A DNA stretch of 63,247 bases, taken from the NCBI RefSeq assembly GCF_001194135.2, contig NC_068990.1, positions 9,608,094-9,671,340 of the forward strand, written 5' to 3'. The notes under the pieces are model-generated. The model was given only the letters and a program-made list of their open reading frames with translations, had not been told where the DNA came from and searched no databases. This document shows positions 1 through 63,247 of this stretch, in pieces. This stretch comes from Octopus bimaculoides (lineage: Eukaryota). Numbering within the stretch: position 1 is the stretch's first letter; every line of letters starts with the position of its first letter. The position numbers and the translations under genes are program-made.

Positions 1-18
1 ACCACCACCACCACCACC

Positions 19-50
<32 letters not shown>

Positions 51-305
51 CAACAACAACAGCAGCAACTTGTCTCCCCTCCTGCTCCTCCTCCTCCTAT
101 CAAATGCTGTTGATGTGAAAGTCATCAATCTTAAACAATGTCGACAAAATATCCAGAGTAAACTCATTGGCGATTGAATGGGAAGGAGTGAATGTCATGT
201 GATTTAGTGGGCGCTGCCTTCCATGCACGGATCATAATTTTTATTCTGCCTCATTCTCCTCCTGCTCCATCTTGTTCCCCTTCCTCCTCCTCTTCTTCAT
301 AGTCT

Positions 306-369
<64 letters not shown>
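1..369. repeat. Trinucleotide microsatellite cluster (ACC)n/(AAC)n at 1-60 and (ACT)n at about 305-369
   Basis: Directly visible tandem repeats. Confidence 0.95.
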
Positions 370-1083
370 TGCATTCATATCATCATCATTGCTGCTATTT
401 GAATTTCAACTGAAAAACTAACAAAACCTAAGTTCTGGGAGTATCACGATTGGTTTCAAGGAATCGAATAGAAAAAGAAAATAGCAAAAAAAAGAAAACA
501 ATCAAACAAAAATACCGAATACCTAGAAAAAAATCATTCACCTGTAAAAATGTAATCCTTTATTTTTATGCACGAATACAAATAAATAAATTGTAAGCGC
601 CCGCACTACATTTTTATGTCCTCGCACTCTCGTTTCGTATTTTCTTCTGTCGTTTTTTGTCGAATTCTGTCACAATTTTTCTAATGAAGACAGGCGTAAA
701 TTCAAGCCGTCTTTCTGCTGCTACATATTGTCGTTAATCTTAACGATACTCTTCAATAGAGTGAAGTTACATATCACAGGCCTTTTATTAGGCACGAAGA
801 CCTTGCAAGGAGAAACGTTAATTCATTAATTAAAATTAGTTAATGAGTTAGTTAGCTATCGATAGTCAGCATGTAAAACGTATTTATCATGATGCTTTTG
901 TGGTTACGAAACATGATGTTACTCCCGAGGAAATATGCTCAAAAGAATTTTATCAATGACCAGTGAATCTTTGTCTTAAAATTCCCCAGATCTATATCAG
1001 TAAGCGTGCTGGTTTATGGTGATACAGTTAGACTTGGAGAACCTTTGAATGCTATTTTAAAATGTTTGACTGACAACGTAGAT

Positions 1084-1434
1084 CAGTGATTCCCAACGTA
1101 AGGTACACGTCCCTCCGTCGGAGCCTGGAAAAGTTGTAATGGGGTGTAAGGATCAAGTTTTTGCCTTCTTCGTTTAGAGGGATATAGAATTGTGAAAATC
1201 TTTGCACAGCAAATATAAAACACCTATACTCGGCCTAGCTAAATCAATCTCTCCAGCCAAACATACTGTGTGAAGATCGTTTGCAACTGTATAGCGCTAT
1301 TCTAATGTCCTTCAAAGAATGTATATAACTATGAAATATTTAAAATAATGCTTTATTTCTAACTACCAGGGGGGCATATATTTTTTGTGGGAAGTTATAG
1401 TGGGATCAACAGGAAAATAGGTTGGAAAACGGTG
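1084..1434. mobile_element. Degenerate hAT-type MITE
   Basis: Left end CAGTGATTCCCAAC and right end GTTGGAAAACGGTG form an imperfect TIR; flanks ACGTAGAT (1076-1083) and GCGTAGAC (1435-1442) fit a decayed 8-bp hAT TSD. Confidence 0.6.
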
Positions 1435-1690
1435 GCGTAGACGCTCTCACGTGACCTCGACGCCTGGAAGATTTAAGTGGTTTGGCGCTAACCTGAGATA
1501 TTAATAAAACATGATAATCATAAATGTTATTATATAGTTATTGTGTTAAAAATAAAATAGAAAAAGGAATATGAACGATATCCTATAAATTACAAACAAT
1601 ACAATAGAAATAAAGCTTTAAATGTTCTTAAGTATTCTCCATGATCGCTTTTATTCGAGAAGTTCTGAAGCTTCATTGACTTTTATGTTT

Positions 1691-1996
1691 TGAAGTAGTC
1701 GTATGCTGTCAACTTAATGTAATAGTTCCCTGAAGGGAATAATACTACTGTTGGTTAGATCTAGGAAGCTGCACCACTTCCTGTCACCGTTGACACATTT
1801 CCTGTGTCCTTCTGTTTACAAGGTGGAGACAAGCACCTCCACCCAGCTAAGCCTGCATCTCCCCCTTGTAAACGTAAGGACAAAGGAAATGTGTCAAAGC
1901 CGGCAGGAAGTGGTGCAGCTTCCTAGGTCTAACCAACAGTAGTATTATTCCCTTCAGGGGACTGTCGCATTAAGTTGACAGCATACAACTACTTCA
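1691..1996. repeat. Long inverted repeat / foldback element, arms about 139 bp, about 90% identical, spacer about 28 nt
   Basis: 1691-1829 is the reverse complement of 1858-1996, e.g. CTAGGAAGCTGCACCACTTCCTG versus CAGGAAGTGGTGCAGCTTCCTAG. Confidence 0.95.
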
Positions 1997-2114
1997 TTGT
2001 ATCACTACTGCATAAATATCCCCGAGAGATTTAGAAATGTATTATTTTATGTTTTGAACAAACATTTTAAAGATTTGAAAATGTTAATACACACACTTGC
2101 ACGCAGACACAAGC

Positions 2115-2232
2115 ACATACACAAATACACACACAAATACACACACAAATACACACACAAATACACACACAAATTCACACACAAATACACACACAAATTC
2201 ACACACAAATACACACACAAATTCACACAAAC
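2115..2232. repeat. Decamer tandem repeat (ACACACAAAT/TCACACAAAT)n
   Basis: About 11 consecutive 10-nt units; explains the HKYT and VYLC ORFs. Confidence 0.95.
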
Positions 2233-3588
2233 ACGCATATAATATTTTTCTACATAGCAGCTACTAAGTTCGCCAGTAGTGGTCTTGTCAGTCGTCGAGG
2301 CGTTTTACTGACGTAACTTCGAAGTTACTGTCAACGAAATTGGTTAAAACATTTGTCATTATACGTGCTTTGAGCACATTCTTTTGATTTTATTTTTATA
2401 AATCACTCTTTGTCTATGCATGTGTGTATATACACACACTCTCATTCACTCAAGCGTACATACGCTCGCGCACACACACACACAGGCGTATATACATTTA
2501 AGCATATCACGTACATGTGAGAGAGAAAGAGTGAAAGAGTGTATAAGTGTCAGACAAAGGTTAAGATATGTTATATTTAATGTCTCAGCATAAATGGCAA
2601 TTCAATTATCGGTGCTGCTAGCGCAAATATACATAAAATATGAAACCTTTATCATGCATTTTGCCATGTGATACATGAAAATATATACTATTAAGAAAAA
2701 GTTCTTCATGACACGAAAACTTAATTTAATATATTCGATACCCATTGACTCGCATGCAACTCTGAAATGTGTGGTTATTAGTTATGTAACATGACGTACA
2801 AAATAAGATTTCACCGTTTGATGTTAATGCTAGATAGGAAAAAATATAGAAAAACGAAAATAATTAAATGTGAGCACTCTAATTTATTAGGTTTTCGAAA
2901 ATATATTATCAAGATGCAGAATATTGTATTTTTGTATTAAAAAAAAAGCACAAGTTATCTCTTTTGCATTGCCATATTTATACTCTCTATATTTCAGGCA
3001 TTTCATTATATATTCAGTACATAATTTTTGCTTTCCTTTTCGCTTGTACTTAAGTATGAAGACATTATTAATAATATTCTCTATACAGTAAAGCGCTCTA
3101 ATCACCAAAGTCCTTATACGCTGAAATATGCAAAAATACTATCATGATATAGCTATTATATATTTGCTATTCACTTCAAAAATTATACCTGGCATGTATC
3201 TTACAGGTTACGAAATATTCCATCAAAAATTTGCGATAGAAAGTCTTCTTTATAGATAATGACAACTAGAGCGAACAAAATGAATTATAAATTCACTTTT
3301 CTGACGAGACATTTTCTTCCCAAATCCAAATGAAGCTCCCTCAAACTTTTGAAAAAGGAAGCGTCTACATGGTAGTTGAAGTATAAATTAAATCAAATTC
3401 ATAAATATTTAACATCAAATTTATTTGCATTCTGAACCAATAGCAACACCAGCACCAACAGATTTACACATTCAGCTAGAGCTAAAATTATGGATAAAAT
3501 TATCCACCATATATTCCTCTCAAACGTTATTGTTATCACGTAATATTTTGACTGGAAACTACTGATGGTTCTTATAGTTTCTCGTGGA

Positions 3589-3884
3589 ATAAGAGAGAGA
3601 GAGAGAAAGAGGGAGAGAGAGAGAGAACGAGGGAGAGAGAGAGAGAGAGAGAGAGGGGAGAGAGAAAGGGAGAGAGAGAGGGAGAGAGAGAGATTACTCT
3701 GAGATGATTAAATTTTTGTATATTCGAAGGTTTGAACCATGGTGATAGGATAAAATTCCCAGTACTACCAAGTATAAACAGAAATTTAGGAAGGAAAGAT
3801 TCACCCCACCGCCACGCACACACACACACACACACATATATATATACTAACACACGCATGCACATATACATACACACACAAATT

Positions 3885-3931
<47 letters not shown>

Positions 3932-4095
3932 CATACACACACATATACATACACACACATGTATACATATATACAGGTAATGGGGACACCATCCCGTTAC
4001 CTAAAATATACTTAATATAACATGGGCACAAGAAAGCTTTAGAAATATACTCCAGCTTATACATACATACATACATACATACATACATACACATA
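3589..4095. repeat. Compound microsatellites (GA)n, (CA)n, (TA)n, (ACAT)n
   Basis: Directly visible. Confidence 0.95.
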
Positions 4096-4559
4096 CTGGA
4101 TACAATTCTGGTCCATAGTAAATTAATAATTGATATACGCAAGAAATTTTAAATGATTTAAACGATGTCTAATTATGGAGAAATATATCTAAAAATCTGT
4201 TGACAATTTGTAGCATCTCTCAAAGAAAATGAATTTTAAGAAGTTTAGACCTCATTTCAGAGAAAAGTATTTTCATACTCGAAGAGAAATACCAGATGCA
4301 TTTTAGCAGGCAATGTGACACTGTCCAGCACCTCGCCATCTATCATAATTATATAAATCCACGTCATTGGTTCAAGAGTATTTACTGTTAAATCGAGTAG
4401 AATTAAATTATTTTATCTATGAACATTATGTCTCGATTTATTTTCAAGTTTAAAATTTCTAGTACATTTTCAATGAATTCCTCCTATTTTCAGTTTTTAA
4501 TACTTGATCAATGTTGAAAAACCTCAAATGTCCTCGCGAGCCATAACCACATAAAGTCG

Positions 4560-4775
4560 GTTTCCCTTATTCTGCATCGTATACATTTCCCTCCTTGGAT
4601 AAGATGCCGTCCCGTCACAACATTACTCATTTTTCCCAGCTGTGTTGATTGGAGCAACATGAAATTAGATATTTTGGTCGAGAACACAACGCAACGTCCG
4701 AATCAGGAGTCAAAACCACATTCTTACGATCATAAGTGTAACACATTAAGCACTACGCCACAGCCCACACGCCTC
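4560..4775 (-). mobile_element. tRNA-derived SINE (family C in my labelling), degenerate
   Basis: Reverse complement has a tRNA-like head (GGCGTAGTGCTTA...GTGGTTTTGACTCC) followed by a TTGTGTTCTCGACCAAAATATC body related to 14420-14540 and the head of 40065. Confidence 0.7.
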
Positions 4776-5290
4776 CAAGTTAGCGTTTCAAAAGAGGTAC
4801 TTTTGGCTGTGATAGCCAGCAGAATGAGCGACCACGGATGTATTTTCCCATTGTCTTGTAAGGATGATACTCAGTACCTGTTGTGCTACACATTTCTATA
4901 TATGTTTGTCAATATATTGTTATATAAGGAAACTCTATTTCATCGTGACTGAATGTTAGATAAATAAGCAGCGATTTATTTATGAATCATTGACAGAATT
5001 CTTCGTTTTTATGCTAATGTAATGTAATCGGTTGGTGTTTATGTATTCGTAGCAGATTGTAGTGGCTACTATGTCCCCATTGTAATATTATAGTCTCAAT
5101 TTCTAAGGTGCTTTCTGTAAGTTGCTGTTTGCCTTGCGATGAAAAGATCATTCCTTGCCAAATGTAACTTAAGTTATGTTTACTCTTTCACACCAGTCAT
5201 GAAGGACATGACAGATTCATGTATGCTCTTTCTTCATTTGACTAAGGCATAAATAAGAATAGTCTGTATTATTAACATGCGTTATAAAAC

Positions 5291-5685
5291 GGTGAGTTGG
5301 CAGAATCGTTAGCATGCCGGGCAGAATAGGCAGAAGCATTTCGTCCGTCTTTAATTTCTGGGTTAAAAATCCGACAAGGCCGACATTGTCTATTATCCTT
5401 TCGGGCTCTCTAAAATAACTGCCAGTTGTGCGCTGCAGTCATTGTAATCGATTTACGTACCCCAAAATTGCTGACATTGTGCCAAAATTTGAAACCAATA
5501 TGCGATATAAGGCAGCTAGGTGGCAGGACGGTTACCACGCCGGGCTAAATGTTTATCGGAATTTCGTCCGTGTTTAAGTTCAAATTCGGCTTTGCATTTC
5601 ATTCTTCGAGTACTAGGGATCGGTGTAATTAACTTCTCTGTCCCCTCTAAAACTGCTGGCTCAGTGCCAAATTTTGACACCTTAT
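5291..5685 (+). mobile_element. Two tandem degenerate SINE family A copies
   Basis: GGTGAGTTGGCAGAATCGTTAGCA head and GTGCCAAAATTTGAAACC tail; second copy from about 5508; homologous to 23172, 24323 and 41596. Confidence 0.75.
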
Positions 5686-7014
5686 ACGATATTATGCAAC
5701 CAGACATTGTATACATCTGGCTCTGTAGAGTAGAATCTAGCAGATCCTCTTACTAACACACCCTTGTTATCTTTATACTTTAAGGTTTGCATATATTTGG
5801 ATAAAGCTGTTAAACTTTGATCATGTTGATTGTAGAGCATACTGCTAACGACTTTAAACGACAGTTACATCAATCTAATCGTAACACTCACTTCTATAAA
5901 TCATGGAGAAGTAATTAAAATGCCATTATCAGCAACTTCCTCCTTCCGCACGACCGGAACAGAATAGATTTATTTAAATATATTTTAATACCTTTAAAAG
6001 GAACGTAACAGAAACAAACCTTGGATGTTAATAAGATCACTCAAATCTTGTTCCGGTGGAAGTTCTAGCTATATACAACCTGTATTCCTTTGTGAGTAAA
6101 CTAATATATAACGCATTATTTTATAGGTTCAGCGGGATAGGACATAATTTCTCATATACATTTAACACACTCTTAAAGCTGGAGATCTGATCCTAACTAA
6201 TAAATTACTCTCTCGATAAATCTCACCTGCTTTAACAGTGCTGAAAACTTACACTCAACGTGAACATTAATGCGTTAAGAAACGTGTTGAATAGAATATA
6301 CAGGCAAACTGTGTTTTATATTCGCAGAGTAGCTTACATTTAATATTAAGCGTGAGAAACCATAGTGCTCACAGTATGTTATCGATAATTTATTTGTACT
6401 TATAACTTAATTTCAAACATTGGTCAAGTTAGAACCAATAAGGTGTCGTGACTGAATACTTCTTAACGATCATATTACACTAATATATTTGTTTCCCTTA
6501 TATACTGCTACACTCTGGGTCATCTTGCGAAGGATATCATAGTGCAGGTTAAGTGAAGGAGAGCAAACAACGGATATGAAAGTTATGTGTATACGACAAC
6601 CTGTACGCTGCAGGAATATCTACCAATTTTGGGATTTTGTTAGCATCAACCAGGCTTCAATCAGCAGCGTACCCATTGCGTTCAGATTTCACGGTTTATA
6701 CTATGATATTGGCCACTCATTCATATGCGATATCAGGAATCTATTTGACAAGAAAGTTTTGTCGATCAGTCGAAAGGTTGTTCCACATCAGTATTTTCGA
6801 CAGGATTATGATCGAATCTATATTTCTCTCTCGAATGTCTGGACACAATTTCTGAAGAGGAAATAAGAACAAGGATGCGTTCTTCGGGCTTTCTAGTAGA
6901 GAGCATACGGTTCTAGGAGTCATGAAATTTATCTTAACTAGCAAATATCTTGTTTTGCTGAATTATAGAGGAACGTACTTTCACCTGTTTATATTTCAGT
7001 TTATCAGTAAAAAG

Positions 7015-7265
7015 ACAGCCCGATCAATAAGAATCCGGACTGTTGCCATAGTAGCAAAGGTAAAGTATGCAGAGTAAAGACGCTTGGCACAGATTAATCG
7101 TGAACTTTGCTGTGGATGCGCATTAAGTTTTCACGTTCTAGCTCAATTCTCAGTGTTTGGAAGTAACCTGTGTAACATGTGTCTGTCACTTTGATAACGA
7201 CAGAAAAAGCTGAGCAGAGAATCTGCATCAAATTTTGCTAAAAGCTTGGCGATACCTGCTCAGAT
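7015..7265 (+). mobile_element. Mariner 5' end fragment (TIR plus transposase N-terminus)
   Basis: TIR-like GATCAATAAGAATCCGGACTG; translation TEKAEQRICIKFC*KLGDTCS resembles the mariner N-terminal helix. Confidence 0.75.
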
Positions 7266-7289
7266 GGCTAGGCAAAGTTTTCAAATTTT

Positions 7290-7800
7290 TTCATAGTTCT
7301 TGACACAGTGAAGGAGCTCTTGTACAACCGAAACCCAAGTTTCCACTTTGGTCAGCTGAAAGCAGTTTCGGCACAGACTTGACAATGATAATGGACTGAA
7401 CTGAACCATAACTAATCTGCACATTCTCTGATAACTCATGGATGGTGATTCGACGATTTCCCCTCACAGCTGCATGCACATCTGCGATGTTTTTCCCAGT
7501 TATGTTTGTTGCAGGTCTTCCAGAGCGTAAGTCAATATCGACATTTCATCGGCCATCTTCGAAACATTTGAGCCACTCGTACACTTATGTGCGGCTCATA
7601 AACTCCTCTTCATAACTTTCTACAACTTTGCATAGGCCTCTGAGCAGGTATCGCATTGACAACTTTCTCTGTCATGGTCAACGCGACGATCACACGTTAC
7701 ACACGTTACTTCGAAACACTGCTGTTAGAAGCAAAAGCGAGCTAGACTGTTAAGTCTTAGTGCACATGCCCAGCAGAAGTCAGGTTAATCTGTAAAAAGC
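7290..7800 (-). mobile_element. Mariner 5' fragment inverted relative to 7015-7265
   Basis: Minus strand reads DTCSEAYAKL...VYEWLKCFEDGR*NVDIDLRSGRPAT...VHAAVRGNRRITIHELSENVQISYGSVQSII..KSVPKLLSADQ, matching mariner HTH and WVPxxL-like motifs. Confidence 0.85.
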
Positions 7801-8889
7801 CATTCCTAGTTTTTGTAGACATTTGGCTCCAGAGATTTTTAATTTCTGCGCATACAAATTAATTAATATACTATAACATATAGTATATTAATTAATGTCA
7901 AATTAATTACTTATTAATAACATTTCAAAAACATTAAACAATTTTGAACTCGAATCACATTAGAAGGTAAGATTTATATTGACAACGGTGAGATTTGTAA
8001 AACGCTTAAGTAAACACTGTAAATCAATGTATCTCGGCGCATTAATAAGTAAACCACTTCGACTATTTCTCTTGATTACTATAATGAAATTATGAATTGA
8101 AATTAGAAACAGGATTTTGAATTACAATGTATTAATTGCATGAACTTAATCGGAGTTGTTATAATTAATTATTTGAACACAGCATTATCATCACATCACA
8201 TTTTATTACATGACATCATTAGTGTTATTGAAATTAAATGTTATTCCATTATCATGTTATATATCACAGCTAAATGGTGTTGGCAATATATAATGTGTGA
8301 AAAACTTAGAACTGTAGAAAAGGCACCAGCGAGGCAAATGCATAGATGTCGCTTGTGTTCTGGAAACTCCAAAAATGTCATTTTCATTCTTACTTGTTTT
8401 GGAAGTGAACAAAACCTCATCATTCTAACATGTGATGACACAAATTGTTTACATAAAAATGAAATTAATATTCAGGGCGTTCAGAAAGAACATAAGATTT
8501 AGGAAATCAGGTTTGCAATATTATTTTGATCCTAGAGGGAAAAGTTTTCTTGTCAACTGAGAAAGATTTTGCTTTTGAAAATTCACATGATCTACATTCC
8601 TTCTATACATTTTCGATTTACGCACAGGAAGTGAAAATCGTCAATTGACTTTGCCGATCGTTCTAATCGCATGAACTAAATGTAAAATAGATTTAGAATA
8701 AAGAAAACCATGTTTTATTTTTTTTAAATAATCCACTTTTCACTTTGTTTTCAATAACATTCAAATGTAAATAGTAAATGGCTCTTCACTAACTATCCAT
8801 ACTGGTCCATAATGTAACGATGAACAAATGGCCAACATCACTGACACCTCTTCTCTATTTTTGTATTTCATTGACCCAATTACAGAAGC

Positions 8890-9022
8890 AACTAGAAAAC
8901 CACCCGGAGAGCGTAGACCACTGCCAAGCAGCTCATTTCTACCCATATACACGCATGCTGAAAACCGCCCAATTTCCCAAACCAACGCCGGCAAAAGCAT
9001 AACCACCTTGGCGGGGGTAAAA
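8890..9022 (-). mobile_element. Short Helentron-associated (HINE/DINE-like) non-autonomous element
   Basis: Minus strand starts TTTTACCCCCGCCAAGGTGGTTATGCTTTT and ends GGCAGTGGTCTACGCTCTCCGGGTGGTTTTCTAGTT, the sub-terminal IR and 3' hairpin layout of HINEs. Confidence 0.65.
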
Positions 9023-9344
9023 AAGAATAACACAGCCATATGATTTTAAGAACCCCCCCCCCTTTAAAAACAGGAATCATCTGAAGCAGTTCACAACCAC
9101 CAACATCATCAGCAGCATTGTCATTGCTTCCACTTCAACCACATACAGTCACTTTCACCACAACAACCAGTATAACCACTGCAATACCACTATCACACAA
9201 CTAACACTATCATCAGCACCACTATTACCACCATCACCTCAGCATCACAAATCACACCGCTCCTGTCGCCATTATAACCACCGATACTATTTCATCCTCT
9301 ACTATCGTCATCATCAACAATGTCTCTAAGCAGCAACGCCACCA

Positions 9345-9631
9345 TAGTTTACGCGGAAACGATGTGTTTTCAAGGGAGATAATCAAAGAACATAACATTG
9401 TAATACTTCATGTAAAGTAAATATAACAAATGAAAAATCCTTCAAGAATCCATAAAAATTCCCGGAGTACTACCGAAATTCCATCATCTGTTCCTTTTGT
9501 CATTACCAACATTCTCTGCAAGTTTCACCAAGTACCGTTTAGAACTTTTTGAGGTAATTTGCACACAGCCGGACAGACGGATAAGCCAACGCCAATGTAA
9601 ACATAAACTCCTTCCTTGGCTGGGGTAATAA
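9345..9631 (-). mobile_element. Second HINE-like element
   Basis: Minus strand starts ATTATTACCCCAGCCAAGGAAGGAGTTTATGT, followed by CCGTCTGTCCGGCTGTGTG microsatellite-like core and AAACTTGCAGAGAATG. Confidence 0.55.
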
Positions 9632-10309
9632 TGTAAGTGTAGGTGTGCTCAGTCCCAACTAAACCTACTTTTCTGACACAGTATATTATTAAAAGTTTCA
9701 AGCAAGATGTTCATAAAACACATACGAAAAGAGATGTCATGTTAAAAGTAAATCCCGACGATGGGGAAAAAGACACGTGTTCATAAAAGAAAAATAAATT
9801 GCAGGAAACACAAATAACCCAAACGTGAGAAATTATACAGCATAGAGTTCAACAGAATCTTCTGCACAAAACTAATTCAAGAAAATGTTAAAAAATGGAC
9901 TCATGAGGAAAATTTAATAGATGCAAAGTGGCAAGGTGGAAAAATAGACCACGCCGATTTGGAAATAATTCAAAAATTACCAAAAAAAAAAAAAATGAGT
10001 ATGTATCACTGCTGTGATCAACAAAATTACTTTTCATGGGTTTAATTATATGATAAAATTTGAAAAAAAAAAAACAATAAAAAATGCAAAGACTTGATGA
10101 AAAATAGACATAACTATCATTGTTGTTATTCAGTAGTTAGAAAGGATACTCTTGAATATCTAGAATATCTACTGTCTGACAAATATCAAAACACTAGAAA
10201 ACAATATCGGAAAAGTTATACAGAAAAAAAAGATATAAAATAAGAAAGAGAAATAAAAACACATCTCAATCTCGGATATGGGCCTCGATTTCTTGGGAGC
10301 GAATCTGCG

Positions 10310-10650
10310 AATCGACTTTGCCTTTCTTCCTTTCGGGGTCGATGAATTAAGTACCAGTCACATACTGGGGTCGATGTGATCGACTTAATCCCGTTGCCTG
10401 TCCTTATGTGTCCCCTCTATGTTGAGTCCCTTGTGGGCAATAAAGAAATAAGCACTCCGGGAAAAATGCTTAGGGGTATTTCGTCCGTCTTCCGTCTTGT
10501 TGTTTTGAGTACAAATTCTGCCGAGGTATACTCTACCTTTCATCCTTTCGCTGTCGATAACTTAAGTACCAGTGAAACACTGCGGTCGTTGTTATCGATT
10601 AGCCCCCTCCCACCAAATTGCAAGCATCGTGCTTATACTAGAAAAGATTA
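10310..10650 (+). mobile_element. Two tandem SINE family A fragments
   Basis: TCGACTTTGCCTTTC..CCTTTCGGGGTCGAT..AAGTACCAG..ACTGGGGTCGATG occurs twice, with alternative tails GGCAATAAAGAAATAAG and TAGAAAAGATTAT. Confidence 0.85.
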
Positions 10651-10775
10651 TGATTCTTGCTGTTGTTGCTTTTCTTGTATTAATCGTATTAATTATCATT
10701 AATACAATTGCTGTTATTAATTATCTTGTTTTTCATTGTTGATTATAACAATAAGATTTCTCTTTGTGTAATCAG

Positions 10776-10811
10776 GAATACATTTGCAAAATATGTTTCA
10801 GCTTTAACAAA
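10776..10811 (+). CDS. Candidate 36-nt exon
   Basis: TTTCTCTTTGTGTAATCAG acceptor and GTGAGT donor; open as EYICKICFSFNK (phase 0) or NTFAKYVSALT (phase 2). Could be chance. Confidence 0.2.
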
Positions 10812-12524
10812 GTGAGTAAAATCATTATAATAATTAGAATCAGACAAATATCGGGTTCGATTTAATCAACTTTTGCCTCGTCTCAAAAAACCGTTGGTCT
10901 TGTGCCAAAATTTGAAAGAATTATCATAATTACTATTAATATTTCTCCATTTATATAATAATGATAATGACTGTAGTTGTGCTGGTTGTACTGCTGCTGC
11001 TGTGATGATGCCGGTAATGATAATGAGGGGGGGGGGAACAGAATGAACATTATTCCAATGACAATATCGTAATGGCGTAGCGTTGAATAGATCAATTTGT
11101 TGCCCAGTATATCTCGTTGGTTGTAGAAAGTGAATTTGTATTGGTGATTTATAATGTTTATGATATCAGTCTCTGGTGAAGTCTTCGATTGAAACATTTC
11201 AAGATTTATTGCTGTTTACGCGATTTAATTTTGGGATGTTATTTGCTTTATTTCCTCAGGAATCATCTCATAATTTTGTTTGTTGAGTAAACACTAAACA
11301 CACACAAACACACACACATGCACACACAAAAACACGCATATGCGTATATATATGTGTATGTATATATGTATATATATATGTATTTATGTATATATGTATA
11401 CACATACGTGTGTATGTTTGTGGCTGTGTGTAATTACACTTTTACCTATATAAATCCATATATCTATATATGTATAAGCATATATGCATGAGTGTATATA
11501 TATATATATATATATATACATATATATGAATATTTGTATGCATTTATGTATACGAATATATATATNNNNNNNNNNNNNNNNNNNNNNNNNNNNNNNNNNN
11601 NNNNNNNNNNNNNNNNNNNNNNNNNNNNNNNNNNNNNNNNNNNNNNNNNNNNNNNNNNNNNNNNNNNNNNNNNNNNNNNNNNNNNNNNNNNNNNNNNNNN
11701 NNNNNNNNNNNNNNNNNNNNNNNNNNNNNNNNNNNNNNNNNNNNNNNNNNNNNNNNNNNNNNNNNNNNNNNNNNNNNNNNNNNNNNNNNNNNNNNNNNNN
11801 NNNNNNNNNNNNNNNNNNNNNNNNNNNNNNNNNNNNNNNNNNNNNATATATATATATATATATATACATATATATGAACATTTATGTTATATAACATATA
11901 AGCACAACGAAAATGAAGATGCACTTGATAGTAAAATCAAGCTACATAGCGAAATAATTACACAGTATATTCTGTGACTTTCCCGTCCGATATCATGTTT
12001 CTAATAGGGATATAATTATAAAAAACAGATGAATATTTGACGCCTTCATCGCTGAAACTGCCAAGACAACCGTATGATGATATTGTTTCGTAGTTTGGAA
12101 ACTGGTTATATACCGAAACTATCAAATCATCACAAATACAAGTAGAATTAATTTCCTTTGTAGATTATTTTCCAAAAATGGAATGTTCAGAAAAGTGCTA
12201 TTATATTAAGCATTCAAATAAATTAGGCGGTGATCATGAGAGCATTGAAAAATTCTTTACGTACCTACTGCGGCTAACTTTATCTTTCATCTTCTCGGGG
12301 TCAATAACATTCAGTGTCAGCGAAGCACTGGGGTGGATGGTATTGAGTAAACAGCTTCTGTTAATGTTGCTGCCCTTGTGCCTAAATGAGAAACCATTGT
12401 TATGGTCCTTATCTTTTATCTTCTACTTGCTTCAGTCAGTAGTCTGTGCCATGCTAGAGCACTGAGTTGCAGAATTTTGGTCAAACGAATCGATGGCATT
12501 ACTGTTTTTTTGTTATATTAATCA

Positions 12525-12630
12525 CGGTACTTATCCCAGCGCTAACGTCTTTCCGAACCGTTAAGGTCAACACACAAACACCGGCTGTCAAGTGGCGGTA
12601 GGGGACTACGACAGAGGCATTAACATACAC
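12525..12630 (-). mobile_element. SINE family B 3' fragment
   Basis: GTACTTAT..CCGAACCGTTAAG..ACACCGGCTGTCAAG homologous to 45620-45700 and 59770-59850. Confidence 0.6.
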
Positions 12631-12631
12631 A

Positions 12632-12685
<54 letters not shown>

Positions 12686-13444
12686 GCACAAGTATTCTAT
12701 AATTATAAACATAATTATAATTAGGGGTCAGCTAATTGCTTCAACAAGCACCGAATAGGAGTTGAAATCCCTTTTCTGCTACTGTAAAGATCTCCACCAG
12801 AGAGTAACACGCTTTTTTTTTTACGTGGGCAAAAAGAGAGAAAAAAAACGAATCCACACGACTCAGATTAGCTACATACGCGTTTCGGGATTAAAGTCAA
12901 ATTATATTTACTTATTTCACCTCTTCAGTGCAGCATTTCAAATATAAATTTGAGAGTGCTAGGATTAAACATGTGCGTGATCGAGCGCCATCGCATAACT
13001 GATATCCAACCAACACTTCCAAAAGTATACAGCCGAATGTGAACACATATTTATCCTTAATACCCACGAAAAGGTCATTTTAACGTACCGATCTACTTGG
13101 TGAAATTATTAATTATTAATTAATTAATTAATTGCTTACTTAATTTATTAATTTTACCCATTTATTATTATTAATATNNNNNNNNNNNNNNNNNNNNNNN
13201 NNNNNNNNNNNNNNNNNNNNNNNNNNNNNNNNNNNNNNNNNNNNNNNNNNNNNNNNNNNNNNNNNNNNNNNNNNNNNNNNNNNNNNNNNNNNNNNNNNNN
13301 NNNNNNNNNNNNNNNNNNNNNNNNNNNNNNNNNNNNNNNNNNNNNNNNNNNNNNNNNNNNNNNNNNNNNNNNNNNNNNNNNNNNNNNNNNNNNNNNNNNN
13401 NNNNNNNNNNNNNNNNNNNNNNNNNNNNNNNNNNNNATATATAT

Positions 13445-13562
13445 GAAACCAAATCCACTGACAAACCTGAGGCTACATTCGAAGTCACTTACCAAGTTGG
13501 GGAATGACCCTTGAATGATGTGGTTAGGAAGCAAATGTCTGACAGCCCAGCCACATCAGCGC
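13445..13562 (-). mobile_element. SINE family B 5' fragment, degenerate
   Basis: ACCAAATCCACTGACAA..GAGGCTA..ATGTGGTTAGGAAGCAA..CAGCCAC matches the family B head reversed. Confidence 0.6.
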
Positions 13563-14007
13563 ATATATAGGTCCACCTAACACATAGGAACACTCGGAAA
13601 GGTTATCTAACCCTATATTGAAATGTTTATAAAATATTTTCTGTATCGCTAAGTTTCCGTGCTTCTAACAATTAGATGTACGCAGAAATATATGGATACA
13701 CATAATTTTACTGATTTTCTTGTTCTATATAAAGAATAGTATTCTCATCCAATTATGTACTCTATTTCGTTGATAAAGGCACCACGGCTCTTTGTATTTC
13801 TACAGTAATAATTGCAGTGTTTTGTAAGGTACTCGGTGTAGGAATTGAATACACGAAGAACTTAACGGCAGCAGTTTAGTTTCTCTGCATAGTTTTTCTA
13901 AATGGTGATAACAGTAACATGGCATCATTACATTGCAGCATTAGTATATCAATGATCACATGAATGCATAAATATGTATCAATATATGTAGTAGTACGCT
14001 GGACAAG

Positions 14008-14170
14008 AGGCGTAGCGGCATTTCGCCCGTCTTTACATATTGAGTTCAAATTCCGCCGATATCAACATTGTCTTTTCTCATTTCAGGGTTGATAAAACAA
14101 GCCCTGGGGTTGATGTTATCAACTTAACCCTTCCCAAAATTGCAAACCTTAAGACAACATTTGAAACCAA
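14008..14170 (+). mobile_element. SINE family A, degenerate
   Basis: TTGAGTTCAAATTCCGCCGA (B-box-like), CCCTGGGGTTGATG, TTTGAAACCAATA tail. Confidence 0.7.
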
Positions 14171-14419
14171 TATAAGTAGTAACAGTAGTAATATAGGGGC
14201 ATGGGCTGCAACAGAGCATCGCTGCATCTACCATGTGTTAGTGATTCCCTATTCCTGGTGGATGATACCTTTTTATTACTCAGGTGATAATTCTGCAACC
14301 CACGGGTCTGTCTCGATAAACATTGCTAGTGAGAGTTTTACGAGGTCGGACGGCAAATCCTACAACTTATGTTTGTCACCTTTTACGACACGCAGAGCAA
14401 TTACTGGATCCATTCTTTG

Positions 14420-14540
14420 ACATAACGTGAAACGAAATATTGTTCTGAAGAAAACAACACGCCGTCCGGTCAAGAAATCGAAACCATATTCTGTAGATCG
14501 TGAATGCAACACCTTAACCATTAGGCCATGTGCTTTGCTA
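14420..14540 (-). mobile_element. SINE family C head fragment
   Basis: Reverse complement gives GCACATGGCCTAATGGTTAAGG..GGTTTCGATTTC (A and B boxes). Confidence 0.7.
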
Positions 14541-16145
14541 TATGTTGAAAAATGAATTTTTGAACATCTGTTTCTATTTCTGTTTCTTATATACAATGTC
14601 AATCCCGTGACTGGCTTGGCTAACTACTTTAAGACACTCTTTTCATAAGTGACTGCACACCGATTCAGTCATTAATTGATTATGTTTCGCAAATGTCAAG
14701 TGGTCATAGTATGAGGTAGTGTTTCATCATCATGTCGTCCATATCATTCAAGTCTTGTTCATTCGCTGACATACTTGAAATTTCTATTTATATATTTCGA
14801 TGTAAATTATTAATTATAAATCAAGAGTTTTTGTATAATTTATTAATGCAATTTAATAGCTCATTGGACTTTTTATATGGCAAATACGGCCCATGATATA
14901 AAGTTCGAGCTACTTCTAAAATCGCGACAGCATTAAGGCTGGCCGTTAAGATAATATATGAAATACAGAGCTGTCTTCTAATTATAACTGCATACAACAT
15001 AAATATAAGAACTAGACTTCATAGTTACCTATAATACAATGGTACATACGTATTGATTTCATTCTCTATTCTATCTAAGTGTACCATTTGAATGATAATT
15101 TGACAATGGCTCTCCGGGTCGTTAGATAAATATATATTTTGATTTTAGATGTGATAGAATTCGGAATTTTATATTACGTTTCTCTGCAATTTAGTAACAA
15201 CATAGTGATAAATAGCTAGTTTCGATATGTTTTATTTTTAGGGGTTAAATGTCTATCTTTAAGTGATTTTTTTCAAAATTGGCTAAACATTTTATGTAAT
15301 ATTATATTGTATATTACATATTCTGAACTGATGAAACAGTTATTCGCATTTTTATCATACTATGTGGTTTGATTTAGTTATTATACAATGTAGTAGTAAA
15401 TAATCCTCTAAAATTGGTAGCTGTCCATTATATTTACTATTATATTAACATAAGTTTATATGTAAAAATGAACACTTCTGACCTCTCCTAAAAGCATATG
15501 CTTTCTGATAGGATTCCAACAACTTCAAATGTTTTTATGTAAGTATAGTAGTATCATCGCTAATTGTTGTTACTTGAAATAAATATGGAATTGTTTCAGA
15601 CAATGGAAAGAGCACGAAATTATTGTTTGTTCGCGCTGGGTTTGTATGCACAGAATTATCAAATTTAGGTAGAAAATAGTTTTGGGTCTCTCGACAAAAG
15701 AAAACTAAAATAAATGAATAAATGTAAATAAAAATAAAGAATAATATGTTGCAGGTTTCTACATGATTTATATACAGCTGATATATTTACACAGTAGTGT
15801 ATGGGGAGTGATAGGAGGAAGTGAGTACCACTTCATGAGCATGGTAGTGTTGCGAAACTGTTGGTCTGTAGGAAAAGGTTTACCAGAGAGCAAAGCAGCG
15901 GGAGAGACTTCGAAGGAACGAGAGAGATAGAGTAGGAGAGAAAGAAGAGAGAGAAGAGAGAGAGAAGAGAGAGTGGTGGAGATTGGTCCCTGTGGAATGC
16001 AATGCGGAAAAAATGCAGTTTCTAGAATTAATGTTCTTGTTAATTTCATCGGAATCGCAGGCTGACAAGTAGCTTACTAGCCAATGATTTGTGCTGTTTT
16101 GTAAAGTAGTATTTTCTATATTTTGTACGCGCGGATAGATGACAA

Positions 16146-17384
16146 TACAAGAGTGGTCTGGAAAATTCATAGGCTCACTATGAATGATTGATGCAAGAAC
16201 TGTGAAATGTTGCATGTTTTAATTTCAAATCTTATTAATAACTGACTATTTCTTTCCTGGTAAACTGATATTTCACTGTTCAATGAAAACTTCAAAAGTA
16301 CCGAGTAGCGACTTGAAAATATTCAAAATTTGGTATTGTGGTGTTATCAAGTATCTACAGGAAAATGTTTTAGCCATCCCTCTTCCCCAGGACATTCATT
16401 TTGACATAGTTGTTACATTAGCGGTGACGTTACAGCTTTATCAACCGTACAAAGGTGGGCAGCTAAATTTTGGAGGGAAAGGTGGAACCTGTATAATGAT
16501 CCAAGGTCTGGACATCCTGCAACTACCACCATCGAGGAAAATATTGATTGTATTCACCGTATGCTGACGGATGACAAGCGACTGACAGTAAATCAAGTAC
16601 CCAGTGCTATTAGAATATCCTCTGATAGAATGTAGAATATTCTGCACAATGAACTTGAGTATGACGAAGGCTTCTGATTGGTGGATACCACTTCTGTAAC
16701 TTGTTGCAAAGCGCACCAAGCTGATCACATCACTAGAAAATCTAACATTTCATATGCCAGGATGAGTGTTGGATTCATTACTTTAAACCAAAGACAAAAG
16801 AGACAATCCATGCTGTAAAAACACACAAATTCACCTTGTAAGAAGACCTAGACCATATCGTCTGCAGGGAGGGTGACGGGCTCAGTTTTGGGGAATGCAA
16901 AAGGCACTGTGCTTCTTGATTATCTTCAAACGGACCACACCATCAAAGGAAAGTACTATGGCAAATTGCCGAAGCAGTTACGAAAGGTTATCAAGAGCAA
17001 ACGACCAGGAAAACTGATGAAAGAGATCAGGCCTCATCAAGAAAATGCTTCAGCACACGTCCTTCGTTTCAATGGTTATTGTGCTTGACTGAAGCTGTTA
17101 ACTGTTTGATAACCCTCCTTATTCTTCTGATTTGGCCACATCTGACTATCATCTGATCCTCAACATGAAAACAAAATACTTGGCTGGGAACCAGTATCGC
17201 AGTGATGTCTACTGTTGATGACTTTTGTGACCAACAGGATAAAAGCTTCTTCACCAATGGGATCCAAGCATTACAAGACGTGTGTGAACCACAAGAAAGA
17301 CTATGTTGAAAAATAAGACCTCATTTCGGCATATTTTACGGGAGTGTCTTGGTCAGCCAGCGAACTTTTCAGCTTACTCGCCTA
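16146..17384 (+). mobile_element. Near full-length decayed mariner (D,D34D) element, about 1.24 kb
   Basis: Imperfect TIRs (TACAAGAGTGGTCTGGAAAATTCATAGGCTCAC / GGTCAGCCAGCGAACTTTTCAGCTTACTCGCCTA); frameshifted transposase with IWYCGVIKYLQ, DPRSGHP, QDECWIH, HQENASAH and PPYSSDLATSDYHL motifs. Confidence 0.92.
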
Positions 17385-18139
17385 TAATAAACAAAAAAAA
17401 AAACTTTGCTGATATTAGTGGTAGTCAGATTTTCCATTGTCAACGATCATATATATTCTGAATAAAAAATCAGGGCTTAGGCTAAGTGTGGTCGTCTGAA
17501 TGTGTTTCATGATTTAGTAAGATGATATGGTAGTGTGTTGGTGGTTTACATCGTGATTTCTAAAGCTGAGTCGTTACATAAGAGGAACATGGGTAATCGT
17601 GATTTTCCCTCGCTTAGGTTACTGCCGGGCTTCATATTTGTTCTAATTTTGTTTACCTTTCTGGTTACATATCTGCAATATGTGTACAAGTAGAAATTGA
17701 TTGTGGTAAATTGTAGGTCTGTCATTTTATCTGGTCCTGACTCTCTTGAAGTTTTACATGGTTTTGCTATTAGTTGGTTGTCTGAAGAGGTGATAATCAT
17801 GATCTCTGTCGAAGATGTATTTTTTTGTTTTACGTTACGTTTTCTGCTTTTAATTTGACACCTAATTTTTAAGAAACTTTATCAAGTAAAAATACTTGAT
17901 AAAGAATATTCTTTAAGATGATAATTGTGAGATGGGGAGTGCTTTCACTATTATTATTGTTGATTATGCTAATTGCCATACTATAGACTTATAATTTTGT
18001 GATTTAGGTTACGTATAAATATTGGCCACGTTTCACTTATTCTATTCCTTATTTAATTGCTTGAGTTAGTTTTTCATTACGATTGTATGTAGTTTGACAT
18101 ATCGCGTTAGAATTTATCATCAAATATCAATGTAGAATT

Positions 18140-18310
18140 TTTAGCGTGTCGGACAAAATACCTTGCGGTATTTGCTTCGGTACTTTCCGCTTTGAGATCA
18201 AATCCTATCGTTGTCTACTCTGCCCAGTATCCTAGCAGGGGCGATAAAATAGAGAACCAGTCAAATACTAGGGTAAATATAATCGATTGCCCACTTTATT
18301 TAGAGCCGTT
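18140..18310 (+). mobile_element. SINE family A, highly degenerate
   Basis: TTAGCGTGTCGGACAAAATACCTTGCGGTATT..TGAGATCAAATCC..GATAAAATAGAGAACCAGTCAAATACTAGGG. Confidence 0.5.
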
Positions 18311-21300
18311 CTCTTTATTATAGTCTCAGATCTATTGCATGGAAGAAATATTTCTCAGTTTCAAAAGTTTGTCATTTTAGGGGCATTGACAGAGAGGCTA
18401 TTACATGGGTGATTTGGCAACGTCATTCTCTATATTATCTTGTATATTTATTATTTTGAGATGTACGGTAGCATTGCAGAAAGATCTTACTGCAATTTCT
18501 TGTAAGACAAGAGATTGTATAGAAGGTTCCATAATAAACAACGAATTGTACATGTAACCTATTCAAAATTAATATCCCAATTTCACTTTTAGACAATCAT
18601 ATTATACATAAAACTTTAAAATTCATTACATCCAAATTCAAACGAAAATATAAAAAGTAGATGAAGATAACTTATAGATAAGGAAATTTGAGTAGCATTA
18701 ATAAAATTGATGTTCAGACGTCTATTAAACGGCGTAGAATGCCAAAGAATTACGAAGCATAGCTATGCAATAAAACAGTAAATTCTAGAATTCTGTATTA
18801 ATTTTGCTTCTCTTGTTTGTTTATTGAAGCATTGTTAATCATAAATTTCGAATATTCAGAAATTGCAACACTTGCTCTTTGCCAATAAATGAAGAATTTT
18901 GAAATTAATGAATTCACCGAAACAAAGGCGTACGCGCGCACACGCACACAAAAATAGATTTATGCTATCCTACACAGAGACACGTATATATTTATAGATA
19001 GACATACAAATATAAATATACAAATATAAATATTTCTAATATATACTTTCGTGAGAAAATATTGTCCTTCATGATTTCTTCTTCGGCATTGACATTGCGT
19101 TTTCCATACCGAGATTAATTGGTGCATGGTTATATGTATGTATGTTTTTTTCTTTGTTCTTGTAGTGCACCTGAGCACTGTATACAACAGTTGCGTTATA
19201 TTTCAATTTCATTATATATATATATATNNNNNNNNNNNNNNNNNNNNNNNNNNNNNNNNNNNNNNNNNNNNNNNNNNNNNNNNNNNNNNNNNNNNNNNNN
19301 NNNNNNNNNNNNNNNNNNNNNNNNNNNNNNNNNNNNNNNNNNNNNNNNNNNNNNNNNNNNNNNNNNNNNNNNNNNNNNNNNNNNNNNNNNNNNNNNNNNN
19401 NNNNNNNNNNNNNNNNNNNNNNNNNNNNNNNNNNNNNNNNNNNNNNNNNNNNNNNNNNNNNNNNNNNNNNNNNNNNNNNNNNNNNNNNNNNNNNNNNNNN
19501 NNNNNNNNNNNNNNNNNNNNNNNNNNNNNNNNNNNNNNNNNNNNNNNNNNNNNNNNNNNNNNNNNNNNNNNNNNNNNNNNNNNNNNNNNNNNNNNNNNNN
19601 NNNNNNNNNNNNNNNNNNNNNNNNNNNNNNNNNNNNNNNNNNNNNNNNNNNNNNNNNNNNNNNNNNNNNNNNNNNNNNNNNNNNNNNNNNNNNNNNNNNN
19701 NNNNNNNNNNNNNNNNNNNNNNNNNNNNNNNNNNNNNNNNNNNNNNNNNNNNNNNNNNNNNNNNNNNNNNNNNNNNNNNNNNNNNNNNNNNNNNNNNNNN
19801 NNNNNNNNNNNNNNNNNNNNNNNNNNNNNNNNNNNNNNNNNNNNNNNNNNNNNNNNNNNNNNNNNNNNNNNNNNNNNNNNNNNNNNNNNNNNNNNNNNNN
19901 NNNNNNNNNNNNNNNNNNNNNNNNNNNNNNNNNNNNNNNNNNNNNNNNNNNNNNNNNNNNNNNNNNNNNNNNNNNNNNNNNNNNNNNNNNNNNNNNNNNN
20001 NNNNNNNNNNNNNNNNNNNNNNNNNNNNNNNNNNNNNNNNNNNNNNNNNNNNNNNNNNNNNNNNNNNNNNNNNNNNNNNNNNNNNNTATATATATAAAAC
20101 AAGTAATATATTCGTAGCCACTTCAATATGCCTGTCAGCTCGAACGGACTCTAATGCGTTTATTTATCTACACACACACACACACACACACATAGATACA
20201 TAATATTTATACTTACAATTGTAAATTATTCACGAAGTTTATTATTTGGCAAACATTCCTGAAGATTAGACATAAACACAACTCAGAAGTATTTGTGAAT
20301 AGAGGAGACTATATTTTTGTTGCACAACTTATCTCTCCAAACATTTTTCTCGTCAATTTCATTTGGTTCCATAGTGTAAACCAAAAAACATTGAAATTGT
20401 TTGTGAAATAATGACCATAAACATTGTGGTCTTTGCGTAATTTGTTATTTGTATATGAAAATAACTGTTATTCGTGTTGCTATTACTATCATTATTATTT
20501 TCTGGACGTTAGATTGCTGAATCGGTCGTAGGATAAAAATTGTTGCATCATGTCTGCAGATAAACTAAGTCTGTTTTATATTTTATACATTCTTGGTCTA
20601 TGCAATAACTACAGTTTGTGAGCTATGTCACTTACATCGACTGTACTTTACCTGACTGCTGTGATGTTGTGCCAAAGATAGAAATCTTTATTTGTATGTT
20701 TTCAAAAGTTTCACGACTTCCTCACTGTCCGCCACATTTTCTTCTTTATTTCTCAGGTGTGTGTGAAAGAGTAAGACTTTTAGGTGGGTGGAAACATAAT
20801 TACAGTGCATCAAATTGGCAGACGTTTTCTGTTTGAGAGTCCAATATTGAACATTTCATCACGATAGGAAGTGACTGAATAGAATATATGTTAGATGTGC
20901 GACCATGCTATTGATTCAAAAGTGTTTTGTGCTGTTTACTCGTCACAGCCAATCTTCATCCGACTGTTACTGCCTCTTTCCACACTTTAAAATATCCTAT
21001 TCAGCAAACACATCTGCTCTTTTGGAAGTGTTTTTAATATCTACAATCAGATTATTGCCGAGTCCTGGAATTCTACGCACGTTTCTAGTAGTACTTCACG
21101 TTTGATTTCATTTGTTCTTGCGCTGCATCTCTGAAAAAAAGATATTACGTAAAGCATTTCGAAGAAATTGCCAAAAGAGATTCTGCAATTCGAACATTCA
21201 GAAAAAAAAAAACTTTCGTGCGCAGGATAGGATTCCGACTTTCATGTGACTTAAATTGCAAGCAAGTGTTATATTTGTCTTTCTTTACTAACTTTCAGAT

Positions 21301-22031
21301 TTTAGTATGTTAAAAAAACCATATACATACATATATACATATATGCACATACACACACCGCGCGCGCGCACATACATACAGGCATACACACACACATGGG
21401 CACATACACATACGCGCACACATACATACGCGCACACACACACATACGCGCACACACACATACGCGCAAACACATACGCACACACCAAGCATGTATTCAT
21501 GTCGGCCCTTTACATTTCCCTTTAAAATCATCAGTTTAGCTCTGATTTGTCTTTCCTCTCATTTCGATAAATTACTGTGGTTGATATAACAGAAGCCTCC
21601 TGTCCACAATATATACCCATGGTATAAATCATTATTACAGTGAATACGTAGTTTGTATTTTAATATATATCAATTTCATAGCCTCAATGTTTGTTTTTTT
21701 TATGTCTGTTTGAATAGGAAGCTCGCTTTTGCAACCATTTCAATCCCACTGAGAGTGTCCCATGTAGACGTCCGATGTGCATGCATGCATACATACATAC
21801 ATACATACATGCATACATACGCACTCACATACATAATACATACATACATGTTCGAAGGTTATAATGGACACAGGTTCGTGAGTCCACATAGCTAGCTAGA
21901 GGCGATGGCTTCTTGGAGCTAATCAACGGCAGCATTCGTCCTATTTTTTTGACTGCCATGTTGGCTTGGCGATAACTATTAATATCCAGTACCGCTGCCA
22001 TAGTCTCCTTTAGAGAGACTTAGAAATATTA

Positions 22032-22076
<45 letters not shown>

Positions 22077-23106
22077 NNNNNNNNNNNNNNNNNNNNNNNN
22101 NNNNNNNNNNNNNNNNNNNNNNNNNNNNNNNNNNNNNNNNNNNNNNNNNNNNNNNNNNNNNTGTGTGTGTGTGTGTGTGTGTGTGTGAGTATGTGTGTAT
22201 ATATAATGAAATTATATATTGGTCTGCTCTCATCTTTTCACGGAACTGGTAAAGAAATGCGCAACCAGAGACACTCAGACTATATAAATATAGGGCATTA
22301 ATCAATATTTGTTGAGTTTGCTAAAGGTTAAATTATATACAGTATATGTATATTTCGTTGAGTATGTATCATCTATACCAATCGCTATTTTGTTAGTCTT
22401 ACTGTGTTAAAATAAATTCCCTGTGTAAATGACGGTGGCATTAAACGCTACTTTAAAAACGTGTCAGAGTATTATAATTAATAATTATATTTGTTGCGCA
22501 GCGGAAATTTAACGAAGAATTATTCGTCGTCACAATGATGATTTGTCCTATTGAGAAAACGTATCAAATGAAGGATTATTATTCTGTAAGTCATTAGGTA
22601 TATTTTGCTTCACATACATACACAAACACTCCATTGATTCCTTTCTTCCCTTTTCAAAATTATAGAACACATATATAGAGAAAATTGAAGCTATGTAGGA
22701 AGAGCGCCGCTGACTACACCGAAATAAGCATTAAATACACAGCAAATTTCGTGTGGTTTCGCTCAATGAACTGCAATCAAGTTGGAGTACGTTACTTAGG
22801 AATCTTCTACTTTGTATCGTCATTAATAATTATTTCACAGATGTTCGTTTGAGAGGAAAAGATAGGTTCTCGGGACTGGTGGGATGGATGTTATTAACCT
22901 TCCGTGTAAACTATCGAAAACTGTGTCTTTCAAGAACAATGTAAGCAGGGAGGCGAACCAAGGATCCGATATATTGGGAGTAGATATCAAAATGATTATA
23001 AGAAGGTAGGATATGGTATGAATAAACAAAGGGTGAGGGACTACGTGGTTGGAATTGCCAAACTGGAGGAAGCACAAATTTTATTCCTCACCTACACTTG
23101 CTGACA

Positions 23107-23374
23107 TTCTTCTTCTTCTTCTTCTTCTTCTTCTTCTTCTTCTTCTTCTTCTTCTTCTTCTTCTTCTTCTTGCGGCGAGCTTGTAAATTCCTTAGCACCC
23201 CTAACGAAATGCTTAGCGGTATTTCGCCTGTGATTACGCTCTGAGCTAAAATTCCGCCGTGGTCGAATTTACCTTTTATCATTTTGGGGTCGATAAACTA
23301 CCAGTTGAACACTGGGGTCGATGTAATCGACTTATCCCTCCCCACCAAATTTCTGTTCTTGTGGCAAAATTTGA

Positions 23375-23417
<43 letters not shown>

Positions 23418-23445
23418 CTAATAATAATAATTATTATTATTATTT
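23107..23445 (+). mobile_element. SINE family A (23172-23378) between a (TTC)n tract and an (AAT)n tail
   Basis: CGGCGAGCT head, AAATGCTTAGCGGTATTTCG, ACTGGGGTCGATGTAATCGACTT, then TTTGAAATAATAATAAT. Confidence 0.9.
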
Positions 23446-24001
23446 AATTTTAATCTGTTTGTTTGTTACAATCTCTTGCCGAGACACACTCAGCGTCCAA
23501 GGGAGAGTAAAATATAACCGAAAGCTTGGGAAGGGAAAAAGTGTCAGGAGCACATACATTTAAATTGAGTATTTCTCTGAGACAAAGTTCTCCCGGCATA
23601 TTATGTGAATGTTTGTGACCTCCCTTTCTTATCATACCTAGAACATTCACAATTACATGAACAGTTCTCGCTTTAAGATGTCACATCGTTTGTAGTTCAA
23701 TTTCCAGCTCCATATATTTATGTTATATGTTAAATTCGTTTACAGATATATTTTTATCAGTGGGAGCACTCACATCTATTAGTGTACAAGTCTTTTCTTT
23801 TCTGTTTTTAATAATTATGTCTGGTCAATTAGCCTGGATCATTCTGTCGGTGTTGACTACAATAATCCAGAGGATAGTGACATTTTTACCTTCAACGACT
23901 GGCTCAAGACGATGTTCATGCCAGTAAGCAGGAGAACTGATTTTGTAGTGTTTACATATTTTCCAATGTAAATACTGCCCTACACTTCCATGGCGATTTT
24001 T

Positions 24002-24003
<2 letters not shown>

Positions 24004-24045
<42 letters not shown>

Positions 24046-24205
24046 GTTCAATAGTTTTATTTTTATAACGTGCTTTCATTTCACCATCGGGCGCAGCTCT
24101 TAGTGCCTTGGGTATGTGCTGTGGTTTGCTGTGATGCTCTTATGGTTACTGTATTGAAAGTGCTTTGCGTAGGATGTGTGTAGTGCCCAGTAGTGCAATT
24201 TTGTC
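24004..24205 (-). mobile_element. 3' end of an R4/Dong-clade non-LTR retrotransposon with (AAT)n tail
   Basis: Minus strand 24205-24146 reads KIALLGTTHILRKALSIQ*, the QKxALLGTxxILRK C-terminus of RLE-type elements, then about 100 nt 3' UTR and (AAT)n. Confidence 0.85.
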
Positions 24206-24322
24206 TTCTTCTTCTTCTTCTTCTTCTTCTTCTTCTTCTTCTTCTTCTTCTTCTTCTTCTTCTTCTTCTTCTTCTTCTTCTTCTTCTTCTTCTTCTTCTT
24301 GTTATTATTATTATTATTATTA

Positions 24323-24552
24323 AGACAGTGAGCTGGCAGAATCTTTAGTTTACCGGACGGGCCAAATGGTCGGCGACATTTCATCCGTCTTTACGCTCTG
24401 GATTCAAATACTGCCGAGTTCAACTTTGCCTTTCATCCTTTCGGGATCGATAAATTAAGTACCACTGAAACCCTGGAGTCGATATAGTCGTCTAATCTCT
24501 TCCCATAAAATTTCAGGCGTTGTGTCTTTAGTAGAAAGGATTATTATTATTA
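24323..24552 (+). mobile_element. SINE family A with (ATT)n tail
   Basis: GTGAGCTGGCAGAATC head, CTTTGCCTTTCATCCTTTCGGG, TAGTAGAAAGGATTATTATT tail. Confidence 0.9.
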
Positions 24553-24645
24553 TTATCATTGTTGTTGTTGTTCTTATCTTTCTTCGTATTCTTTTTTCCC
24601 TCTTTCCTTTTATTAATATTGTTATTGTTGTTGTTGTTGTTGTTA

Positions 24646-24683
<38 letters not shown>

Positions 24684-25130
24684 GCTGTTGTTATTATCAG
24701 TTTTATAACAGACTACACAAAGTTGTTTATATTCCTAATTTGTTTGTTTCTAATGAAACCACACAAACAGACACACACACACATGCGCGCGCATACACAT
24801 TCAAGATTTTCTTTAAGAATTAATCATTATGTACCCGCACATAATGTATATAAATGTGTGCTCACTGTTAAGTTATTTGTATGTTTTAGCTTGTGGTTGA
24901 CATGTATTTACAGTACACTTTCATTGAAATGAATGTTATTAACTTAAAAAAATAGAAAGAACTTTCATATAGAGAAAACACTCGATATTCTATTCATATA
25001 TTTCAGCAAATATTAGTGTTTCAGTCTTTTATGTCTGTTTAACTACTTCGTATCTTATTTACTGTGAATAAAACCATGTCTACATTTTGGTGTCCCCATC
25101 GGATTCGTGTATGTTCCTAATATTTGACAG

Positions 25131-25356
25131 CTCTTTACATACAGATATTTTTGAATATTCATAATACCATGGGATTTAATCAGACATTCATAATCCAAAC
25201 CAGTCAATTTAGTTGTAACGTGTATGTTAAAGAATTAGGATATGGACAGATGATGTTTGAAAGAAACATGCTTGAGAATATTAAGCAGTATTCTATATTA
25301 AAGGGGAACCAATATATTATCGATGGAGAGATAATATGTAAATTAAACCAAGAGAA
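25131..25356 (+). CDS. Candidate 226-nt coding exon, product unknown
   Basis: CTAAT branch-like motif plus ATTTGACAG acceptor, GTAAGT donor; one open frame (phase 1 to 2): LYIQIFLNIHNTMGFNQTFIIQTSQFSCNVYVKELGYGQMMFERNMLENIKQYSILKGNQYIIDGEIICKLNQE. Confidence 0.45.
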
Positions 25357-27600
25357 GTAAGTACAGATCTCCCCATTAATGTAATCCAGGAAATTTACTA
25401 GTTTATCTTTGTATCAATATCAACTCCCCAATTCCGCTTTTAATTCTTTTAACTACTTTTGAAGTGTGTACGTATTGCGCTTTAGTTCTCGAAATACAAA
25501 CCAGTGAGGTTGCTAGAAAAAGCAACAAGTAAATCTCCTTCAAATCTCCCTGTATCGTTTTAAGACAGGTAAGTACCCATAAGGTGATGGTATGTTAGGT
25601 ACTCCGTCCTATAAAGCTGAGATGGTATCAGCTGGAATGGTTTTGATGGTAGACCAATAAGGTTTCTTCTGCGATGAAGAAAATATAAACAATACGGATT
25701 TCGCGAGATTAACCTCAGCAACAGGAATATGTCAATTGGGCAATGGAATGAATGTTCACCCCACCGACAAATCGTATTTTTTTCTATTTGGAACAAAAAA
25801 TATACATTAGATATTCAAATCAATGCTCAAATGATGATTAAAATGACTTAAATAATTTAACTAATTAAATGTATGTGTGTATGTATGAATATATATATAT
25901 ATATATANNNNNNNNNNNNNNNNNNNNNNNNNNNNNNNNNNNNNNNNNNNNNNNNNNNNNNNNNNNNNNNNNNNNNNNNNNNNNATATATATGTATGTAT
26001 GTATGTATGTATGTGTGTGTGTGCGTGTGTGTTACTGATTCATTTCGAATAGCAATGTCAACTATGCATACATTAAAATTAAAAATATAATTTTCAACTA
26101 CCATCGTTATTTTTCTTTTAGCATTAGCTCTCCTCATCTTTAAATTTAAACTATGATTCCAGCAAAGTATATACAATACACAGTAATATTTTCTTTTGTC
26201 GAAATATTGAATCTCTCTCTCTCTTAATGTCCATAATACGTCTTCTATAATGTTATGTTCTCTGTTGACTGACTGTCTTCTGTCAAGCACCAGTGCTCTT
26301 GCTTTGAAAGAATTTAATGAAAGTCGTGATGTCGCACTCGACATCGGCAAACTGTCGATCATGTTTGTCATGCGAATAACCTATGAAAACCGAATGCTTA
26401 TCAGCTCCCCAACCTCTCATTTCTTGGGTCGGTATCTTCCTACTAATATTGATGGAACTATTCCTTACCTTCATTCTACCAAACCCAGCATACTCTATGC
26501 ATACTCTCTTCCTTCTATGCATCAATAGTTTACATGTCGTCATCAACAACATCCACTCTCACATAGCTTACACTAACATTCAACTCTGTATGATTGAATC
26601 ACATTCTCAACACTACACGCTAAAAGCAGAGACCCTAGATGTATCCTTGAATGGGAATATGCCAAACATATTTTTTCAACACAATGAAAATACAGAACTT
26701 TTTCATATGCAAAACAATAATCATCACACCGCATATAATTGCATGTAGTATTTAGGTGGAATCTTCAAAGTCGCTCCAATTGCCGGATCTTACTGTCACC
26801 GAGATTAACTCCTGGCAAAATAACTTCTTTGCCAGAGCTATAGCTGCTTCTTGAGACTAGCAAACTCTGTTTAGGGTTAAAAGATAAATGAGCTTCCAAG
26901 TTTCATTGATATTGTAAACTACAAAACTGATGTCTACGATGAAATAGTGTCCTCACATTTAGGTCTGTGCTGAGTTCGCTGCTCATTCGGTCCTCCAATA
27001 TAGCAGGAAGGCCTCCTGGCTCCTCTTACTGCATTTTGTAAAACCTTTTCTAAAGGTATCTGTTTCTCGGAGCTAGCTGAAGTCATGCTACTCTGTTCTA
27101 TCACCCAGTGTCAGTCCAACACACCGAATCCTGCTCTAAGCTCTACGTATAGTTCTTCCCTCCCACAGTGTAGGCTTCTGGAATATTTTCTTGCTTTCTT
27201 CCTGGAATTACGAAGATTCTAAAAGAGTATTAATAACATAGATGAATATCATCAAGAATTGTGGTATTCATTGAACCCGTTCTAAGTGTTTCAAGCCATC
27301 TGCTATCGTCACATATATTTCCTCATAGAACGGGACTTTGTTCCACGCAGTTTCCAGCATGCTAACTATTAGTGCTTTGAGATTCACAGATCAGTTTAAT
27401 AGTTTCCTTTGGGAATAGTCTGCATTTGAAATTGTACTAAATGCTAAAATGGAAAACATGCATTTTAATTTAAGAGATATAACAGAGATTGAACGGAAGC
27501 ATTTGAATAACCGATTAGTACTGCCGCCAGGGAGAAAAAATCATCCAGTGAAGGGAATAGCCCTTTGGTTCAGATCAGATTGAAATTATCTTTTATCTTT

Positions 27601-27980
27601 CATACTTTATTTGTTTCAATTATTAGGCAACGACCACAGTGGAACACCACCTTGAAGAATTTATATTCTTAAATATCAACCCTTGAACTTGTTTTGTAAA
27701 ACCTGGTACTTATCCTAGCGGTCGCTTTTGAAGAACCACTCGGTTACGTTGACGTAAACACATTAGCACCGGTTATCAAGCGGTTTTGGAGTACAAACAC
27801 AGTCACAAACAAACACGCGCGCACACACATGCACACACACATATCCGACGGGCTTTCAGCTTTCGTATACCAAATCCATTCACAAGGCTCTGGTCAGCCC
27901 GAGGCTATAGTAGAAGACTCTTGCCACGGTGCCTCGCAGTGGGACTGAACTCCGAACCATGTGGTTGGTTAGTAAGCTTA
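27601..27980 (-). mobile_element. SINE family B, near full length
   Basis: CGACGGGCTTTCAG..ACCAAATCCATTCACAAGGC..CCCGAGGCTATAGTAGAAGAC..GCAGTGGGACTGAAC..CCATGTGGTTGG. Confidence 0.9.
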
Positions 27981-28825
27981 GAAATCATCCATTTTCATTT
28001 CAAGCTCAATGCAATATCTTAATTAGCAATGATTTCTTAGTGTTCAGAAATATATTAACAAAGACGTTGATAGCACTTAGTTTTCAGCAGTAGCAGCACG
28101 GAGCCTAACGTCCAATACAGTGGAAGTCATATGCAAACGGGTGTCATCATGTAGAGATCGGCTAAAGTTCTGCAGAGTGGAAAACATTGTCATGTAGATT
28201 TAGTAAACACATTCATCTTTTGTGGCGACTCGGTGGGGATTTCTAATATTTTTTTAAGGATTCAACAACGGCATAATTAGTTGTCTTATAAGAAATAAAA
28301 TATACTAATAATTTCAGTTCAAACATTACTCATCTCCTGTTTGGTGTAATGCTGTTTCTCAGTTTGATGGAAAAGGCTATTACATTCTAAAACCTGCCTG
28401 TATTAGAAATTACATATTTAAAAATAATAACTAACTTCGTAATAGAATGTGTTAAGAATTAGTTATTTCATGTTCCATTTCCTAGATGTACACAAGTTTT
28501 ATTTGTTTAGTGAACAAATTTTACTTGTTTCTTATTTTAGTTTTATTTGTATTTTAATGAATTTCGCAGCAACTTACTTTAGAATTCATTTCTTAATGTA
28601 TTTTGACGAATAACTATATTTACAGCTCGCGGGAAAAAATTTAGTCAGTGATAGATTTCTTTTAACATACACATTCTATAGAATGTCGTTATTTTGTTTC
28701 ATATTTTTCAATTTATATTAATGTATTTTAATATCAATATTCGCATATGTTTAGCTTTTTCCATTTTATAATACGAAATTGAAAGACGTCTTTGTTATAC
28801 ATACATACATACATACATACATACA

Positions 28826-28930
<105 letters not shown>

Positions 28931-29297
28931 TTAAGAGCATAAATTCTGTGTGTTTTAAGCATCGCTATGTGTTATTTATTTTATTCTTTTACATTTTTCA
29001 GAATTCGTATTTAATCTTTGATAGTTTCTTGTTCTCTTTAGAAACTATAGAAATTAAAATAAAATTCCACCTCCGTTTTATAATTATTTAGCCCTAACAG
29101 TTTGTTTAAGAAAGTGTTCTCGTGAAATAGACTATATCTTTATTTAGAAAAAGAAAAATCGCAGACATTGCTAGCGTGTTGTTTATGTTCATTTGTGACG
29201 AGTATCTTCAAAATATCTTTCTGAACGAAATGAGTTATACAGCCATAATGCACATGTCTCAACAGTTCTCCTTAGAAGATCAGTTTTGTAATTTCAG

Positions 29298-29372
29298 TCA
29301 AACATTGCATCGTTACCAGGGGCTATTGACTTATGGCTTTCCTCTGCTTTGCATCAATCGAATATATTGGTG
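29298..29372 (+). CDS. Candidate 75-nt exon
   Basis: TTTTGTAATTTCAG acceptor, GTGAGT donor; phase 0 reading SNIASLPGAIDLWLSSALHQSNILV (phase 2 also open). Confidence 0.4.
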
Positions 29373-29846
29373 GTGAGTCGAGCACCAAATCAAAAGGTTC
29401 ATCTTTTAGCAAAGATTTCATCATACTTGACAACAGGTGAACACAATAATTCTATCTCCCTTTAAAATTCGCGAACAAGATTACAAGAAAGGTTTTCGGG
29501 ACTGTACAGAGTTACTTGCCCCAAACGTGTTACCATAAAGAGAGTGAAGTTACACATAAAATAGAATGATACCATTCCATACATTTTAATTCCAATATCA
29601 GTTGATTTATGTGGATCCATTTAGAGCTAAGTTGTATAATTATATCGTCATGAGATGTTAAACTCACATTAAATGTTATGAAACAAGAATAAATTTGGGA
29701 TTGTATTTCTGTTGAATAGTTATCCTGGTAATGGGCCTATATATTTTAGAATTCGAATGATCAGTCAATATTTACTGAAAATGATTTATAAATAATAGAG
29801 TAAGTACTTTTCTGTTACGTTTCTAACACTTTTCTTTCAATAGCAG

Positions 29847-29916
29847 ATACAATTTGTTTCACCAATTTTAACTCATTTTTCACTGGTAATCCAAGCTGTA
29901 ATGATGCACGACGTTG
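29847..29916 (+). CDS. Candidate 70-nt exon with NAGNAG acceptor
   Basis: CTAAC branch motif, TTTTCTTTCAATAGCAG acceptor, GTAAGA donor; phase 0 IQFVSPILTHFSLVIQAVMMHDV or phase 1 TICFTNFNSFFTGNPSCNDARR. Confidence 0.45.
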
Positions 29917-30483
29917 GTAAGAAACAAAGGATTTTATAACTTTCGATAGTACAAATAAACAGATGAGCTCCCGTAGTTGATAATTTTCTGTATATTATGT
30001 AGCATATACGTAAAAGTATCAGTACAAAAGACGTTATAGAATTATCTACGTATGTATTTATAGTAAATGTAAATCATCATGCAACATATTGCTTTGTTGA
30101 CGATGTACTGAATGTTGACACCTATCAAAGGAAATAAATGCAAATAATAATCTGGAGGAGCGAGGCTTAGATATATTTTAGGTTAACTTGTAATATAAAC
30201 GACTAACTGACAGAATGGACAACCACATACTCGAATAACACAAAATTTATATAATTCTTAATTTCCTGATTATCTTCAATCCTAAGCTTTATTTAAATAA
30301 TAACATTTTCAAAGCCATATGTATTAGTTCTTTTCAATTGTAAGATTTATTCGCATAATATTTCAAGTCTTACACTTTCTCATTTCTATTGTTGTTAATT
30401 TTTAGTACATAGATAGACATACACGCACGCTTAGCATATATTTCAGCACGACTTGAGCAAACTAAAAGGAAGTTTCTTACTCA

Positions 30484-30652
30484 AAATGATTTATAAGTAA
30501 CAGAGTAAGCACTTTTCTGTTATGATTCTTACACTTTTCTTTCAATAGCAGATAAAAATTATGTCACCATTTCAAATCATTTTTCGTTGGTAATGCAAGT
30601 GTATGATCCAAGCTGTAATGATTTGTGTACAACGTTGGGTTGGATATTATTC
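30484..30652 (+). repeat. Diverged direct duplicate of about 29781-29917, including the acceptor; possible exon 30552-30652
   Basis: ATGATTTATAA..AGAGTAAG.ACTTTTCTGTTA..ACACTTTTCTTTCAATAGCAGATA..CCAAGCTGTAATGAT..ACGTTGG is shared, with indels. Confidence 0.85.
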
Positions 30653-31860
30653 GTGAGGCAAGAAACTTTTCTTGCTATCTCTCTCTTTCTCNNNNNNNNN
30701 NATATATCTGTATATATATTATTGTACACTTTTGCAGCTTTCAGCCGTTGAACTGCAGCCATTCTAAGGCGCTGTATTCATATATGTGTGTGTATTCCCA
30801 GACAAATAGATAAAAAGATGTATAGATACGTAGATAGATAGATAAATAGGTATCTGTCTATCTTTCTATCTATCTTTCTATCTATGTGTCTGTGAATACA
30901 TGCACTTATATATGAACATAGTACCTCGGAATGGTCGCAGTTCAATGACCGAAAACTCTAGAAGTGTACACCTGTATTTAGATGGATACACTCACAGGTT
31001 AATACACGCACATAACGCATACTTATATGTTTGTGATTAGGCGTCATGTATTTAAATGTATTAATATCGTTAATAATAGAGCAAGGGGCTTTGAATGTTT
31101 TTTAATGTAGCGTGTTCGAAGGGTATTATAATGTTTCCAACATTGATGATTTGTAAATAACATAGGAAAACCCATCTTAGTGCTATTATAAATGAACTTG
31201 TTATTTTGCATTACAAATCACAGAGAAATTGCTTTTTTTGTTTGTTTTTATAATGCAGATCTTTACTAACAAAGCATTAAGTCACAGTATGTGAGTGAGA
31301 CTAATACGAATATTCTCCCCACTTTACTCAAGGACAACTATGTAATTGATAGAAAAGAATTGTTTGCCAGCTATTAACTATATATATTTCAAAATTTCTT
31401 TGGTCCCTGTTTTTTATAGAAATGCGTGTTTGAAATAGGGTTAGATTTAAACTCATGAACCAGCGAAGCAGATATCCTAATGTAATCTATACGCCCCTGA
31501 TATCTATTCAAAACGTTACTTGAAATATATATATATATNNNNNNNNNNNNNNNNNNNNNNNNNNNNNNNNNNNNNNNNNNNNNNNNNNNNNNNNNNNNNN
31601 NNNNNNNNNNNNNNNNNNNNNNNNNNNNNNNNNNNNNNNNNNNNNNNNNNNNNNNNNNNNNNNNNNNNNNNNNNNNNNNNNNNNNNNNNNNNNNNNNNNN
31701 NNNNNNNNNNNNNNNNNNNNNNNNNNNNNNNNNNNNNNNNNNNNNNNNNNNNNNNNNNNNNNNNNNNNNNNNNNNNNNNNNNNNNNNNNNNNNNNNNNNN
31801 NNNNNNNNNNNNNNNNNNNNNNNNNNNNNNNNNNNNNNNNNNNNNNNNNNNNNNNNNNNN

Positions 31861-31906
<46 letters not shown>

Positions 31907-32032
31907 TATGTGTGTGTGTATATGTGTGTGTTTGAGTGTGTGTGTATGCGTGTGTGCGTGTATACATACATATATGCATGTATATATATATATCTATGTC
32001 TCTATGTATGTATGTACGTAAGTATGTATTTA

Positions 32033-32091
<59 letters not shown>

Positions 32092-33800
32092 AATACAAGG
32101 AAACAAGCTCCTCATATATAGTCAAATGAAACATAGTTTAGAAAAGAGAATATAAATTTAGCATAAAGATTTATGGTGGTAAGCATTGAAAGTTTGGTTA
32201 ATATAAAATTCAATTTCTTCAATATTATATTGTCTCTGGAGATGAATATTCTCCTCCCGCCCAATATATTTCTTAAGCTATTTATATCTTATTTTATTAA
32301 TAACATACAAACATAACTTTTGAATCAGCATAGTCCGAAGTCAAAGGGTCTATTTTAATTTCCGTTCTGTCTTTCTGTCCCGTCAAGGGACCCATATTGT
32401 ATGTTAGTAGCTCACAATAGCAGTTATTTGATTAAATGCGAATTTTAAAATTTGTAAAGTAGAATTGTTTGCAATGAAAATATAAACATTAAATTTAAAA
32501 CTAAACAAAAGATGAAATAATTGAAAAAATGAAACACATGAAAAAGTTTTGAAAATTTCAAAAGGGATATTTCGGAGAATTTTAATCATGTGATCATAGT
32601 CAAAACAGATTTTTGTATAATTTATTTTGCGTATGCATTTTGTTGGAAAATATGTAAATCCATATATGATAGTTCGGAATATAATCTGTGAGTGTAAATG
32701 ACAGATGTCCATGTAAATAATTTTAGCGTTCAAAAAAAAAATATATATATTGAACCAAAGTAAAAAAAAAAAGAACAACAAATGCAAAAAAGTCTGTATA
32801 CAAAGAATCTACATTCATGTTTTTTATCATTCATTTCTATGTTTATATATAATAAGTTTAGAGAGACACTCATGAATTCGTGTATAATTTACAAAGAGTT
32901 ATGGGAATAATATTTCTACATTTCGTGAGTAAAATGAAGATTCTATAATGCCTCAAATTGTATCATATATTTATTTACTTTTGAGTTAAATGAAGACTGC
33001 CAAGACTATATGAGAGCTTGACACACGAACACATGCACATATATGTGTGTATATGTGATATGTGGGCGTGTGCGAAGAAGTGTTAATATGTCTAAATATA
33101 TGTATATATATATGCATGTGTTTATGAGTGAATGTAGGTATATATAGTCGCAATTTGCTACTGGACGATTTTCGTCTACTATTGAAAGTATTTCCCAATT
33201 TCTGTCCGGCTCTAAGTTGTACTATCTTCTCAGTACGGATACCGCAGTTAGAGTTTCCATGATGTGTCTGCTTTACGTATGATATACAGTTTGCTATTTT
33301 AGATTAATGCAATCTCTGTTGCACATAACGAATGCATAAATACATACATAAACACACATCTATACATATATGTATTCATACATGTGCACATGCATATATA
33401 CATACATGCATCTATATATGGATGCATGTATGTGTGTATATATATATATCTATATGTATATATATATATATAATTTTTGAGTTGGACGTCCGAGAGTGTC
33501 AAATTTCTCGGAAGGCACGAGTGGTTGAAAGGATTGCGACAGTTCAGGAATGGTTGGAAGTAATATGAACGATGATGTTATGAGAGTGAAGCAACACAGC
33601 AAGATGAATGCACTTATATAATCATTGAAAATATTTCCAGCGGTACATTTCTGGAGGTGAAGCTGAAAATAATCTTGTTTGTGTTGTTGTTTAAAAAGAT
33701 AGGAATTCAAACATTTTTAACTATTCAATAATCTAACCTTGATGGGTGAATGCGTTTTGTTTTTGGGAAATTAGTCTTTTAATATAAACAAACAAATATA

Positions 33801-33992
33801 GGCGCTTGAGTGGATGCGTGGTAAGTAGTTTGCTTAACAGCCACATTGTTCCGAGTTTAGTCCCACTGCGTGGTACCTTGGGAAATTGTTTTCTACTATA
33901 GCCTCGGGCCGATCAGAGCCTTGTGAGTGGATTTGGTAGACGGAAACTGAAAGAAGCCCGTCGTATATATATATATATATATATATATATAT
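33801..33992 (+). mobile_element. SINE family B 5' half running into its internal (TA)n tract and a gap
   Basis: GGCGCTTGAGTGGATGCGTGGTAAGTAG..AGTCCCACTGCGTGG..GGATTTGGTAGACGGAAACTGAAAGAAGCCCGTCGTATATAT. Confidence 0.92.
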
Positions 33993-35094
33993 NNNNNNNN
34001 NNNNNNNNNNNNNNNNNNNNNNNNNNNNNNNNNNNNNNNNNNNNNNNNNNNNNNNNNNNNNNNNNNNNNNNNNNNNNNNNNNNNNNNNNNNNNNNNNNNN
34101 NNNNNNNNNNNNNNNNNNNNNNNNNNNNNNNNNNNNNNNNNNNNNNNNNNNNNNNNNNNNNNNNNNNNNNNNNNNNNNNNNNNNNNNNNNNNNNNNNNNN
34201 NNNNNNNNNNNNNNNNNNNNNNNNNNNNNNNNNNNNNNNNNNNNNNNNNNNNNNNNNNNNNNNNNNNNNNNNNNNNNNNNNNNNNNNNNNNNNNNNNNNN
34301 NNNNNNNNNNNNNNNNNNNNNNNNNNNNNNNNNNNNNNNNNNNNNNNNNNNNNNNNNNNNNNNNNNNNNNNNNNNNNNNNNNNNNNNNNNNNNNNNNNNN
34401 NNNNNNNNNNNNNNNNNNNNNNNNNNNNNNNNNNNNNNNNNNNNNNNNNNNNNNNNNNNNNNNNNNNNNNNNNNNNNNNNNNNNNNNNNNNNNNNNNNNN
34501 NNNNNNNNNNNNNNNNNNNNNNNNNNNNNNNNNNNNNNNNNNNNNNNNNNNNNNNNNNNNNNNNNNNNNNNNNNNNNNNNNNNNNNNNNNNNNNNNNNNN
34601 NNNNNNNNNNNNNNNNNNNNNNNNNNNNNNNNNNNNNNNNNNNNNNNNNNNNNNNNNNNNNNNNNNNNNNNNNNNNNNNNNNNNNNNNNNNNNNNNNNNN
34701 NNNNNNNNNNNNNNNNNNNNNNNNNNNNNNNNNNNNNNNNNNNNNNNNNNNNNNNNNNNNNNNNNNNNNNNNNNNNNNNNNNNNNNNNNNNNNNNNNNNN
34801 NNNNNNNNNNNNNNNNNNNTTTTCTCCAATCTTTATGTATGTATGTATGTATGTATGTATGTGTGTGCGCGTGTGTGTATGTATGTTTTCCTTCTTTTAA
34901 TTTTAGAGTAAATTTTGACCGGGCACATAGCTGATACCAAGGCTGTGAAAGAACGTATCTTGCTTTAACCATCATCCTTTAAATATTAAGAAAAATCTTA
35001 CAGATTTTCATAGTTCCAGATATCGTGACCATTTGTAGCATTCTCTTCTCAAGATCCGAAATTCAGACACACTTTGCTCGAGGCGGATTGGCAT

Positions 35095-35099
35095 GTATG

Positions 35100-35133
<34 letters not shown>

Positions 35134-35570
35134 TGTATGTATGTATGCATGTATGCATGTATGTATGCATGTATGTATGTATCTATGTATGTATGCATGC
35201 CTGCATGTATTTATGTATGGCTTTATGAATGTGTGTATGTATTTATGTATATCATTATTCAGTTTTATTTCAAGATTTCTTTCCAAAAGAGAAAGTGCTG
35301 GTTTCTAACCTACATCGAAGGGCCCTTCACTGGATATTTCGATAACAACAACGGAGTAGTTTTGTGTGTATGTATATGTACAGATTTGTATGTTTTATTT
35401 TTGCATGTCTTCTCATGCATGTAGATGTATATCTAGATGTAATCATATGTATGTATGTATGTATATACGTATGTATGTATGTATGTATGTGTGTATGAAT
35501 ATATGTATTTATGTATGTCTGCAAGCATTTATGTATGTGTCTTGTATGTATGTATTTGCAACTATATAAC
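35095..35570. repeat. (GTAT)n tetranucleotide tracts
   Basis: Directly visible; source of the MYVCMYVC ORFs. Confidence 0.9.
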
Positions 35571-36021
35571 TATATATACATATACACAAATATAGAGTGG
35601 AATCGTTGGTGTAAGCATGCTAATTTGGTGATTTGATGAGCTAGTTCTTATTTGCATTCTTTGGTGATATATAATGTGTAGCATGCATATCAATGTAAGC
35701 ATAATTTCTTCTGTATTGAAATTATTACAACATGAAAAAGGCTGCGAAACGGCCGTAACCCTAAAGATCTCACTTTAAATAGATATATTCATCTGTCATG
35801 CTCCTTAAAGTCTTATGATTTATATATTCCTCATGAAGTAATTTCATTGATCGACTCTTCAAGATTTCAACTATATGGACGCTCTGCTTTGCACGTTACT
35901 GTATCGGATTAATATGTACTTTGATAACCAAGTCTGTTAGAAGAGCTTTATGTGATAAGCGCACGGTTCTCTAAATCCATAGTTTATATTACAAACTTAT
36001 GCGCAAATAAATAAATATATA

Positions 36022-36082
<61 letters not shown>

Positions 36083-36979
36083 NNNNNNNNNNNNNNNNNN
36101 NNNNNNNNNNNNNNNNNNNNNNNNNNNNNNNNNNNNNNNNNNNNNNNNNNNNNNNNNNNNNNNNNNNNNNNNNNNNNNNNNNNNNNNNNNNNNNNNNNNN
36201 NNNNNNNNNNNNNNNNNNNNNNNNNNNNNNNNNNNNNNNNNNNNNNNNNNNNNNNNNNNNNNNNNNNNNNNNNNNNNNNNNNNNNNNNNNNNNNNNNNNN
36301 NNNNNNNNNNNNNNNNNNNNNNNNNNNNNNNNNNNNNNNNNNNNNNNNNNNNNNNNNNNNNNNNNNNNNNNNNNNNNNNNNNNNNNNNNNNNNNNNNNNN
36401 NNNNNNNNNNNNNNNNNNNNNNNNNNNNNNNNNNNNNNNNNNNNNNNNNNNNNNNNNNNNNNNNNNNNNNNNNNNNNNNNNNNNNNNNNNNNNNNNNNNN
36501 NNNNNNNNNNNNNNNNNNNNNNNNNNNNNNNNNNNNNNNNNNNNNNNNNNNNNNNNNNNNNNNNNNNNNNNNNNNNNNNNNNNNNNNNNNNNNNNNNNNN
36601 NNNNNNNNNNNNNNNNNNNNNNNNNNNNNNNNNNNNNNNNNNNNNNNNNNNNNNNNNNNNNNNNNNNNNNNNNNNNNNNAAAAAAAAAAAAAAAAAAAAA
36701 ATATATATACACAATGAAAAGAACAAGATAAAGAAGATAGGCATTGAAGGCACTTTCTCAGCTTTGCATTGCGGATATTATTTTACATTGTGCACATATC
36801 AGAACTTACTACAATGAACGTATCAAGAGGAAATAAGAAGGAAAGAATTCAAAGTGCGTACGCAGGATGGGTCTGTGGGGAAGAAGTTGTGTGGTGGGGG
36901 ATCAAGTGGATTCATACGCATAATGATAGGAGGGGGAAAGGAAGGATGGGAGGAAGAATGGGAAGAAGGAGAATGAAAG

Positions 36980-37033
36980 GAAGAAGAAGAAGAAGAAGAA
37001 GAAGAAGAAGAAGAAGAAGAAGAAGAAGAAGAA
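36980..37033. repeat. (AGA)n microsatellite
   Basis: Directly visible; source of the poly-Arg and poly-Ser ORFs. Confidence 0.95.
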
Positions 37034-37267
37034 GGTTGTGGTGTGTCAACGAGTACAGGCAGGGTCTGATGATTAGCTCGATTGAAGGCGACGTATATAA
37101 TCACTCAGCGACATTAGTCTGTGACTATTTAAGGTGAAAAGATCAAGCTAAAAAGCTAGTTCTAAAATATCTTCGAACGGAACAGCCATGTCGGAGTGCC
37201 TACGAACATTGCTTATATATTAAATACATACAAACATACACACACACACATGCACACAACACACATA

Positions 37268-37840
37268 TAGTAAAGTCTATTTGCAAATACATTGTGGCAG
37301 TCCTACGTAGGATGATGTTACTACATTTTAGACCCAGGAAACCATCTTTTCCAGCTGGCTACCAACACGTGATCTTTTTCCGTATACTGTGAGCGAGGGA
37401 GTTTATTGTTCCCTTTCTAGTTTTAACGATACCTGTAAACTAATGGTTTCTGAGTTACTTCTCCTTCTGGGTACAGGACAATCACCAGCTAGAGATGGCA
37501 GCCACACGACCTTCCTCGCGGTATATACTTTTGAAGCAACACACAATCGCTTATCTCGTCAAGAGAAAAACAACTAGTTTTAAATCTCGGAACGAGAAAT
37601 ATTTAGCAGCATTACCGCACAATAAAATCTATTTGCCAACACAATCTGGTGTTCTTATGCAGGATGATGTTACTACTTTTTAGCCGCAGCAAAACATATT
37701 TTCCAGGTGTCTACTGACATATGGTTTGTGTCCATATACTGAGAGCAAGGGAGTTTATTTCTCCCTTTCTAGTCTTAGAGATACATGTATATCAACGGTT
37801 TCTAGGTTATTTCCCTTCCTCGGTACAGGGCAATCGTAGA
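37268..37840 (-). mobile_element. Decayed tandem (period about 352 nt) of the hammerhead-containing unit found at 43575-44145
   Basis: Minus strand AGCCAGCTGGAAAAGATGGTTTCCTGGGTCTAAAATGTAGTAACATC aligns with AGCCAGCTGGAGGAGATGTCCTCCTGGGGCTAAAAGCAACAGTAACATC; degenerate hammerhead remnants at 37432-37477 and 37784-37829. Confidence 0.85.
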
Positions 37841-39249
37841 ATTTGAAAGCAATATTTCAGTACACTATTTAAAGTTTAGGTATTTTTTCTAATAAATTTT
37901 CCGGAGAAATGCATGCAAACATCATAATCTAATCTCCTACATAATTGAATTATACACTTTCAGAATAATGAATTTTAATACTGTATGTTTGTAATGTATA
38001 CGTTAGAATAAGGAAGATGTAAAACTTTGAAGAAATATACTTAAACCGAGAATATAAATCAGTGGTCATATGCCTTCTGGAAATGTACATAATTATTGGT
38101 AAATTATATTTGAAAACAGTGTTGATGAAATAGAATTGAATGAAGACTTAAAAGTTTTAATGAAATATCAAACTGTCAGCTCTTTGCACGGCGCGAAGAA
38201 ATCATATATACAAGATTTAAATGAAACTGCAAATGCAATAACATTTTGTAGAAATTTTCAGAAGCAAACAAAACAAAACAAAACAATTCACACCAAATCA
38301 AAAATTAGGCAGCTTTATTTTTTTTTTAGATTATAAGCACCAGATTTCTACGTGAAATCATATAATTTGTTGGAGAAATTGCTTACATTGTAAAATGATA
38401 TTTTCAGAGTAAAACTGCACAAACACAAAACCCAAAAAACACATTCACATATACCTACATATGTATCCTCATAACGAGTGACCATATATAGGTGTACATA
38501 CTGATCAAAACATACATGCATTTGATAGAATTTCTTTCTTTCAATTTCATGATACAACGGGGTCTTAGAAACAGATAGTTCTCTCAGTACGTGGTATCCT
38601 TTGGTTTCAAATCCAAAGGTGGGTCGGTGTATATATGTATATATATATATATATATNNNNNNNNNNNNNNNNNNNNNNNNNNNNNNNNNNNNNNNNNNNN
38701 NNNNNNNNNNNNNNNNNNNNNNNNNNNNNNNNNNNNNNNNNNNNNNNNNNNNNNNNNNNNNNNNNNNNNNNNNNNNNNNNNNNNNNNNNNNNNNNNNNNN
38801 NNNNNNNNNNNNNNNNNNNNNNNNNNNNNNNNNNNNNNNNNNNNNNNNNNNNNNNNNNNNNNNNNNNNNNNNNNNNNNNNNNNNNNNNNNNNNNNNNNNN
38901 NNNNNNNNNNNNNNNNNNNNNNNNNNNNNNNNNNNNATATATATGCACGTCGCGTATTTCACGTGGGAGGCTATTTATCAAAAATACGATGAATATTATC
39001 TCCAACTTTGGAGCCTCAACTATCAGCCTTATTAAATAACTGGGTAATATTCAGATGAATTAACTGAGGGAGTCTTTTATTCACGATTGTAGTGATTTTC
39101 GACTGAAACTTGAATTTAGCATGCAGAGAGTTAGTAGAAACAACATGACTTGACACAATATCAATAACAACACAATCAAGGAGCAGAACGAAAACAACTG
39201 TTCAACAGGTAAACAAATTCTTTCTACCTCTAGTTATAGAAGAAACTGT

Positions 39250-39669
39250 AACTACAAAACTCATTTCTCCTGGAGTTATGAACTCAATAATGATTTATTT
39301 AACAGTTACGAAAAGGCGAAACGAACCCTGCTGTTGGCTATATGAATCAATTGAAATCATATTGGGACAATCTGCATCCAGAATTAAATCAGTTTACTGC
39401 AAAGCAACTATGCCAACAAGCAACATTTGTAGAACATAGGAAGAAGGTGAGTAACTGTAACTTTATTAAAAAAGAGAAAATTAACCTTCTTTCCATCTCT
39501 AAACAAAAGCGAAGACGTGAATGATGCAAGACCACAACGTGCTTTCGCAACGTGGTTTCCAACAGATTCCATAGTGCCTGCCAGCAAAACTACATTATGG
39601 CTCAAGTAATTGACTACTGTCCCCCTACAACGTCTATGGTAAATAGCAGGCACAACAGCAATGGTTATT

Positions 39670-39707
<38 letters not shown>

Positions 39708-39960
39708 CAGGATTATATGCCATTGAAACGTGCCCTTACTGAAATTTTCTGGGCAAAAGTTACTTTGGCTTTGAAGGACTCTCCCGAAGAGAGATTATTC
39801 TCTACCGAGGTAACTAAAAAACCACCAGGTACGGTATTAAAAGCTGTTAAAGAAATTGGTGATGAGTATTTACAACAGGGATGACCCCCACATACTGACA
39901 GATTAACGCCTGTCTATATGCGCAGGCTACTACTGTAAAACAGTACATGAATGATATTCA
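39250..39960 (+). mobile_element. 5' ORF fragment of an R4/Dong-like non-LTR retrotransposon, interrupted by (AGT)n
   Basis: Frameshifted translation WSYELNNDLFNSYEKA / NPAVGYMNQLKSYWDNLHPELNQFTAKQLCQQ ... INACLYAQATTV resembles R4/Dong N-terminal motifs (W-x-x-E-x-N, GY..W...HP, N.L.YA.A..V). Confidence 0.65.
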
Positions 39961-40064
39961 ATAAGTAAACAAAACCGCAATAACAATATGCTACAACGTG
40001 GATAATCTTATGGTACAAATGAGCATTTTTAATACCCGTCGATTACATATATGTATCCTGATGA

Positions 40065-40452
40065 GGGTGGAGGCGCAATGGCCCAGTGGTTAGAGCAGCG
40101 GACTCGCGGTCATAAGATTGCGGTTTCGATTCCAAGACCGGGCGTTGTGAGTGTTTGTTGAGCGAAAACACCTAAAGCTCCACAATGTTCCGGCAGGGGA
40201 TGGTGGTGAACCCTGCTGTACTCTTTCACCACAACTTTCTCTCGTTCTTACTTTCTCTTTCTCTTGCGCCTGTAATTCAAGGGGCCAGCCTTGTCACACT
40301 GTGTCACGCTGAATATACCCGAGAACTACGTTAATGGTACATGTGTCTGTGGAGTGCTCAGCCACTTGCACGTTAATTTCACGAGCAGGCTGTTCCGTTG
40401 ATCGGATCAACTGGAACCCTCAACGTCGTAAGCGACGGAGTGCCAACAACAA
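40065..40452 (+). mobile_element. Young full-length tRNA-derived SINE with (AAC)n tail and 7-bp TSD
   Basis: A box TGGCCCAGTGG (40079-40089), B box GGTTTCGATTCC (40122-40133), TSD CTGATGA at 40058-40064 and 40453-40459. Confidence 0.92.
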
Positions 40453-40619
40453 CTGATGAAACAATATTGAGAATAAGGAGAGTGGTTACTTTTGTTCATT
40501 CATCATTCACATATGTTCCAATGGTACAATTTCTGGTGGGCCATTACTTCTGAAATTAAATTGAGAATGTAGAACGTATTTACTGACAAAGGACAACCGA
40601 AAAAAAATGCATGCATATA

Positions 40620-40820
40620 TTTATTTCTTTATTCTCTACAGGGGGCTAAACATAGACGGGACAAACAAGGACAGACAAAGGGATTAAGTCAATTACATCG
40701 ACCCCGAAAGGATGAAAGGCAAAGTCGACCTTGGCGGAATTTGAGCTCAGAACGTAACGGCAGACGAAATACCGCGAAACATTCGCCCTGCGTGCTAATA
40801 ATTCTGCCAGTTCACCGCCC
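40620..40820 (-). mobile_element. SINE family A, internally deleted
   Basis: GGGCTAAACATAG..GGGACAAACAAGGACAGAC..GGATGAAAGGCAAAGTCGACCTTGGCGGAATTTGAGCTCAGAACG. Confidence 0.9.
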
Positions 40821-41595
40821 TAAATGGATGCATATATTGTCTCGTTCAAAGAGTCTATAGAGGATTTACTGACATCTTAAAACAGTTGACAAATGCTAAA
40901 CTAGAGACACTGACAAAAAAAAAACAAACTATTAATTAATTTATGAAATTACTTATAGAGGATTAAAGATATAAATGTTGCGAACTAACCAAAATCATGG
41001 AGATCAAAACAGCAATAAAATAAAATAAATACATACACAAGACACCCACCAATATATACGTGTAGATACATGCATAAATACATGATATATATGTGTGCAT
41101 GTGTGCGAGTGTGTGTGTGTGCATCATACGTGTCTTTTCTTCCCCCGTCTCTCTTTCTCTTTCGCTCTCTTTCACTTTCTCTCATATATATTCATGTACA
41201 CACGCTCATATACACAGATTTATACGCATGCATTCAAGGGCAGGCTAATATTGCGATATATGCAAATATACAGAGATGAGCGAATGAATATCATGCAAAG
41301 AAATACATAGATCACAAGCTTTTCTATTCAAACTGATTTTAGACAATGGTCATAATATTAAAAAATCGGTACATATATGCTTATATATTTTTACCCGAGC
41401 TTTCGTGCAAATATATAAAACATAAATACAATATATTTATGTTAAATGTGCGCAACTTTAAACTGTTGAAGATAATGCATTGTAACCATAATATTGCTTA
41501 TCAACTTACCATTAAATCATTACTAATACAATTATATTAGAGAATTGTCTTGTTGTTAAGGGAAACCTGTATTTCTTCATCAATATCTTGACTTA

Positions 41596-41730
41596 TAGGC
41601 GGCGAGCTGGCAGAATCGTTAGCAAGTCGAGCGTCTGTCTTTACGTTCTGAGTTCAAATTCCGCCGATCTAGTCGACTGGCTTCCTCCCACAAAATTTAG
41701 GGCCTTGTGCCAAGAGTAGAAAAGAATATC
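41596..41730 (+). mobile_element. SINE family A with internal deletions
   Basis: GGCGGCGAGCTGGCAGAATCGTTAGCA..TTCTGAGTTCAAATTCCGCCGA..GCCTTGTGCCAAGAGTAGAAAAGA. Confidence 0.85.
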
Positions 41731-42439
41731 TTAACTGCTAGGAGCAGTATTTAATTTTCATCAACTATTTCAAGATCCTCTTACGCGCAGAGACATCACT
41801 GAACTCTATCATCTTCATAAAACTTAGCTGCGCACAGTATTTGTGTCTAGACTCTATGTCGCTAGAAAGTGAATTCCAAACGTTCTCTACTTACTGAGGA
41901 GGTAAGTCGAATGCATTAATTTAGAATTAGAAGAGGAAAGCTAGTATTTTGAACATATTAGATGGAAATAGATCCCTTCAGAACATACTTAATGTATATT
42001 TTCATTACAACCCAATACATCACATCTGTATTATGACGAGTTTCCTATGACACTTCCAATTATCAGGGCATGTACAATATATTTTAGTGTCACATGTATG
42101 TCTGTAACAGTTTGTAACGGGTGTCAAGTAAGCTATGAAAGTCATAACGAACTCATTTTGCCGAATTGCTGAGTTGATGAGTGTCATGCTATTTGCGTAT
42201 TTGTAATTAAAATTTATGTTGATATTATTAGAAGCAATATTAGTATTGCACCAGGTGAATAATTTCTCATTAAGGGAACATAGTTTGAATCCATTACCGC
42301 CACATTATTAAGTTAACTTCCAGAAATATTAGGAAAGGTGTTATTAACGTTATTATTAATACGAAATGAGGATTTATTACTAGTGTTTCATGAAACATAA
42401 TCAAACCTTGTGTTAATTTCTGAGTAAATAGAAGCATTA

Positions 42440-42635
42440 ATATTGGTTTCAAAGTTTGGCCCAAAGCCAGCAATTTCAGTGAAGGGCTAAGTCAACCACG
42501 TCAATCCCAGTGTTTAGCTGGTACTTATTTTATTTATTCTGAAACGAACAAAGTCAATTTCGGTGGAATTTGAAGTCAGAAAGTTAAGATAGACGAAATG
42601 CCTCCAATCACTTGGTTTGGAGTGCTAACAATTGT
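42440..42635 (-). mobile_element. SINE family A, degenerate
   Basis: ATTGGTTTCAAAGTTTGGC..CCCAGTG..CTGGTACTTATTT..GGTGGAATTTGAAGTCAGAA..TGCTAACAATT. Confidence 0.65.
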
Positions 42636-42908
42636 GAACGAGAGCGGGAACGAAAGTAACATTATCCAACGAACTACGTAGAATATAAGTAATTTCATAT
42701 TAGTAGAGACGCCTCAGTCAATCTAGGTTCTTGAAGCGCGTAAGAATGTCATGAGCCCACATGAAAAGCTGTGGGTGTATAGTTGACAAAATATATTGAA
42801 CATTAAAGAGGTATCACCAGTAGCATCATTGGGTCACACGATCAAATCCATTTTAAAAATATGCATATTAAATGCGATACAGAAAGAGTGACTGCAATTG
42901 TGAAAATA

Positions 42909-43475
42909 CAAGGGGGCACCCAAAAGAAACCGGAATTTTGTAATATTATTTTATTCAATTAGTTTTACATGTTTAGACATATATCGCCTTCAAAGTATTC
43001 TCCATCGGTCCAGACGCGTTTTCCACTGTTCGAAGCCGTGTTGGAACTCTTGCAAAGAGATGCCTTTTAACGTCTCCGGCGTTTTCTACTTCACCTCTAC
43101 CACATCTGTAAATGCCGTAGCACCAGCTTTCGTCACCAGCTGATCCGGACCTTCAAAAAAAGGTCCGGATCAGCTCCCAACTGTTCTTTCAAAATACGAC
43201 AGGCATTCAGCCATGACTGCTTTTGATCTTCCGTGAGCAAACGAGGCACAGATTTTGCTGCAACTCTTTTCATTTGCAATTCCTCGCAGAAACTTCGTTG
43301 GCAGAAACTCCAGTACATACCAATCATATCAACAAGTTCGTCAATCGTTCAGTGACGGTACTCCAAGATCAGTTCATAAATTTTCAGCATGTTTTCATTC
43401 GTTAGAAAAGTGTACGGTGACCCTGACCGAGGTTGGTTCTCAAGCGAAAAGTAACCATCGCTAAAGCGTGTAAAC
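42909..43475 (-). mobile_element. Internally deleted, 5'-truncated mariner
   Basis: TA plus TIR-like CAAGGGGGCACCCAAAAGAAACCGGAATT at 42907-42937; minus strand ENQPRSGSP..TIDELVDMIG..MKRVAAKSVPRLLTEDQKQ..DPDLF joined to a C-terminus ending GEYFEGD. Confidence 0.88.
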
Positions 43476-43630
43476 AGCAAGTAAATTTGTGTTTTACACA
43501 TGGCAGTGGCCTTGTAAGCTATTTAAAGTGTGACAACATTAAAGTGTGGCAATCTTATATCTACTTTTCCAGTGAAAGTAGATATAAGATTGCCAAGATT
43601 TTATCTCTCTCATCAAAGATCAGTGGCTAT

Positions 43631-43675
43631 CGGACGCTGACGAAGGGAAATAACCCTGAAACCCGGGTCCGTTCG
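43631..43675 (+). ncRNA. Type I hammerhead ribozyme, copy 1
   Basis: Helix I CGGACG/CGTTCG, core CTGACGA, helix II AGGG-AAATAA-CCCT, GAAA, palindromic helix III ACCCGGGT, GTC cleavage triplet (predicted cut after 43669). Confidence 0.88.
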
Positions 43676-43976
43676 TGCTACAGATCTTGATGGGAGGGAT
43701 AACTTCCCTTGGCAAACAGGACACAGTAGTGTGTCGATAAGCCAGCTGGAGGAGATGTCCTCCTGGGGCTAAAAGCAACAGTAACATCCACCCCTAGGGG
43801 TCAGCCACACTTAAGTGGCAATATACAACACTTTATCGTGCAGTTACTGTTAATACTTCATTTAGAGAATTAACATTGCTTGTTTTCACCTCTTCGATAT
43901 CAGTGAAGAATTTCACTGGAAAAGTAGATATAAAGTTGCCAAGATTTTATCTCTCTCATCAAAGATCAGTGGCTAT

Positions 43977-44021
43977 CGGACGCTGACGAAGGGAAATAAC
44001 CCTGAAACCCGGGTCCGTTCG
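43977..44021 (+). ncRNA. Type I hammerhead ribozyme, copy 2 (identical)
   Basis: Same 45-nt motif as copy 1; predicted cut after 44015. Confidence 0.88.
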
Positions 44022-44457
44022 TGCTACAGATCTTGATGGGAGGGATAACTTCCCTTGGCAAACAGGACACAGTAGTATGTCGATAAGCCAGCTGGAGGAG
44101 ATGTCCTCCTGGGGCTAAAAGCAACAGTAACATCCACCCCTAGGGNNNNNNNNNNNNNNNNNNNNNNNNNNNNNNNNNNNNNNNNNNNNNNNNNNNNNNN
44201 NNNNNNNNNNNNNNNNNNNNNNNNNNNNNNNNNNNNNNNNNNNNNNNNNNNNNNNNNNNNNNNNNNNNNNNNNNNNNNNNNNNNNNNNNNNNNNNNNNNN
44301 NNNNNNNNNNNNNNNNNNNNNNNNNNNNNNNNNNNNNNNNNNNNNNNNNNNNNNNNNNNNNNNNNNNNNNNNNNNNNNNNNNNNNNNNNNNNNNNNNNNN
44401 NNNNNNNNNNNNNNNNNNNNNNNNNNNNNNNNNNNNNNNNNNNNNNNNNNNNNNNNN

Positions 44458-44524
<67 letters not shown>

Positions 44525-45469
44525 ATATATATGTATGTATGTATGTATATATATATGTATACACATCTATATGTGCATGTATGTGTAAATATATAAATAT
44601 ATATACATATACATACATATATATATCCTCTAATGACATTACTTTTTATGTATATGCAATCAATATTTGAGTGGGAAGAAGTACTACCATGTGTGCGTGA
44701 ATGTAATTCTTTGTGCGTGTATATATATATGTAAATACGTATGTATATGATTCTATGTGCGCGTGAGTGAACTTCTGTCTTCGTGTGTGCGTATACATAT
44801 ATATCACTCTAATTTTCCCCACCTATTTGATGTCGATAAACTTTCTTTTCTTTTGGAAATCTCCTGTTTCCGTTCTTATTCTTGAATTTTTTCTGCTCTG
44901 TTTTGTCCTTTACGTTCTTTATCTAAATACCTCTTGTTGTTCATAAGCATGTGTGAGCATGTGTATACATCTATAGGTGCACCTATATGTTTGAGCGAGT
45001 GTATATATGCGTATACATTATGCGTATTTATATATATATATTGATATACATGTGTATAAATGTAGATATATCTATTGACAAATATCCGTATAGTTATTCG
45101 TATGCCCACAAGTGTGTCAGAAGCGCAAACTTTATATAGCTATATTATATTGTTTGCAATAATGCATATTCATGTACAAGCATTGCCAGATACATATGTG
45201 CCTGATGCATCTGTGTGTGAGCATGTTTATGGTTATGTTCGTACATGTGGAAGCAATTTCATCTATGCCAGTTTTTTTTACACAATGTTTATGAAATTAA
45301 ATCCTCTAAGTTTTTGACCATATTACCATGACGTGAAGCTCCAAGAATGTTCAATATATTTTGCTAAATATAGATTTTATATATAAAATGTAGTTAGTTT
45401 GTTAAGTGCATTGGCACGCAACTAAGATCGGGAGTCAAATGCTGCTTCTGATTACAATATACATCCATA

Positions 45470-45779
45470 TTCTTTTATTCTTTTATTCTTTTATTCTTTT
45501 ATTCTTTTATTCTTTTATTCTTTTATTCTTTTATTCTTTTACTTGTCTCAGGCATTTGACTTGGGCCACGCTGGAGCACCAGCTTGAAGGATTTTTTTCA
45601 CTCGAATATGGACCGTAATCCATATTCGTTCTTTGCCGAACCGCTAAGTTACGGTAACGTAAACACACCAACGACGTTTGTCAAGCGGTAATAGCGGTAG
45701 AAAGACAAACACAACGACAAACACACATAAATACATACACAAACACACAGACACACAGACACACACACACAGACACACA

Positions 45780-45828
<49 letters not shown>

Positions 45829-45990
45829 CGGACTTTCTTAAGTTTCCGACTACCAAACCCACTCAAAAGGATTTGGTTGACATGAGGACATAGAAGAACA
45901 TACATTCGTCAAAGTGCCATGCATTAGGACTAAACGTGGACTTATGTGGTTGTGAAGTAAGCTTCTTACCACATGGTCACGCCTTTGCCT
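45470..45990 (-). mobile_element. SINE family B, full length, with internal (CA)n and (TTTTATTC)n tail
   Basis: Octamer tail 45470-45541, GCTGGAGCACC, TTTGCCGAACCGCTAAGTTACGG, TTTCCGACTACCAAACCCACTCA, ATGTGGTTG..CTTACCAC. Confidence 0.9.
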
Positions 45991-46006
45991 ATATATGTGT
46001 GTGTGT

Positions 46007-46043
<37 letters not shown>

Positions 46044-46619
46044 TGTGTCTGTCTGTCTGTCTGTGTGTTTGTGTGTGTTTGTGTGTGTCTGTGTGTGTGT
46101 GTGTCTATGTGTGTGAAAATAAAATAACAGGAGTTTAAGAGTGAATGAATTTACACACTGACCACTTATATTGATGGCTGGACTTTGGTTAATCCCGTTA
46201 CGGACAACAGGTGGCTGGTCTTTATAACATATCAGTAAGTATATTAATGTAATTATTTTATGGGCATGTTATTTGGATAAATATTAATTAGTGCTATTTA
46301 CGATATCTTAAGTAGAATTCTACATACATACATAATACATATATTATATATATACATAATACATGTATTATATATATACATATATATTTATATATATCTA
46401 TATACATACATTCAAATATGCACATATACATATATACGTGCGTACGTACATACACACATATATACATGTGTGTGTGTGTGTATGTATATAGACATCTATA
46501 GAGTTCAACGATTCAAATGCTTGAGAGCTATTTTATTCTAATCCTAACTCATGGAAAATAGTTGTGTAGGGACTGGTTATATCAAAAGTGACTACGAAAT
46601 TTTGTATATATTTAATAAT

Positions 46620-47275
46620 TCTGGAATGTAGTTTAGGAAGTCCATATTATCTCTGATAAAAGTAGGAACCAATTCGCATTCTGATTTTAATATGATGCCC
46701 AACAAAATTGCTTAATCGTCGAATGCTTGGAATTCATCCTTCAATTGAGCATGATTTTAAATCAGGTTGTCTGGGAGTCTCTGCATATTATGCATGGCGA
46801 TCCTTTAAGCTATTATAGATTTCTTTAGTTTTATGAGTCTTCTGTTGTCTATAAATTTTGCTCGCTTTCGTCTCCAAATTTGTTTGATAATCCGACTCTT
46901 TTTCTTTTTATTAGAATTTGATATTTTCCGTTAATTTACCAGTTTTGTACATTGCTTAGTTATCTGCATTGGATAACCAAGTTTTGGTGGAAATATTGAT
47001 TATTCAATTGTTCTAAATGCATTTCCTTGTAATGAGTCTTGTCCATTATTACAATGGCTCCTCCTTTGTCAGTTTCTTTAATGACTATAGTGAATCTTTC
47101 TGTAGACATTGCTATGTTTTTTGTTCTTTATTTGCAATATTTGATCTTATACAATTAGCTGGAATGTTCAACTTTATCGATGTTTTCAGAAACATTATAT
47201 ATTCCTCTAAGTGTTTATTCCTGTTCATCGGAGGTTTTATCATGTACTTTTTTTATAATGTGATGGATCATCATA

Positions 47276-47331
<56 letters not shown>

Positions 47332-47560
47332 GTTTTCTTGTAGAATTTCTTTAGGCGAATTATTCCACAAAATTTCTAAGTATGTTTTATATGATTAGCT
47401 GTGTCAGGTTTTGTTGCTGGTGTGAAATTAATTCCATATTGTAAAAAAAATTTTTTTTCTCTACACAATATTTTGCTGTTTTGAATTTAGTAGTTTTGGA
47501 TCAATTCTTTAACTTCAGCCCTGAATCGGTGTATCGTAAATGATTGCAACTTATTGTAAT
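46620..47560 (-). mobile_element. Decayed Penelope-like element RT region, interrupted by (TCTT)n at about 47276-47330
   Basis: Minus-strand pieces LQYGINFTP..FCGIIRLKKF, IVIKETDKGGAIVIMDKTHYKEMHLEQLNNQYFHQNL and ETKASKIYRQQKTHK match PLE motifs GLxFxP, ADKGxxxVIMD and FYGLPKIHK. Confidence 0.8.
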
Positions 47561-50500
47561 CTGTTAAAAATCACTAAAGAAATCTAAAGGGATTTTTTCT
47601 TTAACTAGAATAAGGGATGTATTTATCGTTTGTTCGCTGTCGGGATTTTGGTGTGTATATGTTGCGTAGGAGTTTGCTTTCACTGAGTCTCTAGAACAAC
47701 ATCCATTACGAAGAATGCTGTTGACTGATGGCACGTTTGCAAACCTGCTTGAAACGTTGGTATTCGAAGAGAGAAAGAAAGATAGAGAGAGGGGGAGGGA
47801 GTATTTTTCCATGAATAATAATATAGTAAATGAAGAGCCGATTGAGAATGTTGTGGTTGACGAAGAACCTCCAAGTGACTACACGTAAAGCAAAGATTTT
47901 TTGGTACAGAACGTATGATTTCTAGATGCTTTGATATCTTTCCTGTGCTTAGTATTATGTATTTATTTCAAGTTCATTTTTTTAACCGTATCGAAGTCAA
48001 TTATTAAATTGCTTCTATTCTATTCAACTGAAATGTACTATTGTATGTCACTGACATTTGCGCCTCAGTATAAAATCGTTATCGCATTACAGGTAAGTAC
48101 AATGTTCATATGTTTAAAAATGTGCTAACATCTGTAAGATGAAGAATCTTTTGCACTATAGTATAAAAAGAGTGTGTTATTCATATTTACAATGGTAGAC
48201 GTTATACGAACTCCCAAAATAACATAGATTTCGGGCGAGGCAGTCTGTAATTCATATGTTCTCAAAATGACAAATATAAACTCGAAGTGTTATTTATATA
48301 CAACATTGGCGCATAAAAATTCAGACGTAATAAATTCTTGCTCCAAAGAGGTTTGCTGGTTATTCCAAATAACTAGAATATTTTAACTGATTCCATCAGT
48401 ATCACACGGCATTGTATAATTCATTTGAACGTTAGGATACGTTTGAGGTAAAGATTATTTTTGAGGCAATTATTATAAACTATTGAATCATTTCCAATTT
48501 ATAATTGGTACCGAGTTTCTAGACACTGTATTGATGCAGAATTTTAAATCGCTTCATTTATCTTTTCAGCTCTAGCGTAAAATGAAACCATTCATTTATA
48601 TTGATTATTACACACCAATTACATATATACATTGTGTATATATGAAAATCTAATTCAACTCGTAAATATACTTCATTCGTAAGTTAAACCAAAGTATTTG
48701 CTTTATCGTAATCATCAAGTAAGTCTGATACCCATCTCCGATTGCAGTGTGATACGTATTTTCCAGTGAAATAAACCTCTGGATAGTCTTTAAGACTATT
48801 ACAGATAGCTTTTCAAATTTCAGTTGAATCGGCTATTTAAATTAAACAACACGCTCGCTCACCATTTCAAGAACATAGATACCACTATGATTTTGACAAC
48901 CTATTTGTTACCCTAAAGTTCAGTCCATCTACACACTATGTATTTCTGAAAATGATATTACGACTTTTTTTGTCTGTGATATTTATTGCATCTATAATGA
49001 TATGATTATGCATGTATATCTGGATGGCTTTGCTTCAATCAACATACATTTGATTATTGATTTTGCAGTTGGGGATAAATGACCCAGTGTAAGGTCTTAT
49101 ATATATATATATATAATATAGTGTCTTGATGAAATTCCACCAAATGAAATGAGATATGTAATTAACGGATAAAATCTCCTTGTATGGTGTTTGAAACATA
49201 GTAACAATATCATCAGATGATCAAAACCTTTAAGCAATATAAAAGATACTCTAAATTTGGATGGATGCAACACATTCCTTCAGTGTTGTTGCTCTGAGAC
49301 GAAGGAAAATAGAAGATATCTAATGAAGCTTTTGTAAGAAAACATTTGACACACAACATGACCTTTGAAAATACAGCAGTCATACTCTCTGTTATTTGCT
49401 CTGATCATATATGTAACGACATAATTTTAGTTCTGGTAAATTTGGAAAAGTATACTATACTAAACGAACCTTGCACATTCAACGAACAGAAACTAAGAAT
49501 AAAGCCCCTGCATGATTGAGTACGCTTTGTTACAGGTAAATCAACTGAAAGAAATCCATAATTTAACACCGAATAGTGGTTATTATATGCAACATAGAAG
49601 AGAGTTTACCATAAGCACATAATTCTAGGAAATATGACATCGATAGTGATAAGCGTTGTGTTATTGTAATTAGAGTTACTTTAGCGTAATCATTATTTTG
49701 ATGCAGATATATAAAAAGATATTGAAGAGTGCTTTTAATTTCATTGTGCTTATGTCGATTATTGTAAATATTTCTGGAAGCATTTAATAACTTGAGTATC
49801 TATCCAATTATAAAAAGATCAAATAGAAGGAGGTTGAAATCTAACAGCGCATCTATAATCGGATGTGATACGTTTAACATTAGAAAGACACTGCATTGAA
49901 ATAAAAAGAAAGAAGTACAGGGAAAATATTGTGTTAGAATGTGGAGACGACTTATTAGACATCGGATATAACGATTTCTGGTTCGGGAATAAGAGACGGT
50001 CGAATTTGTTAAACAATATGTTTGAAAAGACGAAAAATTGATTGAACTTCAAGAAATGTAAACGGAAAAGACGGTGCGCTAAGAACGGGAAGTTGCACTA
50101 TTATAGGATTTGTATTCGTTTCGTGTTAACAATGTAGAATTTCTGAAAGGTAAATGCAGAATTAGAAAGTAAAACTGTCAATAAGAAATTATTGTAAATT
50201 TTCTTGAAGAAAAACAGACAAATCAATCTAATGTAGTTCGAAGATAGATGATGACGCAGACAGTAACTGTAATTTGAGCATTGCGGATTACGTTGCGATA
50301 CGTATCTATATAACGAAATTGTATTTATTGCTATCGTGTTAGATACATAAGAATAGGAAAGATGATTTTACACGCTCGTTTACAATTTATACTGCTCGAG
50401 GAGTTATAAGGAAGCAAATAAAAGCAGGTGTACTTCACATGAATTACAGAAAACAAAAAGTAAAAATAAAACTAAAGCCGTGTCATTTTAGCAACAAATA

Positions 50501-53500
50501 TGATTGAATCAATAAAGTTGTTGGAGAAAATGTTCAAATACAAAGTGTTCTTGGTATGTTATTTGTTGACAGTAAACATTTAGAAAACTACAAATCAAAG
50601 ATAAATTCGGATTGTAGGCAACTTCAGAGATGTATGTTTGTTTAGGACAATCACCTTACACGTTGGAACAGTTCATATTTGACTATACATGGCTATACAA
50701 CATCCGGCGCGTTACAAGTTTTATCAAGAATACAATAATAGATTTTATTTGTTTGAACGATATATAATTTGTAGCGTTTCTGACCAAAGGAAATCTGCGA
50801 TCATTCTCTGAATTGAGTATATGCATACAAAATAAGAGTGTGTAGGTTGTGATCCATCGTATTTGAAAAAAAAAAAAACCGTAGACGACGCAGCTCGGTA
50901 CATGCTTAATTTTAATTTGGAATACATGAAGCATAAAAATTAGAAAATGCGCAGCTATTAATTACAGATTGTCATAGACGAAAAATGGAAGCCTCTGGTA
51001 ATATCCCTTTCTTTGACAACTATTTTCTCAGGTCTTACTGGTTTATGACCAGTAATTCTCAGGTTACAACAAATGCTTACTAACATTTGTTTTCTCGCCG
51101 TAACTCCATATTGCAGAACGAGAAAATAGAATTTCCTAATTTTCACTCCCATTTTACTAACAATACAAAGCTAGCAAAATCTTATAGAAAATAAAAGTTA
51201 AATTCCATGAAAATCTATACCATCGCTTTGTAATATCCTCTTAACAAATATTTGGAATTGCATTCTTTTTTGAGATACTTATTTCCTAATCCTAGAACTA
51301 ACTTTCTACTCAGATTTCACTTCACATTTGCTCCAAGGGAAATGACTGTTTCATAACAAAGTCCAGTTCGACATATACATTCGGTGCCAATAAATTTATT
51401 CAAGTATAAGAGTCTCTGAGAATATAGTCATTCTAAATTTAAAATACGAATTCAATTATTTCGATCAAAAGTTATTATATACATAAGCTTCAAACTTTAT
51501 CATCTATTTATGTAGTCTGAAGTAGTTTGCAATGAATATAACTGCTGCTACTACCAGCGACTGAGTATAGGCGTCTTTATGCAACTGCACATCCTACACG
51601 TAACATTCCTTTCCTTCTACATTCACCCAGTCTCAACCTTATTACGACTTAGTTGAACGTTAAATAAATTACGTTGAAATATTCCTACATTGCAAACTTT
51701 TTAGCAAATCATTGGAATTAGCCCACAAATTGTTCAGTCATACTAACCGCTGAAAACGCTCATTAGTCACTGACTATTATGTCTCCTGGGATCTCTTTTC
51801 CTCTTTAGTGAAAACCTACATTATTTTTGTTGTCTAATAAGAATTGGATTATATTTATCCTATTGCACATTTGACTATAGAAGGAAAGGTGTTTTCGTGA
51901 CATTTTCTGTCTGCAAAATGAGGGCTTTGATAACAGGAATTTCCTTGTGTTAGGTCTTTTTGGGATTGGCATCTGAAAAACAGAGTGCAACTTAAATGGC
52001 CTTCACTAATAATATCCATCTCAATTCGAGTTTTTATCCATTCTATACTTTAGCTCTCATAAACGCTTTGTGCACACTTATGATATACAACTTCACATGA
52101 AAGTCAAATAAACACCATAAGCACATAACAAAAATATATTGTTCTTTCACACTCAGCACATACATTGAGATCACATTCAAAGTAGTCCAAAGAAAGTATG
52201 AATACTCTCCCGTGGCAAATTTTAATAACTAAAATTCAACTGGTATTATCTGAAAATCTACACATGGTTTCATTAGATGCTGCTTTGTATATAACATGAA
52301 CTCTGCTGTTTCATAAACGCAGTCATATACACGAGCACATATTTACACATTTATTTGTGTTTAGTAGTAAATGCGAAAATATTATCTGAACATAAATTAA
52401 TTCCATACATGGCGTAAGGTTAAATATTGTATTTTACTCTGATCGTGCGAATAATTATAATATATGAGAAAAGCTGAAACGAATAGAATAAAGACAAAAG
52501 CACACACACATAAATAGATGACTATATTTTATTATATTTGAAAATGCACATATAAGTATACACGTGCAAGTATATATGTACATACGTACATAAATATACA
52601 CACATACATACACACATATATAGGGAGATAAAGTGTGAGAGAAATAAAAGAAAACGATAGAGGAGGAGAAGAAATAAGGTAGATGAACACGGTAAAAGCG
52701 TGTGCTAAAATCATCAATAAGCCCCAGGGCATTTCTCTATGTCTCAATTTGGATATTCCTGCTATATAATCATTAACAGATAAGAAGCAATAGTGTAGTA
52801 AATGTTTCACTGAACTGTTTCCTAAACAACGCCAAACAAATTTCCAATCAAGCCTTTCTGCACTGCCTTTAGGCTATAATAAGGTTTCGTTTCTCATATA
52901 TTTCAGAAAAATGGGTCATTATGTTGTTAGAACTAATACTAAATATATAAATTAAACGAACAATCGTTTAAAAGGAACGAAGAAAGAAATAACCGTATAC
53001 ACAAACCGACAAACAGTATAATAGGTTTTTGGATACATTATTGTAGAACATTACATGTAGACAATAAATAATAGTGGAACATGATGCAATATGAAGTTAT
53101 TAGGTGGAAAAGGAACAGAGAAAATTGTACATTTGAGCAGATCAGCAAAATGGCTAAACAAGAATAAACCAAGATGGATGGAAAACGTTAATGATAATAA
53201 TAGTGGTAGTGTTTACAGTAATAGACTGCCGTGGACTGACAAATCTAAATAACAATAGATGTGGTTTCACCACCTGGCGGTGATTGGTTTACGTTCGTTA
53301 TAACGATATTGATTTCTGTCTTAGATCCGATCTTAAATAATATGGACAATGGTTCAGTTGACTATATCACTTTCAGTGCTGGAACACCATTGATACTATT
53401 TCCCTGAAAACTGAGATGCAGATGTTTCGATCTCTCAATGCTAGATAACACAAAATTGTAGCGACGCTGCTAATACACCAAAGAAGCTTTACAACTGATT

Positions 53501-53883
53501 ATTACTTAAGGCGACAGAATGCGTGCTACGAGATGTTGTACTTATATTTATACAAGTTTCTGAATATATTAACAAAAATTACTAACAGTCTTAGTTAATT
53601 TTGATTCGTGCTGCAACACAGGTGAAAACTGAAACATTGTAGCATACATACACATCTATTTATCAACCTATATAAAGATTGTTTAAGTTAGTACAGCTAC
53701 TTAATATGCATCATCTCTTACTCTCACTTTATCTTTGTTATATATCTCGTGCCATCTCATCGTACTCTTAACCCGTTGGCATTTTGATTACTCAGTTGAA
53801 TTAAATACTTATATACTCACATCACTTTGAATTGATCATACATTATGTCGTAGCTTCACGATTTCGATGATGTAGTTACTTAC

Positions 53884-54110
53884 TTTTAAAAAGCATTGTA
53901 GGATAGGTGTGAGATGCGGGATCTGACTGGTTCAAACCAGTATTTATACCGACTATGGTTGGTGTAATTGCTAATGGGTTATTCCAATTCTCTGTAACAT
54001 TCGGTAACACCGATGCTAATTTTGAAACTAATTTGCAACTGATCAGCGTTATTGGTAAATTACATGGTGTCAATATAACCAAACACCAAAGACTACTCTC
54101 GGCATAGTAT
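53884..54110 (-). CDS. Candidate 227-nt coding exon, extracellular-like, product unknown
   Basis: GTAAGT donor immediately after an open frame YYAESSLWCLVILTPCNLPITLISCKLVSKLASVLPNVTENWNNPLAITPTIVGINTGLNQSDPASHTYPTMLFK with two N-glycosylation sequons; the acceptor is weak, so the 5' boundary is uncertain. Confidence 0.4.
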
Positions 54111-54229
54111 CTACGTATACTCAGACAGTTCAATAAATTTTTATTCACGTCAATTTTAGAAGCATTTACTTATAATAAAACATTTATAATTGATATATTT
54201 CTCTGGTTAAGGAAAAAAAAAAAGAAAGA

Positions 54230-55110
54230 AAATTGAAATTGTGTCGAGACACCAAACATCTTTTTTTTTATTTTTTAGCTAATTTGAAGGTGCTGAATCT
54301 GAAAATGACCTCACTTTTTCTTGGCCAGCTACCGTCTATGCTGTACAGAAATGCTTCATTTTTGAAAAAAAAAGAAGCATTTTCTTCATCTGTCTTCTGT
54401 ATATTTGATATTGAATGATGGCAATATTTCTCAAAGTAAAATCGTAGAAACCTCTCACTTCATATTTGGTCTGCTTATTGGGAAATACTATTTTTGCAAT
54501 AACAATCAGCCCCTAAGTCTTTAAAAATAACCAAGACCAACAAGAATTATCATGAAATCATTAAATAAACTAACAGTAGGAATAAAACTTTCGTGAACAT
54601 AAGAACTATGGTAAAAATTTTCTTTCTTGATTGTCAGTCATGTTCAATGTTATTTAAATCCCTTTTGATACACCAGAAGTAGTCAGCCCTCATTCGTTTG
54701 TCCCACCGTCCCCGGTAGCGCTCTTCCATTGTTTTGATATCCTGATGGAATCGTTCTCCTTGTTCATCACTCATATCGCCGCAAGTATCCGGAAATTTAT
54801 CTAGATGGCTATGTAAAAAAATAACCTTAATACTCATATTAGCGCCTATGTCCTGTAGAATTTTCAACAGCTTTTCCACTAACTCCTTGTATGTTTCGGC
54901 CCGGTGATTGCCTAAGAAGTTTTTCACCACGTCCAGAAACAATGTCCAAGCGCGTAATTCCAAGTCATTCATTGAATTAACAAATTCATCACCCTTAATG
55001 AGTTTCCTAATAACAGGACCATCAAATACTCCTGCTTTGAGTTTTTCGGTGCTAAGTCCTGGAAATGATTTACATATATACTCAAAACATTTACTTTCTT
55101 TAGTATTAAA
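54230..55110 (-). mobile_element. 3' part of a DNA transposon; transposase C-terminus (54634-55107), most like CMC/Chapaev3
   Basis: Open reading CFEYICKSFPGLSTEKLKAGVFDGPVIRKLIK..MNDLELRAW..VVKNFLGN..MSIKVIFLHSHLDKFP..GDMSDEQGERFHQDIKTMEERYRGRW..ADYFWCIKRD. The transposase call is firm; the family label is from memory. Confidence 0.8.
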
Positions 55111-55559
55111 AAAATGACTCAGATGATCGTGAGGCTACCACAGTAAGTTCCTCTTACATTCTCGGATATCACTCCAGTTGATAATTACATTGGATTATCA
55201 GAGTGATTCGTTTATCATTTTCCATTTATTTTAATCTTTATTAACTCATCAACACTTTAAACAAATCAATCAATAATATTATTCACATTACATTGTTTAT
55301 GGCTTCTTGTCAACATTTCGCTAACCTGTCCATAATTTGACGGTAGAAATCCATGATTTTGTCGGCAGGTATTGACTCATAGTATTCATCAATCTACGTT
55401 TCAGAAAATGCACTCTGAATTACCCGTGTCTATTCCCCAACATTTTCTCTCTCCCTGTCTCACTTTGAAAAATCAGGATATATTCAGGAGTCTACTCAAA
55501 TAAAAAAAAAAACACTTAAATTACTCCATTCTCAAAAAGGGCAACCTCTCTTGTCCCAC

Positions 55560-56060
55560 CAAATATTACCCTAACACTCACTTTCAACAGTTCAAATGTG
55601 ATAGAGTGAGTCATTAAGAACAACCTTTGTTATCACTCTATATCCTCATCTTCAACTGCACGGCGTTGATATTACTGGAATTCCTGAAGACTTAATCTAT
55701 TTAGTAACATACGAGTAGTCTCTTCGGCGAAAACATCAACATCAGGAAGGCAGTTCCATATGTCACATATAAAAATGTCTTTCCAAAAACCGCTTGCATT
55801 AGGAGCTTTACATCAGAACGTAACGTAGAGCGTATTAACAGCTCTCTTTGACCCGCACTATAAATTCTGGTGTCTCCTTCTGTTGGAGTCTCTAACTTCA
55901 CTCTTCAACTCCAACCCGGCCATACCCATGCGACAAAAATCTAAATTCTTCTCTGATTCTATGAACAGAATCTTTAGGACTATCTCGTCAAATTTTTCTC
56001 TTTCAATACTTGAAGAAACTATTGCTGAAATTTTAAAGAAAAAATGAACAACATCCAACT
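55560..56060 (-). mobile_element. Possible very old LINE RT remnant
   Basis: Only a weak motif, KRAVNTL..CKAPNASGF..DIW (compare KAPGPDGF..FW), with many stops. Confidence 0.25.
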
Positions 56061-57171
56061 AAATCTGTAAAATGCGATACAAATCCGAGGCGTCACATTC
56101 ACCGAGAAACTCTTCCCTTGACACTACATCAGTAGCATAACAATAATTACACCAACAAATGGTTGTCATTCCCTTTTGGCGCTAACTATTCATCAGCTTC
56201 TGGCCCCATTTCTTGGACTGTTGTTTAATTTCTGCAGGCAGTTAGGATATTCCTGATTCATTCATCCCTTTCTTTATCATGCACGTATTGTCCTTCCCAA
56301 AAAACAAGCCAAACAAAAACTCTGCACTAACCCCTATCCCCAGAACTTTATCGTAAGAAAAACAGTCTTTCTAGAACTTCTTCCATGCAGTTGTACTTTT
56401 TACATCTTTCAAGTTTGATATATCCAGAAACATTCTTATCGTTTCAATCTAACTGATTTCATGGAGAGTGGAACAGCTATTGGCAGATCCAATTCCATCA
56501 ATCCAAACTAATTATTAAAAGATCTCAATGTTGACCTGCAGCTGAACTTGTACAAGTGGTAGCAACTGCGACTTGATTTGAAATTTTCCGCTAATGCAAT
56601 TACGTTTTTTTTTTTACTTCCTCTTAAGAAGTATAGTAATCACAATATCCTATTTTGCTTTCCTTACTATATTGAGCATCTACACATCATGTAATAATAA
56701 TCAATTTTCATAAACGGAAATGCACGTATCTTACAGCCAGATACACTTGTGCTAAAATCATGTTGCAATATACCTCACTGATCACCTTGAAAACTGTCTT
56801 TGATCTAACGGTTGAAGAAATCAATACCTAAGTACAAATTAGTCACCTTCTGATATATTTCGATATATACCTATTATAACGTAACTGATCTCCGAAAATG
56901 TAATCATTTAACTACATCTCACTCTATTCTACATAGATGCTTTAATAAATCCGGATGCAACGAGTATTGATCGAAATGCTCTCCGATCATATGGAATATC
57001 GGCAAACAAACCACAACATATTTCAAGGGATCTCACTATAGAGAGTCAGCGTCACCTTTGAGAAATTCACCACGGACAGCTTCGATTCTTACGATAGTAA
57101 CGACAATGAATTAGTATAAATAGACTCATAAGGTCAGTGCCTTCAACTGAATTGTTTGTCCTCTTATTTAC

Positions 57172-57348
57172 ATCGAAATATGTGCATGCAGATTTTTTTA
57201 ACCAAATAGAATTCACAAATATACTCGCAATTTCAAGTCCACGGATAAACACATATTCCTTGAAATCTTTAATTTCCATTAAAATTATTGGAAAATTAAT
57301 CGCTATAAGTATTAATGCTAATGATGCAAATATACCAGTTATACCAAA
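57172..57348 (-). CDS. Candidate 177-nt symmetric exon encoding two hydrophobic segments
   Basis: TTTGTCCAG acceptor, GTAAAT donor, phase 0-0: FGITGIFASLALILIAINFPIILMEIKDFKEYVFIRGLEIASIFVNSIWLKKSACTYFD. Confidence 0.4.
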
Positions 57349-58390
57349 CTGGACAAATTTCGATGGGTGTCAGAGATACTAAATTTAATCTATCACTGCA
57401 ATATATATTTAATAAAAGGCGCTAACAGGAGCTCTCCCTTATCATAGGAAATATCTTAATTAGTACAGGCTTATTTCTACTTGCAGTAATCCCTCAATTA
57501 AGAGTCTCCCGCTTTATTATGCCTTAATTTAATGGCATTAATTTAATTATGAAAAAAAAAGAGTAATTAATTACTCAAGTATTGCGAAGCATTCCTAATG
57601 ATTACTATTAACGTTTAAACACGAGGCTGAGCCCCAATAATATACATGTGAGTGTTTGTTCATTTATTCGGCCATTTCGTTTGTTTACGTTTCAAAGGCG
57701 AGCGCGTATAGTGTACGCATGTTTCCTCCGCTGTCTTTTAAAGTCAATACATTTGGGTTACTCCATTATGAGAAAATTTGAAATGGAAGATCTAGCAATG
57801 GTATCTCATGTTTATGTCTTTATTCACACTGTATACAACAATGCCATCACATATATTCAAAATATATTGCTAATCAGGTGCACCTCAGTGTTTCTACAAA
57901 TAATATGAATGATGTTTTTCAATTTCACAACAAAGAGTTCACGAACAAGACCTTCTTGAAAAGGAGGTACTTTATGACAAATCAGAACTGTATGTAACAA
58001 TATTTTGTTTCTTCCTACATTCTCACTGACTTGCGGAAGCTTTGTTTTACATATTCAAAGCAGGATTGACAATTGAAGCGTCAATATTCAATTAGGAAAA
58101 AAGTTGGCGCAGACCTAAACATTACAAAGGAACATTTGAGTCCTCCCTCAAGTGAATCAGATAAAACGAGAGGCAGTGTGACATCATATAAAGGATATAA
58201 TTTGAGCGTTAAAGAAACATTGAATAATGAATAATATCCACAGAAATTTGCCTATTATTTGAAATGATTTTATGTATCTAATTATACTTAAATTATGCTT
58301 TATTATTCCTGATTTAATATAAGAATATTTTATGTGAAATCAAATAATCCAGAATGTAAGCACATTTTATAGCACTAAATCCCACACGAA

Positions 58391-58610
58391 ATAATCTCAC
58401 TTAAAGATTGTTCTCTTAAATTATAAACAAATGGAAACAATTAAATCGTTAATCCCAGGTATTGCCGTATAATCCAAATTCTTAAGTTTAATAAGGGCAT
58501 TCCCTTATTAAACTTAAGAATTTGGATTATACGGCAATACCTGGGATTAACGATTTAATTGTTTCAATTTGTTTAGTATTTAAGAGAGCAAACTTTAAGT
58601 GAGAGATTAT
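58391..58610. repeat. Hairpin with a 64-bp perfect stem, 4-nt loop and about 44 bp of imperfect outer stem
   Basis: 58434-58497 is the exact reverse complement of 58502-58565; loop CATT. Confidence 0.97.
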
Positions 58611-59196
58611 GCTATTCTCAAAATTAAACTTTTGACCCTTCACTGTAGAAGGAAGAGCTACAAGACTGAATGGTTTTGCATAACCCTGGATCCTTAGTTC
58701 ATCAGAAATTTTAAATACAGTGTTGTTAATAGCTTTCATCACATTCAGATAAGGTTTATAGTAATCCATGGAAATGGCATAGAATAAAAATCGATTGTAA
58801 GAACTTCTCTCAACTTGATACAAGATAACTCTCTTGTCATAATGGAAATGAAATGTACAGCATTAAAATCTCTGATCAGTTGTGTCCTGTTTTCCGAATC
58901 CTTTTCGTATGGAGTAACCCTATTTCTGAATTTAACGATGCGAATGATTGCAAATAAATCATTCTTAACCAGAATCAATGCCGGATTACAAGTAGGACAT
59001 TTATACGATTTAAATCCAAATTTATCCCGTTGCTTATCAACTAGTGATTGCTATCTAAATTGAAAGCTCGCCATTTTCTTTGAATAAGTGTATCCTTTTA
59101 CTGAATAAATATTTTCCAAGTCTGTTGGATACAATGATAGAAGTGAGAAAATCCCCAAATCCATAGGTTATCCAATGAAACTTATATGCAAAACTG
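58527..59196 (-). pseudogene. Decayed large coding exon of unknown family
   Basis: Strong acceptor TTCTTTTCTCTCCAG(CAG); about 220 codons readable with two in-frame stops and one frameshift: VLHISFIG*PMDLGIFSLL..SFQFR*QSLVDKQRDKFGFKSYKCPTCNPALILVKND..HFISIMTRE / YQVERSSYNRFLFYAISMDYYKPY..IPGIAV*. Confidence 0.5.
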
Positions 59197-59247
59197 CTGG
59201 AGAGAAAAGAATTATTTAAGACTGTAAACATACAAAANNNNNNNNNN

Positions 59248-59302
<55 letters not shown>

Positions 59303-59741
59303 TATGTATATGTATGTATGTAAGTATACGGAAATAAATATATTAAATACTAAGTACGATAGATAAATATAAACATTAATACATTCAATAATATTAATTG
59401 CTTTAAAATGGCAGCGTAAGTCTTCAAGTGCTCATCCAGAGATTTCACATACAATGTAAGCAATTAAATTTCGCATTCAGTAACTTTTTCTAAAATTTGA
59501 ACAAGTATGTAGCTTTCACTTTCGCTAGCTATCACCTATTTCTATTTGTCCGCTGAAATTCTGATGGACATTTCTAGAATCTTGTTATGAATAGCATTCG
59601 AGCCTAACTCTAAACAAAGAGACGCTACGCAGTCATGAGGTGCTGTACAATTACAGTCTCTGTCTCCGTAGTTAAATTTGCTAAATTTGCGCACTATACC
59701 GGTCAGAGCTCAACAAAGTCGTAGATGAATGATATGAAAAA

Positions 59742-60028
59742 ATGCTGGAGCACCGCCTTATTTTTTGTAAGCCTAGTACTTATTCTATCGGGTCTTTTGC
59801 CGAACTGCTAAGTTACAGGGACATAAACACACGAACATCGGTTGTCATGCGATAGTGGGCTGTGGACAAACATACACACGCAAATACACATGCAACTACC
59901 AAATCCATTTACAAGGATTTGGTCGGCCCGAGGCTACCGTAGAAGACATTTTGTGACACGCAGTGGTACTGAACCCGGAGCCCTGTGGTTGGGAAACAAA
60001 TTTCTTACCAGACAGTCACTCGTGCGAC
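59742..60028 (-). mobile_element. SINE family B
   Basis: TGCTGGAGCACCGCC..AAGCCTAGTACTTATTCTATCGG..TTGGTCGGCCCGAGGCTA..GCAGTGGTACTGAACCCGG. Confidence 0.92.
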
Positions 60029-61211
60029 TATATATACAGAAATTCAACATATTCTCCCCTCTCTGTGGCGAGAATCGAAGTGGGAAATTCCTTATGTTTT
60101 GAATTAAAATAAATGTATGTATGTATATATATATATATATATATNNNNNNNNNNNNNNNNNNNNNNNNNNNNNNNNNNNNNNNNNNNNNNNNNNNNNNNN
60201 NNNNNNNNNNNNNNNNNNNNNNNNNNNNNNNNNNNNNNNNNNNNNNNNNNNNNNNNNNNNNNNNNNNNNNNNNNNNNNNNNNNNNNNNNNNNNNNNNNNN
60301 NNNNNNNNNNNNNNNNNNNNNNNNNNNNNNNNNNNNNNNNNNNNNNNNNNNNNNNNNNNNNNNNNNNNNNNNNNNNNNNNNNNNNNNNNNNNNNNNNNNN
60401 NNNNNNNNNNNNNNNNNNNNNNNNNNNNNNNNNNNNNNNNNNNNNNNNNNNNNNNNNNNNNNNNNNNATATATATATATATATAGATAGATATTCATACA
60501 TACTGGTGCGTTTGAGCGTTTCAGTGCAAAGTAGTAATCGAAAAGGTAAAGTATGTTAACTGAAAAACTTCGCATACTGTTACGCCGATTCTCCTGTAAC
60601 TGGTCACCACACGGTGCTGACCACCTGTCTGAGGATCAATTGAGTTAAACCCGAAGGAAAACTTTGTGGCAAGGGGGTGTAAGAATGTGTATGTATATTG
60701 TAAGAATACATCTGTATATATGCGCACGACTGTGTGCGCGACTTTTTGCATTCTGCTGTAGGATCATTTACATGTTGAGAATGATATATCACTTTATGTC
60801 ATGTCCCAAAATAACAATGTATTTTTGACTATAGCATCAGACTATGTGATATTATTTCAAAATATCAGGACATATATGACAGTTGGAAGCTCGAGATACA
60901 TCACCTTGTGTTATTTGAAACAAGAATTATCCAAATAGAATGGCTATATTAGAAGCAAAATATATATTTGACATTTTCCCCACACCTTAGAATTGCCACA
61001 CAAAGGATCATCTATTTCATTTCTCTCTTTAAAATGATTTTACCTACAAAATTATTTCCATATTATCACCAAGTCCTGGAATATATTATATTAGTGACAT
61101 TAGCGTCAAGTCATCGGCGGTCTCTCAGATTTAAGAATTTAGTTACCCTTTTGTACATAGGAGCTACTCCTGTATGTGTGCATGCATGAATATGTATTAT
61201 CTATATATCTA

Positions 61212-61748
61212 CAGGGGTTGGACAAAAAATGGAAACACAGCATCATAGCATCATAATTTTGAATTATCTATAAAACTGTCAAAAGCTTGTTCATCTTTAT
61301 GTTTTTTGGATTTATTATTAGTGTTGCTTAATATGTTTTGCTAAAATCGCTGTTTCTTTTCAGATATCATCAGAAAATAGTAATTAAAATCCATTAAAAT
61401 GACAGATCTGCCGGACTTTCAAAGAGGTCAAATTGTTGGTGCTCGTATAGCAGGTGCTAGCGTAATGAAAACAGCCGAAATGTTTGGTGTATCAAGAAGT
61501 ACTATCTCGAAGGTAATGACAACCTTTGAGAAAGAGGGAAAAAACCTCGTCATCGAAACAAAACTCCGGATGAAAACAAAAACTTTCAGATAGGGACCAT
61601 CGTACGCTTACGCGAATTGTTAGAAAGGGTCACAAATGTACAGCACCCAAAATTACTGCAGAGCTTAATGACCAACTCGAGAACCCAGTCTCAACAAAAA
61701 TTGTTTCCCGAGAGCTGCACAAAGCTGGATTTCACGGCAGGGCTGCAT
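61212..61748 (+). mobile_element. Tc1-like element, 5' part (TIR plus transposase DNA-binding domain, one frameshift, one stop)
   Basis: TA followed by CAGGGGTTGGACAAAAAATGGAAAC TIR; MTDLPDFQRGQIVGARIAGASVMKTAEMFGVSRSTISKVMTTFEKEG then LSDRDHRTLTRIVRKGHKCTAPKITAELN..VS..LHKAGFHGRA. Confidence 0.92.
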
Positions 61749-62264
61749 GAACACTACTTTCAAAAACAATATCTTTCGCGTTCGGCTGCTCATATTCAGC
61801 TGAACTGACAGACTTGCATTCCCATGAAAGAGAGATGAAAAATGCTTAACGAAAAATTAATTCAGCATGTAACTGTTGAGAGTAGATCGGTTAGAGTAAG
61901 ATGTGTTTTTTAAGAAAACCAAGGAATATATAAAAAATTACACATTACAACTTGCTTTTAATTCATAAGACGTGACAAGTTGTAAACCTTTGGGTCAAAG
62001 AATTGCAGTTTTGCTAATATATTTAGTTGTCTTCTTGATGGAAGGAAGAAATGGTTGTAATAAGCTTAATGTTAACAACATTCAAATTAAATATGTATAT
62101 ATCATCATTATTTTTAATCTTTGTGTACACATCTACATATATAGGCGTAGATGTGTATATATAAGTGTGTGTATGTGAGCACACACACATATATATATAT
62201 ATATGTGTGTGCGTGCGTTCGTGTATGCGTGTGTGCATGTGTGTGTATTTCATGCGTGTCTTTT

Positions 62265-62480
62265 GTGTGTGTGATTGTCCACCACCAACGCTTGACAATT
62301 GGTGTTGGTGTGTTTATGTCATCATAACTTAGTGGTTCGGCAAAATGACGTATGTAATAAGTATAGTACTTAACAAAAATTAAGTACTGGGGTCGATTTC
62401 TTCGATTAATAAAATTCTTCAAGATGATTCTCCAGTATACCCGCAGACTGAACCTAATAAAATTTAAAAAATAAAGACAG
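62265..62480 (+). mobile_element. SINE family B 3' half
   Basis: ACGCTTGACAATTGGTGTTGGTGTGTTTATGTC..TAACTTAGTGGTTCGGCAAAA..AAGTACTGGGGTCGATTT. Confidence 0.85.
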
Positions 62481-62520
62481 TAAATATAAGGCACCTTACG
62501 TGTGCATTAAAAGCAATTTG

Positions 62521-62830
62521 GGGACGAGGTACGGTGGCCGTGTGCGAAGGAGATCTCTCGATATACGATGGCCCGAGAAAGAAGGACGGAACTAAGTAAA
62601 CGAGGAATTTCAACCATGTTTCGTGGTCTGCTACCACAACAGCTCCTTTATAGGATCTAGTTAGCTCAAGACATCATCAGGAGGAACCACGTCCGGTTTC
62701 GGCCCCTACTCCTCTACCGTTTTGACGTGGCGGGGCCCCTCCTTTCGGAGGTGTCTTCAGCTCTGGTGTTGGGTGCATGTCTTCTTTCTTCTATTCCCTG
62801 GCCTCTTCGATGCAGCATCAACGAGTGAAA
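62521..62830 (-). other. GC-rich structured island, possibly a degenerate Penelope pLTR
   Basis: GC content well above the flanks; minus strand has CTGAAGA, CTGATGA, two GAAAC..GTT motifs and a CCTCC-GAAA-GGAGG hairpin. Confidence 0.3.
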
Positions 62831-63247
62831 ACGTTAAGGAATTAATTTACAGTTTTAACTTTCATTTCTGATGTATTTCAAATTTCATATATGTTTATAA
62901 CTTCAACATGCCAGAGCAATGTTCGCAACATGTGTAGCTAAAAATATTTCCTGTAAAAATTAAGTTACTTTGCTTGCTATTAGAATAGCTGCAATCACGT
63001 TCTTGCCATGCGTTAAGTCTTAATACCAATAAACGACTTACAGGCATATAGCTGAAAACATAACAACACTTTTAGCTCGATTTCAAACACGTGCAATAGT
63101 AAGTGTAATATCCGCCAATCAGCGTTTGCATTGCAAATAGCCTATGACGTTGTATATTCCTTGTATGATACACCATGCTTTTAGAGAAAAAAAAAGCATT
63201 CGTCTATTCACTCACTCGTATATATATATATATATATATATATATAT

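What the first reader, a model, noticed from the sequence alone, without database searches (positions are those of the whole stretch)
43575..44145. Tandem 346-nt unit with two intact minimal type I hammerhead ribozymes (retrozyme-like circRNA source)
Seen: two identical 45-nt motifs (43631-43675, 43977-44021) fold into a complete hammerhead. Helix I is CGGACG/CGTTCG (6 bp, one G-U), the core is CUGACGA, helix II is AGGG/CCCU, then GAAA and a GUC cleavage triplet. Helix III is the palindrome ACCCGGGU, too short to close in a monomer. Known: minimal type I hammerheads with palindromic helix III occur in Penelope pLTRs and in metazoan non-LTR retrozymes (newt satellite 2, schistosome Sm-alpha, cricket pDo500), and are thought to cleave as dimers formed by tandem copies. 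Inference: a + strand transcript would release a non-coding 346-nt monomer (43670-44015) able to circularise and be re-inserted by a helper RT. I do not know of this family being described in cephalopods.
Basis: partly seen in the sequence, partly recalled or inferred. Interest (0 to 1): 0.92.

Follow-up and report, generated by a model that had tools for sequence, protein, structure and literature searches.

The report
Octopus tandem repeat with hammerhead ribozymes
A 346-base non-coding repeat, present at least 1.65 times head to tail, carries a complete self-cleaving hammerhead ribozyme in each copy; it fits the "non-LTR retrozyme" class of small mobile elements already known in many animals, here in an octopus-type genome, so it is real but an ordinary member of a known kind.

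Summary
Copies at 43575-43799 and 43921-44145 are 98.7% identical with period 346, and an assembly gap cuts the array. Each copy holds a hammerhead with every consensus core nucleotide, a 6-bp helix I, a 4-bp helix II and a palindromic helix III. My generic descriptor finds only these two sites in the window, against 0.025 expected per shuffle.

Two corrections. The ribozyme is not "minimal": its geometry is that of canonical metazoan type I hammerheads, not Penelope min-HHRs. Rfam 15 hammerhead models do not detect it at all, and the pair at the base of helix II is A-U instead of the usual G-C.

The 415-nt two-ribozyme transcript is predicted to fold into the double hammerhead. The released 346-nt RNA is strongly structured (z = -6.55) and non-coding (43.9% GC). 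No RT/endonuclease ORF lies in the 2.2 kb upstream.

An older, decayed tandem array of a related family lies at 37262-37860 (-), with the same architecture, a covarying helix I and dead cores. One further copy is annotated in Octopus bimaculoides.

Best reading: a recently inserted non-LTR retrozyme, probably mobilised by Penelope-like elements. Cleavage, circles and mobilisation are inferred, not shown. It is a new member of a known kind, of modest interest.

The parts
43547..43577 (-). 31-nt inverted copy of unit sequence (reverse complement of the unit junction TTTCACTGGAAAAGTAGATATAAGATTGCCA). It abuts the 5' start of the array and forms a perfect 21-bp hairpin with 43575-43595 (7-nt loop).
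   Evidence: (I1/I2). The exact string check shows it carries the same GA variant as copy 1. It produces the sub-threshold miRNA-like Rfam hits.
43575..43920 (+). Copy 1 of the 346-nt unit, in array register.
43921..44145 (+). Copy 2, with 225 nt visible; cut by the assembly gap 44146-44457.
   Evidence: 98.7% identity to copy 1.
43618..43686 (+). Hammerhead 1 with its extended helix I. The core motif is 43631-43675 and the predicted cleavage is between 43669 and 43670.
43964..44032 (+). Hammerhead 2, identical to hammerhead 1. The core motif is 43977-44021 and the predicted cleavage is between 44015 and 44016.
43670..44015 (+). Predicted released monomer RNA: 346 nt, non-coding, 43.9% GC. Its two ends are brought together by the ~40-bp imperfect helix I stem.
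   Evidence: MFE -121.5 kcal/mol, z = -6.55; circular fold -119.7 kcal/mol; longest stop-free frame 62 codons; GC.
44146..44457 (.). Assembly gap (312 N) hiding the 3' end of the array; followed by a (TA)n/(TG)n microsatellite.
37262..37860 (-). Older tandem array (about 1.6 units, oldA and oldB) of a related family. It has the same hammerhead architecture but dead cores (CCGAGGA, CCCAGAA), and its 3' end abuts a TG/TA microsatellite.
   Evidence: (oldA vs oldB 72%; old vs young 54-57% over MAFFT columns, 63-69% in BLAST segments).

Best explanation
This is a recently inserted copy of a non-autonomous, non-coding retroelement of the metazoan 'non-LTR retrozyme' type, in an octopus-type genome. 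The proposed mechanism has four steps.

1. A + strand transcript crosses at least two units. The palindromic helix III sequences (ACCCGGGU) of neighbouring ribozymes pair. The 3' strand of helix I of the upstream ribozyme pairs with the 5' strand of helix I of the downstream one. This gives a double hammerhead that cuts after C43669 and C44015.
2. [quoted passage not shown] The long, imperfect helix I stem (~40 bp) holds the ends side by side, so a host RtcB-type tRNA ligase can close the circle.
3. In the monomer or circle, an alternative pairing (CGGAC/GUCCG plus CUG/CGG) masks the core. This protects the circle from re-cleavage.
4. The circle is reverse-transcribed for more than one round by the RT of an autonomous element, most likely a Penelope-like element, and inserted as a partial tandem.

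Shown here: the repeat, the intact ribozyme consensus, the predicted folds, the lack of coding capacity, and a second older insertion of a related family with the same layout. Inferred: transcription, cleavage, circularisation, and the identity of the helper.
For: - Repeat and motif.
- Double hammerhead: it is the minimum-free-energy fold of the natural 415-nt two-ribozyme transcript.
- Monomer masking: in the isolated 69-nt ribozyme region the active fold is -18.1 kcal/mol against -25.7 for the masking fold. The circular monomer keeps the masking fold.
- Released RNA: z = -6.55 against 100 dinucleotide shuffles. Only the + strand has a hammerhead.
- Non-coding: the longest stop-free frame is 62 codons. 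There is no Pfam domain in six frames of 41400-43700, upstream of and into copy 1; the rest of the array was left out of the pasted frames.
- GC content 43.9%.
- Family behaviour: an independent, old array (oldA/oldB 72% identical) of a related family lies 6 kb away, also as about 1.6 units. It has the same segment lengths (5-bp distal stem, 3/1-nt internal loop, 6-bp helix I, 7-nt box, 4-bp helix II, 6-nt loop 2). Helix I is changed at all six pairs yet is still 6/6 paired in oldB, while the core boxes have decayed. This is what neutral decay of an inserted copy should look like.
- RT-type rearrangement: a 31-nt exact inverted fragment sits at the 5' junction. Inverted 5'-truncated copies next to the upstream repeat are described for Penelope-like insertions (PMC8557442).
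- Another copy elsewhere: UniRef A0A0L8IHK6 of Octopus bimaculoides matches the - strand frame at 91% identity.
- Class description and mechanism in the literature: PMC7229834, PMC7761336, PMC4209133, and bioRxiv 10.64898/2026.07.22.740005.
Against: - No Rfam 15 hammerhead model matches, even at E<=10 on a 51-nt slice.
- The pair at the base of helix II is A10.1-U11.1. G10.1-C11.1 is called highly conserved in canonical hammerheads (PMC4209133), and the effect on activity is unknown. There is a precedent for a weak base of helix II: axolotl HHR_Amex2 has a U-U mismatch there and is still active.
- Only two ribozyme copies are visible, and the 3' end is in a gap, so target-site duplications and the element's end cannot be read.
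- No evidence of transcription or of circles is available here.
- Copy number in the genome could not be measured. A six-frame protein search found nothing beyond one octopus entry, and DNA scans of metagenome and viral collections found nothing.
- No helper RT is present in the window.
Confidence: 0.75

Rival explanations
1. The two copies are the pseudo-LTRs of a Penelope-like element, or of a deleted derivative: repeat - short internal region - repeat. This would be the ordinary partial-tandem product of PLE integration rather than a separate retrozyme. Any ORF would be lost or hidden in the gap.
For: - The 1.65-unit layout equals a direct repeat of at least 225 nt flanking about 120 nt, with a hammerhead in each repeat.
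- An inverted fragment sits at the 5' junction, and the element adjoins a (TA)n microsatellite. Both are described for PLE insertions (PMC8557442).
- The old array has the same ~1.6-unit extent and also ends at a microsatellite.
- The 2026 preprint places vertebrate retrozymes as sisters of PLE pLTRs.
Against: - Copy 2 follows copy 1 directly with period 346, so there is no room for a 2.5-kb ORF between the ribozymes.
- The old array is fully visible, without a gap, and has no ORF.
- No RT or GIY-YIG signal in six frames of 41400-43700.
- The ribozyme geometry is canonical type I, not the PLE min-HHR.

If retrozymes are PLE derivatives, this is a refinement of the best explanation more than a rival.
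Confidence: 0.13
2. It is a local tandem duplication or satellite whose hammerhead-like motif is inactive or fortuitous. It would have no RNA processing role.
For: Rfam hammerhead models do not score it. It has the non-canonical A10.1-U11.1 pair. The monomer fold prefers an inactive pairing. The other octopus copy (P0001) implies changes in helix III and the cleavage triplet.
Against: - All 13 consensus core positions and all three helices are present.
- 0.025 generic hits are expected per window, before requiring the 8-nt palindrome.
- The same architecture with a covarying helix I occurs in a family only ~55-69% identical.
- The double hammerhead is the MFE of the dimer transcript.
- The RNA is far more structured than shuffles.
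- Two independent insertions both occur as partial tandems.
Confidence: 0.08
3. The tandem arrangement is an assembly artefact of a short-read scaffold next to a gap, so that only one copy really exists.
For: The window has 13 N-gaps, and the array ends in one of them.
Against: The copies differ at three positions and share a continuous junction sequence, 43800-43920. The related old array is also tandem and lies in gap-free sequence.
Confidence: 0.03

Closest known systems
Metazoan non-LTR retrozymes (Cervera & de la Pena 2020, PMC7229834), especially the Mytilus galloprovincialis units of 350-390 bp and the axolotl units of 331/353 nt
   Same: Head-to-tail repeats of a few hundred bp with GC below 50% and no coding capacity. 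There is one type I hammerhead per unit on one strand only. Helix III is weak and palindromic, which allows a dimeric ribozyme. The monomer RNA is highly self-paired, with the ribozyme closing a long stem.
   Different: The host is a cephalopod, which I did not find described in the searchable literature. The base pair at the foot of helix II is A-U. Only 1.65 units are visible. Expression and circles are untested.
Canonical metazoan type I hammerheads of newt satellite 2, Schistosoma Sm-alpha and cave-cricket pDo500
   Same: Helix I of 6 bp followed by an internal loop, a 4-bp helix II with a 6-nt A-rich loop, and a 1-2-bp helix III with a small palindromic loop (definition in PMC4209133). 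From memory only: loop 2 AAAUAA resembles the CAAAUA of the schistosome and newt ribozymes, and the 5'-strand bulge UAU resembles their UAC.
   Different: A10.1-U11.1 instead of G-C, and C at position 7. The Rfam family built on these ribozymes is not matched. No tRNA-like part was found (ARAGORN), so there is no support for a Sm-alpha-like SINE origin.
[quoted passage not shown] 2017)
   Same: Type I topology, palindromic 15.x-16.x positions, expected action as dimers in tandem copies, and insertion features (inverted 5' fragment, microsatellite neighbourhood).
   Different: PLE min-HHRs have helix II of 7-8 bp, helix I of 4-5 bp with an ill-defined loop 1, an unpaired nucleotide before G10.1, and usually no helix III. 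They flank an RT-endonuclease ORF. None of these applies here.
Plant LTR retrozymes
   Same: Non-autonomous, ribozyme-delimited circRNA intermediates.
   Different: Plant elements use type III hammerheads, LTRs, PBS and PPT, with about 700 nt between the ribozymes and GC above 55%.

Membership tests
Metazoan non-LTR retrozyme | Type I hammerhead with intact catalytic core in each unit | tested here: met
   Sequence reading and the generic descriptor. The core matches the consensus of PMC3088659. Caveat: there is no Rfam hit.
Metazoan non-LTR retrozyme | Head-to-tail tandem repeats of about 150-450 bp | tested here: met
   Period 346, 1.65 units visible, 98.7% identity. The array is truncated by a gap.
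Metazoan non-LTR retrozyme | Low GC (<50%), non-coding | tested here: met
   GC 43.9%. The longest stop-free frame is 62 codons. No Pfam domain.
Metazoan non-LTR retrozyme | No LTR, PBS or PPT | tested here: inconclusive
   No tRNA-like sequence was found. LTR, PBS and PPT motifs were not searched for formally.
Metazoan non-LTR retrozyme | Stable, highly self-paired monomer RNA | tested here: met
   MFE -121.5 kcal/mol, z = -6.55. 56% of the bases are paired in the circular fold.
Metazoan non-LTR retrozyme | Many dispersed copies in the genome | tested here: inconclusive
   There is a second, old array in the window and one Octopus bimaculoides entry. No eukaryotic genome could be searched.
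Metazoan non-LTR retrozyme | Self-cleavage, and accumulation as linear and circular RNA | not testable with these tools
   Needs in-vitro transcription and RNA analysis. Only fold predictions are available.
Canonical metazoan type I hammerhead (PMC4209133) | Helix I of 6 bp, helix II of 4 bp, helix III of 1-2 bp capped by a 2-4-nt palindromic loop | tested here: met
   CGGACG/CGUUCG; AGGG/CCCU; A-U and C-G pairs plus the CCGG loop.
Canonical metazoan type I hammerhead (PMC4209133) | Conserved loop 1 / loop 2 nucleotides for tertiary contacts | tested here: inconclusive
   An internal loop UAU/U lies 6 bp from the core, and loop 2 is the 6-nt AAAUAA. The comparison with the schistosome and newt loops rests on memory, not on a test.
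Canonical metazoan type I hammerhead (PMC4209133) | G10.1-C11.1 pair | tested here: not met
   The pair is A10.1-U11.1. In the old copies these positions are A/A and G/A.
Rfam hammerhead families (Hammerhead_1 and relatives) | Score at or above the family gathering threshold | tested here: not met
   No hit at gathering score, nor at E<=10 on 746, 84 or 51 nt.
Penelope-like element pseudo-LTR with min-HHR | Repeats flank an RT + GIY-YIG ORF | tested here: not met
   346 nt lie between the ribozymes. No domain was found in six frames of 41400-43700. The old array is gap-free and lacks an ORF. Sequence beyond the gap was not domain-scanned.
Penelope-like element pseudo-LTR with min-HHR | min-HHR geometry: helix II of 7-8 bp, helix I of 4-5 bp, no helix III, extra nucleotide before G10.1 | tested here: not met
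   Helix II is 4 bp and helix I is 6 bp plus extension. A helix III is present (definition).

The most novel reading that the evidence does not exclude
This is a currently active retrozyme family of octopuses. Its hammerhead variant (A10.1-U11.1) escapes the Rfam models, so cephalopod genomes would hold an unannotated population of ribozyme-processed circRNAs. The 5' foldback and the recurrent 1.6-unit layout would then record a Penelope-type integration step for a circular template.
Probability: 0.35. Interest if true: 0.45.

Novelty: new member of a known kind. Interest (0 to 1): 0.32.

Why it matters
If confirmed, it extends ribozyme-delimited circRNA retroelements to cephalopods. It also shows that standard Rfam annotation misses at least one hammerhead variant, so counts such as the 235 Hammerhead_1 hits in the giant squid would be underestimates. 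The young and old arrays side by side are a small natural experiment: the architecture and the helix I pairing are kept between families, while the core decays after insertion. The exact inverted fragment at the 5' junction is a concrete clue to how such elements integrate. None of this changes the current picture of retrozymes; it adds a taxon and a variant.

Tried and rejected
- Rfam cmscan was run four ways. There was no hammerhead hit. The only hits were sub-threshold miRNA-like matches caused by the 21-bp foldback hairpin, and these were rejected as an artefact.
- TRF does not report the repeat, because fewer than two copies are visible.
- Exact look-up of the - strand 55-aa frame and of P0001 in public assemblies found nothing on record.
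- A protein search with the - strand frame gave one hit, from Octopus bimaculoides. A concatenated query of ten of the eleven other stop-free frames gave nothing.
- DNA pattern scans of the metagenome and viral collections gave 0 hits. No eukaryotic genome collection is available, so copy number and core-versus-body conservation across copies could not be measured.
- The first Pfam attempt, with DNA references, failed because of stop codons. It was redone for the upstream region with X-masked six-frame translations and gave nothing. The region after the gap (44458-49400) was not rescanned in six frames, so only its stop-free frames of at least 65 codons were inspected by eye.
- ARAGORN found no tRNA-like part. 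By eye, weak pol III A-box and B-box resemblances overlap the helix I strands, but I judged them too poor to count.
- MAFFT misaligns the 3' half of the old ribozymes. I therefore checked a manual structural alignment by script instead of using count of structure pairs.
- A search for the missing 5' part of the interrupted mariner beyond the gap, which could have defined the insertion site, found only unrelated repeats.
- Two papers were not held (PMC2941103 and PMC5785218).

Full report
**1. What is in the sequence**

Reading 43300-44500 shows a direct repeat: 43575-43799 recurs at 43921-44145, with start-to-start spacing 346. The copies differ at three positions (43588, 43589, 43731), giving 98.7% identity. 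The second copy runs into a 312-N assembly gap (44146-44457), which is followed by a (TA)n/(TG)n microsatellite. So 1.65 units are visible and the real copy number is unknown. TRF does not list the repeat because fewer than two copies are present.

**2. The hammerhead**

Both copies contain the identical string CGGACG CUGACGA AGGG AAAUAA CCCU GAA ACCCGGGU C | CGUUCG, at 43631-43675 and 43977-44021.

- Every position of the strict core consensus used by Perreault et al. 2011 is met (C3 U4 G5 A6 N7 G8 A9 G12 A13 A14 A15.1 U16.1 H17; PMC3088659).
- Helix I is 6 bp with one G-U pair, and helix II is 4 bp closed by a 6-nt loop.
- Helix III is the 8-nt palindrome ACCCGGGU. In a single ribozyme it can form only A-U and C-G pairs around a CCGG tetraloop.
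- Cleavage is predicted after C43669 and C44015, which would release 43670-44015 (346 nt).
- The specific pattern never occurs in 100 shuffles.
- A generic descriptor of my own, which does not even require helix III, finds only these two sites on both strands. It yields 0.025 hits per window in 200 resamples.

**3. Two caveats on the ribozyme**

First, Rfam 15 does not recognise it. There is no hit at gathering score over the whole window. There is also no hammerhead family at E<=10 on 746, 84 or 51 nt, where matches of about 8 bits were being listed.

Second, the pair at the foot of helix II is A10.1-U11.1, whereas G10.1-C11.1 is described as highly conserved (PMC4209133). A weak base of helix II has a precedent in an active retrozyme ribozyme: axolotl HHR_Amex2 has a U-U mismatch there (PMC7229834). 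Even so, the effect here is unknown.

**4. It is not a 'minimal' hammerhead**

Helix I continues beyond 6 bp. After an internal loop (UAU on the 5' strand, U on the 3' strand) come GUGGC/GCUAC, GAUC/GAUC and further pairs, forming an imperfect stem of about 40 bp.

Cervera & de la Pena 2014 define canonical metazoan type I hammerheads by three features:
- helix I of 6 bp and helix II of 4 bp that interact through loop nucleotides;
- helix III of 1-2 bp;
- a 2-4-nt palindromic loop capping helix III.

They define Penelope min-HHRs by a helix II of 7-8 bp, a helix I of 4-5 bp with an ill-defined loop 1, an extra nucleotide before G10.1, and no helix III.

The motif here fits the first description and fails the second. 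Whether the loop nucleotides are those that make the tertiary contacts I can judge only from memory: AAAUAA here against CAAAUA, and UAU against UAC, in the schistosome and newt ribozymes. That is a lead, not a test.

**5. Predicted behaviour of the RNA**

The natural 415-nt transcript from the first to the second ribozyme has the double hammerhead as its minimum-free-energy structure. In that fold:
- the two palindromes pair with each other (8 bp);
- the 3' strand of helix I of ribozyme 1 pairs with the 5' strand of helix I of ribozyme 2, enclosing the unit body;
- the outer strands pair with each other.

In the isolated 69-nt ribozyme region, the active fold (-18.1 kcal/mol) loses to an alternative (-25.7) in which CGGAC/GUCCG and CUG/CGG mask the core and the cleavage site. 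The circular monomer keeps this masked fold.

This is the behaviour proposed for viroid and newt ribozymes: cleavage in multimers and protection of the monomer (PMC4209133).

However, 'most invertebrate' retrozyme ribozymes with a 2-bp helix III plus tetraloop cleave well as monomers. Dependence on the dimer is therefore a prediction, not a given.

The released 346-nt RNA folds at -121.5 kcal/mol, with z = -6.55 against shuffles. The - strand gives z = -4.53. Its two ends sit next to each other at the three-way junction, which suits ligation. Only the + strand carries a hammerhead.

**6. Coding capacity and neighbours**

- The unit has no stop-free frame over 62 codons and is 43.9% GC.
- Six-frame translations of 41400-43700 match no Pfam family.
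- No ORF of 110 aa or more in the window looks like a reverse transcriptase or an endonuclease.
- Directly upstream, on the - strand, lies a decayed mariner-like transposase N-terminus (43133-43546). It is similar to another fragment in the window, and a third copy carries Pfam Transposase_1. The array appears to interrupt this mariner.
- ARAGORN finds no tRNA-like sequence.

**7. The 5' junction**

The 31 nt at 43547-43577 are the exact reverse complement of the unit junction sequence TTTCACTGGAAAAGTAGATATAAGATTGCCA. They include 10 nt that lie upstream of the point where copy 1 begins, and they carry the GA variant of copy 1. With 43575-43595 they form a perfect 21-bp hairpin, which explains the sub-threshold miRNA-family hits.

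Inverted 5'-truncated copies next to the upstream repeat are described for Penelope-like insertions, as is a bias for microsatellite targets (PMC8557442). I read the foldback as a trace of reverse-transcriptase template switching. This is inference.

**8. A second, older array**

BLASTN of the unit against the window finds related sequence at 37262-37860 on the - strand. It is again a partial tandem of about 1.6 units (oldA and oldB, 72% identical to each other). Identity to the young unit is 54-57% over MAFFT columns and 63-69% in BLAST segments. It ends at a TG/TA microsatellite.

A manual structural alignment, verified by script, shows the same segment lengths throughout:
- a 5-bp distal stem;
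- a 3/1-nt internal loop (UGY/U);
- a 6-bp helix I;
- a 7-nt box;
- a 4-bp helix II and a 6-nt loop 2;
- GAA, helix III and H17.

Helix I differs from the young family at all six pairs (CCUGUA/UACAGG against CGGACG/CGUUCG), yet it is 6/6 paired in oldB and 5/6 in oldA. The CUGANGA box has decayed to CCGAGGA and CCCAGAA.

So the ribozyme architecture was under selection in the ancestors of both families, and inserted copies decay neutrally. The partial-tandem layout is a property of the family, not of this one locus.

**9. Relatives elsewhere**

- A protein-level search with the - strand frame that spans the ribozyme found one entry: UniRef A0A0L8IHK6, 'uncharacterized protein' of Octopus bimaculoides, at 91% identity.
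- Its sequence implies changes in helix III and the cleavage triplet in that copy.
- Exact look-ups in public assemblies, a concatenated query of ten of the eleven other stop-free frames, and DNA scans of the metagenome and viral collections found nothing more.
- No eukaryotic genome could be searched, so copy number is unknown.

**10. Comparison with what is known**

[quoted passage not shown] They were named non-LTR retrozymes, and circRNAs from them were shown in a coral, a mussel (350-390-bp units) and the axolotl (331/353 nt). An RtcB-type tRNA ligase is the likely circularising enzyme, and Penelope-like elements are the likely helpers (PMC7229834; PMC7761336).

A 2026 preprint places vertebrate retrozymes as sisters of PLE pseudo-LTRs and reports that most families have few repeat units. 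The giant squid genome paper lists 235 Rfam Hammerhead_1 hits (PMC6962438).

I found no paper that describes retrozymes in cephalopods.

The element meets the sequence-level criteria of the class that were formally tested. The functional criteria cannot be tested here. It fails the G10.1-C11.1 feature and the Rfam threshold, and it fails the defining features of a PLE pseudo-LTR.

**11. Verdict**

This is a real, well-formed, recently inserted hammerhead-bearing tandem element. It is best filed as a new (cephalopod) member of the known non-LTR retrozyme class, probably dependent on Penelope-like elements.

Its modest points of interest are the Rfam-invisible A10.1-U11.1 variant, the exact 5' foldback, and the young/old pair of arrays.

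- Confidence in the class assignment at sequence level: about 0.75.
- Interest: 0.32.

Noticed in passing
window 43133-43546 (-): Decayed mariner-like transposase N-terminus, with stop codons, directly abutting the hammerhead array, which seems to interrupt it. It resembles the fragment at 7294-7545 (-) (BLASTP E=1e-10). Pfam does not recognise it.
   Followed up: partly
window 16405-17085 (+) and 7294-7545 (-): Further mariner remnants. 16852-17085 matches Pfam Transposase_1 (PF01359, E=6e-7).
   Followed up: partly
window 61384-61590 (+): Helix-turn-helix frame (Pfam HTH_23/HTH_28), probably the N-terminus of a Tc1-like transposase.
   Followed up: no
window 42436-42636, with copies at 5301-5501, 10451-10664, 14017-14173, 23192-23386, 24362-24546 and 40713-40806: A short interspersed repeat family of about 200 bp (61-71% identity between copies), unrelated to the hammerhead unit.
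   Followed up: no
window 45519-46002, with copies at 27589-27979, 33788-33964, 59744-60035 and 62153-62344: A second interspersed repeat family, next to AC/TG microsatellites.
   Followed up: no
window 43538-43604: The perfect 21-bp foldback hairpin gives sub-threshold matches to several microRNA precursor families in Rfam (best MIR848, 30.5 bits against a gathering score of 90). This is a by-product of the inverted fragment, not a miRNA gene.
   Followed up: yes
whole window: There are 13 N-gaps (10-859 N), most flanked by TA/TG microsatellites. GC is about 19-39%. There are no tRNA genes and no Rfam family at gathering score. The window is a repeat-rich stretch of a short-read scaffold with no evident host gene.
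   Followed up: partly
window 54637-55134 (-): A stop-free frame of 166 codons, the longest non-repetitive one in the window, with no Pfam match. It may be a transposon-derived protein fragment.
   Followed up: no
window 43693-43710 and 37749-37770 (-): A small hairpin just downstream of the ribozyme (AGGGA-UAACU-UCCCU in the young unit; GGGAG..CUCCC in the old units) is kept in both families. Other blocks conserved between families are GCCAGCTGGA, CTAAAA and AGTAACATC. Their function is unknown.
   Followed up: no

What the first reader, a model, noticed from the sequence alone, without database searches (positions are those of the whole stretch)
58391..58610. 64-bp perfect hairpin made from an inverted duplication of a coding-like exon end
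Seen: the inner stem has 64 of 64 pairs with a 4-nt loop, while the outer 44 bp carry 5 mismatches and a 2-nt indel. The right arm is the last part of the minus-strand reading frame (..SHLKFALLNTKQIETIKSLIPGIAV*), so the left arm is its antisense copy. No TSD or transposon-like termini are evident. Inference: a fold-back duplication truncated the gene, and the inner stem has since been kept perfect by selection or intra-hairpin conversion. If transcribed it would be a hairpin-RNA/endo-siRNA or miRNA source complementary to intact paralogues, or an ADAR substrate, which matters in coleoids with heavy A-to-I editing.
Basis: partly seen in the sequence, partly recalled or inferred. Interest (0 to 1): 0.7.

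Follow-up and report, generated by a model that had tools for sequence, protein, structure and literature searches.

The report
Single-copy non-coding 220-bp near-perfect palindrome
The hairpin-forming inverted repeat is really in the sequence, but the "gene end" it was said to copy has no support, so it is most likely an ordinary young inverted duplication or a small palindromic transposon relic in non-coding animal DNA.

Summary
The arms are 58391-58497 and 58502-58610, joined by the loop CATT. The inner 64 of 64 positions pair. All 5 mismatches and the 2-nt indel lie in the outer 43-45 nt. The predicted fold is far beyond chance (z about -29).

- **No gene.** The minus-strand frame has no Pfam domain. 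It has no relative among 5.8 billion protein clusters or 1.84 billion representatives. At 111 codons it is ordinary for this AT-rich window, which holds 20 stop-free stretches that long against about 9 expected by chance.
- **No transposon signature.** The window holds no second copy. There is no target-site duplication beyond a possible TA, and the ends match no canonical transposon termini.
- **No known RNA family.** No Rfam family reaches its gathering score.
- **Inner/outer contrast is modest.** It gives p about 0.003-0.024, and it was noticed after the fact.

Best reading: a real, single-copy, non-coding quasi-palindrome made by local fold-back or template-switch synthesis. Its core was either made later or re-perfected by quasi-palindrome correction. 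A palindromic MITE is the main rival, and a library or assembly artefact at the centre cannot be excluded.

Transcription, small RNAs, editing and the source species were not testable here. Interest is low.

The parts
58391..58497 (.). Left arm of the inverted repeat (107 nt). The outer 43 nt (58391-58433) are imperfect; the inner 64 nt (58434-58497) are perfect.
58498..58501 (.). 4-nt spacer/loop CATT, closed by GGG/CCC
58502..58610 (.). Right arm (109 nt). The inner 64 nt (58502-58565) are perfect. The outer 45 nt (58566-58610) carry 5 mismatches and a 2-nt insertion relative to the left arm.
58434..58565 (.). Perfect 132-bp palindromic core (64 + 4 + 64)
58527..58862 (-). Stop-free frame (111 codons plus stop; the TTG-start ORF is 58527-58823) that runs into the right arm. 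It is judged a chance open frame, not an exon.

Best explanation
This is a real, single-copy, non-coding quasi-palindrome. It was created by a local fold-back (snap-back / intramolecular template-switch) DNA synthesis event, not by transposition and not from a gene.

Inferred mechanism:
1. During replication or break repair, a nascent 3' end folded back on itself at a tiny inverted microhomology (GGG / 4 nt / CCC).
2. It copied its own strand, producing an inverted duplicate of about 108 nt with a 4-nt turn.
3. The arms then diverged; the outer parts now differ by about 12%.
4. A second intramolecular template switch, the classical 'quasi-palindrome correction', recopied the inner 64 nt of one arm from the other. 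This left a perfect 132-bp core.

Alternatively, there was one recent event and the outward clustering of the differences is chance. Nothing indicates a function. The expected consequences are structural: hairpin or cruciform potential and local fragility. The locus would form dsRNA only if it happens to be transcribed.

Shown: the anatomy, the single copy within the window, and the absence of coding, transposon or RNA-family signatures. Inferred: the mechanism and the order of events.
For: - **Anatomy.** Exact anatomy, with sharp ends to the complementarity.
- **No TSD.** No direct repeat flanks any plausible end.
- **No other copy.** Neither the arm nor its terminal 27-mer recurs in the 63-kb window (blastn word 7, best E = 0.15; pattern search with 3 mismatches finds only the two arms). 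None is found in about 40 kb of other animal loci.
- **No subrepeats.** The arms contain no tandem repeats.
- **Difference pattern.** All differences lie outside the inner 64 positions. P = 0.024, 0.009 or 0.003 for 4, 5 or 6 events, and P(0 of 64 differences at the outer rate) = 4e-4.
- **Turn.** The 4-nt loop is closed by a 3-bp GC clamp.
- **Assembly position.** The palindrome lies inside a 14.8-kb gap-free contig with different unique flanks. It is the only long perfect palindrome in the window.
- **Published mechanism.** Template switching makes perfect stems in one event, converts quasi-palindromes into perfect palindromes and homogenises inverted-repeat arms (PMC8794818; PMC10710096; PMC8604942 and PMC13100816, abstracts). 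Pol theta performs snap-back templated extension in cis during end joining (PMC4912351).
Against: - There is no outgroup or second haplotype, so neither the ancestral state nor the direction of copying is known.
- A 64-nt (or 108-nt) copied tract is long for described short template switches. The largest pattern in the rRNA study was 59 bp.
- The two-step history is less parsimonious than one event plus chance, and the clustering statistic is post hoc.
- Copy number was tested only in 63 kb, so a low- or medium-copy MITE family is not excluded.
- A TA dinucleotide on both sides (58392-58393 and 58608-58609) would fit a Tc1/mariner-type insertion.
Confidence: 0.45

Rival explanations
1. This is a copy of a palindromic MITE: a non-autonomous DNA transposon made almost entirely of its two terminal inverted repeats, like human MADE1. 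It would have been inserted by a Tc1/mariner-type transposase at a TA. The imperfect outer part would be inherited from the family's imperfect ends.
For: - It is a discrete 220-bp unit with sharp symmetric ends.
- TA is present just inside both ends of the complementarity (sequence).
- The same window holds another, unrelated 306-bp palindromic element (1691-1996) and a Tc1/mariner-type HTH remnant (61399-61593).
- Octopus repeat annotation lists Tc1-Mariner as the commonest TIR class and 65 MITE families among recently active elements (PMC13282606). This bears on the case only if the window is from an octopus.
Against: - No second copy exists in the window, even of the terminal 27-mer at 3 mismatches.
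- There is no TSD other than the uninformative palindromic TA.
- The termini (ATCTCAC...) do not resemble canonical Tc1/mariner, hAT, piggyBac, PIF or CACTA ends (recalled consensus sequences, not tested against a library).
- No eukaryotic TE library or source genome was available, so the decisive test was not run.
Confidence: 0.3
2. The perfect centre is a sequencing-library or assembly artefact. The real locus would be an imperfect inverted repeat, perhaps with a longer spacer, and snap-back end-repair products or mis-assembly made the middle look perfect.
For: - The window is a short-read scaffold: 13 N-runs, most of them abutting microsatellites.
- Library preparation at natural inverted repeats and near-palindromes produces chimeric reads in which mismatched bases are rewritten to the complement of the other arm (PMC10908179).
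- Perfect palindromes are hard to sequence through (general knowledge).
Against: - Such artefact reads are low-frequency and should not win a consensus.
- The palindrome is internal to a 14.8-kb contig with distinct unique flanks, and the two outer arms differ, so both arms exist independently.
- No other long perfect palindrome occurs in the window, so this is not a systematic assembler behaviour.
Confidence: 0.1
3. A fold-back duplication truncated a protein-coding gene, and the hairpin is maintained by selection as a source of hairpin RNA, endo-siRNA or miRNA against intact paralogues, or as an ADAR substrate.
For: - An open frame does run from the right flank into the right arm.
- The RNA fold is extremely stable.
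- miRNA-precursor models give sub-threshold hits.
Against: - The frame has no homologue and no domain, and its length is what chance gives.
- A concatenate of 39 open frames from 55.3-59.7 kb also found nothing.
- No paralogue was found anywhere, so there is no known target.
- All Rfam hits are 20-50 bits below gathering score and occur on both strands. The whole window has no hit at gathering score.
- A perfect stem of about 107 bp is unlike animal pre-miRNAs (general knowledge).
Confidence: 0.05

Closest known systems
Quasi-palindrome-associated template-switch mutations / short template-switch mutations (Ripley model; Löytynoja and Goldman; Mönttinen and Löytynoja)
   Same: A reverse-complement copy lies next to its source with a very short loop. 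The stem is perfect, as if made in a single event, and an imperfect inverted repeat is perfected over part of its length (PMC8794818, PMC10710096, PMC8604942).
   Different: The perfect tract here (64 nt per arm) is longer than most described events. No ancestral sequence is available to show the four switch points.
Palindromic MITEs such as human MADE1 (Hsmar1-derived, source of the mir-548 family)
   Same: A short non-coding unit consisting almost wholly of two inverted arms around a few central bases, with TA at both ends possible.
   Different: No other copy, no demonstrable TSD and no recognisable superfamily termini. The unit is 220 bp, against about 80 bp for MADE1 (recalled from memory).
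Hairpin-RNA (hpRNA) endo-siRNA loci of Drosophila, and the long inverted repeats catalogued in LIRBase (6.6 million in 424 eukaryotic genomes, PMC8728187)
   Same: A long, nearly perfect inverted repeat with a short spacer that would give dsRNA if transcribed.
   Different: There is no evidence of transcription, small RNAs or a target gene. The arms are shorter than the classical hpRNA loci.
Pol theta snap-back templated insertions at repaired double-strand breaks (PMC4912351)
   Same: An inverted copy of adjacent sequence primed from a few bases of microhomology.
   Different: Described insertions are mostly a few to tens of nucleotides, whereas this one is about 108 nt.

Membership tests
Protein-coding exon / truncated gene | Detectable homologues or a known domain | tested here: not met
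   Pfam finds nothing. The 5.8-billion cluster search finds nothing. The 1.84-billion HMMER scan gives only a translated tandem repeat at E = 3e-4.
Protein-coding exon / truncated gene | Open frame longer than composition alone gives | tested here: not met
   The window has 20 stop-free stretches of at least 111 codons. Markov simulations give a mean of 8.9 and a maximum of 16.
MITE (non-autonomous TIR transposon) | Terminal inverted repeats; small and non-coding | tested here: met
   Arms of 107 and 109 nt, 220 bp in total, with no coding signal.
MITE (non-autonomous TIR transposon) | Target-site duplication flanking the ends | tested here: inconclusive
   No direct repeat of at least 4 bp at any plausible end. 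Only a palindromic TA lies inside the last 3 nt of the repeat, and in 68% A+T DNA this is uninformative.
MITE (non-autonomous TIR transposon) | Multiple dispersed copies | tested here: inconclusive
   No second copy in the 63-kb window or in about 40 kb of other loci. Exact 22- and 24-mers are absent from the metagenome and viral collections. The source genome was not available.
Foldback (FB-type) elements | Long inverted arms built of tandem subrepeats | tested here: not met
   Tandem Repeats Finder reports no array between 58391 and 58610.
Known miRNA / ncRNA families (Rfam 15) | Score at or above the family's gathering threshold | tested here: not met
   The best hit is mir-580 at 60.8 bits against a threshold of 83, and MIR7696 hits both strands at 58.9 and 58.5 bits against a threshold of 83. 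The window has no hit at gathering score.
hpRNA / endo-siRNA locus | Transcription and 21-23-nt small RNAs from the stem; a target gene | not testable with these tools
   No expression data. No paralogue was found.
Template-switch / quasi-palindrome correction product | Reverse-complement copy adjacent to its source with a short loop | tested here: met
Template-switch / quasi-palindrome correction product | A cluster of changes, relative to the ancestral sequence, explained by one copying event | not testable with these tools
   No orthologous or ancestral sequence could be retrieved.
Parvovirus/densovirus-type terminal hairpin (endogenous viral element) | Adjacent NS1/VP coding remnants | tested here: not met
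   Six-frame Pfam scan of 57400-59240 finds nothing.

The most novel reading that the evidence does not exclude
The locus is a very young hairpin-RNA gene in the making. It now yields endo-siRNAs or serves as a hyper-editing ADAR substrate, with its perfection maintained by recurrent arm-to-arm templated correction.
Probability: 0.04. Interest if true: 0.55.

Novelty: new member of a known kind. Interest (0 to 1): 0.17.

Why it matters
As it stands it matters little. Long inverted repeats with short spacers number in the millions across eukaryotic genomes (LIRBase, PMC8728187). This one shows no sign of coding, of transposition, or of belonging to a known RNA family.

Its modest value is as a clean example of a quasi-palindrome with a perfect core and diverged outer arms. 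That is the footprint predicted by template-switch correction models. If real, a 132-bp perfect palindrome with a 4-nt spacer is also a candidate fragile or cruciform site, and a place where short-read assemblies should be checked.

It would become interesting only if population or sister-species data showed recurrent re-perfection, or if small-RNA or editing data showed that it is processed.

Tried and rejected
- **Homology of the open frame.** Pfam, the word-indexed search of 5.8 billion clusters and exhaustive HMMER against 1.84 billion representatives gave nothing. The single hit, P0001, is a translated satellite.
- **Six-frame Pfam of 57400-59240.** Nothing. The first attempt with window references failed on stop codons.
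- **Reaching the same locus in another assembly.**
  - Exact-protein look-ups of the two nearest ORFs were not on record.
  - A concatenate of 39 open frames from 55.3-59.7 kb had no hit.
  - Relatives of the TE-derived ORF at 54.6 kb led to ENA assembly ERZ21867824 and to TARA contigs. These share only that TE with the window, at 67-83% identity, and have no copy of the arm. They are therefore not usable as orthologues.
- **Exact-pattern scans.** Two metagenome scans and one viral-contig scan gave no matches. A full-text search of papers for three 21-mers gave no matches.
- **Rfam.** Only sub-threshold generic hairpin hits. No tRNA or tRNA-SINE signal.
- **Weaker complementarity beyond the arms.** None, so there is no outward gradient of divergence.
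- **TSDs at all end offsets.** None valid.
- **Pfam on the ten longest clean open frames of the window, to find a host gene.** Nothing.
- **Octopus vulgaris repeat paper.** Its supplement holds no consensus library to compare against.
- **Rejected readings.** A parvovirus-like ITR (no viral genes nearby), a Foldback element (no subrepeats) and a haplotype fold-back mis-join (the flanks are not complementary).

Full report
**1. The observation**

The sequence at 58391-58610 is a near-perfect palindrome, as described. The repeat finder gives ungapped arms 58395-58497 and 58502-58604: 103 nt, 95% complementary, 4 nt apart. Walking outward from the centre gives 64 consecutive complementary pairs around the loop CATT (58498-58501). 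Mismatches follow at positions 65, 75, 76, 87 and 91.

A gapped alignment adds a 2-nt indel and four more pairs. The arms are then 58391-58497 and 58502-58610. The perfect core is 58434-58565 (132 bp).

The fold is far beyond chance. As RNA it is -151.9 kcal/mol against -39.1 +/- 3.9 for dinucleotide shuffles (z = -28.9). As DNA it is -102.8 against -15.5 +/- 3.0 (z = -28.9). Complementarity ends abruptly: 400 nt of flank on either side align no better than shuffles, scoring 15 against a mean of 12.9 and a maximum of 19. The quoted peptide is the end of minus-strand ORF 58527-58823.

**2. Is the right arm the end of a coding exon?**

No evidence says so.

- The stop-to-stop frame is 111 codons (58530-58862, minus). 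Pfam finds nothing in it or in the neighbouring frames. It finds nothing in all six frames of 57400-59240.
- The word-indexed search of 5.8 billion protein clusters found no relative at E <= 0.1.
- An exhaustive HMMER scan of 1.84 billion representatives returned one protein at E = 3e-4, matched in seven stretches. That protein is the translation of a tandem repeat, a roughly 48-residue unit repeated many times. The match is spurious.
- The frame's length is unremarkable. The window has 20 stop-free stretches of at least 111 codons. Second-order Markov simulations of the same composition give 8.9 on average and up to 16.
- No gene with this product is on record.

The 'coding-like exon end', the 'truncated gene' and the 'intact paralogues' are therefore unsupported.

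**3. Context**

The window is 32% G+C. It has 13 runs of N, and most of them abut (TA)n or similar arrays, as expected of a short-read scaffold of an AT-rich animal genome.

It is animal DNA. A TE-derived ORF 3.4 kb upstream (54634-54972, minus) has 425 relatives. The named ones come from a firefly, a sea spider and a tunicate. A Tc1/mariner-type HTH remnant lies at 61399-61593. No Rfam family reaches its gathering score anywhere in the window, and no tRNA is found. The ten longest clean open frames have no Pfam domain.

The palindrome lies inside a gap-free 14.8-kb contig (44458-59237), 627 bp from its right end.

**4. Is it a transposon?**

The arm has no second copy in the window. With blastn at word size 7, the best other hit has E = 0.15. 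The terminal 27-mer with up to 3 mismatches matches only the two arms, against 0 expected. There is no copy in about 40 kb of other animal loci fetched in passing.

No direct repeat of at least 4 bp flanks any plausible pair of ends. The flanks are ...CCCACACGAA| and |GCTATTCTCA.... The only candidate is a TA on each side (58392-58393 and 58608-58609). This TA is itself palindromic and lies inside the last bases of the complementarity, so in 68% A+T DNA it carries almost no weight. The ends (ATCTCAC...) do not resemble the canonical termini I recall for Tc1/mariner, hAT, piggyBac, PIF/Harbinger or CACTA elements. That comparison is from memory and was not tested against a library. The arms contain no tandem subrepeats, so this is not a Foldback-type element.

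Several points favour a transposon.
- The unit is discrete.
- The same window holds another, unrelated 306-bp palindromic element at 1691-1996.
- MITEs and Tc1/mariner elements are documented in octopus genomes (PMC13282606).

A 63-kb sample cannot exclude a low- or medium-copy family. I tried to reach other assemblies of the same locus or genome and failed. Exact 22- and 24-mers from the stem are absent from the metagenome and viral collections and from the paper library.

**5. The perfect core against the imperfect outer stem**

All differences lie in the outer 43 of 107 aligned positions. If differences fell at random, the probability is 0.024, 0.009 or 0.003 for 4, 5 or 6 independent events. 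That is suggestive, but the pattern was noticed first and tested afterwards.

At the outer mismatch rate (5/43 = 11.6%, Jukes-Cantor 0.126), a clean run of 64 has probability 4e-4. The 95% upper bound on core divergence is 4.6%. The core is therefore probably younger than the outer stem, but one recent event plus chance is not excluded.

**6. Mechanism**

The published template-switch literature describes this class of outcome.
- A nascent strand that loops back on itself, or briefly copies the opposite strand, creates a reverse-complement repeat able to form a perfect hairpin in one event.
- It homogenises and expands imperfect inverted-repeat arms in yeast (PMC8604942 and PMC13100816, abstracts).
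- Pol theta can do the same in cis ('snap-back') during end joining (PMC4912351).

The centre here, GGG-CATT-CCC, offers the 3-bp microhomology and 4-nt turn such a snap-back needs. This is an inference from the sequence.

I therefore favour the following history. A local fold-back produced the arms of about 108 nt, the arms diverged, and a second intramolecular switch recopied the inner 64 nt. The weak points of this reading are:
- The copied tract is long for described short switches; the largest pattern in the rRNA study was 59 bp.
- There is no outgroup to polarise the events.
- The MITE alternative remains untested at genome scale.

**7. Artefact?**

Library preparation at natural inverted repeats produces chimeric reads in which mismatches are rewritten to the complement of the other arm, but at low allele fraction (PMC10908179).

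Several points argue against an artefact.
- The two outer arms differ from each other.
- The flanks are unique and unrelated.
- The palindrome is internal to a long contig.
- No other long perfect palindrome exists in the window.

A spurious perfect centre is still possible at about 10%. Only spanning long reads or PCR can settle it.

**8. RNA readings**

At relaxed thresholds several miRNA-precursor models hit the centre: mir-580 at 60.8 bits, MIR7696 at 58.9 and MIR1512 at 45.6. All are 20-50 bits below their gathering scores, and MIR7696 and MIR1888 hit both strands almost equally. This is how covariance models of long perfect hairpins score any perfect hairpin, and it is not membership.

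An almost perfect stem of about 107 bp is unlike animal pre-miRNAs. If transcribed it would look more like a Dicer or ADAR dsRNA substrate (general knowledge). Transcription, small RNAs and editing cannot be examined here.

**9. Verdict**

The feature is real in the assembly and was accurately described. Its most likely nature is an ordinary, young, non-coding inverted duplication, with a palindromic MITE as the main rival. The gene-truncation and functional-RNA interpretations are not supported. It is a new member of a known kind, of low interest unless genome-wide, population or expression data change the picture.

Noticed in passing
window 1691-1996: A second, unrelated 306-bp palindromic element: arms of 139 nt (1691-1829 and 1858-1996), a 28-nt spacer, about 90% complementary. 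Its 14 mismatches are spread along the whole arm, and several sit at CG versus TG/CA sites. It is single-copy in the window and has no clear TSD. It looks like an older MITE-like or fold-back unit, and it contrasts with the centre-perfect pattern of the finding.
   Followed up: partly
window 54217-55134 (minus strand): A TE-derived open frame (166 codons stop-free; the ATG ORF is 54634-54972). It has 425 homologues at E < 1e-5 across animals; the named hits are a firefly, a sea spider and a tunicate. No Pfam family covers it, so this is a widespread but uncatalogued transposon protein domain.
   Followed up: partly
loci L001, L002, L009 (ENA ERZ21867824 contigs ctg115896l, ctg95139l, ctg117371l): An ENA assembly filed among metagenome assemblies holds long (52-179 kb), AT-rich, animal-like contigs. 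They carry the same TE at 81-83% DNA identity, and one has a faint cadherin hit nearby. These are probably host-genome contigs of an unidentified animal. They share no other repeat with the window.
   Followed up: partly
window 61399-61593 (+): A 64-aa ORF with HTH_23/HTH_28 matches (E = 2e-7 and 1e-6), typical of the N-terminus of a Tc1/mariner-type transposase. It is a decayed DNA-transposon remnant.
   Followed up: no
window 59757-59992, with copies at 27868-27968, 33829-33939, 45632-45728 and 62256-62384: A short dispersed repeat (75-79% identity, both orientations), often next to (TA)n arrays and assembly gaps. It is SINE-like, but no tRNA-like head was detected.
   Followed up: no
window N-runs, e.g. 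11566-11845, 19228-20086, 59238-59247: There are 13 assembly gaps. Most directly abut (TA)n, (TG)n or poly-A tracts, and two are exactly 10 N. This is the mark of a short-read scaffold that breaks at microsatellites.
   Followed up: yes
protein P0001 (representative library): The only 'homologue' of the open frame is a 444-aa predicted protein that is plainly the translation of a roughly 48-residue tandem DNA repeat. It shows how satellite translations in the protein library can give marginal multi-stretch hits.
   Followed up: yes
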